Shown: one piece after another, positions 1-59,854 of the stretch | Numbering within the stretch: position 1 is the stretch's first letter | Layout of the letters: each line of letters starts with the position of its first letter | Origin: a virus | Taxonomy: Duplodnaviria > Caudoviricetes | IMG/VR virus record: IMGVR_UViG_3300020352_000627 | Coordinates: 1-59,854 of that record | Strand: one strand, 5' to 3' | Length of the DNA stretch: 59,854 bases | Position numbers and translations under genes: made by a program | The notes under the pieces: generated by a model | Databases searched by the model: none | Seen by the model: the letters and a program-made list of their open reading frames with translations, nothing else | What the model was told of the DNA's origin: nothing

Positions 1-20
1 GGTATAACTTTAGTTGTCAA
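1..20 (-). promoter_or_regulatory. Truncated nested sigma70/sigma28-like promoter
   Basis: Minus strand reads TTGACA-A-CTAAAGTT-ATACC into the window edge, the same layout as the promoter at 1969-2006. Confidence 0.6.
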
Positions 21-60
21 TAGATAAAATTTAAAATATTTTCCGGCGGGCCGGGTCGTG

Positions 61-89
61 TGTAAGTTGTTTGCTAGGAAGGGTTTACG
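61..89. repeat. 11-7-11 quasi-palindrome, copy 1
   Basis: TGTAAGTTGTT-TGCTAGG-AAGGGTTTACG, preceded by GC patch CCGGCGGGCCGGG; right arm identical to copy 2. Confidence 0.7.
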
Positions 90-513
90 TCAACAATACA
101 TATCGTTTCTTATTACCTCCCATTGTTTCCAGCTTTGAGATTTTATGTCGAAAAAATAACGCTGCTTTCCCTTGTATATGTCTGCTGCTTAGATGGTGAT
201 TCATTTCCTCGAATGATATTTTATCTTTACCCTCTACCATCTGATTCCATATAACATCTTTCTGCTCTGATGTAACATACTTAGGATTCATAGGAGTAGC
301 AGTCATACTCTTCATTTTTTGTTCAATTTGTTTCTCTAGAAACTCTGGCGATAGGTCACTCATAATATCAGAGTACTGTTCTTTTATATCCTTTACTCTC
401 TGCTCATATCGTTGGTACTGCTCTATTATCAGTCGATTCTGTATTAGTACTTCTGCCATATCTCTGCACATATCATCTAATGCTGTCAATCTTGTTTCAA
501 AATCCATGATCAT
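85..513 (-). CDS. Hypothetical protein, coiled-coil N-terminus
   Basis: 142-aa ORF with ATGA overlap to the upstream gene. Confidence 0.75.
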   Translation of the reverse strand: MIMDFETRLTALDDMCRDMAEVLIQNRLIIEQYQRYEQRVKDIKEQYSDIMSDLSPEFLEKQIEQKMKSMTATPMNPKYVTSEQKDVIWNQMVEGKDKISFEEMNHHLSSRHIQGKAALFFRHKISKLETMGGNKKRYVLLT

Positions 514-806
514 TCTCCAAATGGTGATGTTTCTGTTTCTGTAAGTGTAGCATATCTTTCAGCCAATGCAACTATTCTTTCCTCACTTCCTGGCTTTCCT
601 ACAGGATTAATCATATTGTCCTTACTGCTAAGATACCTATCATTTACCTTAGCCTGTTCACTCCTTACAATTTCCCGCATAGCTTTCCTATTGAACTTAT
701 GAAGGTTTCCATTCTGCTCAATTCCTTCCCATATCTGTGTGCATTCATCCCAAGCCGCCGATAGGATAGGGTACTGTCTCATTAGCTGTTCTGTGTTACT
801 TGGCAT
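510..806 (-). CDS. Hypothetical protein with PGSEERIxxLxxRY motif
   Basis: Start moved to the ATG at 806 (MPSNTEQ), overlapping the upstream stop; C-terminal motif recalls small Planctomycete PGSxEKxxxLxxR proteins. Confidence 0.65.
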   Translation of the reverse strand: MPSNTEQLMRQYPILSAAWDECTQIWEGIEQNGNLHKFNRKAMREIVRSEQAKVNDRYLSSKDNMINPVGKPGSEERIVALAERYATLTETETSPFGE

Positions 807-1149
807 TATAGCTGTAATCTCCTGTGTCATAGTTTCTAATCTCTTGTAGTCTATCAGCAATTTCAAAATGGTCAAGCCATCCAAATACTTCTACCGCACC
901 ATGTCGCTTGTGTATAGGATGACTCTCTAATACTTTGTACGACATATTAGGATCGGTACCGTGTTTATGCTCTATAATCCAGACTTCAAAGTAGCCGCTA
1001 TTCCCGCCATAACTTTGATCATGATTTGACACAATAGCGCCAAGACCATTAGAGAAAAAATAACGCTTAACATAACGACCTTTCTCCTTCATATATTTGG
1101 AATCAAAATATGTTTCATTTAGTTTTAGTGGGTTTACTTTAGTTTTCAT
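796..1149 (-). CDS. Hypothetical phage protein
   Basis: 117-aa ORF with F-x-NG-x-GA and SYGG-x-x-G-x-FEV motifs typical of small phage early proteins. Confidence 0.75.
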   Translation of the reverse strand: MKTKVNPLKLNETYFDSKYMKEKGRYVKRYFFSNGLGAIVSNHDQSYGGNSGYFEVWIIEHKHGTDPNMSYKVLESHPIHKRHGAVEVFGWLDHFEIADRLQEIRNYDTGDYSYNAK

Positions 1150-1154
1150 TTGTT

Positions 1155-1352
1155 TTATTCCTCAATAATGATCTCGACTAGTTCTACATATCCCAACATT
1201 TTAATCTTGTTAGGAACATATTGCAAGGCTTCTAATTCGCTTCTTGCTGTTACCTTTCCGTGAGCCTGAGAGTCTCCTGTTTCGGCATTAGATGTCCATA
1301 CCCTCCATTCTTTTAATCCTGACTTGTGCCGTATTGGTGTTCCACTTCTCAT
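1155..1352 (-). CDS. Hypothetical protein (65 aa)
   Basis: AAGGAG Shine-Dalgarno before the ATG at 1352 (MRSGTP). Confidence 0.65.
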   Translation of the reverse strand: MRSGTPIRHKSGLKEWRVWTSNAETGDSQAHGKVTARSELEALQYVPNKIKMLGYVELVEIIIEE

Positions 1353-1362
1353 TTTTTTCTCC

Positions 1363-1926
1363 TTATTTGAGTGATAGTCTAACATTTTTCTTGTTTATGT
1401 CAAGCATAATTTCCCGACCAAATTCTTTACAGTGTCGATAGTTTTCAGGGAAAACAATAATTTTTCCGTTGATGGCATTTGATCCCCATAAGTCTACAAA
1501 CTTTTTAGCCTCTGCACCTCCTACCTTAATAACTGTTTTATCATAATCTACGAACACAAAAACAATCATATCAAATAATTCGGTTTTTATTGCATTGAAA
1601 GCATACTTCTTGCTTCTAGTTCCGTCTGCTCTTGCTGTTGTGTTGAGTCCAACCGTTGATGTTTTTACTTCTACACGTTTCCAGCTTTGCCCTATTTTTA
1701 CCTTTAGGTCACAAGAATCAACGCCGCTTAGTAATTTTACCTTGAATCCTAAATCCTCTAATTGTTCCATCACAACGTATTCGCCCATACGTCCAATAGC
1801 TTTAGAATCTCCGGCTTCAACAATTTGCCTTGATGCCTCGTCTGTGTATGCTTGTGTTTTGATCTTGTCATTTTTGTATCGTGCTACTGCTCGGTTACAA
1901 ACTTCTGCTTTTACTTTAGTCGCCAT
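1363..1926 (-). CDS. PD-(D/E)XK endonuclease
   Basis: GxxGE helix, then CDL and VEVKTS catalytic motif. Confidence 0.75.
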   Translation of the reverse strand: MATKVKAEVCNRAVARYKNDKIKTQAYTDEASRQIVEAGDSKAIGRMGEYVVMEQLEDLGFKVKLLSGVDSCDLKVKIGQSWKRVEVKTSTVGLNTTARADGTRSKKYAFNAIKTELFDMIVFVFVDYDKTVIKVGGAEAKKFVDLWGSNAINGKIIVFPENYRHCKEFGREIMLDINKKNVRLSLK

Positions 1927-1968
1927 TGTTTTATTCCTGTTTAGTGTGTGTGAAATCGTCTGGTAATT

Positions 1969-2006
1969 ATATCGGTAATTTTATACTGTGAACTTTAGCT
2001 TGTCAA
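1969..2006 (-). promoter_or_regulatory. Nested sigma70 + sigma28-like promoter
   Basis: TTGACA-N17-TAAAAT (2006-1978) overlapping TAAA-N17-ACCGATAT (1997-1969). Confidence 0.7.
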
Positions 2007-2013
2007 GAGTTAT

Positions 2014-2127
2014 TTATTCTGAAACCTCCTCTTTGATAACTTCGCAATGCTCACCGCAAGCAGTGCAAATATCTTCAAGAACAACATCGGAACCACAGCA
2101 ATCTGAAGTGATAATTAAGTTTAACAT
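2014..2127 (-). CDS. 37-aa Cys-rich putative Zn-binding miniprotein (not in ORF track)
   Basis: MLNLIITSDCCGSDVVLEDICTACGEHCEVIKEEVSE; paralog of 2894-3079 with a similar leader. Confidence 0.75.
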   Translation of the reverse strand: MLNLIITSDCCGSDVVLEDICTACGEHCEVIKEEVSE

Positions 2128-2166
2128 TTTCTTTTCTTTCTATTATTGTTTACTTGTTATATCCTA

Positions 2167-2207
2167 AGTATATATATAGTATCGGAATTTGTCAAGCACT
2201 AATTTAG
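2167..2207 (-). promoter_or_regulatory. Nested sigma70 + sigma28-like promoter with upstream A-tracts
   Basis: TTGACA-N17-TATACT (2195-2167) interleaved with CTAAA-N16-TCCGATAC (2207-2179). Confidence 0.8.
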
Positions 2208-2231
2208 AAATATTTTTATTTTTTTTCTGTG

Positions 2232-2247
2232 TGCAAATATCATGCCA
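2232..2247 (-). promoter_or_regulatory. sigma54-type -24/-12 site
   Basis: TGGCATGATATTTGCA, GG-N10-GC spacing. Confidence 0.65.
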
Positions 2248-2263
2248 TAAATTTTTTTTCTTT

Positions 2264-2279
2264 TGGCACAGCATTTGCT
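2264..2279 (+). promoter_or_regulatory. sigma54-type -24/-12 site
   Basis: TGGCACAGCATTTGCT, GG-N10-GC spacing. Confidence 0.65.
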
Positions 2280-2324
2280 ACTGTTAAGATAGGTAACATA
2301 GGTAACCCGGCCCGGCGGATTGCT

Positions 2325-2353
2325 CCTAAGTCCTTTACTGGTAAGGGTTTACG
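2325..2353. repeat. 11-7-11 quasi-palindrome, copy 2
   Basis: CCTAAGTCCTT-TACTGGT-AAGGGTTTACG, preceded by GC patch CCGGCCCGGCGG. Confidence 0.7.
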
Positions 2354-2601
2354 CTTACTTTATTGCCCCATCGTTTCATCGCATCTACTGTACATGCGTG
2401 AAGGTTATTGTCAAATTTAAATATACCTCCTACCGTTTCAATACTCTCTGTTGCCCAACCCTTACCATCATTCATGTCTTCTCTGTAATAACACATCTCC
2501 TTTCCTTTATAAGTATACATATCTACAACTTTCCTACGCCATCCATGCCCCTTCTTTCTTTCCCATACACTTCCGGTTTCTACTGTAATTATTTTTCTCA
2601 T
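2335..2601 (-). CDS. Hypothetical protein
   Basis: 88-aa ORF with ATGA coupling to the upstream peptide gene. Confidence 0.7.
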   Translation of the reverse strand: MRKIITVETGSVWERKKGHGWRRKVVDMYTYKGKEMCYYREDMNDGKGWATESIETVGGIFKFDNNLHACTVDAMKRWGNKVSVNPYQ

Positions 2602-2681
2602 TTGTATTCCCTAAAAACAAAATTACCAAATAGACAAGCAAACATTATTACGTACATCATACCCAATAACCATTCCGGCAT
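2598..2681 (-). CDS. 27-aa single-TM peptide (not in ORF track)
   Basis: MPEWLLGMMYVIMFACLFGNFVFREYK; GAGGAGG SD, TGATG overlap upstream, ATGA overlap downstream. Confidence 0.65.
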   Translation of the reverse strand: MPEWLLGMMYVIMFACLFGNFVFREYK

Positions 2682-2839
2682 CAGCATACCTCCTCAACAT
2701 CTGAATAAATTTCATCAAACAAATCTACTCCGGTTACTTCGCACCAATCAAGCGGATGGGCGTTGATATCGTCGCAAGGTTCTACCACACCTTCATTTTC
2801 TAGGGCGGCAATTAACAGCTGAGTATTTATATCTAGCAT
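2681..2839 (-). CDS. 52-aa acidic hypothetical protein (not in ORF track)
   Basis: MLDINTQLLIAALENEGVVEPCDDINAHPLDWCEVTGVDLFDEIYSDVEEVC; GGAG SD. Confidence 0.65.
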   Translation of the reverse strand: MLDINTQLLIAALENEGVVEPCDDINAHPLDWCEVTGVDLFDEIYSDVEEVC

Positions 2840-2893
2840 CTCAATTTCTCCGTGGTAAGTGTATCAAAAGTGTACCAAATTTTATTATCCACA

Positions 2894-3079
2894 TCAACTG
2901 CAAAAATAATCTAATCCCTGAGCAGCGTGAACAGCTTCGGAACAATCGTAGTCGATACGATCTTCGATTACTTCACAATGTTCTAAACATTCTGGGCAGA
3001 TGTCCTGATCTGAATGGCAAGGGTATCCGCAGCAATCGGTGGAATAAGTTATTTCGAAATTTTTTGAAGTGTTTAACAT
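2894..3079 (-). CDS. Cys-rich putative Zn-binding miniprotein
   Basis: DCCG...DICPECLEHCEVI; paralog of 2014-2127. Confidence 0.75.
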   Translation of the reverse strand: MLNTSKNFEITYSTDCCGYPCHSDQDICPECLEHCEVIEDRIDYDCSEAVHAAQGLDYFCS

Positions 3080-3117
3080 TTTTAATTCTTTCTAATTTGT
3101 TTACTTGTTATATTTCA

Positions 3118-3157
3118 AGTATATATACTTATTCGGAAAAGTCAAGGGGTAATCTTA
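3118..3157 (-). promoter_or_regulatory. Nested sigma70 + degenerate sigma28-like promoter
   Basis: TTGACT-N16-TATACT (3145-3118) with TAAG-N16-TCCGAATA; leader ATATAACAAGTAAACAA shared with the 2167 promoter. Confidence 0.7.
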
Positions 3158-3165
3158 AAAAATTT

Positions 3166-3321
3166 TTATTTTTTTTCGTAGATTGTATCGAGATAAATTT
3201 CGCTATCTGTTACAACCCACCCATATTCACACGTGCTAGTATATGTACCTATGTACAGTTTACCATTGTCGTATCCTTCGTATCCTACAAACATACTTAA
3301 TAGTGTGGCGATTGTCAACAT
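3166..3321 (-). CDS. 51-aa hypothetical protein (not in ORF track)
   Basis: MLTIATLLSMFVGYEGYDNGKLYIGTYTSTCEYGWVVTDSEIYLDTIYEKK; GGAG SD. Confidence 0.65.
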   Translation of the reverse strand: MLTIATLLSMFVGYEGYDNGKLYIGTYTSTCEYGWVVTDSEIYLDTIYEKK

Positions 3322-3356
3322 TGTATTTCTCCGTGTGTTATTGTTACCTATATATA

Positions 3357-3384
3357 ATATCGGCTTGTCCAGGCGGAAACTTTA
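3357..3384 (-). promoter_or_regulatory. sigma28 (FliA/SigD)-like promoter
   Basis: TAAAGTTT-N12-GCCGATAT, near consensus. Confidence 0.75.
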
Positions 3385-3445
3385 CAACAAAATAGATTTT
3401 TTCTCGTATACCCCTCAAAAGAACTAGCCGGGGGGTTGGAAAACA

Positions 3446-3474
3446 TGTAAGTACTGTCCTATCAAGCACTTATG
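3446..3474. repeat. 11-7-11 quasi-palindrome, copy 3
   Basis: TGTAAGTACTG-TCCTATC-AAGCACTTATG, preceded by GCCGGGGGG. Confidence 0.55.
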
Positions 3475-3605
3475 GTAGGGGGGTTTTTATAAACGCAAGA
3501 TAAACAGGGTATTGGTATGAAAAATCGCGGGGTGGTACATACACAATAGGCGCCACCATATATAATTGGCCAGTTTATTAGCCAGTTACTATTTATGTTT
3601 TATTT

Positions 3606-3632
3606 TCATCGACGACATACCGAGATGCTTTA
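3606..3632 (-). promoter_or_regulatory. Possible sigma28-like promoter
   Basis: TAAA-N15-GTCGATGA. Confidence 0.4.
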
Positions 3633-3650
3633 ATTCTATTGATTTTATTC

Positions 3651-3656
3651 GGTGTA
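3651..3656 (+). promoter_or_regulatory. RGTGTA late-promoter-like motif
   Basis: GGTGTA plus AT-rich tract about 50 nt before the ATG at 3703; recurs before seven other rightward operons. Confidence 0.6.
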
Positions 3657-3702
3657 TTTACTTTTGTAACTAGATTTTATTAACAATTATAAGAAACAAA
3701 CA

Positions 3703-4545
3703 ATGGCAGATACAAGCAACGCATATTCCTCAGAAGGCTTTAATAGACAGAAGCAGTTTTCTGGTTTAGATGCTAGAAAACCTGAAAATCTAGAGATATA
3801 TTATGACACTAATGATTACTATACAGATCCTCAGTACGTTAGTATTCTTAGAACTTTTGTTGACACAGTAGGATTCAATTATCCCAAAGAAAGTTCTGTG
3901 GTTTTTCCAGCGCCTGAGCATGCAGAAGGACTTAGAGCTTCTGGAGTACCTGTTTTTCAAATCTACGACAACTCTATTAGCATCGATAACGCAGGATCGT
4001 CTTACGAAATATATGATTCATTTAATATATTATCGGATAATCAAGAAATAGGATACGTTGTTGTTAGTGAAACAGGCGTAGGCGGATCTATTTCAGGCCT
4101 AGGAGCAAGTAGCTCTCAAGTATATGCTTCGTCTCTTAATAATCTTTCTATTGTCTCGAACACAGACAATCAGTCTGCACAACTATCTGTCAACAACAAT
4201 TTTTCTATAACAGCAATTACTATGACATCTCCAGGCTTGGGATACCAAACAGTAAGTAGTACCACAGCAACTCCCATATCTCATAATGTTGTTTTATATC
4301 CTTTTGCTGCCACAGAACACACTAGTCAAAACACTACTGATTTTTTAGATTATTTTGATAATTTACTTGACAATAATATTGATCATACTGCTGCTGTTAT
4401 TAGAGAAAGCAAAGATCCGTTCATACAATATACCGAAATAGATCTTTCAGATTCTATAAGAGAGTGTGTACTCAATGATATTAATAAAGTAAACCATTTA
4501 GGATTACACGATTACACAATTGTTCAAAACTTTTCCCTTGGTTAA
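3703..4545 (+). CDS. Hypothetical, possibly virion-associated protein
   Basis: 280 aa; I-x-I-xx-x-G-x-x-Y beta repeats (ISIDNAGSSY, ITMTSPGLGY) as in phage structural proteins. Confidence 0.65.
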   Translation: MADTSNAYSSEGFNRQKQFSGLDARKPENLEIYYDTNDYYTDPQYVSILRTFVDTVGFNYPKESSVVFPAPEHAEGLRASGVPVFQIYDNSISIDNAGSSYEIYDSFNILSDNQEIGYVVVSETGVGGSISGLGASSSQVYASSLNNLSIVSNTDNQSAQLSVNNNFSITAITMTSPGLGYQTVSSTTATPISHNVVLYPFAATEHTSQNTTDFLDYFDNLLDNNIDHTAAVIRESKDPFIQYTEIDLSDSIRECVLNDINKVNHLGLHDYTIVQNFSLG

Positions 4546-4563
4546 CAATCACAGGAGCTAGCA

Positions 4564-5865
4564 ATGCCCCAACAACCACCATCAGTAAAAGGCCCATTTT
4601 TTCCCACATTCCCTCCTCCCGACACAACCAATACTGGCAATCCTTCTTCAGGAGGTCTTGCCCATCTTTTTTGTTCTTGGACTGAAGAAGTCGAAGTCTG
4701 CGAAACAGGAGTAGCCCAATGTGCTGGAACTTGGTCAGCTGCTAGTAGCGCCGGAGGATCAAGCGGCGGCTCACTAAGTAATGGTTCTTGTGACATTAAT
4801 GTATCTTTTGATTTAGCTTGTGATACTCCTCAAGCTATTAATGTAACAGCTAATTGTTCAGATGGCACAACCGTTGTATTAGATGAATACTATTGGCCAG
4901 GAAAACCAACTAATAGTAGTGAAGGCCAATATTATGTAGTTTGTCAATGTGACACCTCCGAATGCTCGGAAGAAGGAGGACTAGGATCAGATTACTGTGA
5001 TCAATTTGAGAGTGGTCCTTATGCTACTGAGGCTGAAGCCATCGCAGCTGTGCCATCCTATGATGGAACGTGCAGTTGTACAGCCACAACAACACCATGT
5101 AGTGACACAGCATATAACAAGACGTTCACAAATGTATGTGAAACAGCTCCTCCTGTAAATTGCAGAATGGTAGAGATACCAGGTAGTTGGTCAGACATGA
5201 TACCTCTGACTGCTTCATGTGGGTGGACTGTTCTTGCTGGAGCATCTGAGGTAGACAAAAATATATTTTTTGCGAAAGTAGCACAACACCTCATAAACAA
5301 TAACCCAGGTTTAGTGCAAATTATACGAATACACTTGAAGGTAGGCTTATCTGCGAGTGACACTAGTGCTGTCATGCAATTCTTAAAGTTGATGAAAACA
5401 ACAAGTGGATCGAAGTGTCTTTTGCAACCACCACCAAATTTCTCCGATAGTTCTGTTCTTAGAGCCATATCAGATGCTGTTGCTAAACATCTAAATCAAA
5501 TGGGAAAAGGAGCCCCAAAACCACCAACTGGAGGCGGCATAAATTTTGGTCTTCCTGTGATGATCATCATGCCAACACTAGATATGTTACACGAAAAACT
5601 TAACGAACAAATGAATCAATTTAATAGTTTCGACGACGTTAAGTGCGCTATGAATGTAAATCCTGGAGGAGGCGGTATAGGAACAACTGTCGGACCAGGT
5701 AATCCAGGTTTATCTTTACCTTTAAATAGTGTTGTTAAATCTTCATCTTCTGGATCAAGTTTAAATCAATCAACAAAAAACAACATTTTACTACATATAA
5801 ATAACGGATTCCCAGCACTAAATGGAAGACTATCACTCAAGACACCCAAAGCAGAATATCTATGA
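4564..5865 (+). CDS. Cys/Ser/Gly-rich hypothetical protein
   Basis: 433-aa ORF with many Cys in the N-terminal half. Confidence 0.7.
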   Translation: MPQQPPSVKGPFFPTFPPPDTTNTGNPSSGGLAHLFCSWTEEVEVCETGVAQCAGTWSAASSAGGSSGGSLSNGSCDINVSFDLACDTPQAINVTANCSDGTTVVLDEYYWPGKPTNSSEGQYYVVCQCDTSECSEEGGLGSDYCDQFESGPYATEAEAIAAVPSYDGTCSCTATTTPCSDTAYNKTFTNVCETAPPVNCRMVEIPGSWSDMIPLTASCGWTVLAGASEVDKNIFFAKVAQHLINNNPGLVQIIRIHLKVGLSASDTSAVMQFLKLMKTTSGSKCLLQPPPNFSDSSVLRAISDAVAKHLNQMGKGAPKPPTGGGINFGLPVMIIMPTLDMLHEKLNEQMNQFNSFDDVKCAMNVNPGGGGIGTTVGPGNPGLSLPLNSVVKSSSSGSSLNQSTKNNILLHINNGFPALNGRLSLKTPKAEYL

Positions 5866-6230
5866 ATAACTCTTACTATATAAAAATAAACCATAGCATT
5901 CAATATACGGCTAGAAAATCTACGCAAACAATATCAGTAAATTCTACAGCCCCACATAGAACCTTCCAACAAAATAATACCATGGTTATGGGTCCCAAAC
6001 AAATTATTACTCCTGTTGATATCGAAGAATACATAAGAAATTCTAGAAGAATAGTACCTAATAGTATAGATGAAGCAGTAAAAGGAGCTAGACCTGGAGT
6101 ACACTACTTATTACAAAAATCTTTTTATCCTGAACCTACGCCTACTTCCCAAAATACCAGACAAGGAATAGTAGTCACAGATAATAATATAAACTTTCAG
6201 CCTGGACAAAAAGGACTATTATCTTCATAG
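5862..6230 (+). CDS. Hypothetical protein
   Basis: 122-aa ORF with ATGA overlap. Confidence 0.65.
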   Translation: MNNSYYIKINHSIQYTARKSTQTISVNSTAPHRTFQQNNTMVMGPKQIITPVDIEEYIRNSRRIVPNSIDEAVKGARPGVHYLLQKSFYPEPTPTSQNTRQGIVVTDNNINFQPGQKGLLSS

Positions 6231-6242
6231 GTCTTATATGAT

Positions 6243-6668
6243 CTATGATTGATACATATGCGCCCCATGATGCTCGAACCCTAAGGAGCTATAAAAAGGA
6301 ATCAAGTATTCTTCGCAGTTAAGCTTTACCTTGTAGCAGTTATTATCTTTCGCGCCCTTAATACAATGTTCTACAATTTGCTTTCCGTAGCCTTTGCCTC
6401 TGTCTTCTAATCTTGTAGCAACATCTTCTATATGACAGCACATCTTATTATATCTTAATTTAACTTCCAATACTATTGTAGCTGTAGCTACTACACGATC
6501 TTCTTCTATTCCTAAATACGTAATTATATTTCTTCTACGCGCTACAGCATCTCTTACAGCTTCAACATTCTGCACAACACAATCTGAATTATTTAAAACG
6601 CTAATACATTCCATGTATCCTTTTATATAATTTTCATCTGTGTCTTTGTTAAGTATAATTATATTCAT
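6243..6668 (-). CDS. Glucosamine-6-phosphate N-acetyltransferase (GNA1-type GNAT)
   Basis: HIEDV, RGKGYG acetyl-CoA loop, CYKxxLxC and FYxxxGF motifs; coupled to glmS. Confidence 0.8.
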   Translation of the reverse strand: MNIIILNKDTDENYIKGYMECISVLNNSDCVVQNVEAVRDAVARRRNIITYLGIEEDRVVATATIVLEVKLRYNKMCCHIEDVATRLEDRGKGYGKQIVEHCIKGAKDNNCYKVKLNCEEYLIPFYSSLGFEHHGAHMYQS

Positions 6669-8482
6669 TCAACAGTAACACTCTTTGCTAAATTTCTTGG
6701 TTTGTCAACATTACATCCTCGACCTTCCGCACAATGCAAAGCGAATAGCTGTAATGGAACTAAAGACATAAATGGAGTAATTATGTCATCGCATGACGGA
6801 ACCTTTATATTATACTTTCCTATATTATCATCATTGTCGTGATTCAATATAGCTATAATCTGACCGCCCCTAGATTCTATCTCCATCTTATTATTTAAAA
6901 TCTTATTATATTCTTTACTATGGTTCGCTATTACTACTACAGGCATCTTATTATCAACTAAAGCTATAGGCCCATGTTTCATTTCTGCTGCCGGATATCC
7001 TTCAGCGTGTATATAAGATATCTCTTTTAACTTTAAAGCGCCCTCTAGAGCTATTGGAAAGTTATAACCCCTACCTAAAAACAAACAATTCTTTTTATTA
7101 TAAAACCTTTCAGCCAACCCTCTTAATTCTGCACAATCTTTAATAGCTTCTGTCATTAGTATGGGTAAATCTTTTATACTATCTATAACCTTTTTTCTTT
7201 TACGTAAATCTGTATGATTCGTAGTTTGATCTATCATTAGAGCTAATAACAATAATGATAAACATTGATTTGTAAAAGCTTTGGTACTAGCAACTCCTAC
7301 TTCTATACCGCATCGTGTATAAATTCCACACTCTGTCATCTTACTTATTTGTGAATTAATAGTATTACAAATTCCTATCGTAATAGCACCTTTTTCTTTT
7401 GCTAATCTCAAAGCAGCAATAGTATCTGCTGTTTCTCCTGACTGAGATATGCCTATTACAATATCTCCGTTTTCAATGACAGGATCTCGATATCTAAACT
7501 CACTTGCATATTCTACATTTATTCCTACTCCTGCTAACTCTTCTATATAATACTTACCCAATAAACCAGCATGCCAACTAGAACCACAACCTAAAAGTGT
7601 AATCCTTCTAGCTCTAATAAACATTTTCTTATTATCAAAACCGCCCAGTTTAATCTTATAGCCATCTATTCTGCCTAACAAACATTCACTAATAGCCTTT
7701 GGCTGCTCATGTACTTCTTTTAACATAAAACTAGAATAATTTTCTTTAGTAATTTCATATGCGTGATTATATACTTTTTCTAGATTGCATTGTGTAACAT
7801 CCTTAACATTACTATCATAGTGTTCTATCTTGTCTTTTTGTATCTTGGTTATATAACCATCCTCTAGAGAGATAATATTATGAGTATCTTTATTAAATGC
7901 ACTTACATCGCTGGCTATATAATAGTTATTGTCTTGTACCCCTATACACAAGCTACTTCCTTTCTTGGCACATACTAATGTATCAGGGTTTTGTTGATCT
8001 AATAGGATAAAAGCATATGCCCCTACTACTTTTTCTGTAGCTATCTTTACAGTATTAAATAAGTCCCCCACACCTTGAAGCACATCATATATTAGATATA
8101 GCAATATTTCAGAATCCGTATCTGAATTAATTGTATATTTGTCTCCCAAACTATCCTTTATTTCTTTATAGTTTTCTATGATTCCATTATGAACCAAAGC
8201 TAGGGAGTTATTATATGTTACATGAGGATGAGCATTTCTTTTACAGGCTTTACCATGCGTAGCCCACCTAGTATGACCTATTCCTATATTTCCGGTATAT
8301 TTCTTAGAAACATCCAAATCTTCTATACTACCACTTTGTTTGAATGTTTTTATCTGACCGTCTTTTTTATTTATAAAGGATATACCTGCGCTATCATACC
8401 CTCTATATTCTAATCTTTTTAAACCTTCTATTAAAAAAGGTACAGCGTTGTCTTTTCCTAAATAACCTACTATTCCACACAT
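6665..8482 (-). CDS. glmS: Glutamine--fructose-6-phosphate aminotransferase
   Basis: MCGIVG, LEYRGYDSAG, GHTRWATHG, SQSGETADT, C-terminal PRNLAKSVTVE. Confidence 0.98.
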   Translation of the reverse strand: MCGIVGYLGKDNAVPFLIEGLKRLEYRGYDSAGISFINKKDGQIKTFKQSGSIEDLDVSKKYTGNIGIGHTRWATHGKACKRNAHPHVTYNNSLALVHNGIIENYKEIKDSLGDKYTINSDTDSEILLYLIYDVLQGVGDLFNTVKIATEKVVGAYAFILLDQQNPDTLVCAKKGSSLCIGVQDNNYYIASDVSAFNKDTHNIISLEDGYITKIQKDKIEHYDSNVKDVTQCNLEKVYNHAYEITKENYSSFMLKEVHEQPKAISECLLGRIDGYKIKLGGFDNKKMFIRARRITLLGCGSSWHAGLLGKYYIEELAGVGINVEYASEFRYRDPVIENGDIVIGISQSGETADTIAALRLAKEKGAITIGICNTINSQISKMTECGIYTRCGIEVGVASTKAFTNQCLSLLLLALMIDQTTNHTDLRKRKKVIDSIKDLPILMTEAIKDCAELRGLAERFYNKKNCLFLGRGYNFPIALEGALKLKEISYIHAEGYPAAEMKHGPIALVDNKMPVVVIANHSKEYNKILNNKMEIESRGGQIIAILNHDNDDNIGKYNIKVPSCDDIITPFMSLVPLQLFALHCAEGRGCNVDKPRNLAKSVTVE

Positions 8483-8550
8483 ATCTGTCGATTGTTCCTC
8501 TAATCTTTCGTGTCATATACTCTGCATCGACGACTTAGCTTGCAAACTAT

Positions 8551-8802
8551 TTATGGATCTAGATTAGGATTGTTTTGGCTTGTAGGTATTCCCTGACTGT
8601 CTGAAATAGCAATAAACTGCTTTCTTCTGCCTTTTGGCTTAACAATCCCTAATTTTCTTCTTTGTCTCCTAATCATACTTGTAGTAACATTACTATTAGA
8701 CATTTGGGTTAATTTACCTGCTAGTTCTACATCGCTCATAGAATCCTTATTTTGCTTAATGAACTCCAACTCAGAATTTTGCCATTTTTTATAAGTGGCC
8801 AT
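8551..8802 (-). CDS. Small helix-turn-helix DNA-binding protein
   Basis: KKW-xxx-E-xx-FI...ELA...RRKLGI pattern. Confidence 0.65.
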   Translation of the reverse strand: MATYKKWQNSELEFIKQNKDSMSDVELAGKLTQMSNSNVTTSMIRRQRRKLGIVKPKGRRKQFIAISDSQGIPTSQNNPNLDP

Positions 8803-8829
8803 GTTTTGTCCTTTTTCGTGTAAATTATA

Positions 8830-8860
8830 TTGACTACTTTAAGTTACATGTTACTATAAT
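8830..8860 (+). promoter_or_regulatory. sigma70-like promoter upstream of the phage sigma operon
   Basis: TTGACT-N16-TACTAT with extended -10 TG; overlapping TATAAT. Confidence 0.55.
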
Positions 8861-8892
8861 AAATAATTGATCACTTTGAGCAAGGAGAAAAA

Positions 8893-9138
8893 ATGCAACC
8901 ATTTGAAGGCACGCCGTTAGAAACAGTACTACATACAAAGGCCTCCAAAGACTTAGATGTATCACTAGATTTGGAAGCTAAATCCACTGCATCCATAAAT
9001 GAATTACTAAATGACCAAAAAAACAAAAGTAACGAAACAGACGAAGAAGATAACGAGGAACACACAGAAAGCTCTCAAGAAGACACAGAAGAATCCGACC
9101 AAGAATCAATCTCTTCCGAAAGAGAAAAAACACAATAA
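8893..9138 (+). CDS. Acidic hypothetical protein
   Basis: AAGGAG SD; 81 aa; overlaps the next ORF by 128 nt. Confidence 0.6.
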   Translation: MQPFEGTPLETVLHTKASKDLDVSLDLEAKSTASINELLNDQKNKSNETDEEDNEEHTESSQEDTEESDQESISSEREKTQ

Positions 9139-9784
9139 AGATTCTTACTTAAATGGTGTCTGCGAGAAAGAGTTTCTGGAAGCACTCGAAAATATCACAA
9201 AAAGATTGGCCATAAAATTTAAATTTGGATACCACGAAATTGAAGATATGAAACAACAAGCAGCTATATTTGCTATAGAAGGCTTGCAAAATTACGACAA
9301 AAGCAGACCATTAGAAAACTTTCTTTGGACACACGTTAGAAATCGCCTATTTAATTACAAGCGTAATAATTATCAACGTCCAGATAAACCCTGTCAATCT
9401 TGCCAATTCTTCGACAAACACTACGCTAAATCTGACAATCAATGCACAGAGCATAAGGATAAACTAAACTGTGAACTATATGCCTCTTGGTTTAATCGTA
9501 ATGACGCCAAGAAGAACATAATGCAACCACAGTATATATCTGAAAATCAGAATATTACATCTTCCCTCACAAAGGACTCATTCCTGCAAAACCTAGAAAA
9601 CAAAGAGATTATAGGATTTCTAGATGACAATGTAGAGTCACAATATAGAGAATCATACCTTAAACTTAAACATGGAGCTAAAGTACCTAAATCTGAAGTA
9701 GTTAAATTACAGAAGTATATTGAATCCCTTATAGAGAACTTTAAATGTCTAAATCAAAAATCCCCAAAAAAAGAGGCCAATTAA
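9011..9784 (+). CDS. Phage RNA polymerase sigma factor (sigma70 region 2-like) with Cys4 insert
   Basis: EDMKQQAAIFAIEGLQNYDKSRPLENFLWTHVRNRLFNYKR fits region 2.2-2.4; start uncertain. Confidence 0.75.
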   Translation: MTKKTKVTKQTKKITRNTQKALKKTQKNPTKNQSLPKEKKHNKDSYLNGVCEKEFLEALENITKRLAIKFKFGYHEIEDMKQQAAIFAIEGLQNYDKSRPLENFLWTHVRNRLFNYKRNNYQRPDKPCQSCQFFDKHYAKSDNQCTEHKDKLNCELYASWFNRNDAKKNIMQPQYISENQNITSSLTKDSFLQNLENKEIIGFLDDNVESQYRESYLKLKHGAKVPKSEVVKLQKYIESLIENFKCLNQKSPKKEAN

Positions 9785-10560
9785 GCCTAGAGGAAGAACA
9801 ATACATAAAGGATAATATAGACAAATTATCTATAGAAGACATATCTTCCCACCTAAACCGTACAACTGGCCCTATTAAAAAATATATAGATAAAAACCGC
9901 TTACTCTCAGGAGAAGACGATAAACAGATAGAGTTCCTTAGATCTAAACTACATAGTAAAACCTTCTGGAGTGAAATAGTAAAACAGTTTGACGAAACCA
10001 CTGGTGAACTACTATATTTTGAAAATACATGGATTGGTCTTATTAAACAGTTCAGGGAAGACGTACTTCCTGCAGAAGAATTACAAATAAAACAATTTAT
10101 CACCATAGACATTCTTATTAATAGGAGTATGAAAGAACGCAAACGCCATATTAGTGAAACTGAGAAGTTACAGAGACAAGTAGATTCTGAGTATGAATTG
10201 AAAGAGGCCGATAGAGATCTTAACAAGTTGGCCAATTTAGAGACCCAGTTGAGTTTTGCAAGAAACAGCATTGCTAACTATACTAATGAATATACCAAAT
10301 TACTGGCCGAACAACAAAAGATAAGTAAAGATCTAAAGGCTACAAGAGAACAGAGAATCAAGCGGATCGAGGATGGAAAAAGCAGTTGGGTAGGATTAAT
10401 ACGTATGCTAGAGGATGAAGAGCTAAGAGAAAAGCAAGGCAAGGAAATGGAAATCCTTAATATGGCATCCAAAAGCTTTAAAGAGAAACTTTCAGATTTA
10501 CACACCTATGAAGACAAGGGAGTAGACCAGCCGTTTCTATTACCAGAAAATCAGGAATAA
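9745..10560 (+). CDS. HTH + coiled-coil protein, candidate terminase small subunit
   Basis: N-terminal HTH-like segment and long coiled coil, upstream of TerL; function inferred only. Confidence 0.5.
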   Translation: MSKSKIPKKRGQLSLEEEQYIKDNIDKLSIEDISSHLNRTTGPIKKYIDKNRLLSGEDDKQIEFLRSKLHSKTFWSEIVKQFDETTGELLYFENTWIGLIKQFREDVLPAEELQIKQFITIDILINRSMKERKRHISETEKLQRQVDSEYELKEADRDLNKLANLETQLSFARNSIANYTNEYTKLLAEQQKISKDLKATREQRIKRIEDGKSSWVGLIRMLEDEELREKQGKEMEILNMASKSFKEKLSDLHTYEDKGVDQPFLLPENQE

Positions 10561-10564
10561 TATT

Positions 10565-11569
10565 ATGAAAACAGCTTTAGTAAGCGGAATCACAGGACAA
10601 GACGGATCATATCTGGCAGAGTATCTACTAGAATTAGGATACAAGGTAGTAGGTCTACATAGAAGATCTAGCAATAATAATACTAGCAGAATAGATTCTT
10701 TTTTGCGGCATACAAATTTCATTCTTAATGAGTTCGATTTGACAGACCCTTCAGATTGTGGTTCCACGCTTAAAGAGTATCAGCCTGATGAATTTTATAA
10801 TCTAGCCGCACAGAGTCATGTAGGAACCAGTTTCAAACAGCCTACAACTACGTTTGAAATAAATGCCGTAGGTGTCACAAATGTCTTAGAATCTATTAGA
10901 TTGCATTCTCCGCACACTAGATTCTACCAAGCTAGCACAAGTGAGATGTTTGGGCGAAATTATTTAGTTGATGCAGATGGAGAGAAATATCAAAATGAAG
11001 AAACTCATATGCTTCCTCAGAGCCCATACGCGTGTTCTAAACTGTGCTCTCACCATATGGTACACATATATAGACACTCTTACGACTTGTTTGGTTGTAG
11101 CGGTATACTATTTAATCACGAAAGTCCTCGCAGAGGATCCAATTTTGTCACAAGAAAAATTACTATATATTTAGCAAAATTGATTAATGGACTAATTAAT
11201 AAAGATGAAAAATTAAGACTAGGTAATATTAATGCGTATAGAGATTGGGGTCACGCTCAAGATTATGTTAAATCTATGCATATGATGTTAAATTACGATA
11301 AACCCGATGATTATGTCATCGCAACAGGAAAAACCCACAGTGTCAAAGATTTCCTAAAAGAGGCTTTTCAATTATTCGATATGGATTATAATGACTATAT
11401 AATGATTGATCCCGCCTTTTACAGGCCTTGTGAGGTAGAATTTCTGAAAGGAGATTCTACTAAAGCTAAAGAGACTCTTGGTTGGCAGCCGGAGTATGAT
11501 TTTAAGAAGTTAGTGGCCAATATGGTGTATAGTGATTTGGAAGCATTTAAAAATGAAAAGAAACTTTAA
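10565..11569 (+). CDS. gmd: GDP-mannose 4,6-dehydratase
   Basis: GITGQDGSYL, NLAAQSHV, QASTSEMFG, FNHESPRRG, RDWGHA. Confidence 0.97.
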   Translation: MKTALVSGITGQDGSYLAEYLLELGYKVVGLHRRSSNNNTSRIDSFLRHTNFILNEFDLTDPSDCGSTLKEYQPDEFYNLAAQSHVGTSFKQPTTTFEINAVGVTNVLESIRLHSPHTRFYQASTSEMFGRNYLVDADGEKYQNEETHMLPQSPYACSKLCSHHMVHIYRHSYDLFGCSGILFNHESPRRGSNFVTRKITIYLAKLINGLINKDEKLRLGNINAYRDWGHAQDYVKSMHMMLNYDKPDDYVIATGKTHSVKDFLKEAFQLFDMDYNDYIMIDPAFYRPCEVEFLKGDSTKAKETLGWQPEYDFKKLVANMVYSDLEAFKNEKKL

Positions 11570-11840
11570 TGACCCGGTTTATAAAAAATGGCGGAAAGAC
11601 GTTTACAAGAGAGATAAATTCTGTTGTAGATGGCCTAATTGTAAATCTCGTTACAAGATAAATGCACATCATATTAAAACTTGGTCAGACTTTCCTCATT
11701 TGAGATACGAAATAAATAACGGAATAACACTTTGCAAGCAGCATCATGATATGATAAGAGGAATGGAAGATCAATATAGTACAGCGTTTTTAAAAATATT
11801 ATTACAGGATTCTCAGAAAAACAAAGGAAAAAAGAAATGA
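11553..11840 (+). CDS. HNH endonuclease
   Basis: WR-x-x-V-x-x-RD...C..C...HHI...NGITLC..HH. Confidence 0.9.
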   Translation: MKRNFNDPVYKKWRKDVYKRDKFCCRWPNCKSRYKINAHHIKTWSDFPHLRYEINNGITLCKQHHDMIRGMEDQYSTAFLKILLQDSQKNKGKKK

Positions 11841-12424
11841 TAAAACTAGAAAATAAAATTACTATTCAGCCTCCTCCTTATACGGAAGGAGACAAAGTAA
11901 TCACTCCTGACGCAATAACAACTGATGAATTAGATGTTGTATATCATGACCAGCTTTCCACGAATACAATAGTAGCCACATTTGCTAATGTTCCAGGACA
12001 ATTTGTAGTTTTAAAAGGAGATGAATACAAAGCTTTAAATGGAGAAATTAGCCATGAGATTTTACAATACAAGCTATTGATGCTTCTGGGAGAAGATGTT
12101 GAGAAAACTCTTAATAATCAATTTCCTAAAACTTTAGAGCAAGATCCTGATGGCCCAGGAAGTATCTTAACCAATATGATTAAAACCATAGGTATTAAGT
12201 CTTCTTCTAATTGCAGTTGTCGTAAACACGCTTTGGAAATGAATGATAAAGGACCAGATTGGTGCGAAGAGAATATGGATACAATATTGTCTTGGCTAAA
12301 AGAAGAAAGTGCTAAGCGGAAACTTCCTTATGTAGAGTTTGTTGCTAAGTCTATGGTGCAGAGAGCTATTTATAAATCAAGAAAACTTAAGGCAGCTAAA
12401 GAGATAGATGCTGCTAGTACATAA
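11837..12424 (+). CDS. Hypothetical protein with C-terminal GPG...CxC...MN...WC domain
   Basis: 195-aa ORF, translationally coupled on both sides. Confidence 0.7.
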   Translation: MIKLENKITIQPPPYTEGDKVITPDAITTDELDVVYHDQLSTNTIVATFANVPGQFVVLKGDEYKALNGEISHEILQYKLLMLLGEDVEKTLNNQFPKTLEQDPDGPGSILTNMIKTIGIKSSSNCSCRKHALEMNDKGPDWCEENMDTILSWLKEESAKRKLPYVEFVAKSMVQRAIYKSRKLKAAKEIDAAST

Positions 12425-12900
12425 TGAAGAATGAAGACTTTAGAATTATTGTCGACACTAGAGAACAGCAACCTTGGTCTTTTGAAGACTACAGTACCAG
12501 TATAGCCAAACTTGATACTGGCGATTATTCTATAGAGGGTCTTGAGGATACCATATGTATTGAAAGAAAAAAGTCTGTTAGTGAGGTAGCCAATAATATT
12601 ACGGAGTCTAGATTTAAGGATGTTATAAACAGACTTAAAGAGATTAAATACCCTTTCATATTACTAGAATTTGACTTAAATGATGTTCTTAGATATCCTC
12701 AAGGGTCTAATGTTCCAAAAAGAATGTGGAGCAAAATTAGAATATCTCCAGCCTTTATAATGAAAAATATATTAGACTTAGAACTTAAACATAATATCAA
12801 TGTTATCTTTTGTGGTGATGATGCTAGTGCTAGTAAATTAGCTAGTATGATTTTCAAAAGGATGTACTACCATATCGCTAAGGAATCTAACAATGACTAA
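12424..12900 (+). CDS. ERCC4 (XPF/Mus81)-type nuclease
   Basis: IIVDTREQ, GDY, ERK motifs. Confidence 0.9.
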   Translation: MKNEDFRIIVDTREQQPWSFEDYSTSIAKLDTGDYSIEGLEDTICIERKKSVSEVANNITESRFKDVINRLKEIKYPFILLEFDLNDVLRYPQGSNVPKRMWSKIRISPAFIMKNILDLELKHNINVIFCGDDASASKLASMIFKRMYYHIAKESNND

Positions 12901-14908
12901 TTACGATAATGCTTGGCTAGGATTAGGAGACTTATCTAGTTTAGAAGTTAAAAATCCTATGATTCATAGGTCTAAGCAAGATATAGAAATTCCAGATTTA
13001 CATCTAATGAAATTGATGAGAGATACGGATTATATCGGAGCTACAGTTAAAATGCTTTTTGATATAGAGCTTCATCCGATACAGATGGTTATCTTACAAG
13101 AATTTTGGAACCGACCTTTTCCTATGTTTATAGCAAGTCGTGGTTTTGGTAAATCTTTTCTAATGAGTTTATATTGTATCTTGAAATGTACTTTTGTTCC
13201 GGGAACTAAGATAGTGGTAGTAGGTGCTGCTTTTAGACAGAGTAAAATTATATTTGAATATATGGAAAATATATGGAAAAATAGTCCTGTACTTAGAAGT
13301 ATCTTTAGCGGAAATAATGATGGTCCTCGTAGAGATGTAGATAGATGTACTATGAGATTGGGTGATAGTTGGACGATAGCTATCCCTATGGGTGACGGTA
13401 GTAAGATTAGAGGTTTAAGGGCGCATATTATTATTGCTGATGAATTTGCTTCTATATCTCCAGATATATATGAAACAGTTGTTGCTGGTTTTGCTGCCGT
13501 TAGCGCTAGTCCTATAGAAAATGTAAAACAAGAAGCTCGTAAGAAAGCTATGCAAGATGCTGGACTATGGAGTGATCAACTAGATGAACTATCCTCTAAA
13601 AAAAGTAATCAAGCCATTATATCAGGTACAGCAGATTATGGATTTAAACATTTTGCTCAGTATTGGCAAAGATACAAGACAATCGTAGAGAGCAAAGGAG
13701 ACCCTAAGAAACTACAAGAAATATTTAAAGGAGAAGTTCCAGAAGATTTTAACTGGAAAGACTATAGTGTTATAAGAATACCTTATGAATTAATTCCTAA
13801 AGGATTTATGGATGACAAACAGGTATCTAGAGCCAAGGCTACTATACATACCGGAATATACAATATGGAATATGCTGCGTGTTTTGTGAATGATAGCGAA
13901 GGATTTTTTAGAAGAAGTCTTATTGAGAGTTGTGTGACAGGCAATAGTAATCCAATTAAAATTGGAGAAAAAGAAATTATTTTTGAAGCTAAGGTAAAAG
14001 GAGATCCTGATCTACAATATATCTATGGTATTGACCCAGCCTCAGAAAAAGATAATTTTTGTATAGTGATTCTAGAATTACATTCAGACCATAGCAGAGT
14101 GGTTCATGTTTGGACTACTAATAGATCTAATTTTCAAGATAGACAAAAAACAGGATTAGTTAACGAACATGATTTTTATGGATTTTGTGCTAGAAAGATA
14201 AGGGATCTGATGAAGATTTTTCCTTGCGCACGAATAGGTTTGGATGCCCAAGGAGGAGGCGTTGCAATAGAAGAAGCTTTACATGATCCTTCTAAATTAC
14301 AAGAAGGAGAAGTTCCTATATGGCCAGCCATTAATCCTAATAAAGCAAAAGAGACAGATGGTAAAGCAGGATTGCATATTCTAGAACTGGTGCAGTTCGC
14401 TAAGGCGGATTGGACAGCACAGGCCAATCACGGACTACGCAAAGATCTAGAAGACAAATTATTACTATTCCCAAGATTTGATGATTTAAGCATAGGTTTG
14501 TCTATGTTAGAAGAAGGAAAAGATATTTTAGAATCCGATAATACCAATGTTTATGATAGTCTAGGAGATTGTATTATGGACATTGAGGAACTAAAGAATG
14601 AATTAACTACCATTGTAATGACCCAAACTAGCACAGGTCCAAATGCTAGAGATAGATGGGATACTCCTGAAGTTAAGATGCACGGAGGTAAACGGGGAAG
14701 ATTACGTAAAGATAGATATAGTTCTTTAGTTATAGCAAATATGTTAGCGAGACAAATACATAGACAAGAAGCTCCTATATCTTATGATGTTATTGGAGGT
14801 AATCTTAGAGATAGTCACTCTAAAAAAGACGGAGAAATGTATAAAGGTCCAGATTGGTTTACTTCCGGAGCAAATGATGGAGACATTTATACTGGAATTT
14901 ACAGATAA
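12893..14908 (+). CDS. terL: Terminase large subunit
   Basis: Walker A ASRGFGKS, IRGLR, Walker B IIIADE, RNase-H-like YGIDPA and KDRYS. Confidence 0.93.
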   Translation: MTNYDNAWLGLGDLSSLEVKNPMIHRSKQDIEIPDLHLMKLMRDTDYIGATVKMLFDIELHPIQMVILQEFWNRPFPMFIASRGFGKSFLMSLYCILKCTFVPGTKIVVVGAAFRQSKIIFEYMENIWKNSPVLRSIFSGNNDGPRRDVDRCTMRLGDSWTIAIPMGDGSKIRGLRAHIIIADEFASISPDIYETVVAGFAAVSASPIENVKQEARKKAMQDAGLWSDQLDELSSKKSNQAIISGTADYGFKHFAQYWQRYKTIVESKGDPKKLQEIFKGEVPEDFNWKDYSVIRIPYELIPKGFMDDKQVSRAKATIHTGIYNMEYAACFVNDSEGFFRRSLIESCVTGNSNPIKIGEKEIIFEAKVKGDPDLQYIYGIDPASEKDNFCIVILELHSDHSRVVHVWTTNRSNFQDRQKTGLVNEHDFYGFCARKIRDLMKIFPCARIGLDAQGGGVAIEEALHDPSKLQEGEVPIWPAINPNKAKETDGKAGLHILELVQFAKADWTAQANHGLRKDLEDKLLLFPRFDDLSIGLSMLEEGKDILESDNTNVYDSLGDCIMDIEELKNELTTIVMTQTSTGPNARDRWDTPEVKMHGGKRGRLRKDRYSSLVIANMLARQIHRQEAPISYDVIGGNLRDSHSKKDGEMYKGPDWFTSGANDGDIYTGIYR

Positions 14909-14910
14909 TT

Positions 14911-14949
14911 AGTGTATTAGATATTAATCCCATTACAATCCCATTACAA
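14911..14949 (+). promoter_or_regulatory. RGTGTA motif plus 11-bp tandem repeat in the portal leader
   Basis: AGTGTA at 14911; AATCCCATTAC x2 at 14926-14947. Confidence 0.55.
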
Positions 14950-14959
14950 AAGCAATACG

Positions 14960-17161
14960 ATGCCAGAAAAACCTGAAGACAAAAATCCTATTCAAAATGC
15001 CTCTATTTCCCCTGACGAGGCTTATGTTTTTTGGAATAGTGATCCCAATACTCATGAAGATGCTTTGAAAGCGTCAGCTGGAGCTTTAGAAGAATATACA
15101 GGAATAAATAAAGCTACTGCTAGTAGAAGATATTTTAATGATTTTTCTAATCTTGATGGAAATACTGGTGGCAGACCAGGACTTACTAGAACAGATTATG
15201 ACTACTTCAGGCCAGACGAAGCGGTACCGAAGCATGTTAAGAGGATCATCAAAAAGGCAGAAGACGTTTATCAAAGAGTAGGTCTAGTAAAAAACGTTAT
15301 TGATTTAATGGGAGACTTTGCTGTTCAGGGAATAAAGATAGTACATAAAAACAAAAGGATTGAAAGATTCTACAGAAACTGGTTTAAGAAAGTAGCTGGG
15401 AAAGATAGATCAGAGAGATTTCTTAATAATCTATATAAAACAGGCAATGTAGTAATCAATAAACAAACAGGTAAAATATCAGCTAAAGTTAACAACAATC
15501 TATATAAAGCTATTGGTGTTGCAGATTTAAAGGTTGATTCTATGTCGGACATTAAAATAGAAAGAAGAGAGATTCCTTGGAGATATACTTTTATTGATCC
15601 TGTATGTGTAGAAGTTTCTGCTGGCTCATTATCTTCTTTTGTTCATGATAGATTTTACGAGTTAAAATTGCCTGCTTCTATAAGAAAGACTATAAATTCT
15701 CCAAAAAACGAAAATGAAAAAAACATCATAGCCAATTTACCTCCAGCAATTCTTGAAGCTGCTAAGGGAAGAAAGGGCTATCCGCTAGATCCAGATAAAA
15801 CTTTAGTCTATCATTATAAGAAAGACGATTGGCAGACTTGGGCATATCCTATGATATATGCTATTATGGATGATATTACAGTAATCGAAAAATTAAAGCT
15901 TGCAGATATTGCTGCTCTTGATGGTGCAATATCAAATATTAGAATTTTCAAGTTGGGTAGTCTAGAACATAAGATTGCTCCTACAAAAGCCGCCACAGCA
16001 AAACTGGCACAAATTTTAGGAAATAATGTTGGTGGTGGAACAATGGATCTCGTTTGGGGTCCGGATATTGAATTGCTAGAAAGCAAAACGAATGTACATA
16101 ATTTTTTGGGTGAAGGTAAGTATACCCCTCATCTTAATAGCATTTATGCTGGATTAGGCATACCTCCTACGTTAACAGGCACATTTGGGGCAGCGGGAAC
16201 GACAAATAATTTTATATCATTAAAAACTCTTACCCAAAGATTACAGTATGGTAGAGATATGCTGACTGCTTTTTGGGAAAAAGAAATGTTAGCAGTACAG
16301 AAAGCTATGGGGTTTAGATTTGCTGCTTCTATAGAATTTGACAGAATGGACTTAAGTAATGAGGACGCAGAAAAAGCCCTCTTAATACAGCTTGCTGATA
16401 GAAATCTAATTAGCGACGAATTACTACAAAGTAAATTTGGTTTCGATCCCGATATGGAAAAGACTAGACTAAACAGAGAAAACAGAGACAGAAAATCAAA
16501 ACGAATGATAGATAAATCTGGGCCTTTCCATGATCCTCAGTTTGAAAATGCTTTAAAGAAACTATCTTTACAATTAGGTGTTGTCACTCCTTCCCAAGTG
16601 GGTTTGGATTTACCAGAGAAATTAGACTCGGAAACAACGCCCATGGAATTAAAGTCGAAAAAGCCATCAACGAAGTTGGCTAACGATTCTAAAGAATCGT
16701 TGCCTGGAGTACCGGGAGAAGGAAGACCCAAATTATCTAAAGACACAAAAAAACGAAAAGAGAGAACTTTTAAACCGCAGACTGGAGCAAAAATTACAAT
16801 ATGGGCAGCGGAAGCTCAAGATGAAATCGCGGAAATAATTAATCCAATTATGCTGAGTTTTTACAGCAAGAAAAATTTGAGAAGTTTATCCAAGGCCGAA
16901 CACAAAGAATTAGACAAATTAAAAACCCAGATATTATTCTCTGTTAAGCCAGAATCCAATATAAACAAAGACTTAGTTCAGACAACACTTGCACAAATAA
17001 ATAATAAACCAAATACCGAAATGTACAAAAAATTCAATAATTGGCTAAAAGATGTCAGACATCAAGTAGGCAAAGAATTAACTTCAGAATCTTTAAAATA
17101 TATAAAATCTTCTTTTTACTCTTTGGTGTATGAACACGTATATCCACAAAAGGTACGATAA
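14960..17161 (+). CDS. Portal protein
   Basis: Directly after TerL; 733 aa; portal-like elements (VKNVIDLM, TGNV, IYAGLGIP, C-terminal GRP). Confidence 0.8.
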   Translation: MPEKPEDKNPIQNASISPDEAYVFWNSDPNTHEDALKASAGALEEYTGINKATASRRYFNDFSNLDGNTGGRPGLTRTDYDYFRPDEAVPKHVKRIIKKAEDVYQRVGLVKNVIDLMGDFAVQGIKIVHKNKRIERFYRNWFKKVAGKDRSERFLNNLYKTGNVVINKQTGKISAKVNNNLYKAIGVADLKVDSMSDIKIERREIPWRYTFIDPVCVEVSAGSLSSFVHDRFYELKLPASIRKTINSPKNENEKNIIANLPPAILEAAKGRKGYPLDPDKTLVYHYKKDDWQTWAYPMIYAIMDDITVIEKLKLADIAALDGAISNIRIFKLGSLEHKIAPTKAATAKLAQILGNNVGGGTMDLVWGPDIELLESKTNVHNFLGEGKYTPHLNSIYAGLGIPPTLTGTFGAAGTTNNFISLKTLTQRLQYGRDMLTAFWEKEMLAVQKAMGFRFAASIEFDRMDLSNEDAEKALLIQLADRNLISDELLQSKFGFDPDMEKTRLNRENRDRKSKRMIDKSGPFHDPQFENALKKLSLQLGVVTPSQVGLDLPEKLDSETTPMELKSKKPSTKLANDSKESLPGVPGEGRPKLSKDTKKRKERTFKPQTGAKITIWAAEAQDEIAEIINPIMLSFYSKKNLRSLSKAEHKELDKLKTQILFSVKPESNINKDLVQTTLAQINNKPNTEMYKKFNNWLKDVRHQVGKELTSESLKYIKSSFYSLVYEHVYPQKVR

Positions 17162-17164
17162 AAT

Positions 17165-18823
17165 ATGAATAATCTAAAAATTTATGATGTTGAAATTGCT
17201 GATGGCATAGCAGACGTTATTAAGAGTAATGCGTCTATTTCTTATGCTGCCCAGGCAGTACCTTGTTCTAAGGACAGCATCTTTTCATCTTCCGAGAAAG
17301 AATATAAAACTTTAGCATCTTATAAAGACGAAGACTTATACTATGTTCAGTCTATACTAGTAACTTCTAATTGGAACAGAAATGACGATATTTTTGAGGA
17401 AAAAGAAATCTGGAGAGCAAAGAATACTCCAGAGGATAAACCTACTAATTTAGAGCATGATGAAAATACAATCATTGGCCATATTATTTCTAACTGGCCA
17501 ATTACTGAAGAAGGTATATTAATTGATAAAGATACTCCTGAGGACAACTTACCTAAAAAGTATCATATATTAACTGGCTCGGTAATTTATAGGGCTTTTT
17601 CAGATCCTAAATTAAAATTAAGAGCAGAACAATTAATACATGAGATTGAAAATGGCGAAAAATATGTTAGTATGGAATGTATGTTTAGTGGCTTTGATTA
17701 TGGTCTTTTAAACAAACAGACTAATGCTTACGAGATTTTGCCCCGTAGTGAAACCACTGCTTATTTGACTAAACATCTTAGAGCATATGGAGGTACGGGA
17801 GAACACGAGGATTACAAAATTGGTAGAGTTTTAAGACAAATAGTATTTAGCGGTAAAGGATTTGTGGCCAAACCTGCCAATCCAGAAAGCGTTATACTGA
17901 CAATGAAGACAGAATCTGCAGATAATGAATTAAAAAATATTAACAATTTCACAGAATTAGGTGTAACTACACTTAAGTCAAGCTTTAACTCGGAGGTTGA
18001 ACCCATGAACTTAGATAAAGACGTATCAGAAATTAAAAATCAGATTGAAAGCATTGCTAAATCTTCTGAATCTATCCAAGATAGTTTCAGCAAGACCGCT
18101 TCAGATCTAGAAAAACAGTACTCTGAATTATCCGAAGCTCTTATTGCAAGCAAATCTGATTCTGAAGCCAAGGCTGATCAGATCTCTAAGCTTGATGAAG
18201 AGTTAAAGACCAAATCAGAAGAAACTGAAACCAAGAATACTGAACTTAGTACTGCTTTAGAGACTATCGTTTCTCATGAAGAAACGATCAAAGCTCACGA
18301 AGAAAAAATTGCATCATTAACAGAATCTATTGCTAGTTCTGATTCTATCATCGCTGAATACAAGATGAAAGAAGAAGAGATGGAGAAAAAAGAAAAGTTA
18401 ATGAAGAGAAAAGCTCAATTGTTAGAATCTGGAGTCGATGCTGATTCCGCAGAAGCTACTCTTGAAAAATTTGAATCACTCGACGACGAAACTTTTGATG
18501 CCATGACTGAAGTTTTGGCTGGTATGAAGCCTGTTAAAAAAGAAGAGGCGACGGATCCAGATAAAATGAAGAAGATGGTAAACAAAGACAAAGAAGCTGA
18601 AAGTAAATCACCACGCAAAATGGTCGGAAGTGAAGAAACTGAAGCTACATCAGAAGAACAAGAAGCAGAAGAATCGGAAGAAACATCTGCTGAGATTCTT
18701 GATAGTGTCGAAGTTGAAGAAGAAGTAAATCTCAGTGTAGGTGAAGAAGCTGAAGATTCAGTAGAAAGCACTCGCGCTGCTCTTGTTGATTTTGTTAATT
18801 CCAGACTCAGTACAAAAAACTAA
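17165..18823 (+). CDS. Prohead protease fused to coiled-coil scaffold
   Basis: NLEHD, VSME and G-x-G-x-V-xx-PAN motifs followed by an acidic coiled coil; between portal and capsid genes. Confidence 0.8.
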   Translation: MNNLKIYDVEIADGIADVIKSNASISYAAQAVPCSKDSIFSSSEKEYKTLASYKDEDLYYVQSILVTSNWNRNDDIFEEKEIWRAKNTPEDKPTNLEHDENTIIGHIISNWPITEEGILIDKDTPEDNLPKKYHILTGSVIYRAFSDPKLKLRAEQLIHEIENGEKYVSMECMFSGFDYGLLNKQTNAYEILPRSETTAYLTKHLRAYGGTGEHEDYKIGRVLRQIVFSGKGFVAKPANPESVILTMKTESADNELKNINNFTELGVTTLKSSFNSEVEPMNLDKDVSEIKNQIESIAKSSESIQDSFSKTASDLEKQYSELSEALIASKSDSEAKADQISKLDEELKTKSEETETKNTELSTALETIVSHEETIKAHEEKIASLTESIASSDSIIAEYKMKEEEMEKKEKLMKRKAQLLESGVDADSAEATLEKFESLDDETFDAMTEVLAGMKPVKKEEATDPDKMKKMVNKDKEAESKSPRKMVGSEETEATSEEQEAEESEETSAEILDSVEVEEEVNLSVGEEAEDSVESTRAALVDFVNSRLSTKN

Positions 18824-18844
18824 TTTTTAAAGGGAGAAATACAC

Positions 18845-19312
18845 ATGGCTCTTAAACCAGATAGAATTGAATCTCACACAGACATCTCTTTCTTCATGAA
18901 TGCAGTTGCTGAGCGAGGTGGTGTTGCTGTTGCCGCTACTGGTGCAGCAAATAGTAATACTGGCGCATCTATGGATGACGCTGGTGCTAGTGTTGAATAT
19001 GCTGTTGACCCTAGCGGTAGAGCACCTATTGGTGTCTTACTTAATGACGTTAAAGATTATGATCTTACCAAACAGCACATTAATTGGTATAAAGATGAGG
19101 TCCAAAAGGGTGGTAAAGTAACCTTGCTTCGTCAAGGTCAAGTTACTACAGACGTGATTGCTTCTGTGACTCCAAAAGCTGGTGAAACAGCTTATGTTGC
19201 TGCAAATGGTAATCTTAGTAATGCACAAGCCGCTGGTGCTTCTGCAGTTGGTATGTTTTTAAGTGGTAAAGATTCCGACGGCTACGCCAAAGTAGACATC
19301 AACATTTCTTGA
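18845..19312 (+). CDS. Head decoration/cement protein
   Basis: 155 aa immediately before MCP; strong SD; highly expressed codon usage. Confidence 0.65.
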   Translation: MALKPDRIESHTDISFFMNAVAERGGVAVAATGAANSNTGASMDDAGASVEYAVDPSGRAPIGVLLNDVKDYDLTKQHINWYKDEVQKGGKVTLLRQGQVTTDVIASVTPKAGETAYVAANGNLSNAQAAGASAVGMFLSGKDSDGYAKVDINIS

Positions 19313-19335
19313 AACTAACAAAGGGAGAACGAATA

Positions 19336-20343
19336 ATGGCAGATACTTTCAAACCAACACCAGAAATCACTGATCTTCTGGTCAAGTCTGGATCAGCAGA
19401 CAGAGAAGTTGCTTTAGCAGCAAACAAAGAGTTTGCAAAAGCTTTAGAGCTTCCACTTAGACAAGGTCTTATGAGTGGCAACATTCTAGACAATATTTTT
19501 GAGTCAGTTCAGCTAGCTCCTGGAGCTACCCCTGAATTTCCTCTTGATTTCCTTGCACCTGGCACCGAAAGAGATTTCGTTGCTTACACTATTCCTAATC
19601 ATGGATATATTCCAGAGCGTCACGTTGAAAGTGATTACGTCATGGTTCCAACTTATGACGTAGGAGCTTCAATCGACTACCTCTTAAAGTATGCTCGTGA
19701 TGCTAGATGGGACGTAGTTGGTCGTGCTATGGAAGTCCTCGAAGGTTCCTTTGTTAAGAAGATGAATGATGATGGATGGCATACTCTTCTTGCTGCTGGT
19801 GTTGACCGTAACATCGTTGTCTTCGACAGTGATGCTGCTGCTAACCAGTTTACTAAGAGACTTGTCAGCCTTATGAAAACCGTTATGCGTCGTAATGGCG
19901 GTGGTAACAGTTCTTCAGCTAATAGAGGCGCTCTTACTGATCTCTATGTTTCTCCAGAAGCTATGGAAGACATCAGAAATTGGGGTGTCGATATTGTTGA
20001 TGAAGTCACTAGAAGAGAGATTTATACAGCTGCTGATGGCGCTGTTAACAGAATCTTTGGTGTTAATCTCCATGACAGAGATGAGCTTGGTGTTGGCCAA
20101 GAATACCAAAACTTCTATGGTGGCGCTAGTGCCTTAAATCAAACTGTTCCTGGTAGCAAATCTGAAATTGTTGTTGGTCTTGACCTACGCAAAAGAGATA
20201 GCTTTATCATGCCAGTTCGACAAGAAGTTCAAATCTTTGAAGACGATAGCTTACATCGTCAAAAGAGAGCAGGCTTCTACGGATGGGCAGAACTTGGTTT
20301 TGCTGTGCTAGACAACAGAAGAGTTCTTCTTGGTGCTGTCTAA
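19336..20343 (+). CDS. Major capsid protein (HK97 fold inferred)
   Basis: GGGAG SD and ATG at 19336; 335 aa; synteny; followed by a terminator. Confidence 0.85.
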   Translation: MADTFKPTPEITDLLVKSGSADREVALAANKEFAKALELPLRQGLMSGNILDNIFESVQLAPGATPEFPLDFLAPGTERDFVAYTIPNHGYIPERHVESDYVMVPTYDVGASIDYLLKYARDARWDVVGRAMEVLEGSFVKKMNDDGWHTLLAAGVDRNIVVFDSDAAANQFTKRLVSLMKTVMRRNGGGNSSSANRGALTDLYVSPEAMEDIRNWGVDIVDEVTRREIYTAADGAVNRIFGVNLHDRDELGVGQEYQNFYGGASALNQTVPGSKSEIVVGLDLRKRDSFIMPVRQEVQIFEDDSLHRQKRAGFYGWAELGFAVLDNRRVLLGAV

Positions 20344-20371
20344 TTTCTGGCGATATCTTTATCACTAATAG

Positions 20372-20402
20372 AAAGCCGCCTCTCGCTGGGGCGGCTTTTT
20401 TT
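20372..20402 (+). terminator. Rho-independent terminator
   Basis: AAAGCCGCC...GGCGGCTTT followed by a T run. Confidence 0.9.
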
Positions 20403-20484
20403 ATTAAATTATTGCGGTAGAAGTATAAGTATACTAAGGTGTATACTATTATATCCACAGGCCTTTTGATGAAAGATATGCCAT

Positions 20485-20892
20485 ATGAGCGCTGGTAACT
20501 ATGACTTTAAGATAGAACAAGGAACTTCATTCAGGATGTCTTTGGTTTATAAAGACGCCAATGGAGATCCTATAGATATTACTAATTGGTGCGCCAGATT
20601 GACCTGGAAGACAAGCTCCAATACCACTCAGATTTTTACCACAGAAAATACAGATCTAAATTCTTACAAGTTTGAAATTGTTGGAGCAGCAGGAAAAATT
20701 AATTTCTTACTACCTGCCTCTACAACCAATTCTTATGATTTTAATACAGCTAAATATGATTTAGAATTACAAGCAGATTATGATCATTATGCTGGAGGAG
20801 GAGGAAAGTATACTGTTCGTATTATGTTTGGAACAGTAAATATTATCAAGAGAAACAGCAAGTCTGGAACAGCCCTGGAGTGCCAACCATGA
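20485..20892 (+). CDS. BppU-like Ig-fold virion protein
   Basis: IEQG.SF...YKD..G.PID.T...YDLEL...G.V pattern; paralog of the N-terminus of 39406-40347; GGTGTA at 20438. Confidence 0.65.
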   Translation: MSAGNYDFKIEQGTSFRMSLVYKDANGDPIDITNWCARLTWKTSSNTTQIFTTENTDLNSYKFEIVGAAGKINFLLPASTTNSYDFNTAKYDLELQADYDHYAGGGGKYTVRIMFGTVNIIKRNSKSGTALECQP

Positions 20893-21143
20893 GTGATTTT
20901 ACTGTAGAAGTTGTTGACACCAATAACCTTTTAGAAATAGAAACAAGTACAGCTGTAACTCACGGAGATGGAATTAGTATAGTTGAGCTTGAAACAACTA
21001 CGGCAGATGTTATAGAGATAACTACAGGAGTTTTTAGTTCTAGTGGTTCTGGTGGTTCTTCTAATGCTTCAGAAATTGTTGGATTAACCTCTTTTATTAA
21101 TAATGTAATAGATAATGCAACTATTGATTGTGGAACACCTTAG
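20889..21143 (+). CDS. Small virion-associated hypothetical protein
   Basis: ATGA overlap; C-terminal IDCGTP. Confidence 0.6.
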   Translation: MSDFTVEVVDTNNLLEIETSTAVTHGDGISIVELETTTADVIEITTGVFSSSGSGGSSNASEIVGLTSFINNVIDNATIDCGTP

Positions 21144-21174
21144 CACTAAACGGAAATAAAAACGGAGAAACATA

Positions 21175-24100
21175 ATGCCGGTTAATACAAGACTTCAAAT
21201 CAGAAGAGGCACTCACTCCGAATGGGTAGTTGCCAACCCTGTTTTGCATTATGGTGAGATGGCTTGGGAAAGTGATACTGGTAGGATTAAGATAGGTCTT
21301 ACGGGAGATCTAAATTGGCAGGCTATACCTTATTCTTTTGCAACTCTACAAGATCCTTCTAATGCAGGTTCTTTAAATAGTTTTTTAAGTGAATCTGGAA
21401 TTTCGCTTACTGGAGTTACGGGTGTCTATGGGCATGTTACAGGGATACAGATAGATAGTAAATTATCTCCAGGTACAGATATAGGCTTATCTACTGACGG
21501 AAACGGCTCTATAGTTATTAGTTATACGGGGGATGCCAGCTTAAATTTCCAAGATAGAGAACAAGTAGAAACTATCCAAGATATTGTAGGTAGTGGAAAT
21601 CATACTTCTACAGGATTTATTCGACAGGTTTCTGGTATAAATATAGTTTATGACGATAATGGCTCTAATGGAAGTGGTACTCTTACTTTCGCTTTAAATG
21701 AATTAGTTGGTGAGAGTGGTGTTGTTACTAGCTACAATAATGATTCTTGGAAAATAGCTACTAATTTAACATCTGGTAGTGGTATTGAAATAACAGATGT
21801 TGCAGGATCCAAGAGAATTACTGCTACAGGTCTTGCTCTTGAAAGTCATAATCATGATATTAACGATATAAATGGATTTAGTTCTGTAGATGTAACACAC
21901 AATAGTGTTAGTGGTATTAATAATTTAATCGCTAGTGGAACTGGTATTTTTGATGTATTAGAAATTAATGGCTCAAACGGGTTTGTTTTTCCTAATACGG
22001 ATGGAAATGATGATCAGATATTGGTTACAGACGGCAGCGGCGTTGTGTCTTGGCAAGACCAGCCATTAAATCATCCTGTTATAGATAACGCTCTTGGGAA
22101 TACAAGTAATAGTGGCAGAGATTATGTTCAGAATATATCTTTTGACCAATATGGTCATGTTACAGGAATTTCTCTTGGTACAGAGACTGTTGTAGACCAT
22201 TCTGTTACTGGTGTTGTTTTTAATAGTGGTAATAATGATCTGGTTTTACATAAGAGTGACGGGGTTAGCATAACAGGTAATTTATCAGGAGTTTTAGTTT
22301 CTGGTACTTCCTATCATTCAAATATATCTAATGCAGCAAATGATTCAATTAATAATAACAGAAATTATGTACAGAGTATATTACTAGATGAATATGGGCA
22401 CATAACGGGAATTATAGAGACAGCGCAAGAAACTGGGGTTGAAAGATATTATCCTGGTACAGGACTTAGTGTAAACACTACAACACAAACTTTTCATATT
22501 ACAGGAGTAGCTACAGATTTATTACAAGGAAGTATACAAAATAGCCAATTAGCTAATTCTGGTATTACTGTTAGTGGAGGTATAGGTTTACAAAATGGTG
22601 GATTTGCAGCTCTGGGAGAGACTGTTACCTTAGACGTAGATAATTCTGTGGTAGTTACAGGCAATACTTATCAATATCCTCCTTGGTTAACAGGTATAAA
22701 TGCTGATATTATCACTGCTGGCATTATTGCTGCTGATAGACTTCCTTCTTATGTTGATGATGTCATAGAAACAGGAACATTCAGCCAGCTACCTGTTGCT
22801 GGTACTGGAGGCAAGATATATGTAACTCTAGATACTAATTTTATATATAGGTGGGGAGGATCTTCATATGTACAGATTAAAGATGGAGATAATAATTATG
22901 CAACAGGATTGATATGGGATTCTGGTGCTGGTAATTTATCCATACAAATGTTTGGAAAACCTGATATAACAGAAAATTTAGACGGAAGATATTTACAATC
23001 TTTTACAGAAACTGATCCTACAGTTAGTGGATATATTAAAGCAATAACAACACAACAAATAGATAACTGGGATTTATCTTATTCTACATTAGAATCAGCT
23101 TCTGGAAACTGGAATATATCATACTCTTGGGTTACTGGGAATAGTGGATTAGTTGTATCTAGTGGAGATAATATTAGTCTCCTGATGAATGATTCAGGAT
23201 ATGCTACCACAGGAGAGCTAGTTTCTACTTCTGGCCACTTACAGACTCAGATCGATAGTTTGCCTGATGATAATACTTTTATTAGTAGTATTAATTATAG
23301 CACTACAGAAAGAAATTTGGTAGTTACAAGAAATGATGGAGTTCTCTTTACCGGCAATCTTAATATTGTAATGCATAGTGGAGATAATGTAAGTTTTCTG
23401 GTGAATGATTCAGGATATGCTACCACAGGAGAATTGATTTCTACTTCTGGGCATTTACAGACTCAAATAGATACCCTGCCTGATAGCGATACTTTTGTCA
23501 CAGGCATAGTTTATAATTCAGCTACTCATCAATTAGTATTAGATAGGAATATTGGGTCTGTTACAGGTATTTTAGACAATATTATTCATAGTGGTGATAA
23601 TGTAAGTCTTTTGACTAACGACGCAAACTATATAGATGGTTCTGGCATAAATAACTTTATCCCTGTATTTAGCGGTATTGATACTATTACGAATAGCATT
23701 ATACATCAAAGTGGAGATCGCATTGGTATCGGCACAAGTTCTCCAACAGAAAAACTAGATATTAGAGATGGAGATATTTTAGTAGGGACTAAATTACTCA
23801 TTGGTAGTGGAATATATAGTCAAACTTCACCTGGAGCTTATTTCGGATTAAAACATACAGAGCTCACAGACCCATCCGAATATATGATCATGAGCGATGG
23901 CACTCACACTTATCTTAGCGCTAAAGAAGATAGTGATGTTATTATTAGAGGCGGTGGGAATAAAGTTGATCATCAAATTGTTGTTACTGAAAGTGGTATC
24001 ACTCTTGGTAAATACAGACCTGCAGCTAGTAGTGTAGATGCAGAACATGATGTTGAGCTTGTGTATGATGATGGTGGTTGTGTCAGAATTGCTGATCGTG

Positions 24101-27100
24101 GTGGTAGTGGAATTATGTTGGGTGATTGTGCATTAAATGCTAATAATACATATGCAGGTATCAAGCATACTGACATGATGGGCGATGATGATTATATGAT
24201 AGTCAGCGATGGTACAGATACCTATATTAGTGCTAAAGATACTGGTTCTGTTTATTTACGTCCCGGTGGTAATGCCGGAGAAGGTGGAATAAAAATATCA
24301 GACGTTGGTGCTGGAGGTGTTTCAACTGTATTTAATGATGCTGGTGCTAATAGAGATATTAGAATGGCAGGCACTGGTGACCTTAATCTCTTTAGGCTTG
24401 ATGCTGATGAGGATAGAATTGGTATAGGAACACATGCACCAGCTTATAAGTTAGATGTATCTGGTACTTTTAGTGCAGATAGTATAAATGTTAATAATCA
24501 GTATACATTACCTACTGGAGATGGACTTACTGGTCACAGTTTAGTTACAGACGGTGCAGGAAATATTATATTCAGTGGAGTTTCTGCTGCTGGTGGAGAC
24601 GGTAGTGTTAATACTATTTATAGTAATGGTGTTCAGGTTGGTGATGATGATATTGAAATATTAGATTTCTCTAGTAATTTTTCTGTAAGTGAAAATCCAA
24701 ATGCCAAGATGAATATTGGTCTGTCCGATATGATTACTGTTAGTGGTCTTACTATCAGTGGACTAGATCCTACAGGTTATACTTTCCCTGCCTCTGATGG
24801 TTTTAATCGTCAAGTATTAGCTACAGACGGTAGTGGAATTGTTTATTGGAGTGGCATTAGTGATATAATGTCTGGTTTTAGTGACTATGAAATAGTGTCA
24901 TCAGCAAAAAGTAGTTTTATCGTTAATGGTGGTTTTACTGTTGGTAGTTTAGATGTGTATTATAATGGTCTAAAATTACTCAATGGTGATGATTATGTAG
25001 AGGTTGATGGAACTGGATTTACACTATCCTCTGCTGCTACTTTTAATGATGTTATAGAATGGGAAGGCCATAGAACAGCTCCTGAATATGTTACATTGGG
25101 CAATCCTGGAAATAATAGATTAGTTACTTCTGACGGATCTTCTACCACAATTAATGGTCAATCTGATTTAATTTTTGATGGTACTGGTTTAGGTCTAGGT
25201 ACTACTTCTCCATCTCCTTCTGGTGGCGAAAATTCTCTACATATACACTCTAACATATATCCAGAAATTAAACTTACTAATAATGCTACAAACAGTACTT
25301 CTTCTGATGGCGTGTCAATACTAATAGAGAATAACAAAAATTTCAGAATAATTAATTCAGAAGAAAGTTTAACAGAATTTTATAACGCTAAAGCAAATGG
25401 CTCGCTTGTAGAAACCTTAAGACTTGGAGCTACTCAATCAATATTTAACTCTGCTGGTGATGAGAATCTAGACTTTTTAGTAAGTGGTAGTGGTTCATCT
25501 AATTTAATCTTTGCAGATTCTTCTACTAATAGAGTAGGCATAGGAAATAATAGTCCTACTACTAAGCTTGATGTTTCTGGCGTTATTACTGCTAGTGGTG
25601 GAGATTCTACAGAATGGAATACTTCTTATAGTACCCTTGTTGCTAGATCCGGCTTTTGGAATCTGGCATATGATACCGTTCAAAATAAGTCTGCTAGTTG
25701 GGATAGTTCTTATGTGTGGATAACTGGAAATAGTGGTAATCTTGTATATACCAATCAAACATACGAAAATCCTTCTTGGTTGACTTCAATTAATCCAAAT
25801 ATTATAAGTGGAGAAATTCCTGAAAACAAGATTCCTGCTTCGTTCAATGATGTTCTTGAATATGCTAGCACAGGTAATTTCCCTGGCTCTGCTGCAAGCG
25901 GTATCGTTTATATTGCTCAAGATACAAATAAAATATATAGAGGGAGTGGCAGTGCATATATAGAGATTAGTAGCGATACTAATGATTTTGTGAATGCAGC
26001 TACTTTTAATACTACTGACGGAACTCTTCTTTTAACCAGGATTTCTTCAACTGCTGTAACAACTAATTTAGATGGCAGATATACAACAGGATCTGGTACG
26101 GCCAATTATCTTGCTAAATGGACTTCAAGTAAAAACATATCAAGTGGAATTATTTATGATGATGGGACTAATATTGGTATAGGAACGGCTTCTCCTAATT
26201 ATAAATTAGATGTTGCGGGTAGTGGTAGTTTTAATAGTTTAAATATCAATGACGCATTTACTTTTCCAACTAGTGACGGTACGGAAGGTCAATCTCTTGT
26301 TAGTGATGGTGCTGGTACTGTGGTCTGGTCAGGCATAGACACAGATACTAATAACTATGTGACCGGTGTGGCTTTTGATACTGCCACAGAAGTTTTAACT
26401 CTTAATAGATTAGATTTGTCTGATCTTACAACCTCTTCATTTAGTGGAGTATACCTTAAAGAACTTTCACAAGATCCTTCTCCTCAGCTAGGAGGTGATT
26501 TAGATCTTAGTGGTAACGATATAACTGGAAATGGCAGTATTAATATTGGTGGAGATTTGACTACAAATGGAAATAATGTAGATATTGGTAGTACAGCATA
26601 TGGTTTACAGGTATCAAGTTCTGCTGCAACTTTAGCTTCTAATAGACTTCAGATTCTGGGTAGTGAAACTGTATTTAATCAAGCAGGATCAACTGCTGAT
26701 TTTAGGGTAGAGGGAACAGGTCAGAGTCATCTACTATTTATAGATTCTTCTAAAGACAGTGTTGGTATAGCTACTGAATATCCTACATCTAAACTTACTA
26801 TTGGTAGTGGTTATCTCGATGGTGGTGGAATATGTGTAGATATGGAAGGTGTTAATCAGCCATCATTTACAGCTAGAAGAGAAAATGGAGATCCTGTATT
26901 TTCAATTTTATCATATACTAGTCAAGTCTATATGTCTGTTGGAGTTTACTACAATGGAAGTCAATGGGTTCATTCTAGTGACAATTCTAATAGCTCAATA
27001 TTTACAATAGATCCTCCTAATGGAGTATTATGGTATTCTAGTAATAGCGCTTCTAGTATTAGTAACGTAGCTAACGCAGTAAACTTATGGGACGCTCAAG

Positions 27101-28113
27101 GAAGATGGAATGCAGATGTTATAGGTTCTGTTACTGGTCCTGTTAGTGGTATAGTTGCTCCTGGTGGTGCTTATACTTTACCTAGTGTTGATGGAGCATA
27201 CAAACAGGTTATGGTAGCATCTGGTGATGGTACAGTTCATTGGGAGGATCAAACAGGTACTGGTGGAGGAGGAACAAGTAATTTAATTAGACAATCTTAT
27301 ACTCCTACTATAAGTACTAGTTCATTTACTGTAACTAATGGATATACAGTAGGTAGTGTAAATGTTTATAAAAATGGAGTTAAGCTTTTTGAAGGATCAA
27401 CTTATGACTATACTGCTACTAACGGAAGCGTATTTAATCTAACTCCTGCTGCTGCTAGTGGAGATCTTATAGAGGTTGTAGCTTTAAATGCTAATGCTGC
27501 TCCTACAGCAAATACAGCTTTAGCTAGTGTGGGCGTAACAAGTACTCAAACACAATTTAATACAACAGAAACCATTACTAGTTCAAATTTGGTTGTGTTC
27601 TTGAATGGTGTTAAACTAGTAGATTCAATTGACTATAGTGTTGCTAATACCTCACGATTTGATTTGCTCTCTCCTGCTACTTCGGGAGATACAGTAGACT
27701 ATATAGTTTATGGAGCAACGGTCGCAAGCTCTAATCTGCAAAAAACTGGTGATACCATGACAGGTAATCTAACGGTGGGTGCAGATTTGATAGTTACAGG
27801 ATATAAAGAAACTCATACAGACAATGGGAATACTGGTACTGTACGAACTATAGATATCACAGATAGTACAATACAAACATATACTCTTAATGGCAATTGC
27901 GTATTCACCATGCCTACCCCTGACGCTGGTAGAAGTTTTACTGTTTTACTAAAAACTGGGGCTGGTAGCTTTACTGGAACATTTACGGGAGTTAAATTTC
28001 CTGGTAATGTAGCTCCAACTATTACTGCTTCTGGAAATAGACTAGATACTTTAACCTTTATATCTGATGGCACTAATTGGTACGGTAACGCCGTACAGGA
28101 TTATCACCTATGA
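21175..28113 (+). CDS. Long tail fibre/adhesin with Mtd_N-like N-terminus
   Basis: LQIRRGT..EW...NPVL..GE...E.DTG..KIG; repeated IGIGT, FPxxDG..QxLxTDG and VYxNGxKL modules; 2312 aa. Confidence 0.85.
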   Translation: MPVNTRLQIRRGTHSEWVVANPVLHYGEMAWESDTGRIKIGLTGDLNWQAIPYSFATLQDPSNAGSLNSFLSESGISLTGVTGVYGHVTGIQIDSKLSPGTDIGLSTDGNGSIVISYTGDASLNFQDREQVETIQDIVGSGNHTSTGFIRQVSGINIVYDDNGSNGSGTLTFALNELVGESGVVTSYNNDSWKIATNLTSGSGIEITDVAGSKRITATGLALESHNHDINDINGFSSVDVTHNSVSGINNLIASGTGIFDVLEINGSNGFVFPNTDGNDDQILVTDGSGVVSWQDQPLNHPVIDNALGNTSNSGRDYVQNISFDQYGHVTGISLGTETVVDHSVTGVVFNSGNNDLVLHKSDGVSITGNLSGVLVSGTSYHSNISNAANDSINNNRNYVQSILLDEYGHITGIIETAQETGVERYYPGTGLSVNTTTQTFHITGVATDLLQGSIQNSQLANSGITVSGGIGLQNGGFAALGETVTLDVDNSVVVTGNTYQYPPWLTGINADIITAGIIAADRLPSYVDDVIETGTFSQLPVAGTGGKIYVTLDTNFIYRWGGSSYVQIKDGDNNYATGLIWDSGAGNLSIQMFGKPDITENLDGRYLQSFTETDPTVSGYIKAITTQQIDNWDLSYSTLESASGNWNISYSWVTGNSGLVVSSGDNISLLMNDSGYATTGELVSTSGHLQTQIDSLPDDNTFISSINYSTTERNLVVTRNDGVLFTGNLNIVMHSGDNVSFLVNDSGYATTGELISTSGHLQTQIDTLPDSDTFVTGIVYNSATHQLVLDRNIGSVTGILDNIIHSGDNVSLLTNDANYIDGSGINNFIPVFSGIDTITNSIIHQSGDRIGIGTSSPTEKLDIRDGDILVGTKLLIGSGIYSQTSPGAYFGLKHTELTDPSEYMIMSDGTHTYLSAKEDSDVIIRGGGNKVDHQIVVTESGITLGKYRPAASSVDAEHDVELVYDDGGCVRIADRGGSGIMLGDCALNANNTYAGIKHTDMMGDDDYMIVSDGTDTYISAKDTGSVYLRPGGNAGEGGIKISDVGAGGVSTVFNDAGANRDIRMAGTGDLNLFRLDADEDRIGIGTHAPAYKLDVSGTFSADSINVNNQYTLPTGDGLTGHSLVTDGAGNIIFSGVSAAGGDGSVNTIYSNGVQVGDDDIEILDFSSNFSVSENPNAKMNIGLSDMITVSGLTISGLDPTGYTFPASDGFNRQVLATDGSGIVYWSGISDIMSGFSDYEIVSSAKSSFIVNGGFTVGSLDVYYNGLKLLNGDDYVEVDGTGFTLSSAATFNDVIEWEGHRTAPEYVTLGNPGNNRLVTSDGSSTTINGQSDLIFDGTGLGLGTTSPSPSGGENSLHIHSNIYPEIKLTNNATNSTSSDGVSILIENNKNFRIINSEESLTEFYNAKANGSLVETLRLGATQSIFNSAGDENLDFLVSGSGSSNLIFADSSTNRVGIGNNSPTTKLDVSGVITASGGDSTEWNTSYSTLVARSGFWNLAYDTVQNKSASWDSSYVWITGNSGNLVYTNQTYENPSWLTSINPNIISGEIPENKIPASFNDVLEYASTGNFPGSAASGIVYIAQDTNKIYRGSGSAYIEISSDTNDFVNAATFNTTDGTLLLTRISSTAVTTNLDGRYTTGSGTANYLAKWTSSKNISSGIIYDDGTNIGIGTASPNYKLDVAGSGSFNSLNINDAFTFPTSDGTEGQSLVSDGAGTVVWSGIDTDTNNYVTGVAFDTATEVLTLNRLDLSDLTTSSFSGVYLKELSQDPSPQLGGDLDLSGNDITGNGSINIGGDLTTNGNNVDIGSTAYGLQVSSSAATLASNRLQILGSETVFNQAGSTADFRVEGTGQSHLLFIDSSKDSVGIATEYPTSKLTIGSGYLDGGGICVDMEGVNQPSFTARRENGDPVFSILSYTSQVYMSVGVYYNGSQWVHSSDNSNSSIFTIDPPNGVLWYSSNSASSISNVANAVNLWDAQGRWNADVIGSVTGPVSGIVAPGGAYTLPSVDGAYKQVMVASGDGTVHWEDQTGTGGGGTSNLIRQSYTPTISTSSFTVTNGYTVGSVNVYKNGVKLFEGSTYDYTATNGSVFNLTPAAASGDLIEVVALNANAAPTANTALASVGVTSTQTQFNTTETITSSNLVVFLNGVKLVDSIDYSVANTSRFDLLSPATSGDTVDYIVYGATVASSNLQKTGDTMTGNLTVGADLIVTGYKETHTDNGNTGTVRTIDITDSTIQTYTLNGNCVFTMPTPDAGRSFTVLLKTGAGSFTGTFTGVKFPGNVAPTITASGNRLDTLTFISDGTNWYGNAVQDYHL
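23161..23484 (+). repeat. Intragenic direct repeat, 216-bp period
   Basis: SGDN(I/V)SxLxNDSGYATTGELxSTSGHLQTQIDxLPD encoded at 23161 and 23377; partial third copy near 23590. Confidence 0.85.
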
Positions 28114-28973
28114 TGTTTATACCTAAAAAAATATTTGCAAGTTCGTCTGTACTTATAGCAGACGGAGGAGATACACGTTTTGGCCCCAATTTTGCTTATC
28201 ACACTTTTATTGAAGATGGTACATTTATCACTGATAGAGCTTTGACTGCTGATATATTAGTTGTTGCTGGAGGTGGAGGTGGAGGTCAGTGGGGCGGAGG
28301 CGGAGGTGCTGGAGGATTAATTTATAATACTAATATTTCATTAGTTGCTGGTAGCTACAGTGTAATTATTGGTTCTGGTGGAGCTAGGGCAGTTCAGATA
28401 AGAAATCATGCACATCCCGTAATGAATTATCAAGGCTCTAATGGAGGTAATTCTACTTTTGGATCGTTATACACTGCAATAGGTGGTGGAGGCGGAGGTT
28501 CTCATAATACTGGTAGTAGTTATAGTTGGAATAGCAATCCTAGTGGTCGGTCTAGAGATGAAGGAAGGTCGGGTGGTAGCGGAGGAGGATCTGGATTTAA
28601 TTGGAATATTAGTTCGCTTGGAGGTTGTCAAAGACCATCAGCAGGAGCTGGTACTGCTGGACAGGGCAATAACGGAGGAAGAAGTTGTACTGGTGGTAAT
28701 TGTGATAATCCTAGAAGAGGTGGTGGAGGTGGAGGTGCTGGTGGTGTTGGAGCAAGTTGTGGTTCAGGAAACGGTGGGGTGGGATTGCAGATAAATATTA
28801 CAGGCTCATCAGTGTATTATGCTGGTGGAGGAGGTGGAGTTGGATCCAGCGGTACTGGAGGACAAGGTGGTGGAGGTGATTATGCTGTAGTTGCTACTCC
28901 TAATACTGGAGGAGGCGGTGGGACATTCGCTAATGGGGCAGATGGTATAGTAATAGTGAGGTATACCATATGA
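28110..28973 (+). CDS. Glycine-rich virion protein
   Basis: YHTF...GTF, LVVAGGGGGG, YYAGGGGG, GIVIVRY. Confidence 0.85.
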   Translation: MMFIPKKIFASSSVLIADGGDTRFGPNFAYHTFIEDGTFITDRALTADILVVAGGGGGGQWGGGGGAGGLIYNTNISLVAGSYSVIIGSGGARAVQIRNHAHPVMNYQGSNGGNSTFGSLYTAIGGGGGGSHNTGSSYSWNSNPSGRSRDEGRSGGSGGGSGFNWNISSLGGCQRPSAGAGTAGQGNNGGRSCTGGNCDNPRRGGGGGGAGGVGASCGSGNGGVGLQINITGSSVYYAGGGGGVGSSGTGGQGGGGDYAVVATPNTGGGGGTFANGADGIVIVRYTI

Positions 28974-29632
28974 CAAGAGCAAGAGAAAAAAGTGAAACAG
29001 CAAGACAAGCAAAGGCTTGGGTTAATTTTGATGGTACATTTGCAACCTCCCCGTTTACCGAAGAGAATGGAGGAATTAGGAATGCTTTTAATGTCGATAG
29101 CATTACTGATGTGGATACTGGAAGGTATACAGTTAATTTTACTAATGATTTTTCAAATACCGATTACGCTGTTTGCATTACTGCTGGAGGGGCTACCAAC
29201 GCCATGTGGTTCAGAACTTACGAAGATTCAGTAGCAAGAACAATTGGTACCTTTCACTTTTTAACTGCTCAATTTAGCAATGGTGGTTTTATGGATATTC
29301 CTCAAATTAACCTAATCTTTTTTGGTTCATCTCGTACGAATGCTCAGAACGTACTATACCAGACTCCTCTTGGCATATTTGACCAAAGAGGAAAAGGTTC
29401 ATTGCACAGTACAATACTAACAAGTTTCGATCAAAGAGGTGAAGGAGGTTTATATCAGACTCCGCTTGCTGCGTTTGATCAAAGAGGAAAGGGTGTATTA
29501 CACAGCACAACACTAACAAGTTTCGATCAGAGAGGTCAGGGGTCTTTACATAGTACAAGTTCTACACTAACAAGTTTCGATCAACGAGGTGAAGGGGCGT
29601 TGCATAGTACAGACGCTGACTCAATACCTTAA
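28970..29632 (+). CDS. Tail-fibre tip-like domain plus FDQRG repeat tail
   Basis: AKAWVNFDGT...FNVxSITD..GxYTVNF domain; five ~16-aa repeats. Confidence 0.75.
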   Translation: MTRAREKSETARQAKAWVNFDGTFATSPFTEENGGIRNAFNVDSITDVDTGRYTVNFTNDFSNTDYAVCITAGGATNAMWFRTYEDSVARTIGTFHFLTAQFSNGGFMDIPQINLIFFGSSRTNAQNVLYQTPLGIFDQRGKGSLHSTILTSFDQRGEGGLYQTPLAAFDQRGKGVLHSTTLTSFDQRGQGSLHSTSSTLTSFDQRGEGALHSTDADSIP

Positions 29633-29651
29633 ACAATAAAAAGGAAAAACA

Positions 29652-30746
29652 ATGTCATCTATATCAGATTTAAGTTTATCAAATGTCACAAAAGTTTCAG
29701 CTGGCTACGGACATGCTGTGGCAATTTCTGATGGTAAACTGTATACGTGGGGCCTTAATGACGAATATCAGCTTGGAAATGGAAACACCGTAAATGTTAC
29801 TAGTCCAGCACAAATTGGCACTGACACAGATTGGGAAGATGTTGCTTGTGGAACCAAACACACTATTTGCAAAAAAACAGACGGGACAATATACGCATTT
29901 GGAAGAAATATGGAAAGTCAATGCGGAGTTACGGGTTCTAGTTTTGTTACTACTCCTACTGCATGTAGCGGGGTAACTGGAACCGTTCATAAAATTGCAG
30001 CTTCTACACACTATAGTATGTACCTAAATACTGACAGCGATGTATATGGAGTTGGAGATAATGTAAAAAGAACAATAAAATCAAGTACTGATACTGTTAC
30101 CACATGGACATCAATTTCTGATTATACTGGTGCAGATATAATAGCTGCTGGCCCTCAACTCTCGGCTTGTTACCAACAGGGGGTTGGCGTAAAAATTAGG
30201 GGCTATTACAGTGATAGCTTTCAATATTTTAATGAAACTGTCCAAAACGATCGTTATTCTCTAGCTATACATACTGCCGCGGAAGAAGTTCCTGAAACAA
30301 GCTCTCTCAATCTGGTTAATCTTACTATAGGTAATGATTTTATTCTAGGGGTTGAACAGGCTGGAGATTTATATGGGTTTACATTTGCTGTTGATATCCC
30401 ATCTATTACCTCTAGTGCCTTTAATTCATCAAATTATGCTTCTTCTATAGGTTTTTATGGAGTAAAATTTTATATAAGCGCCTCAGCACATTACCCCAAG
30501 TGTAATTATTTTGAGCTAATAGATGATTCTAAGAACTGGCTTAAACTTGATGCTGGTTTTGATCACGCTGCCATAGTTACGCAAGATGGAGAGATTTATT
30601 CTTTTGGAAATAATGATTACTACCAATTAGGTAGAACCTATTCTGGGGATGATTCTAATTTGGTTGAAATGTCTGGGGTAGCAAGTAACGGGAATTGGAC
30701 TGTTGTTGGCTGTGGTCACTATCAAACTTTATTGTGTAAGGAGTAG
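29652..30746 (+). CDS. RCC1-repeat beta-propeller protein
   Basis: VSAGxxH...DGKLYTWGxN.xYQLG repeats. Confidence 0.9.
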   Translation: MSSISDLSLSNVTKVSAGYGHAVAISDGKLYTWGLNDEYQLGNGNTVNVTSPAQIGTDTDWEDVACGTKHTICKKTDGTIYAFGRNMESQCGVTGSSFVTTPTACSGVTGTVHKIAASTHYSMYLNTDSDVYGVGDNVKRTIKSSTDTVTTWTSISDYTGADIIAAGPQLSACYQQGVGVKIRGYYSDSFQYFNETVQNDRYSLAIHTAAEEVPETSSLNLVNLTIGNDFILGVEQAGDLYGFTFAVDIPSITSSAFNSSNYASSIGFYGVKFYISASAHYPKCNYFELIDDSKNWLKLDAGFDHAAIVTQDGEIYSFGNNDYYQLGRTYSGDDSNLVEMSGVASNGNWTVVGCGHYQTLLCKE

Positions 30747-30748
30747 TT

Positions 30749-30958
30749 ATGAAGTATTATATTAAAATTGAAAATCCAAATTCTATTCTAACTGGCAGCT
30801 GTGATGCTGAATGTACAAGAAAAAATATAGAAATTTTTGACACACAAGAAGAGCGTGATAATAAAATTCAAGAAATTATAAATGCCTTACCAGAACCAGA
30901 AGATGGTGAAGAAAAAGGGTTGTTTGTTAAATATTCTAATATACCGAAAGTGGGATAA
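30749..30958 (+). CDS. Hypothetical protein
   Basis: AAGGAG SD; coupled to the next gene. Confidence 0.6.
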   Translation: MKYYIKIENPNSILTGSCDAECTRKNIEIFDTQEERDNKIQEIINALPEPEDGEEKGLFVKYSNIPKVG

Positions 30959-31326
30959 TGAGTGGTACACTAGCTAGACATACAAGCGAAACAACAAGAC
31001 AAGCCAAAGCTTGGGTTAATTTTGATGGTACATTTGGAACTTCTCCGTTTACTGAAGCTAATGGAGGAATTAGGGATGCGTTTAATGTTGATAGTGTTAC
31101 TGATGAGAATGTTGGAAGGTATACGGTCAATTTTACTAATAATTTTTCCAATACGGATTATGTTGTTTGCATTACTGTTGGTGGTGCTCAAAATGCCATA
31201 TGGTTTAGAACTTATGAAGATTCAACAGCAAGAACAACTAGTTCTTTCCACTTCTTAACTGCTGCATTTAGTAATGGAGCTTTTATGGATATGCCTCAAA
31301 TCAACCTAATATTTTTCGGAGAATAA
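30958..31326 (+). CDS. Tail-fibre tip-like domain, close paralog of the 28970-29632 N-terminus
   Basis: Near-identical protein from ETxRQAKAWVNF to INLIFFG. Confidence 0.8.
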   Translation: MSGTLARHTSETTRQAKAWVNFDGTFGTSPFTEANGGIRDAFNVDSVTDENVGRYTVNFTNNFSNTDYVVCITVGGAQNAIWFRTYEDSTARTTSSFHFLTAAFSNGAFMDMPQINLIFFGE

Positions 31327-31335
31327 GGAGAAAAA

Positions 31336-31593
31336 ATGAAAAGAATAATTTATCCAAATAATGACGGTGGGATATCAGTTGTTATTCCAGCACCTAATAC
31401 AAAATACACAATAGAGCAACTTGCTCTTAAGGATGTTCCTGCTGGCAAGCCCTATAAAATTATTGAAAATACAGATGTTCCTACAGATAGAACATTTCGT
31501 AATGCCTGGGAATATGACTTTACTTCCTTAGACACTGTAGATGGTTTCGGATTGGGTTCTGAAGAATTTTTCAACCAAGGCTTAGGAGATTGA
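31336..31593 (+). CDS. Tail fibre assembly-associated protein
   Basis: RIIY...GG.SV.IP...KDVP.G..YKI...P.DR.FR.AW. Confidence 0.7.
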   Translation: MKRIIYPNNDGGISVVIPAPNTKYTIEQLALKDVPAGKPYKIIENTDVPTDRTFRNAWEYDFTSLDTVDGFGLGSEEFFNQGLGD

Positions 31594-31594
31594 A

Positions 31595-32200
31595 ATGATT
31601 AATGTAAATATGGACAAAGCTAAAGATATATGGAAAGACAAAATTCGTGCAGATAGAGAGCCTTATTTTGCTTCTTTAGATGTAGATTATCTTAAAGCTA
31701 CAGAAGCTCAGAATGTAACACTTAAGAACCATATAGAGACAAAAAAACAACAGCTTCGTGATGCCCCAGAAGATTCGAGAATTACAGATGCTACCACGCC
31801 AGAACTGTTAAAAGTCATAGATCCTGTTGCTGAAATTATGTATATATCAGAATTAGATCAAGCAAAGCTAGATAAGCTAACAGAAATCGATGAAGATTGG
31901 AAAGTGATACTCAATAACGGCTGGCAAACTCCTGAGGGATGGAGTCTTGGTATTCATACAGATGACGTAGCCCTACTTAATGGAGCGTACTCTCTTGCAA
32001 AAGAAGCTGCTGCTCTTGGTTCTACAGACCCTGTTACTATCTTAGACACCGATGGAGAGCCTCATTCATTAAGCGTAGCTGAAATGACACCAATTATGTT
32101 AGCGTATGGCGCTGCGAGAGCTAATCTAAGTGGCACAGACGCTGCAAGAAGAAAACTGGTTAAAGATGCAACAACGATAGAAGAATTGGAGGAGATATAA
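31595..32200 (+). CDS. Tail fibre assembly chaperone-like protein (DUF4376-like C-terminus)
   Basis: I.VNM.KAK...K.K.R..R...LDV...KQ.LRD.P; C-terminal half paralogous to 33700-34206. Confidence 0.65.
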   Translation: MINVNMDKAKDIWKDKIRADREPYFASLDVDYLKATEAQNVTLKNHIETKKQQLRDAPEDSRITDATTPELLKVIDPVAEIMYISELDQAKLDKLTEIDEDWKVILNNGWQTPEGWSLGIHTDDVALLNGAYSLAKEAAALGSTDPVTILDTDGEPHSLSVAEMTPIMLAYGAARANLSGTDAARRKLVKDATTIEELEEI

Positions 32201-32201
32201 T

Positions 32202-32852
32202 ATGAGTATAGCTAGAGATATAAGTAGACAAAGCAGTAAACAGAATGCAACATTAACAGAGGATCAAACTGCAGTTACTGTTACAGGAGGATTTAGTGGC
32301 TCTAGCATACAGGTATATCTTAATGGTGTTAAAATTATACAAGGAGAAGACTATAGCTTGAATGGCACTAGTGGTATTACATTAACTCAGGGAGCTAGTG
32401 CTGGAGATATAATTGAGTTTGTAATGAGAAATACTTCTAATTCAGGATTTAGTGCTGCAAATACTGGGCAGATTGTAGACAACGCTGTAACTTTTGATAA
32501 GTTGTCAAACAGCTCAACAGAATCAGAAAATGTTCAATCTAGAGTAGCATTTGCTTGGTTAGAAATGGATTGTTCACAAGTATCTTCCGAGGATAAAATA
32601 CAAGCTAGTTATAATATTAGCAGTATTGTCGATAATGGGGTAGGTAATTTTCAGGTATCTTTTAATACAGATCCTCCTGATCAGCATTACTGTGCTCAAG
32701 TAACTACAAACGGCAGAGTAAACACTCATCATACTCACGGATATGTAACTAATAGTTCAACATCTAGCGCAGTTCAGGTAACGGTGTTTAGAGATGAAGG
32801 TAGTAGCTTTAGAGCAGATCCAGAAAAGCTTTCTTTGTTAATATTTAGATAA
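32202..32852 (+). CDS. Tail fibre-associated protein
   Basis: VYLNGVK...DY module plus a third AxAW...SYNISSIxD.G.G domain. Confidence 0.7.
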   Translation: MSIARDISRQSSKQNATLTEDQTAVTVTGGFSGSSIQVYLNGVKIIQGEDYSLNGTSGITLTQGASAGDIIEFVMRNTSNSGFSAANTGQIVDNAVTFDKLSNSSTESENVQSRVAFAWLEMDCSQVSSEDKIQASYNISSIVDNGVGNFQVSFNTDPPDQHYCAQVTTNGRVNTHHTHGYVTNSSTSSAVQVTVFRDEGSSFRADPEKLSLLIFR

Positions 32853-32857
32853 AGGTT

Positions 32858-33706
32858 ATGGAACATATGACTAGAACTAATAATCACAGTAATATACACA
32901 AAACAATGTCTTCGACTTGCGAAGGTCGCCTAACTCTTGAAAGTGGAGTAGCAGTTAGCACTACCGATCAAACAGCAAAAACAACAGTTTATTTTACTCC
33001 TCATATAGGCACTAATATTAGTCTGTATGACAGTGGCGATTGGGATATATTTACTTTTGGTGAACTTAGCTTAAGTATAAGTGGTTATACAGCAGATACT
33101 AATTATGATATATTTATCTATAATAATAGCGGAACATTAACTCTTCAGTCGGTAGCTTGGACAGACGATACCAATAGAGCGACAGATATTATTACTCTAA
33201 ATGGTGTTTATGTTTTGAGTGGCGCTACAACCAGAAGATATCTTGGAACCATAAGAACAACTGCTACTACAGGTCAGTGCGAAGATAGTATAAGTAGGCG
33301 TTTTGTCTGGAGTTATTATAATCAAGTTAAGAAATTTCAACGCACTACCCACACTAATACAGCCCATACATACTCTTCTACAGTTTGGAGAGCTACTAAC
33401 AACGATACTACTGTTGGAGTTAAGAGATATTTAATGGTTCTTGGATTAGATACATTTGTATCCGTGTCGGTGAACAATCATTCTAAATTCATGTATACAG
33501 GAGCGGCTCTTGATGGCACTACCCAGTCTGAAAGACTTGATGGTTTGTCAGGACATAACGGAGATCCTAGTTATAACGGACAGACATTTAGCTTTGTTAG
33601 ACAGTATATAGCACCGGGGTATCATTTTATACAAGAGTTGGAATATGGTGTTAATTCAAGCTCAGTAGGATATCATACAGAAGTTGCAGGAGATCATTTA
33701 TGTTAG
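32858..33706 (+). CDS. Tail fibre-associated protein
   Basis: GRLTL.SG...T.VYFTP...RRYLGT.R...WSYYN pattern; fibre block context. Confidence 0.65.
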   Translation: MEHMTRTNNHSNIHKTMSSTCEGRLTLESGVAVSTTDQTAKTTVYFTPHIGTNISLYDSGDWDIFTFGELSLSISGYTADTNYDIFIYNNSGTLTLQSVAWTDDTNRATDIITLNGVYVLSGATTRRYLGTIRTTATTGQCEDSISRRFVWSYYNQVKKFQRTTHTNTAHTYSSTVWRATNNDTTVGVKRYLMVLGLDTFVSVSVNNHSKFMYTGAALDGTTQSERLDGLSGHNGDPSYNGQTFSFVRQYIAPGYHFIQELEYGVNSSSVGYHTEVAGDHLC

Positions 33707-34206
33707 AAACTTTAACAACTTTACACGAATCAATAGCTAATATAGTACCTATTCACGGTGTTTCTAATAACGGCGATGGCACCTACAGGGTAGACTATAT
33801 AGATGATCCAACTCAAGAACAATCAGATCAAGTTAATTCTATTATAGAATCTTGGCCTCTAGAGAAAGCCAAGCTAGAAAAACTAGAAGAAGTAGATGAA
33901 GAGTGGAAGACAACACTAGAAGCTGGTTGGCAAACCCCATATGGTTGGAGTTTGGGTGTAGATATTGCTGATGTAGCTTTGCTCAATGGAAACTTTGTGC
34001 TTGCTAAAGAAGCCGCGAGCTTAGGTATGACTAATCCTGTATTTGTAGTGGACAGAACGGGAGAATCTCACGAATTTAATTTAACTGATTTAACTATGTT
34101 AATGTTGCAATATGGTCAAGCTAGAGCAGTATTAAGTTCTCAGGATGCAGCAAAAAGAACGGTGATTAACAACGCTAATACTATAGAGGAGTTAGAAAAT
34201 CTATAA
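33700..34206 (+). CDS. Tail fibre assembly chaperone-like protein
   Basis: AKLxKLxExDExWK..L..GWQTP.GWSLG shared with 31595-32200. Confidence 0.65.
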   Translation: MLETLTTLHESIANIVPIHGVSNNGDGTYRVDYIDDPTQEQSDQVNSIIESWPLEKAKLEKLEEVDEEWKTTLEAGWQTPYGWSLGVDIADVALLNGNFVLAKEAASLGMTNPVFVVDRTGESHEFNLTDLTMLMLQYGQARAVLSSQDAAKRTVINNANTIEELENL

Positions 34207-34250
34207 TAGTGTAAATACTTTTATAAAAGAACCTAATTAAGAGAAATAAA

Positions 34251-37200
34251 ATGTCAAGAATCATTAATTATGCTAAATCTTTACTAAATCGCAAAGTGGA
34301 TAGTAAAAATATATTTATTAACGGAAACTTTGATATATGGCAAAGAGGTGTTTCGTTTAATTCTCAAGGATATACAGCAGACAGATGGTTCTTTTCTATT
34401 TTTGAGAATGAGTTTGATAATCAAGGAGCAACAGCATTTAAATGCACAACAGATGGTCAGCTAGATAATAATACTTATGGTATTAGTTTGAAGAATACTG
34501 TTTCTGGATGTTACTATAGTTTGATGTATGTTGTTCCTACAGAAGATGTGTTGTCTCATCAGGGAGAACAGATGACACTAGGATTTTATGCTAAAACTCC
34601 AGATAATTCACTAGCTGGTAATATATATTCCAGTGTATCTTATACCCCTCACGAAGACGATCCTAATGAAGATAAAACTTTAATTGCAACTTCTGTAATT
34701 AATAGTGCTATTACTACAGGATGGAAGCAATACAACTCTTCTTTTGAAGTTCCTTCTGATGCTAGAACTCTAGTGTTTGAGATTAGACCAGAAACCACAT
34801 CAGGTCTTGCTGCAAATTCTACTCTAAATATTAGTCAAGCTAAACTAGAGCTTGGATTTATACCAACACAGCTAATACCAAATCCATACAACGAAGAACT
34901 TAAAAAGTGCGAAGCATTTTATCAGAAAACAGCATACGCTCAAGCTATTCCTCCAAACACAAAACAATTCACTAATTCTGTAAAATTAAATACTAAACCT
35001 AGAAAACCTTACAGTGCTAGTGTTAATATTCCTAGAATTAAAAATAAATCTCGCGGTATTTTAAATATCAGTCCTTATATTAAAGAAAACGCTTTGTTTA
35101 TAAATGCTGATTCATCTAATGCTAGTACAAATAATATATTACTAGACTCTATTATTATAGACAATGAAATATATCCCGAAGGAGTACCTTCTACTCCAAC
35201 AGATATTTATGCTGATGATAATTTGATTACTTCAGGAATAGTCGTTTATTGGTCTGCTTCACAAGACCGCAATTCTAAAATTCGTGAATACAATATAAAT
35301 TATGGATTAGCTAAAGATAATCTAATAGATAATCAAAGTTTTACAGTTAATGGAGAACATATAGCTGGTACAGCTGTCTCTGGTTCTATTACTGGTGTAG
35401 ACACCAGCAAAATATACTATTTTAATTTAGCTGCAATAAACGACGTAGGAGAATCACCCTATTCTACCTGTATGACTACAGATGCTGAAGGCACACCAAC
35501 AACCTCTGGTTTATCTACTTATCTTCCTACTGTAGTTCCTTTAAGCAATAAAGCTAATGTATCTTGGAATTATAGTTTTTCTCCCAATACTATACCAGAT
35601 AAATTTATTGTAGATTGTGATGTTGTATCTTCTTTCGACTCCTCCTTCTTTTCTAGAAAGATTGTTGAGTATGAGCTAGGAGATTCTTTAACTACAGACA
35701 TAGCTTATTTAAATAATAATAGTGGAACATTTTTCTATCAAATAGCTCCTCAGATTGGATCTATGACTGGCATATTTGTTGGATCTTCTTTGTCTAGAAC
35801 TACTCCAGGAGATATTGATAATATTATTACTTATTCTAGTAATACTAGTGTTTCTTTATATTGGTCGGATCCTGATTCTGATGGAGGATACCCAGTAACA
35901 GGATATGCATTACAATACTCTTCTAATAGTGGAACCTTATCTAGTTCAGCAGTTACTCACTTATCTAGACAGGGCATAAACAATTCTACGAACATTTCTT
36001 CTTTAAATAATGATACAGAATATTTCTTTAGATTAGCAGCATTGAATTTTGCTGGAACAGGAAATTTTTCATCAACTACTGCTGAGACTCCAGGTCGTAG
36101 TCCAGCAACTTGTTCTGCTCCTACAGGGGTATCTTTATCTTGGGATAGCGATTTGTATTTAGGTAGTGATATTAGATCTAGCAGGGACTTATCTGAACAA
36201 AGAGTATATAGCTCTCATTCAGGATACTCAAATAACAAGCCTACTAATATTTATTCTATGGCTACGATACAATGGAGTACTCCGATTGACAATGGAGGAC
36301 AAAGTATCGCGTATTATAATGTGTTGCTAGACACAACGAGTTCGTTTAACTCTAGCAATCTTAAATCTTATAATACTAACTTATTTAGAACTAAAAAACT
36401 AAAACTTATAAATCAACTTACTTCAGATACTAGCACTACATGGTATGCTAAGTGTGCTGCTGTTAATGCTAGTGGAACAGGCTTGTATTCTAACTCAGCA
36501 AGTTTATCTAATACTACTCCACAAATATTAAATGTGAATGGGTCTGAGTTTAAATATAATTTTAATTGTAAAGGACTTACTAATGCTGAGTTAGAACATA
36601 CCTACACTGTTAATGATAGAGGTCTTACTATTAATAGTGGAATATCTTATACTGGTGTTGATTGTTCATCTCTTATACAATATTCAGTAGTAGCTTGTCC
36701 TACAGATGAGAATAATACAGAATTAACTATTACGGGACTCGAACCTGGCTTTACATATTCTTTTGGGGCTGCTTATTCTAATGCTTCTGGTAATTCAACT
36801 ATCGTATGTAGTACCGGAGCAACACCAGATAGTTTATCTACTAATTTCAATAGCGATACTATAACCTTGGGTACAATAGAGAATAACAGAGATCTTACTC
36901 CTTTTGTGACTATATTAGTCAAGCGTCCTACGACCTCTATAGGAGCTTTAAACTATTCGGGCGTTTTCTATACGGGCAATCCTGCAACATATCCTGGAGA
37001 ACCTCTTTATTCTGGGTATTTTTATAGATACGGAAGATCATCATATAGAGACAGAGTATGGCATGATTCTTATGGCATAGAAGCCACTTTAACTGGATTA
37101 TCTACTGAACTATGGCTTTCTACCGTAGCGTGTAGTAAAAATTCTACAACCACATACACAAGTCAGCCTGTCAATTTTAATATATGGAATGCTCTTAGTA

Positions 37201-38093
37201 AGCCTAAAAGCGCTGAACTTAGAGTGCAAAGAATTCTCTCTGACAGAATTTATTTTGAATGGGATGAGCTTGGTTATAGTGATGATGATAGGGGTAATGA
37301 TACTATTTCTAATTATTCTCATGAATTGTACTATGTGACTAGTGAGGAAGAATATCAATTATTAACAACAATCGCTGGAACAAACACTGTTGGGCCAGGA
37401 GTTGAAACACTACTTATAGATATAGATAATGTTTTTGGTAGTAATTATGCACTTCCTCCTAGTTTAAAAAACAAATTTGTGTTAAGAACAAAAAATTCTT
37501 CGTTTCATACAGACAGCGTAGCTTATGCTACTACTAGTGCTTTGAGCAGAAATAAACTTATGGAATATTATCCTATGTATCGTGTTGTTTATGATAGATA
37601 TAGAGATAGGAGTAATGCTACACTTACAAAATCAAAACAAACTTTTTCCAAACCTCTTTTAACTGAAAAACAATATCGTAGTGTTATGGCATATGCTCCT
37701 AGTAGTCTGATTCAGATTCTTCAGGGCAGACCTATCTATGAGTATGTAACAAGATATACTTATGCATATATAGATGCATATAATGAACAAACTAGAACTC
37801 AAGCATATGCGGTTAGTCTTACAGGTCGTACTTCTACGACGCCAGAGAGCCCTGCCTATGCGCGTCGGATATATAGTACATCTAGTCGACTTAGAGAGCT
37901 AAAAGCGCTTGAAACAGACGAGAATAAAGACATATTATATACTATGAGATATAGCAGTTCTAATGTAATAGAGTTAGGATATCATAGCTTTGCTACTAAA
38001 ACTAGATATACTTTCACTAACGGAATAGATTACGATGTATCATTTGTTAAAGATGGGGATAATATTATGGCTATTTGGATAGAACAGGTATAA
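34251..38093 (+). CDS. Fibronectin type III repeat virion protein with N-terminal carbohydrate-binding-like domain
   Basis: NxxINGNFDIWQRG...ADRW; FN3 motifs W..P...GG..(V/I)..Y...Y.F..AA.N..G.G; AGTGTA at 34208. Confidence 0.8.
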   Translation: MSRIINYAKSLLNRKVDSKNIFINGNFDIWQRGVSFNSQGYTADRWFFSIFENEFDNQGATAFKCTTDGQLDNNTYGISLKNTVSGCYYSLMYVVPTEDVLSHQGEQMTLGFYAKTPDNSLAGNIYSSVSYTPHEDDPNEDKTLIATSVINSAITTGWKQYNSSFEVPSDARTLVFEIRPETTSGLAANSTLNISQAKLELGFIPTQLIPNPYNEELKKCEAFYQKTAYAQAIPPNTKQFTNSVKLNTKPRKPYSASVNIPRIKNKSRGILNISPYIKENALFINADSSNASTNNILLDSIIIDNEIYPEGVPSTPTDIYADDNLITSGIVVYWSASQDRNSKIREYNINYGLAKDNLIDNQSFTVNGEHIAGTAVSGSITGVDTSKIYYFNLAAINDVGESPYSTCMTTDAEGTPTTSGLSTYLPTVVPLSNKANVSWNYSFSPNTIPDKFIVDCDVVSSFDSSFFSRKIVEYELGDSLTTDIAYLNNNSGTFFYQIAPQIGSMTGIFVGSSLSRTTPGDIDNIITYSSNTSVSLYWSDPDSDGGYPVTGYALQYSSNSGTLSSSAVTHLSRQGINNSTNISSLNNDTEYFFRLAALNFAGTGNFSSTTAETPGRSPATCSAPTGVSLSWDSDLYLGSDIRSSRDLSEQRVYSSHSGYSNNKPTNIYSMATIQWSTPIDNGGQSIAYYNVLLDTTSSFNSSNLKSYNTNLFRTKKLKLINQLTSDTSTTWYAKCAAVNASGTGLYSNSASLSNTTPQILNVNGSEFKYNFNCKGLTNAELEHTYTVNDRGLTINSGISYTGVDCSSLIQYSVVACPTDENNTELTITGLEPGFTYSFGAAYSNASGNSTIVCSTGATPDSLSTNFNSDTITLGTIENNRDLTPFVTILVKRPTTSIGALNYSGVFYTGNPATYPGEPLYSGYFYRYGRSSYRDRVWHDSYGIEATLTGLSTELWLSTVACSKNSTTTYTSQPVNFNIWNALSKPKSAELRVQRILSDRIYFEWDELGYSDDDRGNDTISNYSHELYYVTSEEEYQLLTTIAGTNTVGPGVETLLIDIDNVFGSNYALPPSLKNKFVLRTKNSSFHTDSVAYATTSALSRNKLMEYYPMYRVVYDRYRDRSNATLTKSKQTFSKPLLTEKQYRSVMAYAPSSLIQILQGRPIYEYVTRYTYAYIDAYNEQTRTQAYAVSLTGRTSTTPESPAYARRIYSTSSRLRELKALETDENKDILYTMRYSSSNVIELGYHSFATKTRYTFTNGIDYDVSFVKDGDNIMAIWIEQV

Positions 38094-38105
38094 GGGGAAT
38101 AAATA

Positions 38106-38810
38106 ATGAGTTTTTGTAATTTCGAAAGCGTTGAAGACTACTGCGAACAAACTAAAGACTATAATTATTATTATAACAATATTATAGAATCAGCAGGCAA
38201 GCTTGTAGCCCAAAAAGCATCAAATGCTCCTGTTCTGAGAGTTAATCTTTTTACAGAAGAAAGAAAGGTATTGACTGTAGAAGACAACGAATCTGCATTA
38301 GTTCCTTGCTATCAAGAAGACACTGGCAATATATTATCTGATTGGGAATGTTATAGTATTTGGAGACAGAGAAATCATACTCTTGAACCATTACCTGAAG
38401 TCTGGTCTGAAGCTCAAAGAATATACATAGAAAAAGACTATCAGAAAAAAATCGCAACAGGATACTCTATTGATATTAACCAGCATTCTGTTGTTTTGCC
38501 TAGAGATAAAGATAGTCAACTACAGATACTAGCGACTTTAGTAAATGCCATAATATCGAATATTGATCCAGTAATTCAAGACATAGATGGTAATAGAATA
38601 TCCATTCCTCAACAAGTTCTAAAATCTAACATAGACACTTACGTAGAATCTAATAGACAGATAGATGCTGCTAAAGAAGTAAGTATATCTAAGATCAACG
38701 AGAATGCAACAGATGTTGTGCTAACCACTTTAGACCTAGATGTGGTTGTGCCTGAAACTGATTGTGGCCCAGGTTATAAGAAGAAAGGAGGAGAGTGCGT
38801 ACCTGTATAA
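38106..38810 (+). CDS. Hypothetical protein (possible fibre chaperone)
   Basis: 234-aa ORF, SD present. Confidence 0.6.
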   Translation: MSFCNFESVEDYCEQTKDYNYYYNNIIESAGKLVAQKASNAPVLRVNLFTEERKVLTVEDNESALVPCYQEDTGNILSDWECYSIWRQRNHTLEPLPEVWSEAQRIYIEKDYQKKIATGYSIDINQHSVVLPRDKDSQLQILATLVNAIISNIDPVIQDIDGNRISIPQQVLKSNIDTYVESNRQIDAAKEVSISKINENATDVVLTTLDLDVVVPETDCGPGYKKKGGECVPV

Positions 38811-38871
38811 TATAAGGGCAAAGGTGTATTAAATTACTAGTATTAAAAATTTGTAAAAAAGGGCCTATAAT

Positions 38872-39390
38872 ATGTCTTGGAATATAGAAATACCTATCAT
38901 AGTTAGATCTCTAATTAATGATGTTGCTGATCCCCCAGAATATAGCGACGAAAGAATACAACAGCTCATAGTAGTAGCTGCACAATATGTTATTCAAGAG
39001 ATAAATCTTCTAAATGAATATACTATTGATATTGTTGATAAAAATATAACGCCAGATCCTACCCTAACAAACAGAGATTTGGATTTCATTAGTTTTGTAT
39101 CACTCAAAGCTTCCTGCTTATTAGATCAAAGTACACTTAGAACAAGAGCTGCCACAGAGGGTATTAAAGCCGCCTTGGGGCCTGCTGTATTGGCCGTAGG
39201 AGGCAACATAAGAGGTTTTGAGACCATTCTTAAAACAGGTCCATGTGCTTTATATACCGAACTTAAAATGCAGTATGAATTAGGTAATACTCAATTGTGT
39301 AGAGCTATTCTTAGTCCTTTTGTTGGTAACAATTTTGATCCTAGTTATTCATTACGCCCATCTCATAGATCTGAAGATTTCTACTCATAA
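38872..39390 (+). CDS. Putative head-tail adaptor
   Basis: VRxLIxD....YSDExI N-terminus; GGTGTA at 38823; synteny. Confidence 0.6.
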   Translation: MSWNIEIPIIVRSLINDVADPPEYSDERIQQLIVVAAQYVIQEINLLNEYTIDIVDKNITPDPTLTNRDLDFISFVSLKASCLLDQSTLRTRAATEGIKAALGPAVLAVGGNIRGFETILKTGPCALYTELKMQYELGNTQLCRAILSPFVGNNFDPSYSLRPSHRSEDFYS

Positions 39391-39405
39391 AAGGATATTT
39401 ACATC

Positions 39406-40347
39406 ATGCCAGCAGCCAGCTTTAGCTTTCAATTAGAACAAGGGTCTGATTTTCAAATAGTGTTTCGCTATTTAGACTCTAGCTCTAATCCAGTTAATCT
39501 CACCAATATGCATGTCTTGTTTAGATTTCAAGATAACGATGGAGTAGATTATAGTTTTGACAATATAACAGAAACTACAGATTACTCACTAACTACAACA
39601 TCTAATGGTGTTATTACCTTGCTTATACCAGCTAAAATAACAGACAATTACACCTTTTCATCTGCCCAATATGAGCTTGATATACAAGAGCCTAATGAGG
39701 TTTTTGCTGGAGCTGGAACAAAAAGTAATAGAATTTTATTTGGTAGTATTAATGTAATTGCTAGAACATTAACTCCTCCTACAAGATCAGATTTAACTAT
39801 TTTTCCAGCACAAAATAAATTGTGTCCTCCTGTTATGCTGTCAGATGCTACAATATATGAAGGCGGAGCTATTACAATTGCAGATAATGCTGTAGCTAAT
39901 AGTTCTATTACTGTTGCAGATACTAGGAATGTACAACAAATAGAAGTAGGTATTGAAGGATTAAACCATACAAATATTCAAGATTTAAATATATTTCTTA
40001 CATGCCCAGCTCTTGCTGCTAATAATGCTATATTGTTGGTTGGTAGTGAAAAATTCAACCAATATACACCTGGCTTTAGTTTTATAATATCAGATAGAGC
40101 AGAATCTACAACTTCAGCATATTCTGTTTCAGATGGCGGTATGTTTAAACCTACTGATAAAACTGATTATATTAGATTTAAAATAGGTGCCACTGAACAA
40201 ACCTTGCAACATTCATTTAGTTCTCAAATTGGTGATCAAGCTAATGGAGATTGGACTTTGCATATATGTGATCATGATAAAAATGCTATAGGCTTTATCT
40301 CAGGCTGGAAATTATACATAACTTTTGATGAAATATGGGGATCATAA
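39406..40347 (+). CDS. BppU-like domain fused to proprotein-convertase P-domain
   Basis: HT...DL.I.L..P and G..ANG.W.L.I.D.....G.I..W.L motifs. Confidence 0.75.
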   Translation: MPAASFSFQLEQGSDFQIVFRYLDSSSNPVNLTNMHVLFRFQDNDGVDYSFDNITETTDYSLTTTSNGVITLLIPAKITDNYTFSSAQYELDIQEPNEVFAGAGTKSNRILFGSINVIARTLTPPTRSDLTIFPAQNKLCPPVMLSDATIYEGGAITIADNAVANSSITVADTRNVQQIEVGIEGLNHTNIQDLNIFLTCPALAANNAILLVGSEKFNQYTPGFSFIISDRAESTTSAYSVSDGGMFKPTDKTDYIRFKIGATEQTLQHSFSSQIGDQANGDWTLHICDHDKNAIGFISGWKLYITFDEIWGS

Positions 40348-40578
40348 ATGATTATTTTGGTGAGCAGTTCAGGTCCTTCATCTAATGAAACAATGGATGT
40401 AACAATTGATAATAACTTTAACGTTGGAGCAAACTCTAGGGATGCTTGTAAATATTTTTATAATGTTGACGTAAGTAAACAAAACAGTTCACCAACATCT
40501 GTTTCAATTCCTCAATTTACTGAATGTCTTTTTAACTCAACACCCGTAGCTACACAAGATGTAACATTATGCAATTAA
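40348..40578 (+). CDS. Hypothetical protein
   Basis: 76-aa ORF abutting both neighbours. Confidence 0.55.
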   Translation: MIILVSSSGPSSNETMDVTIDNNFNVGANSRDACKYFYNVDVSKQNSSPTSVSIPQFTECLFNSTPVATQDVTLCN

Positions 40579-41078
40579 TAAATGCTCAACTTAAAAAATT
40601 ATTCAAAGACTCTATTGATCAAATAGTTGGTACTAATGGACTAACTACAAAATGTCTTATTAGATATGGCTCGTTAAGTCATCAGCTATGTAATAATTGT
40701 AAATTCGACCCTATTACAAAATCTTCTAGTAATATTTATAATGGTACTGGTCCAGCAGCTTTTGACGATTATCAAATATGTCCTGTATGTCTAGGACAAG
40801 GAAGACTTGAACATACAGATGAGGATACTCTTCATTTAGCTATATTATTTGATAGCAAATATTGGATTAAGACATCCGCACCCATAAATATCGCAGACGG
40901 AAGTATACAAACTATTTCGCCAATATCTACTATGCTACAACTTAGAGCAGCTAATGATCTTAAGATAGATTCGGATCTTAAAAATCATGGTAATTACATA
41001 TATGAAAGAGCTTCAGACCCTGAACCAGCTGGACTAGGTAGCGCAGATTATATTATTACTATGTGGAAAAGAAAATGA
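40569..41078 (+). CDS. Putative head-closure protein with Zn-finger insert
   Basis: CNNC...CPVCLGQG; neck-region synteny. Confidence 0.55.
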   Translation: MQLINAQLKKLFKDSIDQIVGTNGLTTKCLIRYGSLSHQLCNNCKFDPITKSSSNIYNGTGPAAFDDYQICPVCLGQGRLEHTDEDTLHLAILFDSKYWIKTSAPINIADGSIQTISPISTMLQLRAANDLKIDSDLKNHGNYIYERASDPEPAGLGSADYIITMWKRK

Positions 41079-41716
41079 ATATTGGTATTAGAATATTGGA
41101 ATCAGACAATACTATTGCTATAAAAATACTTAATGCTTTAAAGCCAGAACTAAACAAAGTTTTTAATAAAGCTGTTTCTAAAATAGAAGCTGAGATACAA
41201 AAATCTTTAATTTCAGCACTTAAACAAGAGCCTGAATATGGTCAACTAATTAGCGGTATGTTAAGGACTGAGTTTGGGATAGAAGATACCAGTAATGTAG
41301 AAGCTATAGTAGAAAAAATGGCTCAAACAACCAAGGCAAGATCTCTTCCTGTATCAGTGGTTGGCAAAAGCCTTAAAGGAGGTATAGTAATAGAAGCTAT
41401 ACAGTCTGACAATATTAGCAATATTATTTATGCAGATGAAGCATACGTGTTTGATAGAAAAGGTTATTCTATGCCTTGGTTAGAATGGTTATTGTTGAGA
41501 GGTAATAGTGTATTAGTTAAAGGGTACGAAGTTAAATATGGACCAAGTCCTTTTTCAAGAAGTGGTAATGGTATTATGGTCAATTCTAATCAAGATTGGA
41601 GAGTTCCGCCAGAGTATAAAGGTACCGCAGGAGACAACTGGACAACAAGGGCCATTAGTAGACTTGATCGAGAAATTGTGTCAATTATAAAAAGAAATAT
41701 AGAGAAAAGCATATGA
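41075..41716 (+). CDS. Putative neck/tail completion protein
   Basis: ATGA overlap; PWLEWLL and GT..DNW.TRA motifs; synteny. Confidence 0.55.
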   Translation: MNIGIRILESDNTIAIKILNALKPELNKVFNKAVSKIEAEIQKSLISALKQEPEYGQLISGMLRTEFGIEDTSNVEAIVEKMAQTTKARSLPVSVVGKSLKGGIVIEAIQSDNISNIIYADEAYVFDRKGYSMPWLEWLLLRGNSVLVKGYEVKYGPSPFSRSGNGIMVNSNQDWRVPPEYKGTAGDNWTTRAISRLDREIVSIIKRNIEKSI

Positions 41717-42669
41717 GTGTTATTAGAAATTATTCTAAATTTAATTTAGTAGATAAAGTAGGAGAAAAGAACTCTTTTTCTACAATAGAACACAATATCA
41801 AACACTTTTTGGATTGGTGTTTTTTAAATGTTGGAGGTTTTGTTAATGTTGATATTCCAACACAAGATATGAGTCAAGGCAATTTTCATAAACTTAGACC
41901 TGTAAATAACCCCGAATCAAGCAGAAATAATACTGCTTGGGAAGCTTTTAGAAAAGACTGGGTATATGAGACAGGGGTAGACTATTCTACCAACCCCAAC
42001 ACTGTTAGTGGCATATATATAAATGATACTTTTTATCCTGGTCCTACAGGTAATTCTACTAGATCTTATTATATAGATTACTCAAATGGCCGTATTACAT
42101 TAGACAAACCTATTAGTGCTAGTAGTAAAGTACATGTAGATTATGCTTATAGATATGTTCAGACATATAAAAGCTCAGAAAGTTTCTGGTGGAAAGAGCT
42201 ACAAAGAAATACATATCAAGCTTATCAGTTCGATAAAAATCCAGACTACAACATATTGGCCAATAATAGAGTTCAGCCTCCTTTTATAGTTATAGAAACA
42301 ATAGCACGAAATCAACAAATACCTTTAGAACTAGGTAGTTATGAGAATATTCTAAGACAAGATGTTTTATTACATATATTCACCCAAAATACAAATCAAA
42401 GAGATTCCTTGGTAGACACCCTGTTACTGCAAAAAGATAAGAGTCTTGCTCTGTACGATACAGATAAATTGGTTAAAAACAATAAATATGAACTTAATTA
42501 CAGAGGAGAAATTAATCCTAGTGGAATTAATTATGCTGATATAGTCTCTGATTCAAGTTATATTTCTAGATTTGGCCATATTAGTAACTCTATTTTATCA
42601 GAAAAAAATACCCTGTCTAGCAGTCTTCATAACGCTGTTATTCGTTGGACCCTAGAAATAAACAAATAA
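41713..42669 (+). CDS. Putative tail terminator protein
   Basis: Position before the tail tube gene; P.IVIE...ELG...DVLLHIF pattern. Confidence 0.5.
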   Translation: MSVIRNYSKFNLVDKVGEKNSFSTIEHNIKHFLDWCFLNVGGFVNVDIPTQDMSQGNFHKLRPVNNPESSRNNTAWEAFRKDWVYETGVDYSTNPNTVSGIYINDTFYPGPTGNSTRSYYIDYSNGRITLDKPISASSKVHVDYAYRYVQTYKSSESFWWKELQRNTYQAYQFDKNPDYNILANNRVQPPFIVIETIARNQQIPLELGSYENILRQDVLLHIFTQNTNQRDSLVDTLLLQKDKSLALYDTDKLVKNNKYELNYRGEINPSGINYADIVSDSSYISRFGHISNSILSEKNTLSSSLHNAVIRWTLEINK

Positions 42670-42745
42670 ATTTTTTTTGGTGTAATCTGTTAGTATAGAG
42701 CCCAACGCACATTAATGTTTTCAACTTATTCACGGAGCTTAAACA

Positions 42746-43909
42746 ATGGCAAATACAAGAGTATATTACGCAACACAAGCGGTAGGTATTACACCTAGAA
42801 ATCCAGGCAATAAAAAAGGTACAAACCAACAGTTTCCTAAAGGTCTACAAAGCGTAGGCGTTACAACCAACTTTAATCTAGAACAAGTCTTTCAGCTTGG
42901 CCAACTCGAAATTTTTGATAATGTCGAGAATGTGCCTGATGTGGAAGTTAGTCTTCAAAAAATTGCTGATGGTAGTAAGTTCCTATATCCAATATGCGTT
43001 GAGGGTACTGGTGTTACCGAAGCGGGCCAAGGCAGTGCGTTTAAGAAAGAAATTGGTGAAGTTAGTACAAACAGATGTAATGTTGAGTTGCGTATTTACA
43101 AAGATACTAGTACCGATGTTTTTAATCAAAATGACATAGGTGGTGCTGCTTCTACTGCTTACGGTACAGTTACTTGTAGCGGAATGTATCTTTCTAGTAT
43201 TGCATATACCATTCCTGTTGAAGGCTTTATTACAGAAGATGTAACTCTTGTTGGAAACTCAAAGATTTATAGCAATAATACTGGTGCCGGTGCTGGCGAA
43301 GGCGGTTCTACTTCTGCTGATGGAGGAAAAACTCTTTCACCTCACAAGATTGGTCGTAGAATCAATCTAAGCGATCAGAGTGTGTTGCCAACTGGTACGC
43401 CTGATGGGAATAAAGATGCTGATGGTGGAATCATGGGCGCAATTGCTATCAATCAACGAGATGATGGTAAAGGTGGTAGACCATACCTTCAAAACATTAA
43501 TGTAAGTATGGACCTTGGTAGAGAAGCAGTATTTGAACTTGGCAAGTTTGCTCCTTATGCTAGATATGCTACTTTCCCAATTGAAGTTAGTAGTGAATTC
43601 GAAGTTCTTGCTGAAAGTCATGATCAAGTACAGGCTAGAGACTTTGATGATGTTGCTGCTTGTAGCACTACACAGATTAAAAATCTTGATGACCAAACAA
43701 TTAAGTTAGTTATCTGTGGTAGTGGAGTAGACGACAATTACATTATTGACCTTGGCGAGAAAAACAAGCTTACTAGTGTAAACTTTAGTGGTGGAGATAC
43801 TGGTGGCGGTAATGCTACTATCACATACAGTTATCAAACTTTTAATAAGTTTACTGTTGATGCTTCCGGTAGTTTTGAAAATACCAGCGTACGAGTAATC
43901 GGTGGCTAG
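42746..43909 (+). CDS. Major tail (tube) protein
   Basis: GLQSVG.TT.F.LEQVFQLGQLE; duplicated RE.VFELG motif; GGAG SD; GGTGTA at 42679. Confidence 0.7.
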   Translation: MANTRVYYATQAVGITPRNPGNKKGTNQQFPKGLQSVGVTTNFNLEQVFQLGQLEIFDNVENVPDVEVSLQKIADGSKFLYPICVEGTGVTEAGQGSAFKKEIGEVSTNRCNVELRIYKDTSTDVFNQNDIGGAASTAYGTVTCSGMYLSSIAYTIPVEGFITEDVTLVGNSKIYSNNTGAGAGEGGSTSADGGKTLSPHKIGRRINLSDQSVLPTGTPDGNKDADGGIMGAIAINQRDDGKGGRPYLQNINVSMDLGREAVFELGKFAPYARYATFPIEVSSEFEVLAESHDQVQARDFDDVAACSTTQIKNLDDQTIKLVICGSGVDDNYIIDLGEKNKLTSVNFSGGDTGGGNATITYSYQTFNKFTVDASGSFENTSVRVIGG

Positions 43910-43969
43910 TTAGCGTTTAGGTTGGTTTATAGATTTAGGATTCATATAAACAGGAAAAAAGGAAAAAGG

Positions 43970-44131
43970 ATGAATTATAATACGGACGATATACTATTGT
44001 CTTTGGGTAGGTTGCATTTCGATATGTCTCAGGCCCAAAGATATATAGGTTTACTACAAGAGGAAATCAAAGAAAAAGACCAGACAATAAAACAATTGCA
44101 ATCTAGTAATAATCAGGATAAGGATGAATAA
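43970..44131 (+). CDS. Small coiled-coil protein
   Basis: ATG at 43970; overlaps the next start. Confidence 0.55.
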   Translation: MNYNTDDILLSLGRLHFDMSQAQRYIGLLQEEIKEKDQTIKQLQSSNNQDKDE

Positions 44132-45182
44132 TGCGGAAATACAGTTTCTTTTGCATAGAATTTTTGAAAAAAGACTACAATTTTACTTTCAAGACACTGT
44201 TTATGAACTAAGATATGCAAACAATAAACTCAACTATAATGCTGACCTTATATACTACAATACAATCAACGAAGAAAAATACGGGAATTGGATTCGTGAA
44301 GAACATATGATCAAGCTTATGGTTGAGTTAGAATTATGGAATGACAATGTGGAAAAGCAAATGAAAGTTTTTGATAAAACTATAGAAGATAAAAAACTAG
44401 CATTATTTGAAACCTACTTGGTAGACAAGAAGAGCAAAAGAATAAATCAAGATAGAAAATATATTCGAAATTTAGAAAATCAAATCAGCTCCTTACATGC
44501 CAAAAGACAAGACTTTAAAACACATACACTTGAGGGTTATGCAGAAGGAATCAAACAAGAATATATAATTGTTCACTCATTATACTGCAATAATAAGAAA
44601 GTATTTAACAATCAAACTCATAAATCGCCCCAATCTTATAATAAATTTAATCAACTAGTTAGTGAAATCAATAAATACCATATTAACAATAATCAATATA
44701 GAGATATAGCTAAAAGCGACATTTGGAGATCTTACTGGAATGCAGATAAACAAAATGTATTTCCTGGTTCAGTATGTGATTGGTCAGAAGAGCAAAGAAA
44801 TCTAGTTAATACCAGCAAAATGTATGATAGTGTTTATGATCACCCAGAGTCTCCCAGTGAAGAAATTATTGATGACCATGATTTGTTGGATGGTTGGATG
44901 ATAAAACAGAAAAGAGATAATGCTAGAAAGAAGAAGCAGGGTGATTTAGATAAGCAAAACCAGAGGCTTGCAGGAGCAGGAGAAGTATTTATGATGGCTA
45001 AAGACAAACAAGAGTTATCCGATATTCACGACATGAATAACCCTTTGGCAAAACAGATGCATCGTACAAATGTAAAACAAATGGAAGAAGAAGGTTCTGT
45101 AGCTGTTGAAAATTTGCATACAACTAAAACAGTCGTAATTCCAGAACAAAAACAGGGCTTAAATGTAAGAAAGAATTTCTAA
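44124..45182 (+). CDS. Hypothetical protein, possible tail assembly chaperone
   Basis: 352 aa between tail tube and tape-measure genes. Confidence 0.55.
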   Translation: MNNAEIQFLLHRIFEKRLQFYFQDTVYELRYANNKLNYNADLIYYNTINEEKYGNWIREEHMIKLMVELELWNDNVEKQMKVFDKTIEDKKLALFETYLVDKKSKRINQDRKYIRNLENQISSLHAKRQDFKTHTLEGYAEGIKQEYIIVHSLYCNNKKVFNNQTHKSPQSYNKFNQLVSEINKYHINNNQYRDIAKSDIWRSYWNADKQNVFPGSVCDWSEEQRNLVNTSKMYDSVYDHPESPSEEIIDDHDLLDGWMIKQKRDNARKKKQGDLDKQNQRLAGAGEVFMMAKDKQELSDIHDMNNPLAKQMHRTNVKQMEEEGSVAVENLHTTKTVVIPEQKQGLNVRKNF

Positions 45183-45183
45183 T

Positions 45184-45489
45184 ATGAGACATAAAAAAAA
45201 TAAACACAACATAGTAAAGCAAATGGAAACTAGAATTAAAACTGCTATGATTGGTTCTTTAGCTAGATTTGAAGAAGCTTTCGGAGAAGTGCTAGACAGT
45301 AGCGACCATTATGCAGAACTGTGGGATGATGTAAGAACTAAAATTTTGAATAACGGAAATCATCAAATTAGATTGGCAACAGAGGAACTAGAGACTTTTA
45401 TTTACGACAATAATTGTAAACCTAGTGTTGAGAAAAAGTATCACTATAAATTTAACATTAATCAGGACAGGAGCGAAGATGAAGACTAA
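45184..45489 (+). CDS. Hypothetical protein
   Basis: 101-aa ORF in the operon. Confidence 0.6.
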   Translation: MRHKKNKHNIVKQMETRIKTAMIGSLARFEEAFGEVLDSSDHYAELWDDVRTKILNNGNHQIRLATEELETFIYDNNCKPSVEKKYHYKFNINQDRSEDED

Positions 45490-46396
45490 AACATTTAAAG
45501 TAGAAGTGGATGGAGCAGAAAAGGAATTCTTAGTTAAGAATCCTTCTTTGCACGATCAAAGAGAGGCTCAAAAGGTTTATAATCAAGCCTTTACTGATGC
45601 CGTAAAATCTAAAAGTGTTGTCAGAGCAAAGCTAGAAGACTTGCTTAAAGATCAAGGGTTATGGGATGACGACAAACAAATAAAATTTGATACTCTTCAA
45701 AGAGAACTTTTGGACGGTGAAAAGAAACTAGCTAAGGGTGGTTTTGGACTTACCCAAGCTAAAGAATTAGCTCTAAGAATGAAAAATGTGCGTGATGAAA
45801 TTAGGGCTTTGGTAAGTGTGCGAACCAGTTTAGATAATCACAGTGCTGAAGGTCAAGCTGATAATGCTAGATTTAATTATTTAGTATCTAGTTGTGTAGT
45901 AGATAATGACACAAAGCAGCCTTGTTTTGCTAGTATGGAAGATTACTTAAATAGATCAGGAGAAGAGGTTGCTATTTTGGGCGCTCAGCATTTGGCCAAT
46001 ATGATTTATGGCTTGGACAATGATTATGAGCATAATCTACCAGAAAATAAATTCCTTAAAAAATACAAGTTTGTAGATGAAGAACTTAGACTTGTTAATA
46101 AAGAAGGGGATTTTGTGGATGCCGAAGGTCGTTTGGTTGATGAAAGTGGTAGATATATCGACAAAGAAGGTAATTTTGTTGATAGATTTGGTAATATTGT
46201 TGATGCTGAAGGCGAATATGTCGTTGACGCAGAACCTTTCTTGGACGATGATGGTAAGCCGATTATTCTAGAGGAAGAAGAGGAAGTTGTTGCTGAAACA
46301 ACCGAAGATTCTACCGAAAAAGAAGCTCCAGTTGCTAAATCTTCTAAATCTAAAAAATCTAAAGAAGATAAAGCAGAAAAGGAAGAATCAGCTTAA
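45479..46396 (+). CDS. Putative tail assembly chaperone with 7-aa (F/L/Y/I)(V/I)DxxGx repeats
   Basis: AGGAG SD before the ATG at 45479; directly upstream of the tape measure. Confidence 0.6.
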   Translation: MKTKTFKVEVDGAEKEFLVKNPSLHDQREAQKVYNQAFTDAVKSKSVVRAKLEDLLKDQGLWDDDKQIKFDTLQRELLDGEKKLAKGGFGLTQAKELALRMKNVRDEIRALVSVRTSLDNHSAEGQADNARFNYLVSSCVVDNDTKQPCFASMEDYLNRSGEEVAILGAQHLANMIYGLDNDYEHNLPENKFLKKYKFVDEELRLVNKEGDFVDAEGRLVDESGRYIDKEGNFVDRFGNIVDAEGEYVVDAEPFLDDDGKPIILEEEEEVVAETTEDSTEKEAPVAKSSKSKKSKEDKAEKEESA

Positions 46397-46399
46397 TTT

Positions 46400-46456
46400 A
46401 GTGTATATTATAGTGTTGCTTTTTATATAAGGGATCCCACGCAGTGGGATCTCTTT
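46400..46456 (+). promoter_or_regulatory. RGTGTA motif followed by a strong hairpin in the tape-measure leader
   Basis: AGTGTA at 46400; AAGGGATCCCAC-GCA-GTGGGATCTCTT at 46429-46455. Confidence 0.65.
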
Positions 46457-46483
46457 GTATAAGGATTAAGGATATATACTTCA

Positions 46484-49400
46484 ATGGCCAATGCTTTTAA
46501 CTTGACAGCACAGCTTAATCTTAGAGGTCCCTCTAATCTTAAGCCTGTGATAAAAAACATTAAATCACAATTGGGTAATATTAATGCTAATGTTAATTTA
46601 ACAGTAGCAAAAAATAGTAGTGCTAATATAGCAAAATTAAATGCTGGACTAAAAGCCCTTAATAAAACATTAAATACTACAACTGTTACTAGTAGAAATG
46701 CAGCGAATGCTATTAGCAGTTTAGGCACGGCAATTAAAGGGATTAATGCTAGCCAGGTTAGTGCTTCTATTAATAAAGCTACCCAAGCCTCAAAGCAATT
46801 AGCTGCTCAACAGCAAACTGTAAGCAAATCCCTAGCCTCTTCTAGAACAGAAATGGAAGAGTTTGGTAAACAGTCAGGTTTGGCTATTAGAAGATTTGCT
46901 GCGTTTAGTGCCGTAACTGCTGTTGTTTTTAAATTAAATAATGCTATTAATACTGGCGTTAGCTCTTTTATAGAATTTGAACAACAATTCATTAGATTGC
47001 AACAGGTTACAGGAGATAGTGCTCAGTCTTTAAGTAGACTACAAACCTCTATTACTAAACTTAGTACTGGCTTAGGTGTTACTTCTCAAGAATTAAGCCA
47101 AGTTTCTGTTACGTTAGCTCAGGCTGGTTTAAATGCGAGAGAAACAGAAAAAGCATTAGAGGCATTAGCTCTTAGTGCTTTGGCTCCTTCTTTTGATAAT
47201 CTTAACAATACTGTCGAAGGTAGTATTGCATTGATGCGTCAGTTTGGTATTAGTTCCAATGAGTTAGGAAGCGCTTTAGGTAGTATTAATGCTGTTGCGG
47301 CTAGTTTTGCTGTTGAAGCAGGAGACATTATCAAAGCTATTAGTAGAACTGGTGGTGTGTTTGCTAATGCCAGTAAAGGAGTAAGTGAAGGTACAGACGC
47401 TCTTAACGAATTCATTGCAGTATTTACTAGTGTTAGAGCTACTACTCGTGAAAGTGCAGAAACTATTGCGACAGGTTTAAGAACTATTTTTACAAGAATA
47501 CAAAGAGGCTCTACGATAGAAGCTCTTAAAGAGTTTGGAGTTACTCTTACAGACTTAGAAGGTAAATTTGTTGGACCATTTAAAGCTATTCAATTATTAA
47601 GTGAAGGTCTTGGAAGATTAGATCCTAGAGATATTTCATTCTCAAATATTGTAGAAGAGCTTGGTGGTTTCCGTCAAATTGGTAAAGTTATTCCTCTTAT
47701 TCAACAATTTGCTACCGCACAAAGAGCTTTAGGAGTAGCTAATGCTGGACAAGGGTCTCTTGCAGAAGATGCGGCAATCGCTCAATTAAGTTTAGCCAAT
47801 CAAATAGCCAAAGTTCGAGAAGAATTTTTAGGACTGTTTAGAGAAATAGGAGGAAGTGATAGTTTTCAAACAATTGCTAAAGGAGCTTTAGGTTTAGCTA
47901 GTGCTTTAATTAAAATTGCAGATAGTGTTAAAGGCGTTCTGCCTGTCTTGGCTATTATGGGAGCTGCTAAGGGTCTTTCTGCTGTTACACAATTTACTGC
48001 TGGATTTGCAGGAGGTATAAAAAGCGGTGGTGGGGCTAGAGGTTTTGGCTCAAGGATGTCTGGAGCTCCTAGTGGTTTTGCTACAGGAGGTTTGGTTCCT
48101 GGCCAGGGTAATAGAGATACTGTACCAGCAATGCTAACGCCGGGTGAGTTTGTAATTAGAAAAAAAGCAGTTGAAACTATTGGTGCTTCAAAATTAGGAA
48201 GCATGAATAAATATGCTGGAGGAGGCAAAGTACAAAAATTTGCTAAGGCAGGGCCTGTTAGATATAAGGCCGATAGAGGCAGTAAAATGCAAGAAGTTGA
48301 AAATTTAGGAGCTAGAGATGGAGATTCTTGGAGAGTTAATTATATTCCTTCTCCAGATAAGGTCGGTCCCGTCACTACTAGAGCCGTAGGGTATGACGCT
48401 TATGAAATAGGAAAAGGAAAAGGAAGAAAATGGGAAAGAGCTTTAGGTCAAATAGCTACTGATGTTGCAGATAGCGAATTTAAAAAGGGAAGCAGCCAAG
48501 CTTTTACAAAAGGATTTAATGCTGTTGGAGATAAAAACAGATCCATCGGTTCTCGTCCACTACATAATGTAGGTGACGTTGCTAGGGAACTAATTTCTCA
48601 AGGATTAGCTGTTCCTGCTGGATCGAAGGCTACAGGAAGTTCACCACAGCCGACAGATCAACAAATAGCCACACTTAAAACTTTTTCTTTTGAATACGAC
48701 AAAAAAACAGGTAAGACTAAAGGAGGACCTTTAAGACCAGGATTTAATTTAGGGGGCTCGGTACAAAGATTTGAAAATGGTGGAGGTATTAAAGTTGCAA
48801 AAACCGGCAAGGTTACTAAAGCAGCTATAGCAGGAGCAACAACATCACAAATACAATCTTTGCTGACTAATCCGAACGTGCGTAAAAATCCAGCATCGAT
48901 GGCATCATTAACTAAGGCTTTGAAAGAAAAACAACTTCAAGAAGCAGTATTGCCTAAGTTTGCTGTAATTGGACTGAGAGGAAGAAACTTTAACGAAAAA
49001 GTAAAAGCTCCTTCAAGTAAAAAAGCAGTAAATATTATGGGCTCTGTTTTACCAAAAGGTATTGCAGATGCTTATGAAGGACAAATGGCGGACGGTTTTA
49101 CTAAGACAGTTAAAGGCATATCTGGTCAAATTGCAGGTAAAGTTGGAGCTAATGTAATATCTGACACAGAACTTAAAGCAATTATAACAGAAACAGGTTT
49201 TTACAATGCTGTTGGTGCTTATCTTGAAAGTGCTGTCGCTGGAGTTGGTGCTCCTTTTCTAAAATCTTCAATTAATGAACCTATTGATTTTCCTGCCGGT
49301 GTTGGTAATGTTGGTAGTATGTTTGGTATTCCTGGAAATATTCCTACAGATACCACTCGAACTGTTGCTGAGAAAGGCAAAAGTCCTCAAGCGTTTCTTG

Positions 49401-52400
49401 GTCAAGTAGATAGATATATAGAAAAATATGGAACTACAGGAGCATTAAAACTTGCTGCTGGAGGAAGTGTAGCAGATACCGTTCCTGCATTGTTAACTCC
49501 CGGCGAATTTGTAATTAACAAAAAAGCAGCAAGAAGCATAGGTTCTGCTCAACTCAATAAGATGAATAAAGCAGACAAACTTCAAGGTTTTAATAAAGGT
49601 GGTCCTGTTGGGTTTGCTGATGGAGGAGGAGTGCCTCTTAGACCAGATGTTATTCAACAATCTACTGTTGCCATACCTGATAGCGCTAGACAAGGACTAG
49701 AAGAAATTATAAATGTATTAGAAGAGTTAGGAGTTCAATCTAAAGCAACTTCTAGCGTGGTTGCTAATCAGGGTAGAGTTAGTTATGAAACTGCAATTGA
49801 TGCTTCTAAAGCAGATTTAGCAAAAGCCAAAGCAGCAGGAGCATCATCTGCTCAGATAGGGGTTTTAACTAAAAATTTAATAAATTTACAAAGTGAAGCG
49901 TCAGCAAGTGTTAAAAAAAGACAAGGACTAGAAAGCGCTTTTGGTGCAGGAGGACGGGATAGCGCAACACAACAAGCAAATATTTTAAGTCAAGCAGAGA
50001 CATTAGCTGAAGGACGTATAGCAAAAGCTTCAGCAACCAAAGGTAAGAATTTAACTGCTGAAGACATAGCTAAAATTAGAGACTCCTCTTTTTCTGACGC
50101 AACCAGATCGGTAACGGGGGTTTCTAACGCTGATCTTAAAGCGTCAGGTATTAAGGGTTCGGATATTCAACAATATATATCTGAGACGGAATTAGATTTA
50201 AAGTCTCAGGATAAATTTTTGGAACAATTCCAAACCAGTAGACAAAAGCAGCTTTTATCCCAAAAAACACAGGCCGGTACCGCAAAATACACAGCAGAAG
50301 AAGCTAAAAAATTAGCAGCTAAAGAAGTCAAAGCACGAAGAGATGTTACCAAACAGATACAAAAATCCAGAGGATTGCCAACTGGTGGAGGTTTTGGCTC
50401 CAGACTTAAAGGTATGGGTGGACCTCAAGCTAGTATTGCTGCTAGTTTAGCTCTTCCTATGATAACAGACTTTTTCGCTGGAGGAGAACCTACTAGTGCT
50501 AGCGGAGCATCTAGTCAGGCATTAGTTCAAGGAGGAGCAGGAGCAATTTCTACAGGACTTGCTGTAGGTAGTATTGCTGGTCCTATTGCAGGGCTTGCTG
50601 CTGGGGCAGTAACTTTGGTTAAGTCGTTTGCAGATGCACAAAACGCTGCTGTGGAGTTTGCAGAAAAACTTAGTAGAAGTAAAATTGAAGAATCAGCCGA
50701 AAAACTTAACAAAGCTTTTGAGATACTAGCAAAGAATGCTGAAGATCAACAAACCATCAATCTTGTAGAAGCAGAACTAAGAAATATAAGTGATGAGACT
50801 AGAAAGTTAGTAGACAGTAATAATAATACCACCCAGGTTGGTTTGCTCAATATGTTCGATGTTTTTTCATCTAGTGAAGCATTTAATCAAAGAGGAGAGG
50901 TTTTAAGTAATCAGGGAATAGGTGCTTATCTACAAACTCTGTTTAACTCTTCTGGGCTAGAAGATGCTTTTGATAAAGAGAGACCTAGAATAGCTAGAGA
51001 AAATGCTAAGTTATTTGCAGAAACTACTCAAGCCACTAGAGAATTCATACATTCATTAGTTAATTCAGGAAAAACCTATGAAGAATTAATAAATGATCCT
51101 AATCTTCTTAAATTTTCTGAAAATTTAGTGTTAGCAGACGTTGCTGTACAAAGAGCTATACAAAATATCCAAAAAGCAGGCGGAAGTTCTGCAGACGTAG
51201 CTGACTTTGTGGCACGAGCTGCTGCTGAAAAAGCTAGAGAACAAATTAATATTAGCATTAATACTAAAGCTTTAGACGATCTTAATAAATCAGCTAAAGA
51301 ACTTTCTATAAGTTTTAAAAGACTATTTTCTAGTATGGACCAACAAGTTGCTAGAGCTACTTTTAGTTTAGCTAGATTTGATGAAGGTTTAGAACAAAGC
51401 ATAAATGCTCTTAGTGGTTCAGCAAGAATAGGAGAATCTTCTTCGCGTGATGCAAATATTTTAGAAAACCCTTTGGCGTTTAGTAGTGCGGATTTTAATT
51501 CAGCTACCGCTAGAAGTGCTGGTAGATTTGGTGAAGATTCCACACTTGTTAGAGGTATATTACAACTTGGACCAAGTTTAGAAGACAGCATACTTAAAAC
51601 TATTAATACAGTTCTGGCTAATGACGGGGATAATCCTGAGATAGCAAAAGGAAGAATTAATAGAGCCGTTCAAGAAGAATTAAAGAATCTAGGTCTGCCC
51701 GCTTCCCTAGCAGCTAAATTATCCAGAGAAATTGCAAAAGCTGTAGGAGACATTACCAATGAGACAGACAAAGGATCTGTTTCACTACAAGAACTAACAG
51801 AAAAAATATCAGGTTTAAATGACTTAATAGGAACATCTGCGCAAGCCAGAAAGACTGCGATCAATGCTTTAAATCAATGGCAGTCTTCACTAAATTCGTA
51901 TGCTAGCGCTATCAATAAAATAACAGAGATGCAATTAGAATCTGCAAATCGATTAAGAAGAGCAAGTAGCATATTATTCGATGCTCAGGTTAGTCTAGCC
52001 GGTGCTCTTGGTAAGGATATTAGTTTAGATACTTTAGAAAGAGAAAGAGATAGAGATATTAGATCTCGAACAGGAGGACTTAACGATCCTGTAGATATTG
52101 CGAATTCATTAAGCTCTTTGTTAGACAGAAGGCAGGCTCAAGCGGCTAATAGACAGGCTGCTGGTGCTGATATCAATGCTCCAGATGCTTCTGCTGCTGT
52201 TGTTAAAACCACTCAAGAATTAGCTAAAACAAATTTTCAAATCAATGAAACTAGAGCAGCGCTTGAAAGTTTAGCCAACGACTCGAATCTGGCTTCTGCT
52301 GCACTCAACAAAATACAAAAAGCTCAACAAGATCAAGCTGGTAAAGTTACTTTTATTGAAAAATTAGTAACTAGTACGCCAGCAGAATTAAAAAACTTAA

Positions 52401-55400
52401 ACAATTCTTTTGCTGATTTACAAAGATACATAAGTGGTCAGGCTATCTCTATTCAAGAAAGCACAGCAGCTCAAAAGGCTTATAGAAAAGCTTTACGAAG
52501 CGGAGCTAGTAGACAAGATGCTCAAAAAGAAGCACAAAAAGCATTCGCAGATCAAAGAGGCAATGCTTTATCTTTATTAAAAGAAATCAGTCCTTTTCTA
52601 GGAGATAATCAACAGTCAAATGATCTTAGAGCTAGTGCTCTTGAAACTATGCTGAGAGAGAGTGGTGTAGGTTTAAATCCTATGCTAACTAATGTTCTAG
52701 ATGCTTTAAGAAATCCACAACTTGATCCCGCTACAGCTAAAGCTATTAGCACATATGAAAAAGCTATAAATATTCAATCTCAAGCAAATGTACAACTTGC
52801 TAGGCTTAATGACGAACTGGCATCCAAAATAGCTAAAAGTAGCGCTGAAGCAATAAGAGATGCTTTAGAAGGTGTTACTGTAAAATTTGATCAACAACAA
52901 CTTGACGATCTTGTAAATGGAATCAGAACTGCAGTACCAGGAGGAAAGCCCGATGGTAAAGCTGCTGGTGGTATTATTTATGCTAGCCAAGGCACTGCTG
53001 TTGATTTTGCTCCTCAAGGGACAGATACAGTTCCTGCTATGCTTACTCCAGGAGAATTTGTAGTTAATCGATCAGCTACACAGAAAAATAGACCAATACT
53101 GGAAGCAATAAATAATGGATACTCTAAAGGAGGATCAGTCTCCTATTATGCTGGTGGAGGTTTTGTCGCGGGTAGTGCTGCCGCTGCTGATGATATATGG
53201 AAATATGACGCCAGTAAAAAACCTATTACTGTTGACAGTTTTCGGGAAGCGCCGACTTTGGATCCGTATGACGCATATACAGGATTAACAATAGGTAGAG
53301 AAATTGCCCCCAGTAAAGTTGTTTTTGAAAATGATCAAGCAAGAGTATCTGTTCCTCCTCTTATGGGTGAAGGTTTGACAGACGATGCTAACACAGTTTT
53401 GGATAAAAAAATACTTAGAACAAATAAATTATTAAGTATATCTCAAACAAGCAAACCATTGGCTGAGGCTACTCTAGCGTTTACTAAAGATGCGTTTGGT
53501 ATTAAAACTAAAGTGTCAAAAAACTCTCTAGCTTTGGGTTCTGGCAAAAGAACATTTCAAATGCCAGTTTTTAGAGATACTGCAAAGCAATATGAAGAAG
53601 CAGATTTTTTAAAGTTAGTTCAAGATTATGGTAATGTAAATCTAGGAAGGCAAACACCAGGACAAAAAGTAGGTGCATTTGAAGAATTTATAGATGCTAG
53701 TGGTGGCAAGCTAAAAATACCTCTAGATATCGACGCTATTACTACGGCAGATCCTACAATCGGTATGACGTTTGAATCTAGCTTGTTTAACGATACTGTT
53801 ATACTAAAATTAAAAAAATTAGCAGCCAGAATAAGTGATCCTGATGCTGGTCTTGGTTTCTTTTATGGTCAAAACCCAGCTGCATATGGTAAAGCTCTTA
53901 TGGGATATGATGTTCCAAATAAAACCCAAGCTGATTTTGGTGCTGGTCAAAAAAATATAGTAGGAGATTCTATTTTTGAGTCTGCAGAGGGTGACAATAT
54001 TGTTGGACAAATACCTACAAATTCATATTCAGCAGCAATGACAAAGTTTTCTGAAACAAAAGATAGACTAAATGAGCTTAAGGGTCTTTATGATAGAGGA
54101 GGAAGAGAAAGAGAATCTATTTTTCAAGATACTGATGCGGGACAGAAAAAAATTACAGACAAATTAAAAAAGATTTATACTTCCAATTCTCCTTTTATGG
54201 CCTATGGTTTTCCATCTACAGATCTTACAAACTTAGATAAAATAGGAGCTTTAAAAGAAGCAATAACTATTTATGGTGGTGGTCAATTAGAATTTGAAAA
54301 TAAGTTTAGACAGACAATACAAAATCTTGTTGGCACCACCCAAATACAAGCTAATCAAACCTCTTTAGGCACAGGCAAACCTATTTACATTTCTGCTACT
54401 GGAGGACCAGGAAAAGCTTTTGGTTGGACACAAGGTGTAGATTTAGAAGATCTGGATGTAGACTTTGCCAAAAGAAAACAAGAGGCAGAGGATGAAATGT
54501 CAAGGATTACAGGAACTAACGAATCTAAGTTAAAAGGTTTCTTTAATTTAGATGTTCCAGTTAATGGAAATCAGCAAAGTATTAAAATTCCTTATCATTT
54601 AAATTATACAAAATTTGACGGGAAATTGTGGGATTCTAATAATTTGACTGCTTCTCCTAGAGAAATGTCAGATTTATTAGGAGGACCAGGATATATATTA
54701 AACGCAGTAGCTGCAGACGCTCTCAATCCTTATGCTAAATTTAATGCTGGTAATGATATAGCTTTGGCAGCTAATCAAGCAGCTTTTGACAGTGATCTTG
54801 TTGTAAGTCCAGATTTTATTGAATCTAAATTTCAAAATGCTACTGTTAAAAACTATTTAGGAGAGGTTATAGAGCAGAGCAAGACAAACTTGGGTAGTAA
54901 AACAGCTGCTCTTGGTCCAATGAGTACTACCCTTGCTGCTGGAAACGGACTATCTTTCTTTAAAAAATCCAACAATACTTTTATTGATCCTAATATATCT
55001 AGAGTAGGCCTACCAACAAATGCTAGAACCACATCCCTAGAAAACTACTTAACAGCAGTTGCGGATCAAGTTCTTAAAGCAGGAAAAGATGCTCAAGAAA
55101 AGGCAGGCTCTCAAGTTGCTAATCCTGAGGAGTTTAAATCTACTCTTTCTCACATGAAATATCTTAAACCAGCTTTTGAAACTATTGCTAATACAGCATT
55201 TAGCTTGTTTGGAGCTGGCGGACCTTACAGCCTACCTGGTTCTCAGTTCGGAGTACCTGTACAAAATTTAGTAAACAGACAACAGATCAGAGATCTTAGT
55301 GGTATCTTGGGCGGTCAGTTGAATTCTTATACTACTGGTGTTGCAGGTAGTGTGGTCGGTGGTAATTTCCCTAATTTAGCTAGTTATGATTTGTATAATA

Positions 55401-58400
55401 ATGCTGAAGTTTTATCTCATGGCGCAATGGCTGCTTTTAATAGTATAGCAGGTAGCAATACTAACCTACTTAGTAGATACCTAAACCCAGAAGATCTTAT
55501 TAAAGATAATTTCAATTGGCAAACTCTTAAAGATAAAACCTTAACTATGTTTAGAGCTCTAGGAGCAGGCCAAAAATCTAATGCATTCTTAGATGGAGCA
55601 CAAGGCAAACTGACTGTTGATGATAAACTAGATCTTAGCAGTATTTTAGGAGAGGGAGACAGTATTATTAGTAGTGGTCCTGATAAGGATGGTAAATTTA
55701 CCAGAGGTAAAAATGGGCAGATTGGTGATATAGATACTCTTAGAAACGTATTAGATATTGCTTTTAATCCTTACAATAGATTTGACGAAATTACAGATAG
55801 AAAAATTTTAATTAATGCTATTAAAGCAAGATTTATGGGCGCTACCGGATCTACTGGCAGACCTTTGTTTAGTCAGCAAATGACGCAAAATGTTATGGAC
55901 AGTATGGATGCTGTTAAACTTTGGTTTGGTGGAGAACCTGGCGCAAATGCAGATATTGCTCAACCTCCTGAAGATTTTAATGCTGAAGGATTATCTAAAG
56001 AAGTTAAACAAAACCAACAACAACAAAGTTCACAAACTGGATCTAGCGTAGCTGGTAATGTGGCTAGAGGAATTACTGCTGCTGGTTCTTTCCTTCCTGG
56101 TTTAGCTGGGGCTGGTGGTGCGGATTCAATTAGTGGTGCCGCTGCTTCTATTAGAACATCTGCTTGGAAAGGTGTTGATTATCTGTACGATAGAGATCCT
56201 GCTACTCCAGATTATGCTACTAGACTAACAGAACTACAAAATGGTTTTGATCAAAAAATATATGATGAAGCTCAAAAAGGATTTGCAGAGTTAGGAGCTT
56301 TAGGTAATTTTGGTTCCTTACCTCCTCTTGATTATTATAAGTCTCTTGGTGATCCTGGCTATTACAAAACAGGAGGAATGATTTATGCTAGTCAGGGTCA
56401 ATTAGTTGATTTTGAACCTAAAGGAACAGACACTGTACCTGCTATGCTGACTCCTGGTGAGTTTGTTATCAACAAGCAAGCTACACAAAAAAATCTTCCA
56501 TTACTTAAAGCTATTAATAATGGAGGAGCTGAGTCTTATGGTGCGAATGGAGTTATGTATGCTGCTGATGGAACTGAGGGTCCCGTCAGGTCACCTGCTC
56601 AAACAAGAGCGCAGAAAGTGCAAAGATTTATAGCGTTGGATAAAAATAAGAATGGAGTACTGGAAGGAGATGAATTCCCTATAAGTAAATTCAGACAAGA
56701 CACTAATCTAGATGGATTATTAACTCTAGATGAGTTTATCGGTATTATGGATAATGTAAATGCTGACGACATTAAGACCTACAGAAATACTCAACGTAGA
56801 AAACAGAAGTTTGAGAATAACGAGGAGCGTCTAAATGCATCTGCTCTTAGAACTAAAGATTTAAAAGAACAAAAAAAAGCCAGAAGTGCATATCTTAGAA
56901 CAAGACAAGAAGCTTTAGACATTGGAGCAAGTATAGGAGAGGCTAATGCTGCTGGTCAAGAAGCTTACAGAAATAGTATTAATACTTATCAATCATTTGA
57001 TAGAGACACTTATGACAGAATTGATGACCTACCTCTTGAAAGACAAGAAATAGCACGAAAAGCTCGTGAAAGAGAAAGATTGCGAACGGAAGAGCCAATT
57101 AGATTTCAAAAAGAAAGAAGAGCAACATTAGCTGCCGATAAAAAAGCAGAGGAGGATAGAATAAAGGCAGAAAGAGCGGCAAAGAAAGCTGAACGGCTTG
57201 AAAGGATTCGTGAAACTGAGAGAATTAGAAGAGAGGCTGAGGCCAAACAAGCTGAAGCTGATGAAAAATTAAAGACAAAATTATTGGGTGGTAGAGCAGA
57301 CTATAGAGGTAGAGATAAGCAAAGATTAGATTTTGATGACGACTATGACAGAGGAGTTATGAGAAAGAAAGTTATAGCTGATAACTATACTTTCAAAGAT
57401 AAGACAGGCGGATTTAGTACAACTGGAACTATTGAAGGTGTCGATTATGATGCTAAGATGATTACAATAGGCAAGATCGATCCTAAAACCGGACAACCTC
57501 TTTTAGATGATGATGGCAATCAAAGAACTACTACAGTACCTTTAGATAAACTTGGAGACAAGACCTTAGAAAGAGTAACTTCATCAGATCAATGGAATAC
57601 AGGCAAACTAAAAGCAGAAAAACGTAGAGCTGATAAAATATTAAAAGATAAACAGTTAGCAGATGCTATACAGTCTGGTAATGAAGGGGCTATATATCCA
57701 ATAGATTCTGCTGGAAGGCCAACAACAGATGGGCCACTAACTCCTGAAGAGCTTAGACAACAAAACGACATAGCACTAGCGAAACAGACAGACCAGGTTA
57801 CGATGAGTACATTCAGGAATTTGAATGCAATAGAAGCAAAAGCAATAGAAAAGAGACAGAAGAAAGCTGCTAGAAGAGCAAAGACGTTAGAAAATAAAGA
57901 GAGATCGGACAAACTATTAGCTCCTGTAAGAGCGAAAAAAGCTCTTATTGAAGATATAAATAATCAGCTTGGACCAGAAGAAGCGTTGTTAGGAAGAATG
58001 TTTGACCAAGGTAAAGCTAGTAGTTTCGCTTATAAAGATAGTGCATTCAAATCAAAACAACCTAGAGGTAGAGAAGAAGCAGCTTACAGAATACAACGAG
58101 AAAAAGTCGAAGAACTTAAAGAAAGACGTAGAAAAGTTAAAAATGATGAAAAAGTTACTGTACCAAATCAGCCAATCAAACCAAGATTTGGAGGCAAAGG
58201 AGGCATCAAGGCTACAGAAGAAGAGAAGCAGGCTATTAATGCTAAATACGAAGCAGATCTTGCAGCATGGCAAGCTGAACAAAACAAGTACGATGCTCTT
58301 AGAACACAAGACAGTACCTTTGCTGCTGGAGTCGACGCTTTTACAAAAGCTCCTGTTGTTGCTCAGGGAATAGGTGCTGTACAAGGCGTTGCACAAACAG

Positions 58401-59854
58401 CTCAAGGAATGGCACAAACAGCTGGCGGCGCTCTTGGAATGATTGGATCAGTACCGTTGGCAATGGTATCAGACATTGTAAACAAGGCTCCTTTCATAAA
58501 AGATTTAACGCCAGATGAAGTCAAAGCGTTTACAAAAGAGCTTACTAGCGCATTTGCCAGTGGTTCACTAAATATGACGGGAGAAGGTCTTTCTAATTTT
58601 GTAGGTGGCGGAATTACTTTTGGACAATCCCTTGGTTTGAATCAAGATGAGCTATCTAAAACAGTTCAACAAGTAGGAGCTGCGCTACAGGAAGAACGAC
58701 TAGCTAGGGCCGATGAACTTGGAGTTGGAGGTGCAGTTAGGGCTCTTGATACTATTTCAGCAATTGCTGCTGATTTCGCTGTTGGCGAGGGGTTGTTCTC
58801 TGTGGGAGGTAAACTTCTTAAGGCCGCTGCAACAACTAGGGCTGGTGGAAAACTTGCAGTCGCAAACAAATATAGTATGAATGTAGGAGAAGAGTTGTCT
58901 AAAGGATTAGGCAAATTAAACGAGATAGGACAAATGCCTGTTGGCGAAGCGATAGGAACAGCACGGAAAAAAGTAGGAGATTTTGCATCAAATGCTGCTG
59001 AACGAATTAAGAAATTTAATGAAACTATGTCTAGCACCCCAAGAGGTAAAGCTCAAGCTGCAAAAATACAAGCTTTAAGAGAAAATGCTATTAAAGCAGG
59101 AATACCTGAAAATCAAGCTAATCAATTTATATCAGATGCTATTGAGACACAAAAAGATTTGAGCTATAGAATACAACAGAATGAAGGACTATTACCAGAT
59201 AGAGATCTTCTTGACTTAGCTCTAAATCGAAGAGATAGATTAAAGGAGATGGGCTATGATCCCGAACTTGCTGCTAAGCTTACTGGATTAGACTTTTTCC
59301 CTGAAAATCAACTAAATAATATTGTCAAAAACGAAGGATCACAGGCCGCTGAACGACAACTATATCAATATTTAGAGAGTGCAAGCCCAGAAGAGTTAGC
59401 TGCATTCAGGAAAAGCACACTTCAAGGACAACAACCCTTTAGAGCAATGCAGCGAGAAGCAAACGTAAAAACAACAATTGATGCGCAAAGAGCTGCTGCA
59501 GCTAGACAGCCATTTGGCAATACGTATACTCCAGGAGGACAGGGTCTGACTACCCAAGCAGCACCTCTTGCTCCATCAACCATTGCTCCACCAACCAGAG
59601 ATCCTAACATACTTCAACCTATGTTTGATCCTGGAACTGGAGGTACACTAAATCCAACAAGAGGAGGATATCCACTTAGTAATACTCCTCAAGGGCTGTT
59701 TACATCTCCAAGTTCAGCAGCTGTTTCTCCGACAACAGCACCGGCAAAAACGACAGCAGCAACTACAGCAACTACAAAACCGACAGCAGCAACTACAGCA
59801 ACTACAAAACCGACAACAGCAACTACAGCAACTACAAAACCGACAACAGCAACT
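46484..59854 (+). CDS. Giant tape measure protein, 3'-truncated (>4457 aa), multi-domain
   Basis: ATG at 46484 (MANAFNLTAQLNL); TP901-type TMP core; same frame at every segment translated, including the last codon; no closed + ORF is reported here in the track, implying no in-frame stop. Confidence 0.9.
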   Translation, partial: MANAFNLTAQLNLRGPSNLKPVIKNIKSQLGNINANVNLTVAKNSSANIAKLNAGLKALNKTLNTTTVTSRNAANAISSLGTAIKGINASQVSASINKATQASKQLAAQQQTVSKSLASSRTEMEEFGKQSGLAIRRFAAFSAVTAVVFKLNNAINTGVSSFIEFEQQFIRLQQVTGDSAQSLSRLQTSITKLSTGLGVTSQELSQVSVTLAQAGLNARETEKALEALALSALAPSFDNLNNTVEGSIALMRQFGISSNELGSALGSINAVAASFAVEAGDIIKAISRTGGVFANASKGVSEGTDALNEFIAVFTSVRATTRESAETIATGLRTIFTRIQRGSTIEALKEFGVTLTDLEGKFVGPFKAIQLLSEGLGRLDPRDISFSNIVEELGGFRQIGKVIPLIQQFATAQRALGVANAGQGSLAEDAAIAQLSLANQIAKVREEFLGLFREIGGSDSFQTIAKGALGLASALIKIADSVKGVLPVLAIMGAAKGLSAVTQFTAGFAGGIKSGGGARGFGSRMSGAPSGFATGGLVPGQGNRDTVPAMLTPGEFVIRKKAVETIGASKLGSMNKYAGGGKVQKFAKAGPVRYKADRGSKMQEVENLGARDGDSWRVNYIPSPDKVGPVTTRAVGYDAYEIGKGKGRKWERALGQIATDVADSEFKKGSSQAFTKGFNAVGDKNRSIGSRPLHNVGDVARELISQGLAVPAGSKATGSSPQPTDQQIATLKTFSFEYDKKTGKTKGGPLRPGFNLGGSVQRFENGGGIKVAKTGKVTKAAIAGATTSQIQSLLTNPNVRKNPASMASLTKALKEKQLQEAVLPKFAVIGLRGRNFNEKVKAPSSKKAVNIMGSVLPKGIADAYEGQMADGFTKTVKGISGQIAGKVGANVISDTELKAIITETGFYNAVGAYLESAVAGVGAPFLKSSINEPIDFPAGVGNVGSMFGIPGNIPTDTTRTVAEKGKSPQAFLGQVDRYIEKYGTTGALKLAAGGSVADTVPALLTPGEFVINKKAARSIGSAQLNKMNKADKLQGFNKGGPVGFADGGGVPLRPDVIQQSTVAIPDSARQGLEEIINVLEELGVQSKATSSVVANQGRVSYETAIDASKADLAKAKAAGASSAQIGVLTKNLINLQSEASASVKKRQGLESAFGAGGRDSATQQANILSQAETLAEGRIAKASATKGKNLTAEDIAKIRDSSFSDATRSVTGVSNADLKASGIKGSDIQQYISETELDLKSQDKFLEQFQTSRQKQLLSQKTQAGTAKYTAEEAKKLAAKEVKARRDVTKQIQKSRGLPTGGGFGSRLKGMGGPQASIAASLALPMITDFFAGGEPTSASGASSQALVQGGAGAISTGLAVGSIAGPIAGLAAGAVTLVKSFADAQNAAVEFAEKLSRSKIEESAEKLNKAFEILAKNAEDQQTINLVEAELRNISDETRKLVDSNNNTTQVGLLNMFDVFSSSEAFNQRGEVLSNQGIGAYLQTLFNSSGLEDAFDKERPRIARENAKLFAETTQATREFIHSLVNSGKTYEELINDPNLLKFSENLVLADVAVQRAIQNIQKAGGSSADVADFVARAAAEKAREQINISINTKALDDLNKSAKELSISFKRLFSSMDQQVARATFSLARFDEGLEQSINALSGSARIGESSSRDANILENPLAFSSADFNSATARSAGRFGEDSTLVRGILQLGPSLEDSILKTINTVLANDGDNPEIAKGRINRAVQEELKNLGLPASLAAKLSREIAKAVGDITNETDKGSVSLQELTEKISGLNDLIGTSAQARKTAINALNQWQSSLNSYASAINKITEMQLESANRLRRASSILFDAQVSLAGALGKDISLDTLERERDRDIRSRTGGLNDPVDIANSLSSLLDRRQAQAANRQAAGADINAPDASAAVVKTTQELAKTNFQINETRAALESLANDSNLASAALNKIQKAQQDQAGKVTFIEKLVTSTPAELKNLNNSFADLQRYISGQAISIQESTAAQKAYRKALRSGASRQDAQKEAQKAFADQRGNALSLLKEISPFLGDNQQSNDLRASALETMLRESGVGLNPMLTNVLDALRNPQLDPATAKAISTYEKAINIQSQANVQLARLNDELASKIAKSSAEAIRDALEGVTVKFDQQQLDDLVNGIRTAVPGGKPDGKAAGGIIYASQGTAVDFAPQGTDTVPAMLTPGEFVVNRSATQKNRPILEAINNGYSKGGSVSYYAGGGFVAGSAAAADDIWKYDASKKPITVDSFREAPTLDPYDAYTGLTIGREIAPSKVVFENDQARVSVPPLMGEGLTDDANTVLDKKILRTNKLLSISQTSKPLAEATLAFTKDAFGIKTKVSKNSLALGSGKRTFQMPVFRDTAKQYEEADFLKLVQDYGNVNLGRQTPGQKVGAFEEFIDASGGKLKIPLDIDAITTADPTIGMTFESSLFNDTVILKLKKLAARISDPDAGLGFFYGQNPAAYGKALMGYDVPNKTQADFGAGQKNIVGDSIFESAEGDNIVGQIPTNSYSAAMTKFSETKDRLNELKGLYDRGGRERESIFQDTDAGQKKITDKLKKIYTSNSPFMAYGFPSTDLTNLDKIGALKEAITIYGGGQLEFENKFRQTIQNLVGTTQIQANQTSLGTGKPIYISATGGPGKAFGWTQGVDLEDLDVDFAKRKQEAEDEMSRITGTNESKLKGFFNLDVPVNGNQQSIKIPYHLNYTKFDGKLWDSNNLTASPREMSDLLGGPGYILNAVAADALNPYAKFNAGNDIALAANQAAFDSDLVVSPDFIESKFQNATVKNYLGEVIEQSKTNLGSKTAALGPMSTTLAAGNGLSFFKKSNNTFIDPNISRVGLPTNARTTSLENYLTAVADQVLKAGKDAQEKAGSQVANPEEFKSTLSHMKYLKPAFETIANTAFSLFGAGGPYSLPGSQFGVPVQNLVNRQQIRDLSGILGGQLNSYTTGVAGSVVGGNFPNLASYDLYNNAEVLSHGAMAAFNSIAGSNTNLLSRYLNPEDLIKDNFNWQTLKDKTLTMFRALGAGQKSNAFLDGAQGKLTVDDKLDLSSILGEGDSIISSGPDKDGKFTRGKNGQIGDIDTLRNVLDIAFNPYNRFDEITDRKILINAIKARFMGATGSTGRPLFSQQMTQNVMDSMDAVKLWFGGEPGANADIAQPPEDFNAEGLSKEVKQNQQQQSSQTGSSVAGNVARGITAAGSFLPGLAGAGGADSISGAAASIRTSAWKGVDYLYDRDPATPDYATRLTELQNGFDQKIYDEAQKGFAELGALGNFGSLPPLDYYKSLGDPGYYKTGGMIYASQGQLVDFEPKGTDTVPAMLTPGEFVINKQATQKNLPLLKAINNGGAESYGANGVMYAADGTEGPVRSPAQTRAQKVQRFIALDKNKNGVLEGDEFPISKFRQDTNLDGLLTLDEFIGIMDNVNADDIKTYRNTQRRKQKFENNEERLNASALRTKDLKEQKKARSAYLRTRQEALDIGASIGEANAAGQEAYRNSINTYQSFDRDTYDRIDDLPLERQEIARKARERERLRTEEPIRFQKERRATLAADKKAEEDRIKAERAAKKAERLERIRETERIRREAEAKQAEADEKLKTKLLGGRADYRGRDKQRLDFDDDYDRGVMRKKVIADNYTFKDKTGGFSTTGTIEGVDYDAKMITIGKIDPKTGQPLLDDDGNQRTTTVPLDKLGDKTLERVTSSDQWNTGKLKAEKRRADKILKDKQLADAIQSGNEGAIYPIDSAGRPTTDGPLTPEELRQQNDIALAKQTDQVTMSTFRNLNAIEAKAIEKRQKKAARRAKTLENKERSDKLLAPVRAKKALIEDINNQLGPEEALLGRMFDQGKASSFAYKDSAFKSKQPRGREEAAYRIQREKVEELKERRRKVKNDEKVTVPNQPIKPRFGGKGGIKATEEEKQAINAKYEADLAAWQAEQNKYDALRTQDSTFAAGVDAFTKAPVVAQGIGAVQGVAQTAQGMAQTAGGALGMIGSVPLAMVSDIVNKAPFIKDLTPDEVKAFTKELTSAFASGSLNMTGEGLSNFVGGGITFGQSLGLNQDELSKTVQQVGAALQEERLARADELGVGGAVRALDTISAIAADFAVGEGLFSVGGKLLKAAATTRAGGKLAVANKYSMNVGEELSKGLGKLNEIGQMPVGEAIGTARKKVGDFASNAAERIKKFNETMSSTPRGKAQAAKIQALRENAIKAGIPENQANQFISDAIETQKDLSYRIQQNEGLLPDRDLLDLALNRRDRLKEMGYDPELAAKLTGLDFFPENQLNNIVKNEGSQAAERQLYQYLESASPEELAAFRKSTLQGQQPFRAMQREANVKTTIDAQRAAAARQPFGNTYTPGGQGLTTQAAPLAPSTIAPPTRDPNILQPMFDPGTGGTLNPTRGGYPLSNTPQGLFTSPSSAAVSPTTAPAKTTAATTATTKPTAATTATTKPTTATTATTKPTTAT
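59751..59854 (+). repeat. 30-bp tandem repeat encoding TTATTKPT(A/T)A
   Basis: AACTACAGCAACTACAAAACCGACA(G/A)CAGC, 3+ copies running off the window. Confidence 0.95.

Follow-up and report, generated by a model that had tools for sequence, protein, structure and literature searches.

Which RNA polymerase reads the promoters of a cluster of small, mostly unassignable leftward genes, whose right-hand end occupies positions 1-3702 of a 59,854-nt stretch of DNA (the window), a ~40%-complete fragment of the genome of an uncultured marine phage? Gene size, orientation and promoter type suggest that the leftward genes are early. Near-consensus sigma-70-type promoters are found at P2, P3 and P4, with a further one, P1, cut by the window end, and TAAA(G) and CGA(T/A)A boxes accompany them or lie nearby (Table 1). 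An earlier note had described sigma-28-like boxes nested inside the sigma-70-type promoters of the leftward spacers; the sequence bears this out, every site that it named was found, and all are on the minus strand. These sites stand out because all of them sit in spacers upstream of leftward ORFs.

Table 1. Promoter-like sites and the sigma-like gene of the window.
Feature	Coordinates	Strand	Class	Boxes	TAAA(G)-to-CGA, start to start (nt)	Context
P1	1..20	-	A, cut by window end	TTGACA then ACTAAAGTTATACC; reads TTGACAACTAAAGTTATACC at 20-1		
Promoter without second motif	1376..1403	-		sigma-70-type TTGACA-N16-TAGACT, TG before -10; 10/12 matches; neither CGATA nor TAAAG nearby		upstream of 76-aa ORF 1155-1385
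P2	1966..2006	-	A	TTGACA 2006-2001, 17 nt, TAAAAT 1983-1978; 11/12 matches; TAAAGTTC 1997-1990 within spacer; ACCGATAT 1976-1969 directly after -10	23	upstream of 187-aa ORF 1363-1926
P3	2167..2207	-	B	TTGACA 2195-2190, 17 nt, TATACT 2172-2167; 11/12 matches; TCTAAAT upstream of -35 (TAAA from 2206); CCGATAC 2185-2179 within spacer	22	upstream of 37-aa Cys-rich ORF 2014-2127
P4	3118..3157	-	B, degenerate; P3 paralogue	TTGACT 3145-3140, 16 nt, TATACT 3123-3118; 10/12 matches; TAAG from 3157, upstream of -35; CCGAAT 3136-3131 within spacer	22	upstream of 61-aa Cys-rich ORF 2894-3079
P5	3357..3384	-	B; best sigma-28-like site	TAAAGTTT 3384-3377, 12 nt, GCCGATAT 3364-3357; weak sigma-70 boxes TGGACA, 15 nt, TAGGTA	22	~35 nt upstream of first leftward ORF, 3166-3321
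Sigma-28-like site	3606..3632	-		TAAAG 3632-3628, 16 nt, CGATGA; GTCGATGA 3613-3606; canonical spacing	21	directly upstream of conserved non-coding element
Promoter without second motif	8830..8857	+		sigma-70-type, extended -10: TTGACT-N16-TACTAT, TG present		ahead of small ORF and sigma-like gene
Sigma-A	9011..9784	+				phage sigma-like protein, 257 aa

In class A (P1 and P2) each sigma-28-like box follows its sigma-70 counterpart, and in class B (P3, P4 and P5) each precedes it. P1 is complete in a 92%-identical relative (L002), where it reads TTGACA-N17-TATAAT-GTCGATAT with 23 nt from TAAAG to CGATA; in a variant strain represented by RNA-library contigs it runs on as ..TGTATAATGCCGATATAC. 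P3 and P4 are not independent, having been duplicated together with their 5' leaders, which share ATATAACAAGTAAAC, and with paralogous Cys-rich mini-genes. P5, which was not among the matches of the sigma-70-type promoter scan, is kept in L002. Within the window alone, the sigma-70 pattern of the earlier note matched 3 times where 0.75 matches were expected (a count attained in 5 of 100 shuffles), its TAAA..CCGA pattern 6 times against 3.1 (20 of 200 shuffles reach 6) and TAAAGTT-N12-16-CGAT twice against 0.20 (2 of 200 shuffles reach 2), and a loose two-box pattern was not enriched (12 versus 9.5 expected). Taken by itself, the window thus leaves the two-box motif short of significance and modestly supported; the decisive support comes from comparison with relatives.

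We compared 80 related loci, all retrieved via sigma-A, and counted spacings in 81 sequences (1.31 Mb). Start-to-start distances from TAAAG to CGATA peaked at 22 nt (73 pairs) and 23 nt (68 pairs) over a background of ~3 (~0-9), and two scrambled control words gave no peak at 22-23 nt in the same sequences. The TAAA-to-CCGAT distance, on which the earlier note had staked its reading, is sharply fixed across relatives, where both boxes co-occur; the CCGAT box itself is real but was drawn too narrowly, the conserved core being CGATA(A/T) after a G and one variable base. The clade-wide element reads (T)CTAAAG(T/A)TT, 12-13 nt, G-n-CGATA(A/T), and is co-oriented with the sigma-70 boxes. All but one of the 84 non-redundant sites (83/84) share their strand with the leftward genes, and four complete relatives carry 10/0, 0/10, 10/1 and 0/13 forward/reverse sites (0-1 for a reversed control pattern). 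That the island titrates sigma factors finds no support, with only ~10-13 exact sites per complete relative. In the complete 238-kb relative G001, 13 of 13 sites fall in one 55-kb stretch holding 38 of the 47 sigma-70-type matches. The design is thus common to an entire clade of large aquatic phages.

Starting from sigma-70 boxes alone, we collected 254 non-redundant minus-strand promoters and found CGATA just after the -10 box in 57, early in the spacer in 81 and at neither position in 116, indicating that about half of the early promoters (138/254) carry the element. Exact TAAAG was present in the spacer of 33 of the 57 promoters with CGATA after the -10, none of the 81 with CGATA in the spacer and 1 of the 116 with neither (Fisher, 7e-19), and upstream of the -35 in 16 of the 81 versus 5 of the 116 (8e-4). 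P2 has the design of the 57 class A promoters of the relatives and P3 that of their 81 class B promoters, whose degenerate -35-like boxes include TCAAGA (12 times) and TAAAGA (11 times). Distances from TTGAC to CGATA peak at 9-11 and 30-31 nt, i.e. in two registers ~21 bp apart, which are two ways to interleave two bipartite promoters with their boxes not overlapping. The MotA-like activator box that the earlier note kept as a fallback is disfavored, given that TTGACA is kept and CGATA takes two positions relative to the -10; in T4 middle promoters the MotA box replaces the -35. A few sites have no sigma-70 boxes around them and so stand alone, among them the one at 3632 and very nearly P5, which heads an operon with weak sigma-70 boxes only; stand-alone sites precede start codons by 50-60 nt.

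Both boxes resemble those of sigma-28 class 3 flagellar promoters (-35 TCTAAAG/TAAAGTTT, -10 G-C-CGATA(A/T)) and share their order and orientation (PMC12784957, PMC3720852): in the Pseudomonas fliC promoter, TCTAAAG occupies -36 to -30 and GCCGATAA occupies -15 to -8 (PMC12784957), and Lachnospiraceae flagellin promoters read TAAA-N16/17-MCGATAa (PMC3720852). The G two bases before CGA in sigma-28 promoters is kept in the clade consensus, but at the next base T or A outnumbers C, and the sites lie in a phage, inside sigma-70 promoters, not ahead of motility genes. Spacing in the clade (22-23 nt) and the window (21-23 nt) also differs from the 21 nt that the same measure gives for E. coli and Pseudomonas promoters (PMC12784957), and exceeds that of the Lachnospiraceae type by 0-1 bp (PMC3720852). 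The 1-2 bp above E. coli and Pseudomonas promoters count against a sigma-28-type reader.

We suggest that strong host-type (sigma-70) promoters, as are typical of phage early genes, drive the leftward cluster, and that the element is, as the likeliest mechanism, a second promoter, whose RNA polymerase would bear a specificity subunit of the sigma-28 family (FliA/SigD/WhiG-type), in all probability from the host. That a FliA-type sigma of the host reads the element is a tentative proposal, which we hold to be quite possible, if somewhat short of probable. Each cassette would thereby gain two entry points, with second starts predicted ~8 nt downstream of the sigma-70 start in class A and ~13 nt upstream of it in class B, and the early genes may be switched on in two ways. 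What stood of the dual-promoter reading of the earlier note are the nested boxes and their fixed spacing; its naming of host FliA as the reader was not supported, nor was the idea of a dimorphic, or even a flagellated, host.

If there were no second reader, the extra boxes would be refinements that this lineage has made to its sigma-70 promoters (UP-like upstream DNA, spacer, discriminator, initial transcribed sequence), spread by cassette duplication within the clade. P3 and P4, as plain duplicates, fit this, and position profiles place the class B upstream boxes in T-rich, UP-element-like DNA; the CGATAT of class A overlaps the position where sigma-70 transcripts should start and runs on into a conserved leader rich in purines, ATATAAGAAG or ATATAACAAGTA, seen partly in class B too. 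However, the two words hold their mutual distance in both registers and also where sigma-70 boxes are absent, TAAAG is almost never in a spacer unless CGATA follows the -10, and in profiles of phages with ~55-65% identical sigma-A the boxes are conserved while the bases between them largely vary; we give this reading very little credence. Hardly more likely is an asymmetric operator, at which a phage or host DNA-binding regulator would repress class A promoters (~-27 to +1) and activate or repress class B promoters (~-48 to -22), much as site position decides how protein p4 of phage phi29 switches promoters. The ~21 bp between registers correspond to two helical turns and would keep the element on the same DNA face relative to RNA polymerase, its presence on part of the early promoters would suit differential regulation, and the word AAACTGGyCAATT, which follows the stand-alone TAAAG..CGATA sites of relatives and recurs in the conserved element 3520-3596, suggests protein-binding DNA in the region. 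Against an operator, the half-sites bear no relation to each other, whether as a dyad or as a direct repeat, which would be unusual; the boxes fit, in sequence and in order, a sigma consensus that is already known; stand-alone copies have no sigma-70 boxes to regulate; and such strict co-orientation with genes is a promoter's requirement.

The second promoter might also be read by a phage sigma, either sigma-A or a second protein, sigma-B, in which case the early genes would stay transcribed after the phage re-programs or displaces host sigma-70, and an early-to-middle hand-over would be built into the same cassettes. Sigma-A, with 168 relatives among viral contigs, combines a sigma region-2 fold with a Cys-rich insert and a C-terminal domain that is helical. 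The Pfam Sigma70_r2 match stays below cut-off in the window (E 3.3e-4) and passes it in three of the four complete relatives, and the NCBIfam ECF superfamily matches at E 8e-5. With its predicted model (mean pLDDT 68), the top 31 Foldseek rows were all sigma-factor entries, none reaching E 0.001, and over the sigma-2 domain target TM-scores were 0.6-0.69 (rmsd 2.1-2.7). It is a candidate reader of phage-specific promoters, but has no recognisable region 4.2. Sigma-B is encoded by all four complete relatives and is missing from the window, itself ~40% of a genome; it matches Pfam Sigma70_r4 (E 4e-13 to 5e-12) and, above cut-off, the NCBIfam sigma-70 superfamily, and its best specific families are, weakly, WhiG/FliA (E 1e-8 to 3e-7; PDB WhiG 3e-4), barely ahead of RpoD/RpoS. 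Its recognition helix (GVSREAVRQ) differs from that of the aligned WhiG (GVTESRVSQ) and presumably resembles those of primary sigmas instead. The differences, which include the position of the -35-reading serine described for Pseudomonas sigma-28 (PMC12784957), count for a host rather than a phage sigma. Sigma-70-type matches just ahead of both sigma genes imply that both could be early, and the non-canonical 22-23 nt spacing would suit a non-host sigma. No RNA polymerase domain was found in the 110 of 134 G001 ORFs of at least 140 aa that were examined, so phage sigmas would have to use the host core enzyme. A phage-sigma reading must take the sigma-28 likeness of both boxes as convergent or inherited, and the ~180 kb of non-early genome, in which a phage sigma would be expected to act, lack the motif. 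The clade's own two sigma-like proteins count against our host-sigma explanation; nevertheless, we consider a phage reader unlikely, if well worth keeping in view.

Early promoters of the virulent phages T4, T5 and SPO1 are read by the host primary sigma. Those of the clade resemble them in having TTGACA and TAtAAT close to consensus, 16-17 nt apart and frequently with TG preceding the -10, and in their one-strand clusters in front of numerous small genes whose functions are unknown, but about half carry an interleaved second bipartite motif, of which no description was found in the literature titles and abstracts searched. T4 has genes with early and middle promoters, and in bacteria dual promoters for sigma-70 and an alternative sigma overlap or lie in tandem. 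As proposed here, clade genes would likewise be reachable by two polymerase forms from closely spaced starts, but with four boxes interdigitated in one ~50-bp cassette, in two stereotyped registers, a design repeated dozens of times per genome. Phage ECF-like sigmas use single-element promoters, with the consensus TAATGTATA in phiEco32 and TGATGT in phage 7-11 (PMC4331800). The clade similarly has a small sigma of its own, and a GTGTAT-type word, which is not the two-box motif, marks its non-early spacers. This word is a candidate for a phage sigma and bears only indirectly on the reader of the sigma-28-like boxes; that the two phage sigmas have only a single non-early motif between them counts against the host-sigma explanation. 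In G001, GGTGTAT marks 5 other plus-strand spacers outside the 55-kb stretch (0.12 expected), which leaves the phage sigmas something else to read.

All the sites with sigma-70 or sigma-28 promoter boxes that the earlier note had named were found, on the minus strand of the window (P1 to P5 and a further site at 3632, listed in the table). Sigma-70-type promoters, recognized as hexamers 16-18 nt apart, ahead of a gene and on the strand of that gene, were present, and in a generic promoter scan of the window those at 2195 and 2006 ranked first with 11/12 matches, while those at 3145 and 1403 were among the next rows with 10/12. P1 is whole in L002, a close relative of the window (92-96% identical), in which a perfect TTGACA-17-TATAAT (12/12 sigma-70 matches) is followed by GTCGATAT. 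P5 heads a leftward operon, has weak sigma-70 boxes (TGGACA, 15 nt, TAGGTA) and is absent from the matches of the generic scan. Boxes of the sigma-28 -35 type were found at P1, P2, P5 and the 3632 site, with weaker copies at P3 and P4, and boxes of the sigma-28 -10 type at P2, P3, P4, P5 and the 3632 site; the distances from TAAA(G) to CGA at the window sites are 21, 22, 22, 22 and 23 nt.

Promoter sites and genes of the window, with the boxes found at each site
Feature	Position	Strand	Sigma-70-type boxes, or content	Sigma-28-like boxes
P1	near 20, cut at position 1	minus	TTGACA	ACTAAAGTT..; CTAAAGTT at 12
P2	2006	minus	TTGACA (2006) - 17 nt - TAAAAT (1978)	TAAAGTTC in spacer at 1997; ACCGATAT at 1976-1969, abutting the -10
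P3	2195	minus	TTGACA (2195) - 17 nt - TATACT (2167)	TCTAAAT upstream (2206); CCGATAC in spacer, TCCGATAC at 2186-2179
P4	3145	minus	TTGACT (3145) - 16 nt - TATACT (3118)	TAAG upstream, TTTAAG at 3157; CCGAAT in spacer, TCCGAATA at 3137-3130
P5	3384	minus	weak	TAAAGTTT (3384) - 12 nt - GCCGATAT (3364-3357)
3632 site	3632	minus	none	TAAAG (3632) - 16 nt - CGATGA; GTCGATGA at 3613-3606
Ten small leftward ORFs	85-3321	minus	9/10 without family match at the thresholds used	
142-aa ORF	85-513	minus	sub-threshold Dynactin_p22 match	
187-aa ORF	1363-1926	minus	phrog_5018 (E 2e-8) and weak restriction-endonuclease-like domain	
Trio of ORFs	3703-6230	plus		
GNAT/GlmS block	6243-8802	minus		
Long array	9011 onwards	plus	sigma-like gene first, open giant ORF last; sugar dehydratase, ERCC4 nuclease, large terminase, portal, capsid-decoration and tail-fibre-like proteins	

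The statistics of the nested motif within the window alone are modest. The sigma-70 pattern of the earlier note had 3 occurrences where 0.75 were expected, a count reached in 5 of 100 shuffles, and its TAAA..CCGA pattern 6 where 3.1 were; a loose TAAR..CGAWA gave 12 against 9.5 and a strict TAAAGTT..CGAT 2 against 0.2; P3 and P4 were counted once because they are duplicates of one cassette, leader and gene included. Part of the region is also contained in 13 RNA runs from marine metatranscriptome or oligo-dT studies, and in the four examined, which are contigs chosen with this region, variant-strain loose ends at P1 (..TGTATAATGCCGATATAC) and upstream of position 3161 (TTGACAATGCCGATAATG) show the same two designs.

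Searching viral contigs through sigma-A, the phage sigma-like protein encoded at 9011-9784, yielded 168 relatives, from which 80 loci were kept, giving 1.31 Mb together with the window. Measured from start to start, the distance from TAAAG to CGATA peaked sharply at two values, 22 nt with 73 pairs and 23 nt with 68, with 7 pairs at 21 nt and a background of 0-9, and two control words gave no such peak. TTGAC-to-CGATA distances peaked at 9-11 and 30-31 nt and TTGAC-to-TAAAG distances at 8 nt. After removal of near-duplicates, 83 of 84 TAAAG-N17/18-CGATA sites were on the strand of the leftward genes; in 48 of the 84 each sigma-28-like box follows a sigma-70 box (class A, as in P1 and P2), in 19 it precedes it (class B, as in P3, P4 and P5), and 17 are of other kinds. 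The exact pattern has forward/reverse counts of 10/0, 0/10, 10/1 and 0/13 in four complete clade genomes, which measure 224-244 kb and of which three have terminal repeats; the reversed control pattern gave 0-1.

Coupling between the boxes was examined among promoters selected by their sigma-70-type boxes only, a selection that is unbiased for the second motif. Non-redundant promoters of this type numbered 262, with 254 on the gene strand and 8 opposite. CGATA lay within 9 nt after the -10 box in 57 of the 254 (class A), and in 81 (class B) it fell within 11 nt of the spacer start; 116 had neither. An exact TAAAG was present in the spacer of 33/57 class A promoters, compared with 0/81 in class B and 1/116 among those with neither (Fisher 7e-19), and within 20 nt upstream of the -35 box in 16/81 of class B, compared with 1/57 in class A and 5/116 with neither (8e-4). 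Class A has the box order TTGACA / TAAAG / TAtAAT / CGATA, class B the order TAAAG / TTGACA / CGATA / TAtAAT, and since TAAAG is coupled to CGATA across the classes, the two form one unit with a fixed internal distance, used in two registers about 21 bp apart. In position profiles the bases between the boxes are largely variable, and the sigma-A proteins of the compared phages are 54-64% identical, which argues for selection and not for recent copying. The unit also stands alone: five non-redundant sites (in loci L043, L054, L057, L061 and L066) have a good TAAAG..TGTCGATA and no sigma-70 boxes, and 50-60 nt downstream of each begins a small gene whose product starts like a signal peptide. Together, these data indicate that the nested boxes noticed in the window are real and occur throughout the clade.

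Sigma-28 holoenzyme initiates about 7-8 nt downstream of its -10 box. The consensus of the clade element is cTAAAGtTT (class A), 12-13 nt and GtCGATAT/A. According to one source (PMC12784957), the fliC promoter of Pseudomonas aeruginosa carries TCTAAAG (-36 to -30) and GCCGATAA (-15 to -8), TCTAAAG is the sigma-28 -35 consensus, and the spacer varies in length between sigma-28 promoters; by our measure the TAAAG-to-CGATA distance of that fliC promoter, as described there, is 21 nt. A second source (PMC3720852) gives a general consensus of TAAA-N15-CCGATAT and, for gut Lachnospiraceae, a Butyrivibrio type of TAAA-N16/17-MCGATAa; its TAAA-N15-(G)CCGATAA corresponds to 20-21 nt between TAAAG and CGATA and the N16-17 of Lachnospiraceae to 21-22 nt. 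The clade element matches both boxes of sigma-28 promoters, down to the T/C ahead of TAAAG, the GTTT tail and the G that lies two bases before CGA, whereas its spacing exceeds the proteobacterial one by 1-2 bp and that of Lachnospiraceae by 0-1 bp. The titles and abstracts searched contained no description of sigma-28 reading phage promoters, or of nested dual promoters in phages.

The complete relative G001 (237,915 bp) shows where the element is used. On one strand of a stretch of small genes at 133.8-191.1 kb lie 38 of its 47 sigma-70-type matches, and this stretch and strand also contain all 13 of its [T/C]AAAG-N17/18-CGATA sites; no sigma-28-like site was present in the other ~180 kb of G001. 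Another word, GGTGTAT, was found in 5 plus-strand spacers outside the early stretch against 0.12 expected, and (A/G)GTGTA(T/A) is common to the late spacers of the window at 14909-14959, 20344-20484, 34207-34250, 38811-38871, 42670-42745 and 46397-46483. This GGTGTAT-type word, a candidate phage-sigma promoter, is similar to TAATGTATA, the single-element promoter of the phiEco32 sigma (PMC4331800). No RNA polymerase domain was found in the 110 of the 134 G001 ORFs of at least 140 aa that were scanned, the other 24 lying in the structural region, and sigma-70-type matches stand directly ahead of both phage sigma genes.

These two genes encode sigma-A and sigma-B, a second sigma-like protein of the clade. 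Sigma-A carries a recognizable region 2, scoring 20.8 bits with Pfam Sigma70_r2 in the window against a cut-off of 24 and 24-26 bits in three of four relatives. Its best 31 Foldseek rows were all sigma-factor entries, none of which reached E 0.001; aligned to sigma region 2 domains, about 70 residues gave target TM-scores of 0.6-0.69 and an rmsd of 2.1-2.7 (E 0.03-0.5). For region 4 of sigma-A there was no Pfam or NCBIfam match, and a PDB profile search with the sigma-A alignment was empty; residues 190-249 form a confidently predicted helical C-terminal domain. An insert that separates the region-2 domain from the C-terminal helices has four invariant cysteines (C128, C131, C145 and C154) and is possibly a zinc ribbon, and the N-terminus is a variable lysine-rich tail. 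One homologue (L005:1096-1863, also in L006 and L007), 82% identical, has a single in-frame stop codon, for which a sequencing error, a pseudogene or recoding are possible explanations. Sigma-B (195-222 aa) was found in all four complete relatives (L082:1144-1731 in G003; L084:924-1592 in G001, ~46 kb beyond the early region) and not in the window fragment. Its region 4 is clear (Pfam E 4e-13 to 5e-12, passing the NCBIfam sigma-70 superfamily cut-off), and its best specific matches were WhiG/FliA (E 1e-8 to 3e-7; PDB WhiG 3e-4), slightly ahead of RpoD and RpoS, while neither phage sigma reached the FliA_WhiG cut-off (best 33.8 bits against 189.6). The recognition helix is GVSREAVRQ in sigma-B and GVTESRVSQ in the aligned WhiG, and the R-E..R-Q pattern of the former we take to be that of primary sigmas. 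A serine of Pseudomonas sigma-28 contacts the -35 box (PMC12784957), and at the corresponding position sigma-B departs from WhiG.

Being co-oriented with the genes, at a fixed distance from the start codon, able to stand alone and matched in both boxes to a sigma consensus, the second element appears to behave like a promoter. We tentatively favor a host sigma-28-type factor as its reader, because the element is confined to the early region, which depends on host polymerase, and another word is used elsewhere; 'dual-holoenzyme promoters' is accordingly the leading but unproven description. A phage-encoded sigma would account for the longer spacing, and the presence of two phage sigmas, one of them weakly WhiG/FliA-like, speaks for it; we consider such a reader unlikely, though a serious contender. 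That the element is a mere 'house style' of pure sigma-70 promoters is hard to square with the coupling data and seems highly improbable.

Readings in which a non-sigma protein binds the element were weighed as well. In T4 MotA-type middle promoters an activator box at about -30 replaces the -35 hexamer. The fallback of the earlier note, a MotA-like box, fails on this comparison, since the clade promoters retain the TTGACA hexamer and place CGATA at two positions, 9-11 or 30-31 nt from TTGAC. An asymmetric operator used in two registers, for which p4 of phi29 is a model, would explain the offset of two helical turns and the absence of the element from about half of the promoters, but leaves the likeness to sigma-28 promoters and the stand-alone sites unexplained, and we regard it as rather improbable. 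Titration of host sigma factors by the island, also suggested earlier, is implausible with 10-13 exact sites per genome.

It is possible, though we hold this with some doubt, that a widespread aquatic clade of large phages (150-245 kb, marine and lake) has early promoters for two host holoenzymes, sigma-70 and flagellar sigma-28, with some early transcripts (such as those of P5 and 3632) made by sigma-28 only. Sigma-28 is free only in cells with a completed flagellar basal body, and the phage would therefore read, or bet on, whether the infected cell is motile, which would make particular sense for a phage adsorbing to flagella; this ecological story, the dimorphic host of the earlier note included, is speculation. 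Phage early transcription normally uses the host primary sigma alone, alternative or phage sigmas acting later, and the clade would, if the reading is true, provide the first phage early program wired to the flagellar regulon. The cassette itself is stereotyped, with four boxes of two specificities within ~50 bp in two registers, at dozens of promoters in many phages. Reading by a second holoenzyme would either tie the outcome of infection to host motility or build in a hand-over of these same genes to a phage sigma, and either outcome would offer a handle on the host range and biology of an abundant, uncultured phage group; were the element an operator, it would still rank as the principal regulatory word in the early region of these phages.

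Non-coding conservation in the region is highest at 3520-3596 (minus strand; wider 3445-3591). This DNA comprises TGGCTAATAAACTGGCCAATT, then ..CTATTGTnTnTGnACCACC and, ~40 nt later, GAAAAAACCCCC, and across ~40 loci with sigma-A proteins only ~60% identical it retains 73-97% (mostly 80-89%) identity; the word AAACTGGyCAATT also occurs after the stand-alone sigma-28-like sites. No known RNA family was found at the gathering threshold in the window, or at E up to 1 in 1-3800, and 3445-3591 (minus) was rejected as a structured RNA, with a single invariant 6-pair hairpin predicted and 0 compensatory pairs in 18 sequences. The 3520-3596 element probably binds a protein or serves as a phage-specific promoter or operator. 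Sigma-54 was also considered, by eye, for TGGCTAATAAACTGGC at 3584-3569 and rejected, the GG-to-GC spacing being off by one. At 2233-2279, between a GC-rich palindrome and P3, there is an imperfect hairpin (GCAAAT..TGCCA / TGGCA..ATTTGC around an A/T run), 85-88% conserved in L018 and L032-L034, which may be a terminator or processing site. GC-rich palindromic words, CCGGCGGGCCGGG and CCCGGCCCGGCGG, and a repeated AAGGGTTTACG (43-55 and 2306-2318; 79-89 and 2343-2353) are located at the 3' ends of two leftward genes, directly before the next promoter, and similar words (GGGCCGGG..GACGTAAGT) recur in relatives; they may be terminators or another protein site.

The window record is classed as linear, with an estimated completeness of ~40% and a GC content of ~36%; no tRNA genes were found in it, and DNA of 1-8000 gave no match to cultured phages. 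Two paralogous Cys-rich mini-proteins of 37 aa (2014-2127) and 61 aa (2894-3079), each with several CxxC-type pairs, are encoded on the minus strand, and both genes were duplicated along with promoter and leader (P3 and P4). The plus-strand array includes a 2,312-aa ORF with a tail-fibre-like N-terminus (21175-28113), a 1,280-aa ORF (34251-38093) and a giant ORF of >4,450 aa (46484-59854), which runs open-ended past the window end and whose last stretch consists of threonine/alanine/lysine/proline repeats. In tblastn searches for known relatives sigma-A had no match, and TerL reached no more than 30% identity, to Bacillus and Microcystis phages; identities of GlmS went no higher than 46%, with matches scattered over unrelated taxa. 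The 'moraphage' lineage, as described in PMC12619734, was rejected, with an HSP70 or glutamine synthetase domain in none of the four complete relatives. G001 encodes a full-length DUF1501 protein (L174:17866-19107; Pfam E 2e-103) whose homologues, among the 120 matches listed, were only members of the phage clade, all at least 78% identical and some on contigs of 230-260 kb, a degree of conservation that is unusual for a phage accessory gene.

Follow-up and report, generated by a model that had tools for sequence, protein, structure and literature searches.

Dyad elements at early-gene ends in an uncultured marine phage: a clade-wide cassette and candidate site for a dimeric DNA-bending protein

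The three dyad elements found in the window (the whole 59,854-bp stretch of IMG/VR record IMGVR_UViG_3300020352_000627) belong to a true repeat family that occurs clade-wide in uncultured marine long-tailed phages, whose early gene units they bound on the 3′ side, and they are part of a composite gene-end/early-promoter cassette of that clade. Our favored explanation, which we hold with about even confidence from sequence comparison, is that the dyads are DNA-level sites for a dimeric bending protein, set in a terminator/promoter cassette similar to the promoter-early stem-loop (PeSL) cassettes of T4-type phages (Arbiol et al., 2010, PMC2839356; Comeau et al., 2014, PMC4122927), and that homologous recombination would swap the ORFs between cassettes.

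All three quasi-palindromes, each with a GC-rich patch on its left, were present as the original prediction described them (Table 1). Also as proposed there, the stop codons of the ORFs at 85..513 and 2335..2601 fall inside sites 1 and 2, and a leftward promoter lies beyond each site, sigma70-like promoters having been found for sites 1, 2, and 3. The -10 element paired with the TTGACA beyond site 1 falls outside the window, and reads TATAAT in L004, a contig 96% identical to the window; the CCGATA signature of the promoter beyond site 2 recurs in relatives, and the two promoters beyond site 3 read TGGACAAGCCGATA... (at 3371) and TTGACA-17-TATGTT (3318..3290). The 7-bp spacers differ among all three sites. 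The box and dyad of sites 1 and 2 form a 47-nt direct repeat (D1, 43-89 with 2307-2353, 70% identical), and the orthologue of dyad 1 in L004, at 11702, has its differences confined to the variable inner and spacer positions. The window sites are reduced forms of the cassette, with one dyad and a GC box each. A pair of sigma54-type motifs, arranged back-to-back beside site 2, is a new observation.

Table 1. Features of the window (positions in the 59,854-bp stretch) and elements of the full cassette
Feature	Position	Strand	Description
-35 hexamer TTGACA of next leftward promoter	14..19	-	42 nt past dyad 1
GC box 1	43..55	.	CCGGCGGGCCGGG; 7 nt from dyad 1
Dyad site 1	61..89	.	core 63-87, TAAGTTGTT-N7-AAGGGTTTA; full letters TGTAAGTTGTT-TGCTAGG-AAGGGTTTACG; on the - (gene-sense) strand CGTAAACCCTT-CCTAGCA-AACAACTTACA ("PalA" type)
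Early ORF, 142 aa	85..513	-	no family; stop codon in dyad 1
Promoter and 5′ end of small Cys-rich gene	2119..2227	-	direct repeat of 3071-3177, 79-88% identical
Sigma70-type early promoter	2167..2195	-	TTGACA-N17-TATACT plus the clade's CCGATA signature
Sigma54-type -24/-12 motif	2232..2247	-	TGGCATGATATTTGCA; same direction as early genes
Sigma54-type -24/-12 motif	2264..2279	+	TGGCACAGCATTTGCT; directed toward dyad 2
GC box 2	2307..2319	.	CCGGCCCGGCGG
Dyad site 2	2325..2353	.	core 2327-2351; CCTAAGTCCTT-TACTGGT-AAGGGTTTACG
Early ORF, 88 aa	2335..2601	-	stop codon in dyad 2
Leftward promoter region beyond dyad 3	3290..3371	-	two promoters, 3371..3343 and 3318..3290
GC box 3	3428..3435	.	CCGGGGGG
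Dyad site 3	3446..3474	.	core 3448-3472; TGTAAGTACTG-TCCTATC-AAGCACTTATG
Cassette, dyad A		early-gene	TAAaCCCTT-N7-AAGGACTTA
Cassette, linker between dyads A and B			~28 nt, contains GC box
Cassette, dyad B		early-gene	TAAGTgCTTat-N4-cAAcgACTTA
Cassette, promoter			sigma70-type, after A/T-rich stretch; TTGACA ... CCGATAAT ... TAGAAT

Within the window by itself the dyad signal is marginal, and it is the relatives that decide. The consensus of the original prediction gave four strand-matches versus 0.74 expected, a test that is circular because the consensus was built from these same sites, and the pattern derived from relatives, TAAGTNNTTNNNNNNNAANNACTTA, gave four matches at up to two mismatches versus 1.37 expected (4 of 100 shuffles reach four) and 20 versus 13.2 at up to three. 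In further genomes the motif recurred: L004 carries eight copies (17 strand-matches versus 1.83 expected, a number reached by 0 of 200 shuffles), and complete relatives with a TerL 74-76% identical to that of the window (the range found for G002, G003, G004, and G006) have 23-28 matches each at up to two mismatches. A scan of IMG/VR matched at least 120 stretches, many with clustered copies. In 42 sources (41 loci and the window), each with at least three matches, we counted 419 dyad matches, although sites within one genome are akin to each other and these are not independent events. Within complete or near-complete dyad-bearing genomes the copies are clustered, with 23/23 matches of G004 in 11-9076 of 150 kb, 22/25 of G003 in 77-95 kb of 187 kb, and 12/13 of G001 in 124-131 kb; in G003 and G004 they are concentrated in one block of 9-20 kb that contains small genes and tRNAs. 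As a separate and new observation, the 26-bp dyad also turned up in bacterial contigs that are GC-rich and come from several phyla, with neighbors that include a DDE transposase, the gene of an integrase, and three DnaA boxes within one stretch.

The full unit is ordered as dyad, GC box, dyad, A/T-rich stretch, and sigma70-type promoter, and on the early-gene strand it starts at a stop codon or the 3′ end of a tRNA. The gap between successive dyads in the 42 sources peaks at 53 bp (68 cases), with further peaks at 42 (10), 48 (13), 50 (13), and 58 bp (8), and 45 distinct oriented units could be aligned without gaps. Letters of the spacer and inner arms are genome-specific (e.g., ATGCCAC in L007, GATTTTC in L051, ATTTTTC in L118), and in some lineages (L051, L019) a true GC hairpin is present, its loop being UUCG or GAAG. 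This arrangement is similar to the PeSLs as described in the two reports cited above, which are ~100 bp composite elements between small orphan ORFs of a hyperplastic early region, in which a GC-rich element is followed by an A/T-rich stretch and a strong sigma70-type promoter (PMC2839356, PMC4122927). The dyad phage, however, is not T4-like (its TerL is 24% identical to those of Bacillus siphophages and it has a huge tape-measure gene), one or two 25-bp dyads, missing from PeSLs as described there, flank its GC element, its GC box is not demonstrably a stable hairpin, and its dyads are phased to the promoter.

This phasing is seen as a quantization of the dyad-to-promoter distance at ~10.5 bp. 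For the 54 promoters with a dyad no more than 70 bp upstream, the distances from dyad end to -35 fell at 19-21 (9), 29-33 (29), 40-43 (9), 53 (1), and 60-61 bp (3), with a Rayleigh R of 0.80 at 10.3-10.5 bp; after collapse to 20 clusters, between which the intervening stretch is <65% identical, R was 0.63 (p about 3.5e-4), which exceeds the maximum of 2000 uniform draws. In the window, site 1 (42 nt) fits the phasing and site 2 (131 nt) and site 3 (76 nt to the 3371 promoter) do not clearly do so. Of the dyad-to-dyad distances, 48, 50, and 58 bp do not correspond to an integral number of helical turns, and 54 of 112 matches to the promoter signature lack a dyad within 150 bp.

The dyads share with sites of IHF (DNABII) the half-site skeleton TAA-N4-TT(G)/(C)AA-N4-TTA, the IHF core consensus being given as WATCAANNNNTTR or TAAnnnnTTGATW (PMC10380432). 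The core WATCAANNNNTTR is matched exactly by 66 of 520 half-sites versus 1.1% expected, as counted at the four positions left free by the dyad search, and 64 of 260 dyads have at least one exact core; among the three window sites it occurs in site 3 alone, in the - strand half TAAGTGCTTGATA. A position ahead of promoters at a constant helical face is also IHF-like, and the sigma54-type promoters, mobile-element genes (integrase, DDE transposase), and DnaA boxes adjoining units are typical contexts of bending proteins. Counting against IHF, the strongly kept G4 and T5 of TAAGT (and their counterparts in ACTTA) are outside its consensus, and IHF sites as a rule lack the symmetry of the dyad, in which two cores are opposed. 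As no HU/IHF-family gene (PF00216) was detected in five phage records, a host protein must be assumed. We suggest that the dyads work as double-stranded DNA and would be bound by a dimeric, DNA-bending architectural protein, most likely of the host IHF/HU type, which, held upstream of the promoter on one constant side of the helix, may shape early transcription. The second option of the original prediction, a repeated site for a dimeric protein, is the one we favor, in this form.

The same DNA-level evidence would also be expected if the dyads were operators for a phage-encoded dimeric regulator, such as a repressor shutting off early promoters or a roadblock, and not host bending-protein sites, a possibility we judge to be rather unlikely. 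The genome-specific spacers and inner arms of L007, L051, and L118 are as expected under co-evolution with a genome-encoded protein. The geometry TAAGT-N15-ACTTA is that of the phi29 p4 sites (5′-CTTTTT-15 bp-AAAATG-3′), which are paired beside early promoters and bound by a dimer, with bending of the DNA and a switch in transcription (PMC3100819). The sequences are nevertheless unrelated, and there are dozens of dyads per genome versus four p4 sites. Dispersed operators are known in phiC31, as its conserved inverted repeats (CIRs). Mycobacteriophage L5 has them as stoperators (PMC9283540), and dyads directly past gene ends would suit a roadblock. In these phages, too, many operator copies occupy intergenic spaces of one genome region, some at gene ends, but both are temperate with a known repressor, whereas the dyad relatives are without integrase and no repressor was identified, and the L5 stoperators are asymmetric 13-mers. 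Moreover, no early protein family is common to all dyad loci (the best are in 9/42 and 8/42 sources), no DNA-binding Pfam domain was found in the shared early families other than a weak sigma70_r2 match, and for two conserved early families AlphaFold gave low-confidence models (pLDDT 65 and 64, pTM 0.30 and 0.17). A search for p4 (PF05464) matched 0/5 records, with its control also matching nothing. The dyad's occurrence in contigs from several bacterial phyla is a better fit to a cellular factor.

It is distinctly unlikely, in our estimation, that the dyads and GC box instead fold in the transcript as a terminator, attenuator, or processing signal for each early unit, comparable to the stem-loop half of the PeSL, although the location is right (directly past stop codons or tRNA 3′ ends and ahead of the next promoter) and PeSL stem-loops (G_N-loop-C_N) are proven terminators (PMC2839356, PMC4122927). 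Compatible with such a role are the GC hairpins of L051 and L019, a G6-loop-C5 followed by TGTTT in the bacterial contig L140, and the + strand of site 3, which is terminator-like (z -2.1, T-run). Column shuffles, however, revealed no covariation of the arms on either strand: pairing was 72.9% on the sense strand versus 73.4% in shuffles (396/500 as high) and 75.6% on the antisense strand versus 76.4% (475/500 as high). The free positions 6 and 7 of dyad B pair in just 10/45 and 7/45 units, and mismatches are kept there, both C.C (25/45) and G.G. The two strands of a unit fold equally well (z about -2 and -1.7; in 21/45 units the antisense is the more stable one). Neither the GC linker (z -0.25) nor, on either strand, sites 1 and 2 outdo shuffles in folding. 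No U-tract occurs directly 3′ of the dyads or GC box, no Rfam family was matched, and helical phasing to a promoter would not be expected of a terminator. On the antisense strand, where G.U replaces A.C at positions 4-5, the arms of dyad A pair a little better, leaving room for an RNA role for that dyad. RNA contigs span sites 2 and 3, but such contigs are unable to show transcript ends.

We attach a low probability to a role of the dyad pair as an upstream activating sequence, at which a bacterial enhancer-binding protein would drive the adjacent sigma54-type promoters. The motif GGCA[CT]-N5-TTGC occurs 63 times in 1.26 Mb versus 10.1 ± 3.1 in shuffles, mostly adjoining dyads, and the sole two exact matches to TGGCAYNNNNNTTGCW in the 59,854 bp of the window flank site 2 (0 for the reversed-pattern control). 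Gene-directed motifs have dyad centers at -76 to -138, the usual range for upstream activating sequences, and the center of dyad 2 would be at about -118 from the predicted start of the 2232..2247 motif. Yet most dyad units (L008, L022, L030, and others) are without a sigma54 motif and have a sigma70-type -35 20-41 nt away, the commoner layout places dyads downstream of the motif (+15 and +68), the phage records contain no clear enhancer-binding protein (weak AAA+ matches, E about 0.005), and the two motifs form an inverted repeat that could be something else.

Gene content varies at the dyads. In L004 the ORF at 85..513 is replaced by an unrelated 98-aa ORF from just past the ATG to the dyad edge, and both L004 and a contig of DNA run X10 lack the ORF at 2335..2601, the junction being at the dyad edge (2353); the joint 2353->2604 is seen independently in X10. 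Both differences end exactly at a dyad edge, where the original prediction had looked for synteny breakpoints. Ends of homology blocks are no more than 5 bp from a dyad in 26/249 cases versus 11.3 at random (maximum 24 in 1000 trials), an enrichment that is confounded because breakpoints and dyads both lie at gene borders. These borders, the 9/11-7-9/11 geometry (as in the inverted arms around a 6-8 bp spacer of loxP, FRT, and dif), the position at the 3′ end of each cassette (as for integron attC), and a perfect dyad pair 75 nt past a tyrosine integrase gene in L140 are compatible with site-specific recombination sites at which a tyrosine recombinase, a host Xer, or an integron-like system moves gene cassettes. 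We nevertheless consider this highly improbable, as searches of four complete or near-complete dyad-bearing genomes (three sharing the window's TerL) yielded neither a tyrosine nor a serine recombinase and spacers within a genome are unequal, when strand exchange of the lox/dif type requires identical ones. PF00589 and PF00239 each matched 0/5 relatives' records (four of them 95-100% complete), PF00589 was also absent from the window's own record, and the window itself, as originally noted, has no recombinase by PHROGs, PF00589, or PF00239. Homology between the window and L004 stops at the outer arm edge and not in the spacer, the covariation and strand-specific fold expected of attC are absent, and the promoter phasing also counts against a recombination site, which has no reason for it. 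Of the cassette-shuffling system originally envisaged, the coincidence of variable-ORF borders with dyad edges is retained, and the Xer/lox-type tyrosine recombinase is not supported.

Under our favored explanation, cassette repeats of ~100-150 bp could instead provide homology for the swap, loss, and gain of ORFs by ordinary homologous recombination, because they are repeated many times among unrelated small ORFs. A population variant in X10 (joint 2116->3074), in which 957 bp including dyad 2 are deleted, fuses two paralogous promoter/gene-start repeats (2119-2227 and 3071-3177) and not two dyads, a further point against site-specific recombination at the dyads. For PeSLs it is similarly described that insertions, deletions, and replacements among close relatives stop at the element and that recombination between repeated cassettes removes the intervening DNA (PMC2839356, PMC4122927).

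The sequence bears out the three dyads that the original prediction placed among the leftward genes at the left end of the window, and each has the inverted 11-7-11 geometry described for it, with 6-10 of the 11 arm positions complementary. As had also been proposed, a GC-rich box lies to the left of every site, at a distance of 6-9 nt, two of the sites overlap the stop codons of leftward ORFs, and all three are upstream of leftward promoters, a TTGACA-type promoter having been found for each. Sites 1 and 2 additionally share a 47-nt stretch, GC box included, that is 70% identical. The completeness of the record was estimated by CheckV to be about 40%, and no tRNAs (ARAGORN) or Rfam families were identified in the window. 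A tape-measure protein as large as the open frame at its right end would imply an exceptionally long tail.

Features of the window and of its dyad-bearing early region (coordinates on the 59,854-nt record)
Feature	Position	Strand	Basis or remark
Dyad site 1	61-89
Dyad site 2	2325-2353
Dyad site 3	3446-3474
Small leftward ORFs, nearly all without family	1-3350	-	ORF calls, PHROGs/Pfam
Two small paralogs rich in Cys (ORFs of 37 and 61 aa)	2017-2127 and 2894-3079	-	Own promoter/leader copies, direct repeats 2119-2227 and 3071-3177
Sigma70-like promoter TTGACA-N17-TATACT	2195..2167	-
Sigma54-type -24/-12 motif TGGCATGATATTTGCA	2232-2247	-	Exact match, beside site 2
Sigma54-type -24/-12 motif TGGCACAGCATTTGCT	2264-2279	+	Exact match, beside site 2
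Three rightward genes, 280/433/122 aa, no family	3597-6234	+	Absent from L004 (a close relative) and from a contig of X10 (independent marine DNA run)
Structural genes	from about 9.7 kb	+
Open frame of >4464 codons, PhageMin_Tail (PF10145) domain, tape-measure PHROG matches	46463-59854, running off record end	+

Taken alone, the window makes a marginal case that the dyads exceed chance. A pattern derived from relatives, allowing up to two mismatches, matched it four times against 1.37 expected, a count reached by 4 of 100 shuffles, and the consensus of the original prediction also matched four times (0.74 expected) in what is a circular test. Comparison with relatives settles the matter. A search with the 187-aa early protein recovered a single close relative, L004, whose DNA is 92-96% identical to the window over aligned blocks and reaches 4.6 kb past the window's left end; L004 has eight dyads within 7 kb and 17 strand-matches against 1.83 expected, with none of 200 shuffles scoring as high. 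An exact-pattern scan of IMG/VR returned at least 120 stretches, and among the matches listed 41 of 121 scanned loci have at least three relaxed matches. In three whole dyad-bearing records the matches are concentrated in blocks of 9-20 kb, where the ORFs flanking the dyads are mostly without family, as in a hyperplastic region: all 23 matches in G004 lie inside bases 11-9076 of 150 kb, 22 of 25 in G003 inside 77-95 kb, and 12 of 13 in G001 inside 124-131 kb, while reversed-pattern controls in whole records gave 0-7 matches.

The large terminases of four relatives (G002, G003, G004, and G006) are 74-76% identical to that of the window, which places these phages in one clade; no terminase match was found in G001. 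The clade is one without a cultured member. The cultured phage collection had no near match to window positions 1-6000, the nearest cultured matches to the terminase were Bacillus siphophages at 24% identity, and the GlmS-like protein likewise had distant matches only in the cultured-relative search. No relatives were found through the 280-aa protein encoded at 3703-4545.

In the relatives the dyads occur in pairs, the commonest gap between successive dyads being 53 bp (68 cases), followed by 48 and 50 bp (13 each), 42 bp (10), and 58 bp (8). When oriented by the promoter that follows, 45 distinct 53-bp units align without gaps to give the gene-sense consensus CnTAAnnCCTTGnCnnnnAAGGACTTA GGGCAAGnnnGGCCGGCCGnnTTTGnCG TAAGTnCTTATnnnnCAACnACTTA CG. 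Downstream of it come an A/T-rich stretch and the promoter TTGACA-N3-5-CCGATAAT-N4-5-TAGAAT, both of which are conserved across the 45 units. Window copies consist of one dyad and the GC box, with unrelated sequence in the place of the second dyad. The units come after stop codons and, at several loci, 0-2 nt after the 3' end of a tRNA. Scoring unit orientation by ORF ends was uninformative, the antisense control scoring equally high, since TAA is found on either strand of the dyads. Most early promoters of the clade keep the motif CCGATA(A/C)T at a distance of 3-5 nt from the end of the -35 hexamer (e.g., loci L008, L022, and L030, and window positions 2180-2195); in the lineage of L072 and L007 it sits just past the -10 instead.

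The spacing between dyad and promoter is helically phased. The clade's promoter signature was matched 112 times: in 54 cases a dyad lies no more than 70 bp upstream, in four it lies at 123-131 bp, and the other 54 lack a dyad within 150 bp. The distances from dyad end to -35 fall into classes of 19-21, 29-33, 40-43, 53, and 60-61 nt (Rayleigh R 0.80, period 10.3-10.5 bp), and collapsing them to 20 groups with intervening sequences under 65% identical gives an R of 0.63 (p about 3.5e-4), above all 2000 uniform draws. In the window, site 1 fits the phasing (42 nt) and sites 2 (131 nt) and 3 (76 nt) have no clear fit. A helix-face relation of this kind is expected if a protein bound to the DNA influences either RNA polymerase or the shape of the DNA, and is not expected of a terminator or a recombination site. 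The original prediction had offered a dimeric protein site as one of its two readings, and on the DNA-level evidence and the phasing we retain it as a site; the binding itself we infer, along with the identity of the binder and its effect on transcription.

The dyad is most likely a site for a dimeric DNA-bending protein of the IHF/HU type, as judged from its half-sites. At positions that the search left unfixed, the half-site logo has w-a-t-C ahead of AA-nn-AC-TTA, which resembles the IHF core, given in PMC10380432 as WATCAANNNNTTR or alternatively TAAnnnnTTGATW, so that a dyad would represent two facing IHF-like cores. The exact core WATCAANNNNTTR was found in 66 of 520 half-sites (1.1% expected), with at least one copy in 64 of 260 dyads; in the window it is exact at site 3 only, on the - strand. 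The kinks in IHF/HU complexes are about 9 bp apart, and by analogy a symmetric dimer could be accommodated by the TT/G and C/AA steps at dyad positions 8-9 and 17-18. A search for an HU/IHF gene (PF00216) in five phage records found none, which would leave the role to a host protein. If the binder is a host bending protein, the cassette would show how nucleoid proteins are enlisted by a lytic phage for switching on its numerous small early units.

The first rival to an IHF/HU-type protein is a dimeric regulator encoded by the phage itself, with the dyads as its operators. The phi29 p4 site has the same geometry as the dyad, and the genome-specific spacers would suit such a regulator. No protein family was found to be common to all dyad loci, however, and no DNA-binding domain was identified in the early proteins with Pfam or PHROGs. 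AlphaFold models of two conserved early families were of poor quality, a PF00158 search of the phage records gave weak matches only, and PF05464 matched none of five phage records in a search whose control likewise matched nothing. It was because a phage regulator was sought and not found that we favor a site for a dimeric DNA-bending protein. We also observed a family of very basic early proteins of 56-76 aa with an invariant R-x-K-R-x-R-T-R (L008, L022, L030, L042, L043, L076, L082, and L083), which had no Pfam match and gave a poor AlphaFold model.

A further possibility, which we regard as improbable, is that the dyad is the site of a not-yet-recognized sequence-specific architectural or regulatory cell protein, wired by the clade in phased pairs into every early promoter. 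Consistent with it are dyad copies in GC-rich bacterial contigs. Searching a species-representative genome collection with a 26-bp dyad-B pattern (20 fixed bases) returned 18 stretches (L125-L142), seven on low-GC phage-like contigs in MAG bins and 11 on contigs of 54-63% GC. The labels of the GC-rich contigs are Planctomycetota, Acidobacteriota, and Gammaproteobacteria, with eight of the 11 labelled Phycisphaerae or Planctomycetaceae (Planctomycetota). The neighbors of these dyads are ordinary cellular genes, several with mobile-element genes, and include a tyrosine integrase (L140), a DDE transposase (L136), and ArdC (L137); in L133 the dyad copy lies between three TTATCCACA (DnaA) boxes. 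This distribution would favor a cellular binding factor or a module travelling with mobile elements. Rfam over the 11 loci gave one sub-threshold match, away from the dyads, and no family covering them. If the dyad is the site of such a cell protein, the cassette would be a portable regulatory module of phages and other mobile elements, and a new factor common to bacterial mobile elements would be of wider interest. Several of the stretches appear to be repeats, each about 120 bp long, belonging to a single MAG (L128, L131, and L138; likewise L125 and L129).

An RNA hairpin is poorly supported relative to a DNA site. The named structure, with 11 pairs per dyad, was scored on both strands against column shuffles, and 72.9% of cells were paired on the sense strand (73.4% shuffled) and 75.6% on the antisense strand (76.4% shuffled), with covariation of 0.107 versus 0.109 and 0.117 versus 0.123, respectively. 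Pairs were thus not kept by compensatory change. The two arm positions of dyad B left free by the search pattern are paired in 10 and 7 of the 45 units, dyad B keeps C.C in 25 of the 45, and folding across the units has no strand preference. For the GC linker, folding is on a par with shuffles (z -0.25), and no U-tract follows the GC box at the window sites. Neither strand of site 1 or site 2 folds more stably than its shuffles; site 3 does so on the + strand. Since neither pairing nor covariation exceeds that of shuffles, the palindromic look comes from two conserved half-sites and not from selection for pairing.

The view that the dyads delimit gene cassettes holds, as borders of indels and replacements between the window and L004 fall at them. 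The 142-aa ORF of the window (85..513) is swapped in L004 for an unrelated 98-aa ORF, identity being lost 2 nt past the start codon and regained exactly at the dyad, and an 88-aa ORF (2335..2601) present in the window and not in L004 has its right junction at the dyad edge. The junction of the inserted block of three rightward genes, in the divergent region next to site 3, is about 120 bp from that site; two of the three window sites lie exactly at a border. Three joints in X10 contigs connect 2353 to 2604, 3584 to 6417, and 2116 to 3074, the last fusing two paralogous promoter/gene-start repeats and deleting everything between. Across 42 sources (41 loci and the window), 26 of 249 homology-block ends lie within 5 bp of a dyad against 11.3 at random, an enrichment that is confounded because breakpoints and dyads both sit at gene borders. 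By analogy with the PeSL cassettes of T4-type phages, discussed below, these regulatory modules would supply the homology for exchange, with the dyad edge being a homology border and not a cut site. The tyrosine-recombinase mechanism originally predicted is not supported: the arm geometry fits a lox/FRT/dif-type site, but the spacers are unequal (TGCTAGG, TACTGGT, and TCCTATC at sites 1, 2, and 3), homology stops at the outer arm edge (as does the X10 joint at 2353) with no junction inside any 7-bp spacer among the joints examined, and no tyrosine recombinase (PF00589) was found in five records, four of them at least 95% complete, or in the window's own record, nor a serine recombinase (PF00239) in the five. 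The recombinase-free set includes the window and four dyad-bearing genomes that are 95-100% complete, three of which share the window's terminase.

We read the element as a regulatory cassette that resembles PeSLs and bears presumed architectural or operator sites in dispersed copies. The promoter-early stem-loop (PeSL) cassettes of T4-type phages are described in PMC2839356 and PMC4122927 as repeated modules that give homology for ORF shuffling. As in PeSLs, the early promoters of the window units are strong, sigma70-like, and preceded by A/T-rich DNA, the phage dyad units are hosted by a region of small orphan ORFs, and the indel/replacement borders between close relatives are at the element. 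Unlike PeSL hosts, the window phage is not a T4-type myovirus, considering its distant terminase affinity to Bacillus siphophages and its tape-measure gene. Where PeSLs have a stable terminator stem-loop (G_N-loop-C_N) just ahead of the promoter, all three window sites have a GC box that may be its counterpart, although the linker folds like shuffles and no U-tract comes after it. The PeSL idea of repeated regulatory cassettes as a substrate for ORF shuffling is thereby extended past T4-type phages, and for uncultured marine phages of one clade, whose genomes measure 130-230 kb, an early-gene regulatory grammar is defined in which dyad, GC box, second dyad, A/T stretch, and promoter follow one another with helical phasing.

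The back-to-back sigma54-type motifs beside site 2 are the sole two exact matches in the record (reversed-pattern control, 0); both conform to TGGCAC-N5-TTGC with GG and GC at the canonical spacing of 12 bp, making them candidate sigma54-type promoters. The motif is about 6-fold enriched in the examined loci (63 versus 10.1) and, in a sub-lineage containing L004, L007, L072, L127, and L123, adjoins the dyad units; the exact motifs of G003 and G004 are likewise found inside the dyad block or at its border. Dyads are positioned at -76 to -138 relative to gene-directed motifs and at +15 and +68 relative to oppositely directed ones. As candidates for an enhancer-binding protein acting on them, the phage records offer only the weak AAA+ (PF00158) matches. 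To our knowledge, sigma54-type promoters are rare in phages. Were the dyad the site of a cell protein, some phage lineages would have combined it with sigma54-type promoters, giving an enhancer-like, sigma54-linked control of phage early genes. The dyads and the motif pair are DNA probes with which to fish out the binder and find hosts.

RNA-library contigs bridge site 2 (2252-2630) and site 3 (2719-4052), which is not proof of transcription or read-through: all four sequencing runs consist of contigs, and these reveal neither where a transcript starts or ends nor its strand or level, while stretches they leave uncovered carry no information. The contig from RNA library X16 at 2252-2630 carries nine additional T's on its left, next to a T8 run in the genome, and these may represent the end of a poly(A)-tailed leftward transcript or a homopolymer artefact.

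Three further observations concern genes of the window. The 52-aa protein encoded at 2681-2839 (-), which is kept in seven sources (six loci and the window), has 14 acidic and no basic residues; a guess would be that it is an early protein of anti-restriction-like type or one that mimics DNA. Sugar-metabolism genes (6243-8482 (-) and 10565-11569 (+)) lie between the early and structural blocks and encode an acetyltransferase, a nucleotide-sugar epimerase, and a GlmS-like amidotransferase, the last of 605 aa and about 40% identical to cellular and phage GlmS. Lastly, the 257-aa ORF at the head of the rightward block (9011-9784 (+)) belongs to the most widespread family in the dyad loci (9 of 42 sources) and may be a phage sigma-like factor, as it has a weak match to Sigma70_r2 (20.8 bits, cut-off 24).

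Follow-up and report, generated by a model that had tools for sequence, protein, structure and literature searches.

The two back-to-back sigma54-type sites in this phage are most likely candidate docking sites for the host sigma54 holoenzyme in a conserved early-promoter cassette, judging by their sequence and its conservation. In this family of large marine siphoviruses, known from uncultivated members, the cassette would divide one early transcription unit from the next. The observation itself is real and far beyond chance. Binding of sigma54 in some role appears quite probable, and there is about an even chance that both sites are recognition elements for host RNA polymerase-sigma54 (RpoN) that act as conditional divergent promoters. 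The arrangement as a pair is probably functional, given its recurrence in many phages. The DNA analyzed, here called the window, is a viral record of 59,854 bp from IMG/VR with a completeness rating of about 40%, and it is a piece of a large uncultivated marine siphovirus.

Both sites in the window have exactly 10 bases between GG and GC. In the forward site, which has the sense of the early genes, the GG is at 2246-2245 and the GC at 2234-2233, and positions 2232-2247 read TGCAAATATCATGCCA (reverse complement TGGCATGATATTTGCA). In the backward, gene-antisense site the GG is at 2265-2266 and the GC at 2277-2278, and positions 2264-2279 read TGGCACAGCATTTGCT. A preliminary description of this DNA had reported two sigma54-type sites with exact GG-N10-GC spacing, 16 bp of AT-rich DNA between them, and a sigma70/sigma28 promoter just downstream of them. 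The sites at 2233-2247 (-) and 2264-2278 (+) were confirmed, as were the separation at 2248-2263 with 15 of its 16 bases A or T, and a sigma70-type promoter (TTGACA-17-TATACT) 37 nt beyond the minus site (Table 1). The A/T-rich spacer is the upstream region common to both sites, and a second A/T run, 33 bp from the spacer, makes the direct repeat D1.

The pair is exceptional within the window. There are two exact matches to TGGCAY-N5-TTGC against 0.14 expected; the pair supplies both, and they fall within 46 bp of the 59,854 bp. Only one of 100 dinucleotide shuffles of the window acquired two exact matches. When one mismatch is allowed, the count is eight against 5.05 expected and the motif is no longer enriched, so that only the exact pair stands out. 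Two strain variants fall in the sites: 2244 G>A turns the forward site into TGGTAT and keeps the GG and the GC, and 2269 C>T keeps the Y position of the backward site. If the pair is viewed as an inverted repeat, its arms reach only 72% complementarity over 18 nt, and what they have in common is the -24 and -12 blocks rather than the bases between these.

Table 1. Features of the early-promoter cassette and adjoining genes in the window
Feature	Position	Strand	Basis or remark
Forward (gene-sense) sigma54-type site TGGCATGATATTTGC	2233..2247	-	exact motif match
Backward (gene-antisense) sigma54-type site TGGCACAGCATTTGC	2264..2278	+	exact motif match
A/T-rich 16-bp spacer TAAATTTTTTTTCTTT	2248..2263	.	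15/16 A/T, T8 run
A-rich 37-nt stretch, UP-element-like	2196..2232	-	between forward site and -35 hexamer
Sigma70-type early promoter TTGACA-17-TATACT	2167..2195	-	11/12 matches
First leftward gene, 37-aa Cys-rich mini-protein (DCCG...CxxC...EHCEV)	2014..2127	-	ORF list
Imperfect palindromic GC-cored element: GGTAAC repeats, CCCGGCCCGGCGG, CCTAAGTCC...GGGTTTACG	2280..2350	.	
Upstream early ORF, 88 aa	2335..2601	-	ORF list; no Pfam/PHROG match
Alternative sigma70-like promoter TTGGCA-16-TAAGAT, TG before second hexamer	2263..2290	+	9/12 matches

The two sites face different surroundings. The minus site is aimed at the gene at 2014-2127, with the sigma70 promoter in between, whereas the plus site has only antisense sequence ahead of it and is aimed solely into the 3' end of the convergent 88-aa ORF. 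The palindromic element at 2280-2350 lies at the 3' end of that upstream gene, and the backward site points into it. The left 3.7 kb of the window consists of small leftward genes without family matches, which is the expected look of an early region. Searches that included Pfam and PHROG gave no useful protein-family assignment for the early ORFs of the window. The genes at 2014-2127 (-) and 2894-3079 (-) encode paralogous Cys-rich mini-proteins of 37 and 61 aa, both with DCCG...C..C.EHCEVI, and neither the shorter protein nor its paralogue matches a Pfam or PHROG family. A similar ...DCCG motif opens genes after forward sites in relatives, for example in L071 and in L127 near 4154.

Other elements recur around the early genes of the relatives. 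The 3' ends of early genes in L124, L125, L127 and the window (2280-2350) have two palindromes around a short GC core, with words such as GCGGCCGC, CCGCGG and CCCGGCCCGGCGG. The palindrome sequences are lineage-specific and the layout is kept; they are of the GTAAG...CTTAC type, contain CTGCCATTTTGGCAG twice, or form C-run/G-run hairpins. In L123, the closest complete relative, the variant word GGCAC-N5-AGTGC followed by GGCCG is found at 892-906, 2225-2239, 4585-4599 and 6456-6470; these variant words also have the GG-N10-GC spacing and lie inside palindromic GC cores. The word CCGATA(T/A) recurs in early sigma70 promoters (window 2167-2195, L123-L127), either right after the -10 hexamer (TATAAT GTCGATATAAG) or 2-4 nt after the -35 hexamer, and in the window it sits in the spacer of the 2195..2167 promoter, where it is the basis of the sigma28 label in the preliminary description. 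We take this word to resemble a sigma28 -10 element, and its spacing to TAAA words is not an exact fit to the sigma28 consensus. A tRNA-Glu (ttc) borders the early region in two relatives (L125 8727-8799 and L127 26-97); the window itself has no Rfam family and no tRNA.

The distribution of the sites in related phages shows that the cassette is conserved. The records of five relatives were compared (G001-G005), three of which are rated complete. A contig with a 99% identical neighbouring protein has an identical pair. The 15-mer of the forward site is identical at the homologous place in relatives, and this site retains the spacer bases GATAT even across otherwise divergent phages. In the backward site the spacer bases differ among relatives (AGCA, ATGA, ATCG), while the TGGCAY and TTTGC blocks are constant. 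The spacer between the sites is 15-18 bp long in the relatives and A/T-rich throughout. The cassette begins with the palindromes and the backward site; after 15-18 bp of A/T comes the forward site, and some 37 nt further on the sigma70 promoter and a small gene. Consensus sigma70 promoters likewise lie downstream of the forward site in relatives. Nearly every exact site is inside the small-gene early region: 4 of 5 in G001, 6 of 7 in G002, and all of those in G003 (5), G004 (3) and the G005 fragment (12). The reversed pattern has no occurrence in any of the five.

An unbiased count of 5-mer/4-mer dyads also arrives at the sigma54-type motif. The count covered 38.2 kb of early regions, namely the window up to 3700 and parts of L123, L124, L125 and L127. 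TGGCA-N6-TTGC occurs 29 times against 0.55 expected, and it is the top dyad once dyads built from palindromes are set aside. The spacing of TGGCA and TTGC is strongly restricted, with 29 occurrences at N6, two at N7 and single ones at N1 and N12, while ten further spacings had none. In the extended sigma54 consensus, a T precedes the GG, the GG is followed by CA, a pyrimidine and a purine, and TTGC is followed by A or T. The positions that the dyad leaves unfixed agree with it in the 29 family sites: TGGCA is followed by Y and then R in 29 of 29 and preceded by T in 22, TTGC is followed by T or A in 29 of 29, and A and T before TTGC are found in 24 each. The family sites thus have the GG-N10-GC spacing and, compared by eye, agree with the extended consensus. 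The free positions also resemble, by eye, Escherichia coli ChIP-seq sites such as TTGGCATGATTCTTGTA at pspG (PMC4591121). The preliminary description had read the two sequences as -24/-12 elements, and a motif that is conserved, clustered and spacing-specific in related phages argues for this assignment.

The pair is widespread among viral contigs. Conservation in related phages had been proposed earlier as a test; pairs were found at the homologous cassette, and the inverted-pair pattern is present in at least 119 IMG/VR contigs. As spacing controls, the same words were searched in IMG/VR with GG-N9-GC, which gave one contig, and with GG-N11-GC, which gave three; by our own estimate these counts are at about the chance level. 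The back-to-back pair is at least 40 times commoner in viral contigs than the spacing controls, and therefore the enrichment is tied to the sigma54 spacing. A subset of the pair contigs has the full architecture of the window, with flanks that vary by phage. Among the matches listed there are 66 sequence clusters, as defined by common 13-mers around the pair, and 130 distinct pair sequences, and the matches listed include 664 exact sites in 1.075 Mb. For the listed loci that are richest in sites, the GC fraction ranges between 0.35 and 0.63. A motif this constant in phages so unlike one another is better explained by a conserved factor of the hosts than by phage proteins peculiar to each lineage.

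Most of the listed loci have 4-12 sites per few hundred bp, some in tandem and some alternately convergent and divergent. Arrays of 5-12 exact sites are found at L005 3441-3650, L008 8237-8450 and L056 418-600, among others, and further ones are at L096 2057-2461 (tandem), L014 2436-2600 and L050 3562-3790. Many arrays alternate convergent pairs, in which the -12 blocks are 3-7 bp apart, with divergent pairs, and have a period of about 47 bp. A large terminase gene is no more than 3 kb away in at least 27 loci, often together with portal, GP88, Thy1 and Pyr_excise genes.

Sigma54 is unique among bacterial sigma factors in that it sits on DNA and does not transcribe until an ATPase activates it. 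In the proposed mechanism, the holoenzyme would dock at both sites and form a closed complex at each. If the host supplied an enhancer-binding activator, the minus site would start transcription near 2221 and would be a second promoter of the early operon in tandem with the sigma70 promoter. The plus site would start near 2290, and its transcript would be antisense to the last part of the gene for the 88-aa protein. If there were no activator, the holoenzyme would dock next to the sigma70 promoter at both sites and remain silent. Palindromes located -65 to -130 from the minus site are no more than candidate binding sites for an activator.

The orientation and placement of the sites in the family bear on whether they fire. 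Of 29 exact family sites, 10 are sense and 19 antisense to genes. The distance from sense sites to the next -35 hexamer is 36-38 nt in 7 of 10, and the intervening sequence differs between phages. For antisense sites this distance is 32-33 nt in three cases and 64-70 nt in ten. In the family, sites stand alone as often as they form pairs, so the pair is not the functional unit. Several of these points speak against ordinary promoters. The 19 antisense sites have no gene to express, and the strong sigma70 promoter ahead would seem to make the forward sites redundant. The fixed 36-38 nt to the -35 hexamer suits an upstream operator and is unnecessary for tandem promoters. In other phages, some sites face each other across only 3-5 bp and cannot both be productive. 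Finally, no phage-borne activator or sigma54 domain was found in the records of the five relatives, where searches for Sigma54_activat and for Sigma54_DBD and Sigma54_CBD each gave none in five. Sigma54_activat was also absent from all 269 ORFs screened in further viral contigs, a set limited to ORFs of at least 130 aa no more than 3 kb from a cluster of sites, with duplicates that had identical first 60 residues removed.

It is possible, if somewhat unlikely, that the sites bind the sigma54 holoenzyme without ever firing, and that they tune or insulate the sigma70 early promoter or act as a decoy for scarce sigma54. As a decoy, they would take effect after replication, when the many copies of the phage DNA could bind most of the little sigma54 that the host has. 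This possibility is favored by the excess of antisense sites and by distances to the -35 hexamer that are quantised in both orientations. The lack of an activator in the relatives' records and among the 269 ORFs is also in its favor, as are the dense arrays in other phages, where some sites are closely face to face. According to PMC4591121, the sigma54 holoenzyme binds in an inactive state, and work cited there has an overlapping sigma54 site repressing a promoter. The same paper also supplies counter-evidence, namely that bound sigma54 had no effect on overlapping genes and that a roadblock was effectively ruled out in E. coli (PMC4591121). A pure decoy would not need a fixed position relative to the promoter. 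A metatranscriptome contig that crosses the plus site hints weakly that transcription can pass it.

The RNA data come from four runs with marine metagenome labels, which were compared as assembled contigs and hence carry no starts, ends or strand. The contig that crosses the plus site spans 2252-2630 and has nine extra T at its end, a possible result of oligo-dT priming on an A-run of a leftward RNA; this reading speaks neither for nor against either site. A contig from run X19 matches only 2134-2258, that is, the sigma70 promoter, the forward site and part of the spacer. To the left and right of this stretch the similarity ends, which would be expected of a cassette that different phages have in common. 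A structured small RNA starting from the plus site was considered and rejected. The window copy folds no better than shuffles (z = 0.98 and 0.03), and 20 backward sites have no consistent strand preference in folding.

An unlikely alternative to recognition by sigma54 is that the sites are operators for another phage or host protein, which would act on the sigma70 promoter from about -80, the likeness to -24/-12 elements being a convergence. An operator would suit three observations: the sites keep their distance to the -35 hexamer although the bases in between differ, their orientation varies, and no sigma54 machinery was found in the phages (five relatives' records). The forward site also keeps its GATAT spacer across divergent phages, and this is not a requirement of sigma54. 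On the other hand, the match to sigma54 sites extends to every informative position, including those left free in the search. The same motif is found in 66 clusters among the matches listed, over a wide GC range and tied to the sigma54 spacing, and the site is not two-fold symmetric. An inverted-repeat operator for a dimeric repressor was rejected. Its arms would be the 72% complementary sequences, and it is a misfit because single sites are common and the spacing of the pair varies over 15-18 bp.

It is very unlikely that the plus site is a sigma70 promoter for an antisense transcript (TTGGCA-16-TAAGAT, with an extended -10 TG) and that only the minus site is sigma54-like. The sequence has 9 of 12 matches with TG before the -10 hexamer, and TAAGATAGG follows the backward site in the window, in G001 and in one G002 cassette. 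However, the backward sites of G003 and G005 and three further ones of G002 have no -10 hexamer at this place and keep TGGCAY-N5-TTGC, and a sigma70 promoter would have no use for the TTTGC block. A chance inverted repeat, hairpin or terminator without sigma54 meaning is scarcely credible: the arms pair partly (72% over 18 nt) and the site comes after a gene end, but a terminator scan found none at 2230-2280, there is no U-run after either arm, the non-pairing spacer bases change between relatives without compensation, and chance is excluded by the enrichment and the spacing controls.

The other genes of the window give few indications of its host. They include a terminase, a tape-measure ORF and a GlmS-like gene. 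The tape-measure ORF (46484-59854, +) is open-ended, has more than 4,457 aa and a minor-tail (tape-measure) domain, and would imply a very long tail. A 2,312-aa ORF at 21175-28113 (+) has an Mtd_N domain, and the GlmS-like amidotransferase is encoded at full length at 6665-8482 (-). Compared with isolates by tblastn, the terminase has only about 24% identity, to phages of Bacillus, Clostridium and Microcystis. GlmS has about 40% identity alike to homologues from archaea, CPR bacteria, Lachnospiraceae and Campylobacterota (genome contigs). With such low and scattered similarities, the presence of rpoN in the host is not indicated. The psbA gene was absent from all five records searched, those of the window and of four relatives, so there is no pointer to a cyanophage. 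When isolate phages were compared by blastn with positions 1400-3400 and with the cassette, there was nothing, or only A/T-rich chance matches.

Some features of the cassette have counterparts in known systems. In the glnAp1/glnAp2 arrangement of enteric bacteria, sigma70 and sigma54 promoters stand in tandem on one gene; the activator sites are upstream, and the sigma54 promoter lies closer to the gene than the sigma70 promoter. In contrast, the sigma54 site of the window is upstream, no activator site was identified, and the second site is reversed. The PeSL cassettes of T4-type phages consist of repeated early-promoter modules and palindromes between small early genes, and they are not known to contain a sigma54-like element. 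The X19 contig, which matches only 2134-2258, resembles them in behaving as a shuffled cassette would, whereas the palindromes here vary by lineage and the one in the window has no better fold than its shuffled versions.

Use of sigma54 by a phage has a precedent in the lytic phage YuA of Pseudomonas. Ceyssens et al. in 2008 are reportedly the source for the dependence of YuA on sigma70 and sigma54. Putzeys et al. (2024) describe this dependence and one mapped sigma54-like promoter (PMC10914365). The GenBank record of YuA (NC_010116) has three active '-24/-12 consensus' promoters annotated in the structural region. In the first 50 kb of YuA, no plus-strand site is within one mismatch of TGGCAY-N5-TTGC; since its promoters are outside one mismatch of the pattern, YuA is a precedent only by annotation. 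No activator is annotated in the 50 kb of the record. YuA is like this phage in being tailed, in having -24/-12 promoters besides sigma70 ones, and in the use of host sigma54 on phage DNA. The sites of YuA are single, sense, located in the late structural region and weaker matches, whereas those of the window and its family are consensus-grade, in the early region and often antisense, and the window pair is upstream of a sigma70 promoter. The chromosome of E. coli offers a second comparison. Bonocora et al. (2015) describe inactive sigma54 holoenzyme at many positions within genes or antisense to them, and they saw no roadblock effect (PMC4591121). Those sites are likewise consensus-like and conserved, and many are far from gene starts (PMC4591121). 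They are scattered on the chromosome, in contrast to the phage sites, which are clustered, have fixed distances to sigma70 promoters, and form arrays in other phages.

The finding concerns a part of phage biology that has received little attention. To our knowledge, the role of sigma54 in phage infection is almost unstudied. One documented case of sigma54 promoters in a phage, YuA, was found in the literature, and the full-text literature searched, whose coverage leaves out most subscription journals, contains no paper that describes sigma54 sites in pairs or arrays in a phage. Here, a family of large marine phages has sites of consensus grade that are conserved, occur in clusters and keep to the sigma54 spacing. 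This raises the question whether the host sigma54 holoenzyme is a conditional promoter system, a cis-acting regulator of early promoters, or a trapped target. A broader and rather doubtful idea is that non-firing docking sites occur in many lineages of tailed phages, where they would titrate scarce sigma54, blunt host responses and insulate phage transcription units. The pairs in the early cassettes here and the arrays of 5-12 sites beside terminase genes elsewhere would then, equally tentatively, be forms of the same thing. If true, capture of sigma54 by docking sites would be a general and so far undescribed way in which phages manipulate host transcription.

Follow-up and report, generated by a model that had tools for sequence, protein, structure and literature searches.

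A giant phage tail tape measure protein with repeated modules and exchangeable enzyme-like cassettes that may be delivered to the host

The window analyzed here is an entire virus record of 59,854 bases from an uncultured, probably long-tailed phage. The gene of interest lies within a structural block, following terminase, portal and fibres; it starts at ATG 46484 on the + strand and extends for 4457 aa without a stop across 13.4 kb, being 3′-open at the last base of the window. The break falls inside a 30-nt tandem repeat (59745-59854). A stored protein from a 101-kb contig (P0009, 4802 aa) was identical to the window protein over 4457/4457 residues, with zero mismatches. This confirmed the frame of more than 4457 aa claimed by the first-pass annotation and provided its complete length. 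Beyond the end of the window, P0009 contains a fifth module at approximately 4607-4673, followed by a 129-aa tail. The following features were assigned:

46484..59854, + strand: tape measure gene, codons 1-4457 of 4802, truncated 3′ by the contig boundary
47048..47626, + strand: PhageMin_Tail domain (aa 189-381), PF10145, within S1 (aa 1-528), the N-terminal unit that is conserved
48068..48277, + strand: module M1 (aa 529-598), FATGG...DTVPAMLTPGEFV...YAGGGKVQKFAKAG, module HMM i-E 1.9e-31
48296..48646, + strand: staphylococcal-nuclease-like cassette (aa 605-721), A5 profile versus thermonuclease structures, E 1.8e-8
48743..48784, + strand: stand-alone linker of the double-glycine type, FNLGGSVQRFENGG (aa 754-767), which closes off the nuclease cassette
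48923..49420, + strand: pre-M2 domain X (aa 814-979), conserved, in-family HMM E 1e-33 to 1e-70
49421..49633, + strand: module M2 (aa 980-1050), module HMM i-E 2.7e-38
49634..52945, + strand: unit S3 (aa 1051-2154), of helix-type composition and including a Gly/Ala stretch without charges (aa 1336-1379)
52946..53164, + strand: module M3 (aa 2155-2227), module HMM i-E 9.5e-33
53165..56350, + strand: unit S4 (aa 2228-3289), specific to the lineage and beta-rich in its first half
56351..56572, + strand: module M4 (aa 3290-3363), module HMM i-E 4.6e-27
56573..59854, + strand: unit S5 (aa 3364-4457 here, to approximately 4606 in the full protein)
56639..56734, + strand: paired EF-hand calcium loops of canonical type (aa 3386-3397, 3406-3417), 12-residue loop pattern
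59745..59854, + strand: 30-nt tandem repeat (TTATTKP repeats), TRF period 30, 3.7 copies, 97% matches

A chimeric or misassembled frame, or the read-through of several genes, is extremely improbable. The contig does terminate in a repeat, and the estimated completeness of the record is only about 40%; however, the same 4457 aa were found again within P0009, the architecture recurs at 16 loci and in over 1400 proteins, and the 13.4 kb are free of any stop. A G/GT frameshift upstream was considered and rejected: the open reading frame (ORF) at 45425 has its own ATG at 45479 in the +1 frame, preceded by AGGAG, and the overlap at 45425-45489 reads better as a separate start. The flanking ORFs matched no named family, and a tube, chaperone or hub could not be named among the neighbours; 44124-45182 is a candidate for the tube protein gene. 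An Atlas search with the 352-aa upstream ORF returned only unnamed clusters. Four genome-contig matches, all to MAGs under four unrelated labels, were uninformative with regard to the host.

By its domain content, the product of 46484-59854 is a true tape measure protein (TMP) of a phage tail; this bears out the identity proposed in the first-pass annotation. PF10145 (PhageMin_Tail) was matched in Pfam at aa 189-381 with 75.2 bits (cut-off, 33.2), and four TMP PHROGs were matched by the window protein. The same domain was above the cut-off in 10/10 relatives scanned, and the source annotation of relatives reads "TP901 family phage tail tape measure protein." At E <= 1e-10, 1404 of 1753 scored candidates of 2451-7800 aa were accepted, so that metagenomic relatives number at least 1404; family searches found no cultured relative. 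Both ends are conserved family-wide, comprising the N-terminal 528 aa (S1, 49-96% identity across all 16 related loci) and the last 100-130 aa or so. Among 122 stored relatives, the number of modules ranges from 3 to 10 per protein, and a terminal module is present in 114.

Judged by its repeats, the complete TMP (4802 aa) is a chain of five units, each ending in the same module of about 70 aa. Exact DTVPA[ML]LTPGEFV cores were located at aa 545-557, 998-1010, 2181-2193 and 3316-3328 (nt 48116-48154, 49475-49513, 53024-53062 and 56429-56467), and all four lie within the ranges that had been reported for GG...DTVPA(M/L)LTPGEFV modules. Because the DNA of M1-M4 is only 61-76% identical among copies, the copies are evidently old duplicates, each kept at the protein level, and not an assembly artefact. 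Profile comparisons identify the repeated module as the canonical C-proximal element that ordinary TMPs carry once. M1 aligns with the C-proximal portion of many TMP PHROG profiles, where the module falls within the last 5-15%, and tblastn with M3 retrieved 200 phage records, nearly all hits being under annotated TMPs. A single-sequence search of M3 against PDB sequences gave nothing meaningful. The module also matches lambda gpH at 733-785 (FATGG...GIVHRGEFVF...GYATGG), adjoining the region of gpH cleavage, as the earlier annotation had stated. Duplicated modules were found in Douge gp16 (1699 aa; 964-1030 and 1411-1471) and, internally, in the TMP of Nodularia phage vB_NspS-kac65v161 (3310 aa; 888-1030). 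The spacing between modules peaks at 1000-1400 aa (235/526 spacings).

All six satellite motifs named previously are present in the protein: YAGGG (aa 577), FNLGG (754), FENGG (763), FNKGG (1036), FADGG (1044) and YSKGG (2213). In total, [FYW]xxGG occurs 17 times, compared to 2.2 +/- 1.5 in 500 shuffles. The linker itself comprises 11 residues (GG-x-V-Q-K-F-x-x-GG) and brackets variable cassettes together with the modules; its family accounts for 500 occurrences in 120/122 relatives, versus 32.8 by shuffling. Such short linkers subdivide the module-bounded units.

A profile of nine cassettes (A5), with the window's own copy included, matched thermonuclease structures over the whole domain. Pfam SNase (PF00565) matched three of the nine aligned members (best E 3.4e-9), the window's copy being unmatched, and that copy alone hit no Pfam family at E <= 0.1. 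Equivalent positions were assigned from D21, R35, D40, E43 and R87, the calcium-binding and catalytic residues of staphylococcal nuclease (SNase). The active-site equivalents (D, G, D, R, D and E) show no variation across 36/36 cassettes; at the R87 equivalent, 21 of the 36 have R and 10 have a gap, and the window's copy retains the residue. A downstream linker follows at 7-112 aa in 35/36 SNase-like cassettes. We read aa 605-721 as an SNase-like domain with an intact active-site signature, from which we infer nuclease activity. The proposal that the motifs bracket globular inserts holds for at least one insert, namely this enzyme-like domain.

According to in-family HMMs, an SNase-like cassette is present in 36/122 relatives and an ADP-ribosyltransferase (ART)-like region in 21/122. 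The slot of the window's nuclease cassette gave a match to ADPrib_exo_Tox in relative L004 (26.5 bits; cut-off, 23.4), and the STS and ExE motifs of the relatives' ART align to ExoT. Pfam scans of the whole proteins of 10 relatives returned PhageMin_Tail and nothing else, but whole-protein scans miss the ART domain that scans of shorter segments find. For 39 slot windows in 7 relatives, Pfam yielded nothing at E <= 0.01 besides one sub-threshold AvrM_N match. A PD-(D/E)xK reading of the first cassette of other relatives (A3) and of the pre-M2 domain was made by eye, and the A3 profile matched no PDB chain at E <= 10; Pfam windows over this cassette and the pre-M2 domain were empty, and the reading is not claimed. 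HAD and P-loop readings of relatives' cassettes were likewise set aside, being visual or sub-threshold only (AAA_30, E 0.002). Enzyme domains at the family level comprise SNase, ART and weak P-loop matches; the window holds one enzyme-like domain and the EF-hand pair.

The remaining units were less informative. For unit S2, a PDB sequence search gave nothing meaningful, the Atlas had no usable match, and no homologue of 217-692 aa was found. Domain X sits just upstream of M2 in every relative examined. Identity in S3 is 72-76% for L002 and P0003 and 23-32% for most relatives; S3 matched no Pfam or PHROG family, and S2, S4 and S5 had no PHROG match either. Only six S4 homologues were found among 1.84 billion representatives, all of them giant TMPs or their fragments. 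S5 contains charged helices, an uncharged stretch (3956-3996) and Thr/Pro repeats; it is 72% identical to S5 of P0003 and is replaced in L002. The EF-hand loop pattern was found twice, compared to 0.004 expected per shuffle, with a Pfam EF-hand_1 score of 20 bits, below the cut-off of 25.4; EF-hand families are precomputed for five of 120 listed relatives (P0016, P0053, P0093 and P0101 are named). Across the protein, 21 windows gave only sub-threshold EF-hand and MCPsignal matches in Pfam. No peptidase or protease family was detected in the whole protein, 9 segments or the 21 windows, and no enzyme was recognised in the other 4000 or so residues. The segment-wise structure prediction and fold search suggested earlier were run on S4, with AlphaFold2 also applied to X plus M2, and gave poor models and no fold match. 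The S4 model (mean pLDDT, 50.5) placed strands at model residues 37-217 and 340-507; Foldseek returned no match at E <= 0.001, and VIA-align returned generic helical hairpins only (Z <= 8.4). The model of X plus M2 was poor (pLDDT, 36.6). Of the several effector domains proposed by the first-pass annotation, one SNase-like domain can be recognised; S3, S4 and S5, most of the protein, lack a recognisable effector.

Comparison of relatives indicated that the joints are sites of exchange. Up to aa 593, identity between the window and L002 is 95%; beyond that point, the M1-M2 segment is replaced, and similarity returns at aa 990. Ends of mosaic blocks lie within 10 aa of a motif in 201/420 cases, versus 9.6% +/- 1.5% for random positions, and break points are accordingly about five times commoner at motifs; the 420 ends are not independent events, and BLAST pulls the ends of blocks towards conserved motifs. 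Cassette turnover is fast, occurring between proteins that are otherwise 82-95% identical. Judged from these alignments, segment exchange among relatives happens preferentially at motif joints. The idea of precise swapping between motifs stands as a preference, with some break points elsewhere (L011/L014 at 823, L008/L015 at 1149 and L015/L016 at 3578).

We think it somewhat probable that this protein is a "polyvalent" tape measure, that is, a ruler that also carries enzyme cassettes to the host. In lambda, Douge and JBD30, the TMP is anchored in the tail tip by its C-terminal end; given this and the conservation of both ends, the whole chain would be threaded through the tube and would set a very long tail of several hundred nm. 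Between its joints, it holds exchangeable cassettes, among them the SNase-like domain, the putative calcium-binding EF-hand pair and beta-rich domains of unrecognised fold; in relatives, the same slot is filled by ART and other cassettes. TMPs are ejected, form a trans-envelope channel or carry an enzyme, according to PMC12617516 and PMC10038345. As TMPs exit the tail before the DNA and enter the cell envelope, the cassettes would reach the host at infection. Tube storage, host delivery and nuclease activity are the three points that we infer. The earlier annotation had considered cargo likelier than a tail of more than 650 nm. This is a false choice, because the tube lumen is where anything riding on a TMP is stored, and the tube must still be long. 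A precedent is P74-26, whose TMP is about 5000 aa in length. Its tail measures nearly 1 µm (PMC10034513).

Alternatively, the protein could be a pure giant ruler that measures a 0.5- to 1-µm tail and forms the DNA channel, a reading that we regard as rather doubtful. The modules would then be structural nodes arising from internal duplication (for register, oligomerisation or tube-wall contact, for example), and the domain-like inserts would be spacers or relics, inactive in the host. The tail of P74-26 is consistent with such a ruler, as are the peak in module spacing and the composition of the protein, most of which is helix-type or without a recognisable fold; moreover, Douge gp16 and the Nodularia phage TMP, both from cultured siphophages, have duplicated modules with no claim of cargo. 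However, an active-site signature that is invariant in all 36 nuclease cassettes would be unexpected for a spacer, and the occupation of one slot by unrelated enzyme families (SNase and ART) and the fast cassette turnover also argue against it.

The first-pass annotation favoured a polyprotein whose repeated modules are processing or stowage signals releasing several effector domains. Spelled out, this reading would place protease sites at the internal modules and (F/Y)xxGG linkers, and after tail assembly at least five pieces would be kept in order inside the tube, to be injected as individual effectors; we consider this unlikely. The linkers are highly conserved and bracket cassettes, and lambda gpH is cut in a Gly-rich stretch just upstream of the module: the size of gpH*, approximately 78-79 kDa, points to residue 710-730, with FATGG beginning at 733. 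According to PMC10038345, T5 pb2 is cut between its ruler part and its enzyme, after R1127. This site reads FVPR|AEGG, is followed by ...GEHGTEVV and by eye resembles the N-edge of a degenerate module; phage polyvalent proteins are also thought to be cut into units (PMC5512222). However, the parallel to T5 pb2 is visual only, the module HMM having no match there at E <= 100. No peptidase domain was detected in the protein, and a subtilase gene lies nearby in one relative only. PMC12617516 names neither the exact cut site nor the protease for lambda gpH, and the TMPs of Douge and JBD30 are described as continuous trimers. Conserved joints are equally explicable by structure or recombination. 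A bolder version, which we put forward tentatively and hold to be improbable, is that the tail lumen acts as a magazine: the conserved double-glycine joints would be cut post-assembly, a series of enzymes (nuclease, ADP-ribosyltransferase and others) would be fired in fixed order before the DNA, and cassettes would be swapped at the joints from phage to phage in an arms race with host defences. If true, this would be a third phage protein-injection route, in addition to internal proteins packaged in the head and polyvalent proteins of the MuF type.

TMPs are usually viewed as rulers and channel formers that carry at most a cell wall hydrolase. A very large uncultured family, with no fewer than 1404 proteins reaching 7.8 thousand residues in length, would depart from this view under the polyvalent reading: the ruler carries non-muralytic enzyme-like domains, the canonical C-proximal module is reused as a joint, and cassettes are exchanged at these joints. 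Lambda gpH and TP901-type TMPs (PF10145) share PhageMin_Tail, the FxxGG...GEFV...YxxGG module, a short tip tail and ejection before the DNA. In contrast to lambda gpH (853 aa), the TMP described here is approximately 5.6-fold longer and has the module five times, four of them internal, with enzyme-like cassettes and stand-alone linkers added. T5 pb2 (metallopeptidase) and SPbeta YomI (annotated transglycosylase) also hold an enzyme within the TMP that is released at infection; here, however, the domains are many and non-muralytic (nuclease-like and EF-hand pair, with ART in relatives), and the hypervariable slot lies near the N-terminal fifth, whereas theirs is C-terminal. Polyvalent proteins (Iyer et al. 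2017, PMC5512222) would be similar as giant DNA-co-delivered strings of ART, nuclease and other conflict domains that vary by cassette exchange, but they are head-packaged or conjugation-delivered, typically with a processing metallopeptidase, which was not found here; the main text of that article has no occurrence of "tape measure." The TMPs of P74-26 and the Nodularia phage also reach several thousand residues, and the latter has two internal modules; they show no sequence relation beyond the module, and no cassette architecture is reported for them. A full-text literature search found no value for the Nodularia phage's tail length, and full-text searches, with supplementary files outside their scope, found no description of such a cassette-bearing TMP. 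The family could offer a testable handle on the role of the TMP module, the upper limit of tail length and the injection of effector enzymes by siphophages via the TMP. Staphylococcal nuclease requires millimolar calcium, a need that would suit the envelope better than the cytoplasm as the site of nuclease action.

The tape measure protein (TMP) gene was open from the ATG at position 46484 to the final base of the window. The window comprises the complete linear virus record, with an estimated completeness of about 40%, and ends inside a 30-nt tandem repeat encoding TTATTKP repeats, which probably caused the assembly break within the gene. P0009, a 4802-aa protein from a 101-kb contig, showed no mismatches over all 4457 window residues; beyond them it runs through further Thr/Pro repeats into a fifth module (about 4607-4673) and finishes with a C-terminal tail of 129 aa. 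PhageMin_Tail matched aa 189-381 with 75.2 bits (Pfam cut-off, 33.2), and the protein matched four tape-measure families in PHROGs. Terminase, portal, and a long fibre cluster lie upstream. The immediate neighbours of the gene, like the downstream ORFs in relatives, matched no named family. The four DTVPA(M/L)LTPGEFV cores described in the first-pass annotation were confirmed, and all six of its named satellites (short (F/Y)xxGG motifs) were recovered. [FYW]xxGG occurred 17 times in the window TMP compared to 2.2 +/- 1.5 times in 500 shuffles.

46484-59854, + strand: TMP gene, open at its 3' end, 4457 aa
aa 529-598: module M1, core at aa 545-557
aa 980-1050: module M2, core at aa 998-1010
aa 2155-2227: module M3, core at aa 2181-2193
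aa 3290-3363: module M4, core at aa 3316-3328
59745-59854: 30-nt tandem repeat at the contig end

When scanned alone, the modules matched numerous TMP PHROG profiles within their C-proximal 5 to 15% (for example, at 1883-1948 of 2006, 782-835 of 903, and 676-742 of 810). A profile built from 28 module copies matched lambda gpH at 733-785 (E 8.8e-4), two places in the 1699-aa gp16 of mycobacteriophage Douge (964-1030 and 1411-1471), and, weakly, JBD30 gp46 (E 0.67). A tblastn search with M3 found 281 places in 200 phage records; nearly all of those listed coincide with annotated TMPs, and two places per phage were common in Gordonia phages. In lambda, the module belongs to gpHC and follows closely after the Gly-rich region of the gpH cut (PMC12617516), so the position near the maturation cleavage region given in the first-pass annotation is correct. 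In the solved tails, only the last 25 to 42 TMP residues are ordered, and the module is therefore not visible in any of them. The module by itself is ordinary; its fivefold occurrence is the unusual part. As DNA identity among the window copies is only 61 to 76%, they appear to be old duplicates, each kept at the protein level. The 3310-aa TMP of a cultured cyanophage, Nodularia phage vB_NspS-kac65v161 (gp180), has two internal modules side by side (888-961 and 977-1030) but lacks one near its C terminus; this phage would be a usable laboratory model for the role of internal modules.

Homologous ORFs of 3072 to 6561 aa were found in 16 IMG/VR loci. Using aa 1-600 as the query against proteins of 2451 to 7800 aa, at least 1404 of 1753 scored candidates had E <= 1e-10. 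The 122 relatives examined (the 120 top-scoring ones listed, together with P0003 and P0008; fragments among them) contained 3 to 10 modules each.

Modules per protein among the 122 relatives examined
3 modules: 3 proteins
4 modules: 39 proteins
5 modules: 41 proteins
6 modules: 10 proteins
7 modules: 16 proteins
8 modules: 12 proteins
10 modules: 1 protein

In 114 of these proteins a module was located no more than 260 aa from the C terminus, and inter-module spacing peaked at 1000 to 1400 aa (235/526 spacings). Conservation across the whole family covers the N-terminal unit (aa 1-528) and the very C-terminal end; the last ~100 aa are also shared with seven more distant loci (L005, L006, L008, L011, and L014-L016), which have only two modules and lack the terminal one. 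An 11-residue linker, GG-x-(V/I)-Q-K-F-x-x-GG, was present 500 times in 120/122 proteins (32.8 in shuffled sequences), both at the C-terminal edge of modules and as stand-alone joints.

The M1-M2 interval (the slot) was hypervariable between relatives. The window and the closest complete relative, L002, were 95% identical through aa 593, after which the segment was swapped and likeness returned exactly at M2. A break at the M1 end was also seen for window/P0004, L002/P0004, L005/L006, and L006/L011. Among unique block ends (>=75% identity, 122 proteins), 201 of 420 lay 10 aa or less from a module or linker, compared to 9.6% +/- 1.5% of random positions (maximum of 15.2% in 200 trials), although these events are not independent and BLAST block ends are drawn to conserved motifs. 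Segment exchange between relatives shows a preference for the motifs; L011 versus L014 and L008 versus L015 showed no break at the M1 end.

The window slot opens with a cassette (aa 605-721) of a type found by an in-family HMM in 36/122 relatives, always directly after M1. Aligning nine sequences, including the window copy, revealed invariant D14, G15, D16, R35, G38, D40, E43, and R93. The resulting profile matched staphylococcal nuclease structures over the whole domain (E 1.8e-8), pairing DGDT, RLxxDTPE, YGR, and GLA; Pfam SNase matched 3/9 of the aligned cassettes, the window copy not being among them. The DGD, R, D, and E positions were invariant in 36/36 cassettes. Two related loci, L004 and L012, instead carry an ADP-ribosyltransferase domain in the slot (PF03496, 26.5 bits; cut-off, 23.4), whose STS and ExE motifs align to ExoT (E 0.0055); such a region occurred in 21/122 relatives (in-family HMM). 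In L004 (12623-13030, aa 878-1013 of a 6561-aa TMP), this exoenzyme-type domain was missed by the whole-protein Pfam scan and detected only on scanning the slot alone, so domain lists precomputed for giant proteins may miss some of their embedded domains. Two canonical EF-hand loops, sub-threshold in Pfam, immediately follow M4. The M3-to-M4 segment (aa 2228-3289) is restricted to the window lineage (6 matches among 1.84 billion representatives), and its first half is predicted with low confidence to be beta-rich. The remaining window protein showed no recognisable family in Pfam and PHROG scans. That the nuclease signature is invariant, and that one enzyme family can take the place of another in a single slot, argues that the cassettes are functional.

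The simplest reading is that the entire TMP chain occupies the tube and acts as its ruler, since both ends are conserved and, in phages with solved tails, the TMP is held in the tail tip by its C-terminal tail. At the textbook value of about 0.15 nm of tail per residue, 4802 aa correspond to ~720 nm, and family tails would span ~0.37 to 1.17 um. The first-pass annotation had favored cargo instead of a very long tail. That opposition falls away, because cargo must be stored in the lumen and still needs a long tube. A tail of nearly 1 um is described for phage P74-26 (PMC10034513). The cassettes would act most plausibly once infection has driven the TMP out into the cell or its envelope, such expulsion being described in two studies (PMC12617516, PMC10038345). 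The joints of these TMPs may be cut by a protease. In favour, the lambda gpH cut falls, within error, at the N-edge of its module, and the mapped T5 pb2 site resembles a module N-edge by eye; against, the module HMM had no match in pb2 and no protease domain was found in the protein. In T5 pb2 (aa 1124-1160), FVPR|AEGG, with published cleavage after R1127 (PMC10038345), is followed by QMGEHGTEVV, a by-eye likeness to a degenerate module N-edge and core. In L002, the fourth gene downstream of the TMP encodes a 772-aa subtilase (19034-21352, Peptidase_S8), which is a candidate for a protease acting in processing or on the host surface; the matching region falls past the window end.

Among known systems, the nearest are TMPs that carry muralytic domains and the polyvalent proteins, the latter being delivered via the head or conjugation; "tape measure" does not occur in the main text of the polyvalent-protein paper (PMC5512222). 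No description of a TMP of this type was found in full-text searches of one collection of papers (main texts). Nor was a close cultured phage found by tblastn with aa 1-1050, which gave 38 records matching in the PhageMin_Tail region only (<30% identity); the window terminase shares ~24% identity with Bacillus siphophage terminases.

Just 5' of the TMP gene, ORFs 45184-45489 and 45425-46396 overlap; a G/GT-type frameshift for the latter is less likely than a separate start at ATG 45479 behind AGGAG. Further upstream, a 2312-aa ORF (21175-28113) with an N-terminal Mtd_N (major tropism determinant) domain and a stretch matching PHROG "peptidase" opens a fibre-like gene cluster (at least six genes) preceding the tube region, an unusual order in a siphophage. 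This cluster includes an RCC1-repeat (beta-propeller) protein (29652-30746; three RCC1 families above cut-offs). A 313-aa ORF (39406-40347) has a proprotein-convertase P-domain at its C terminus (PF01483, 31.2 bits) and shares N-terminal PHROG 1084 with ORF 20485-20892.
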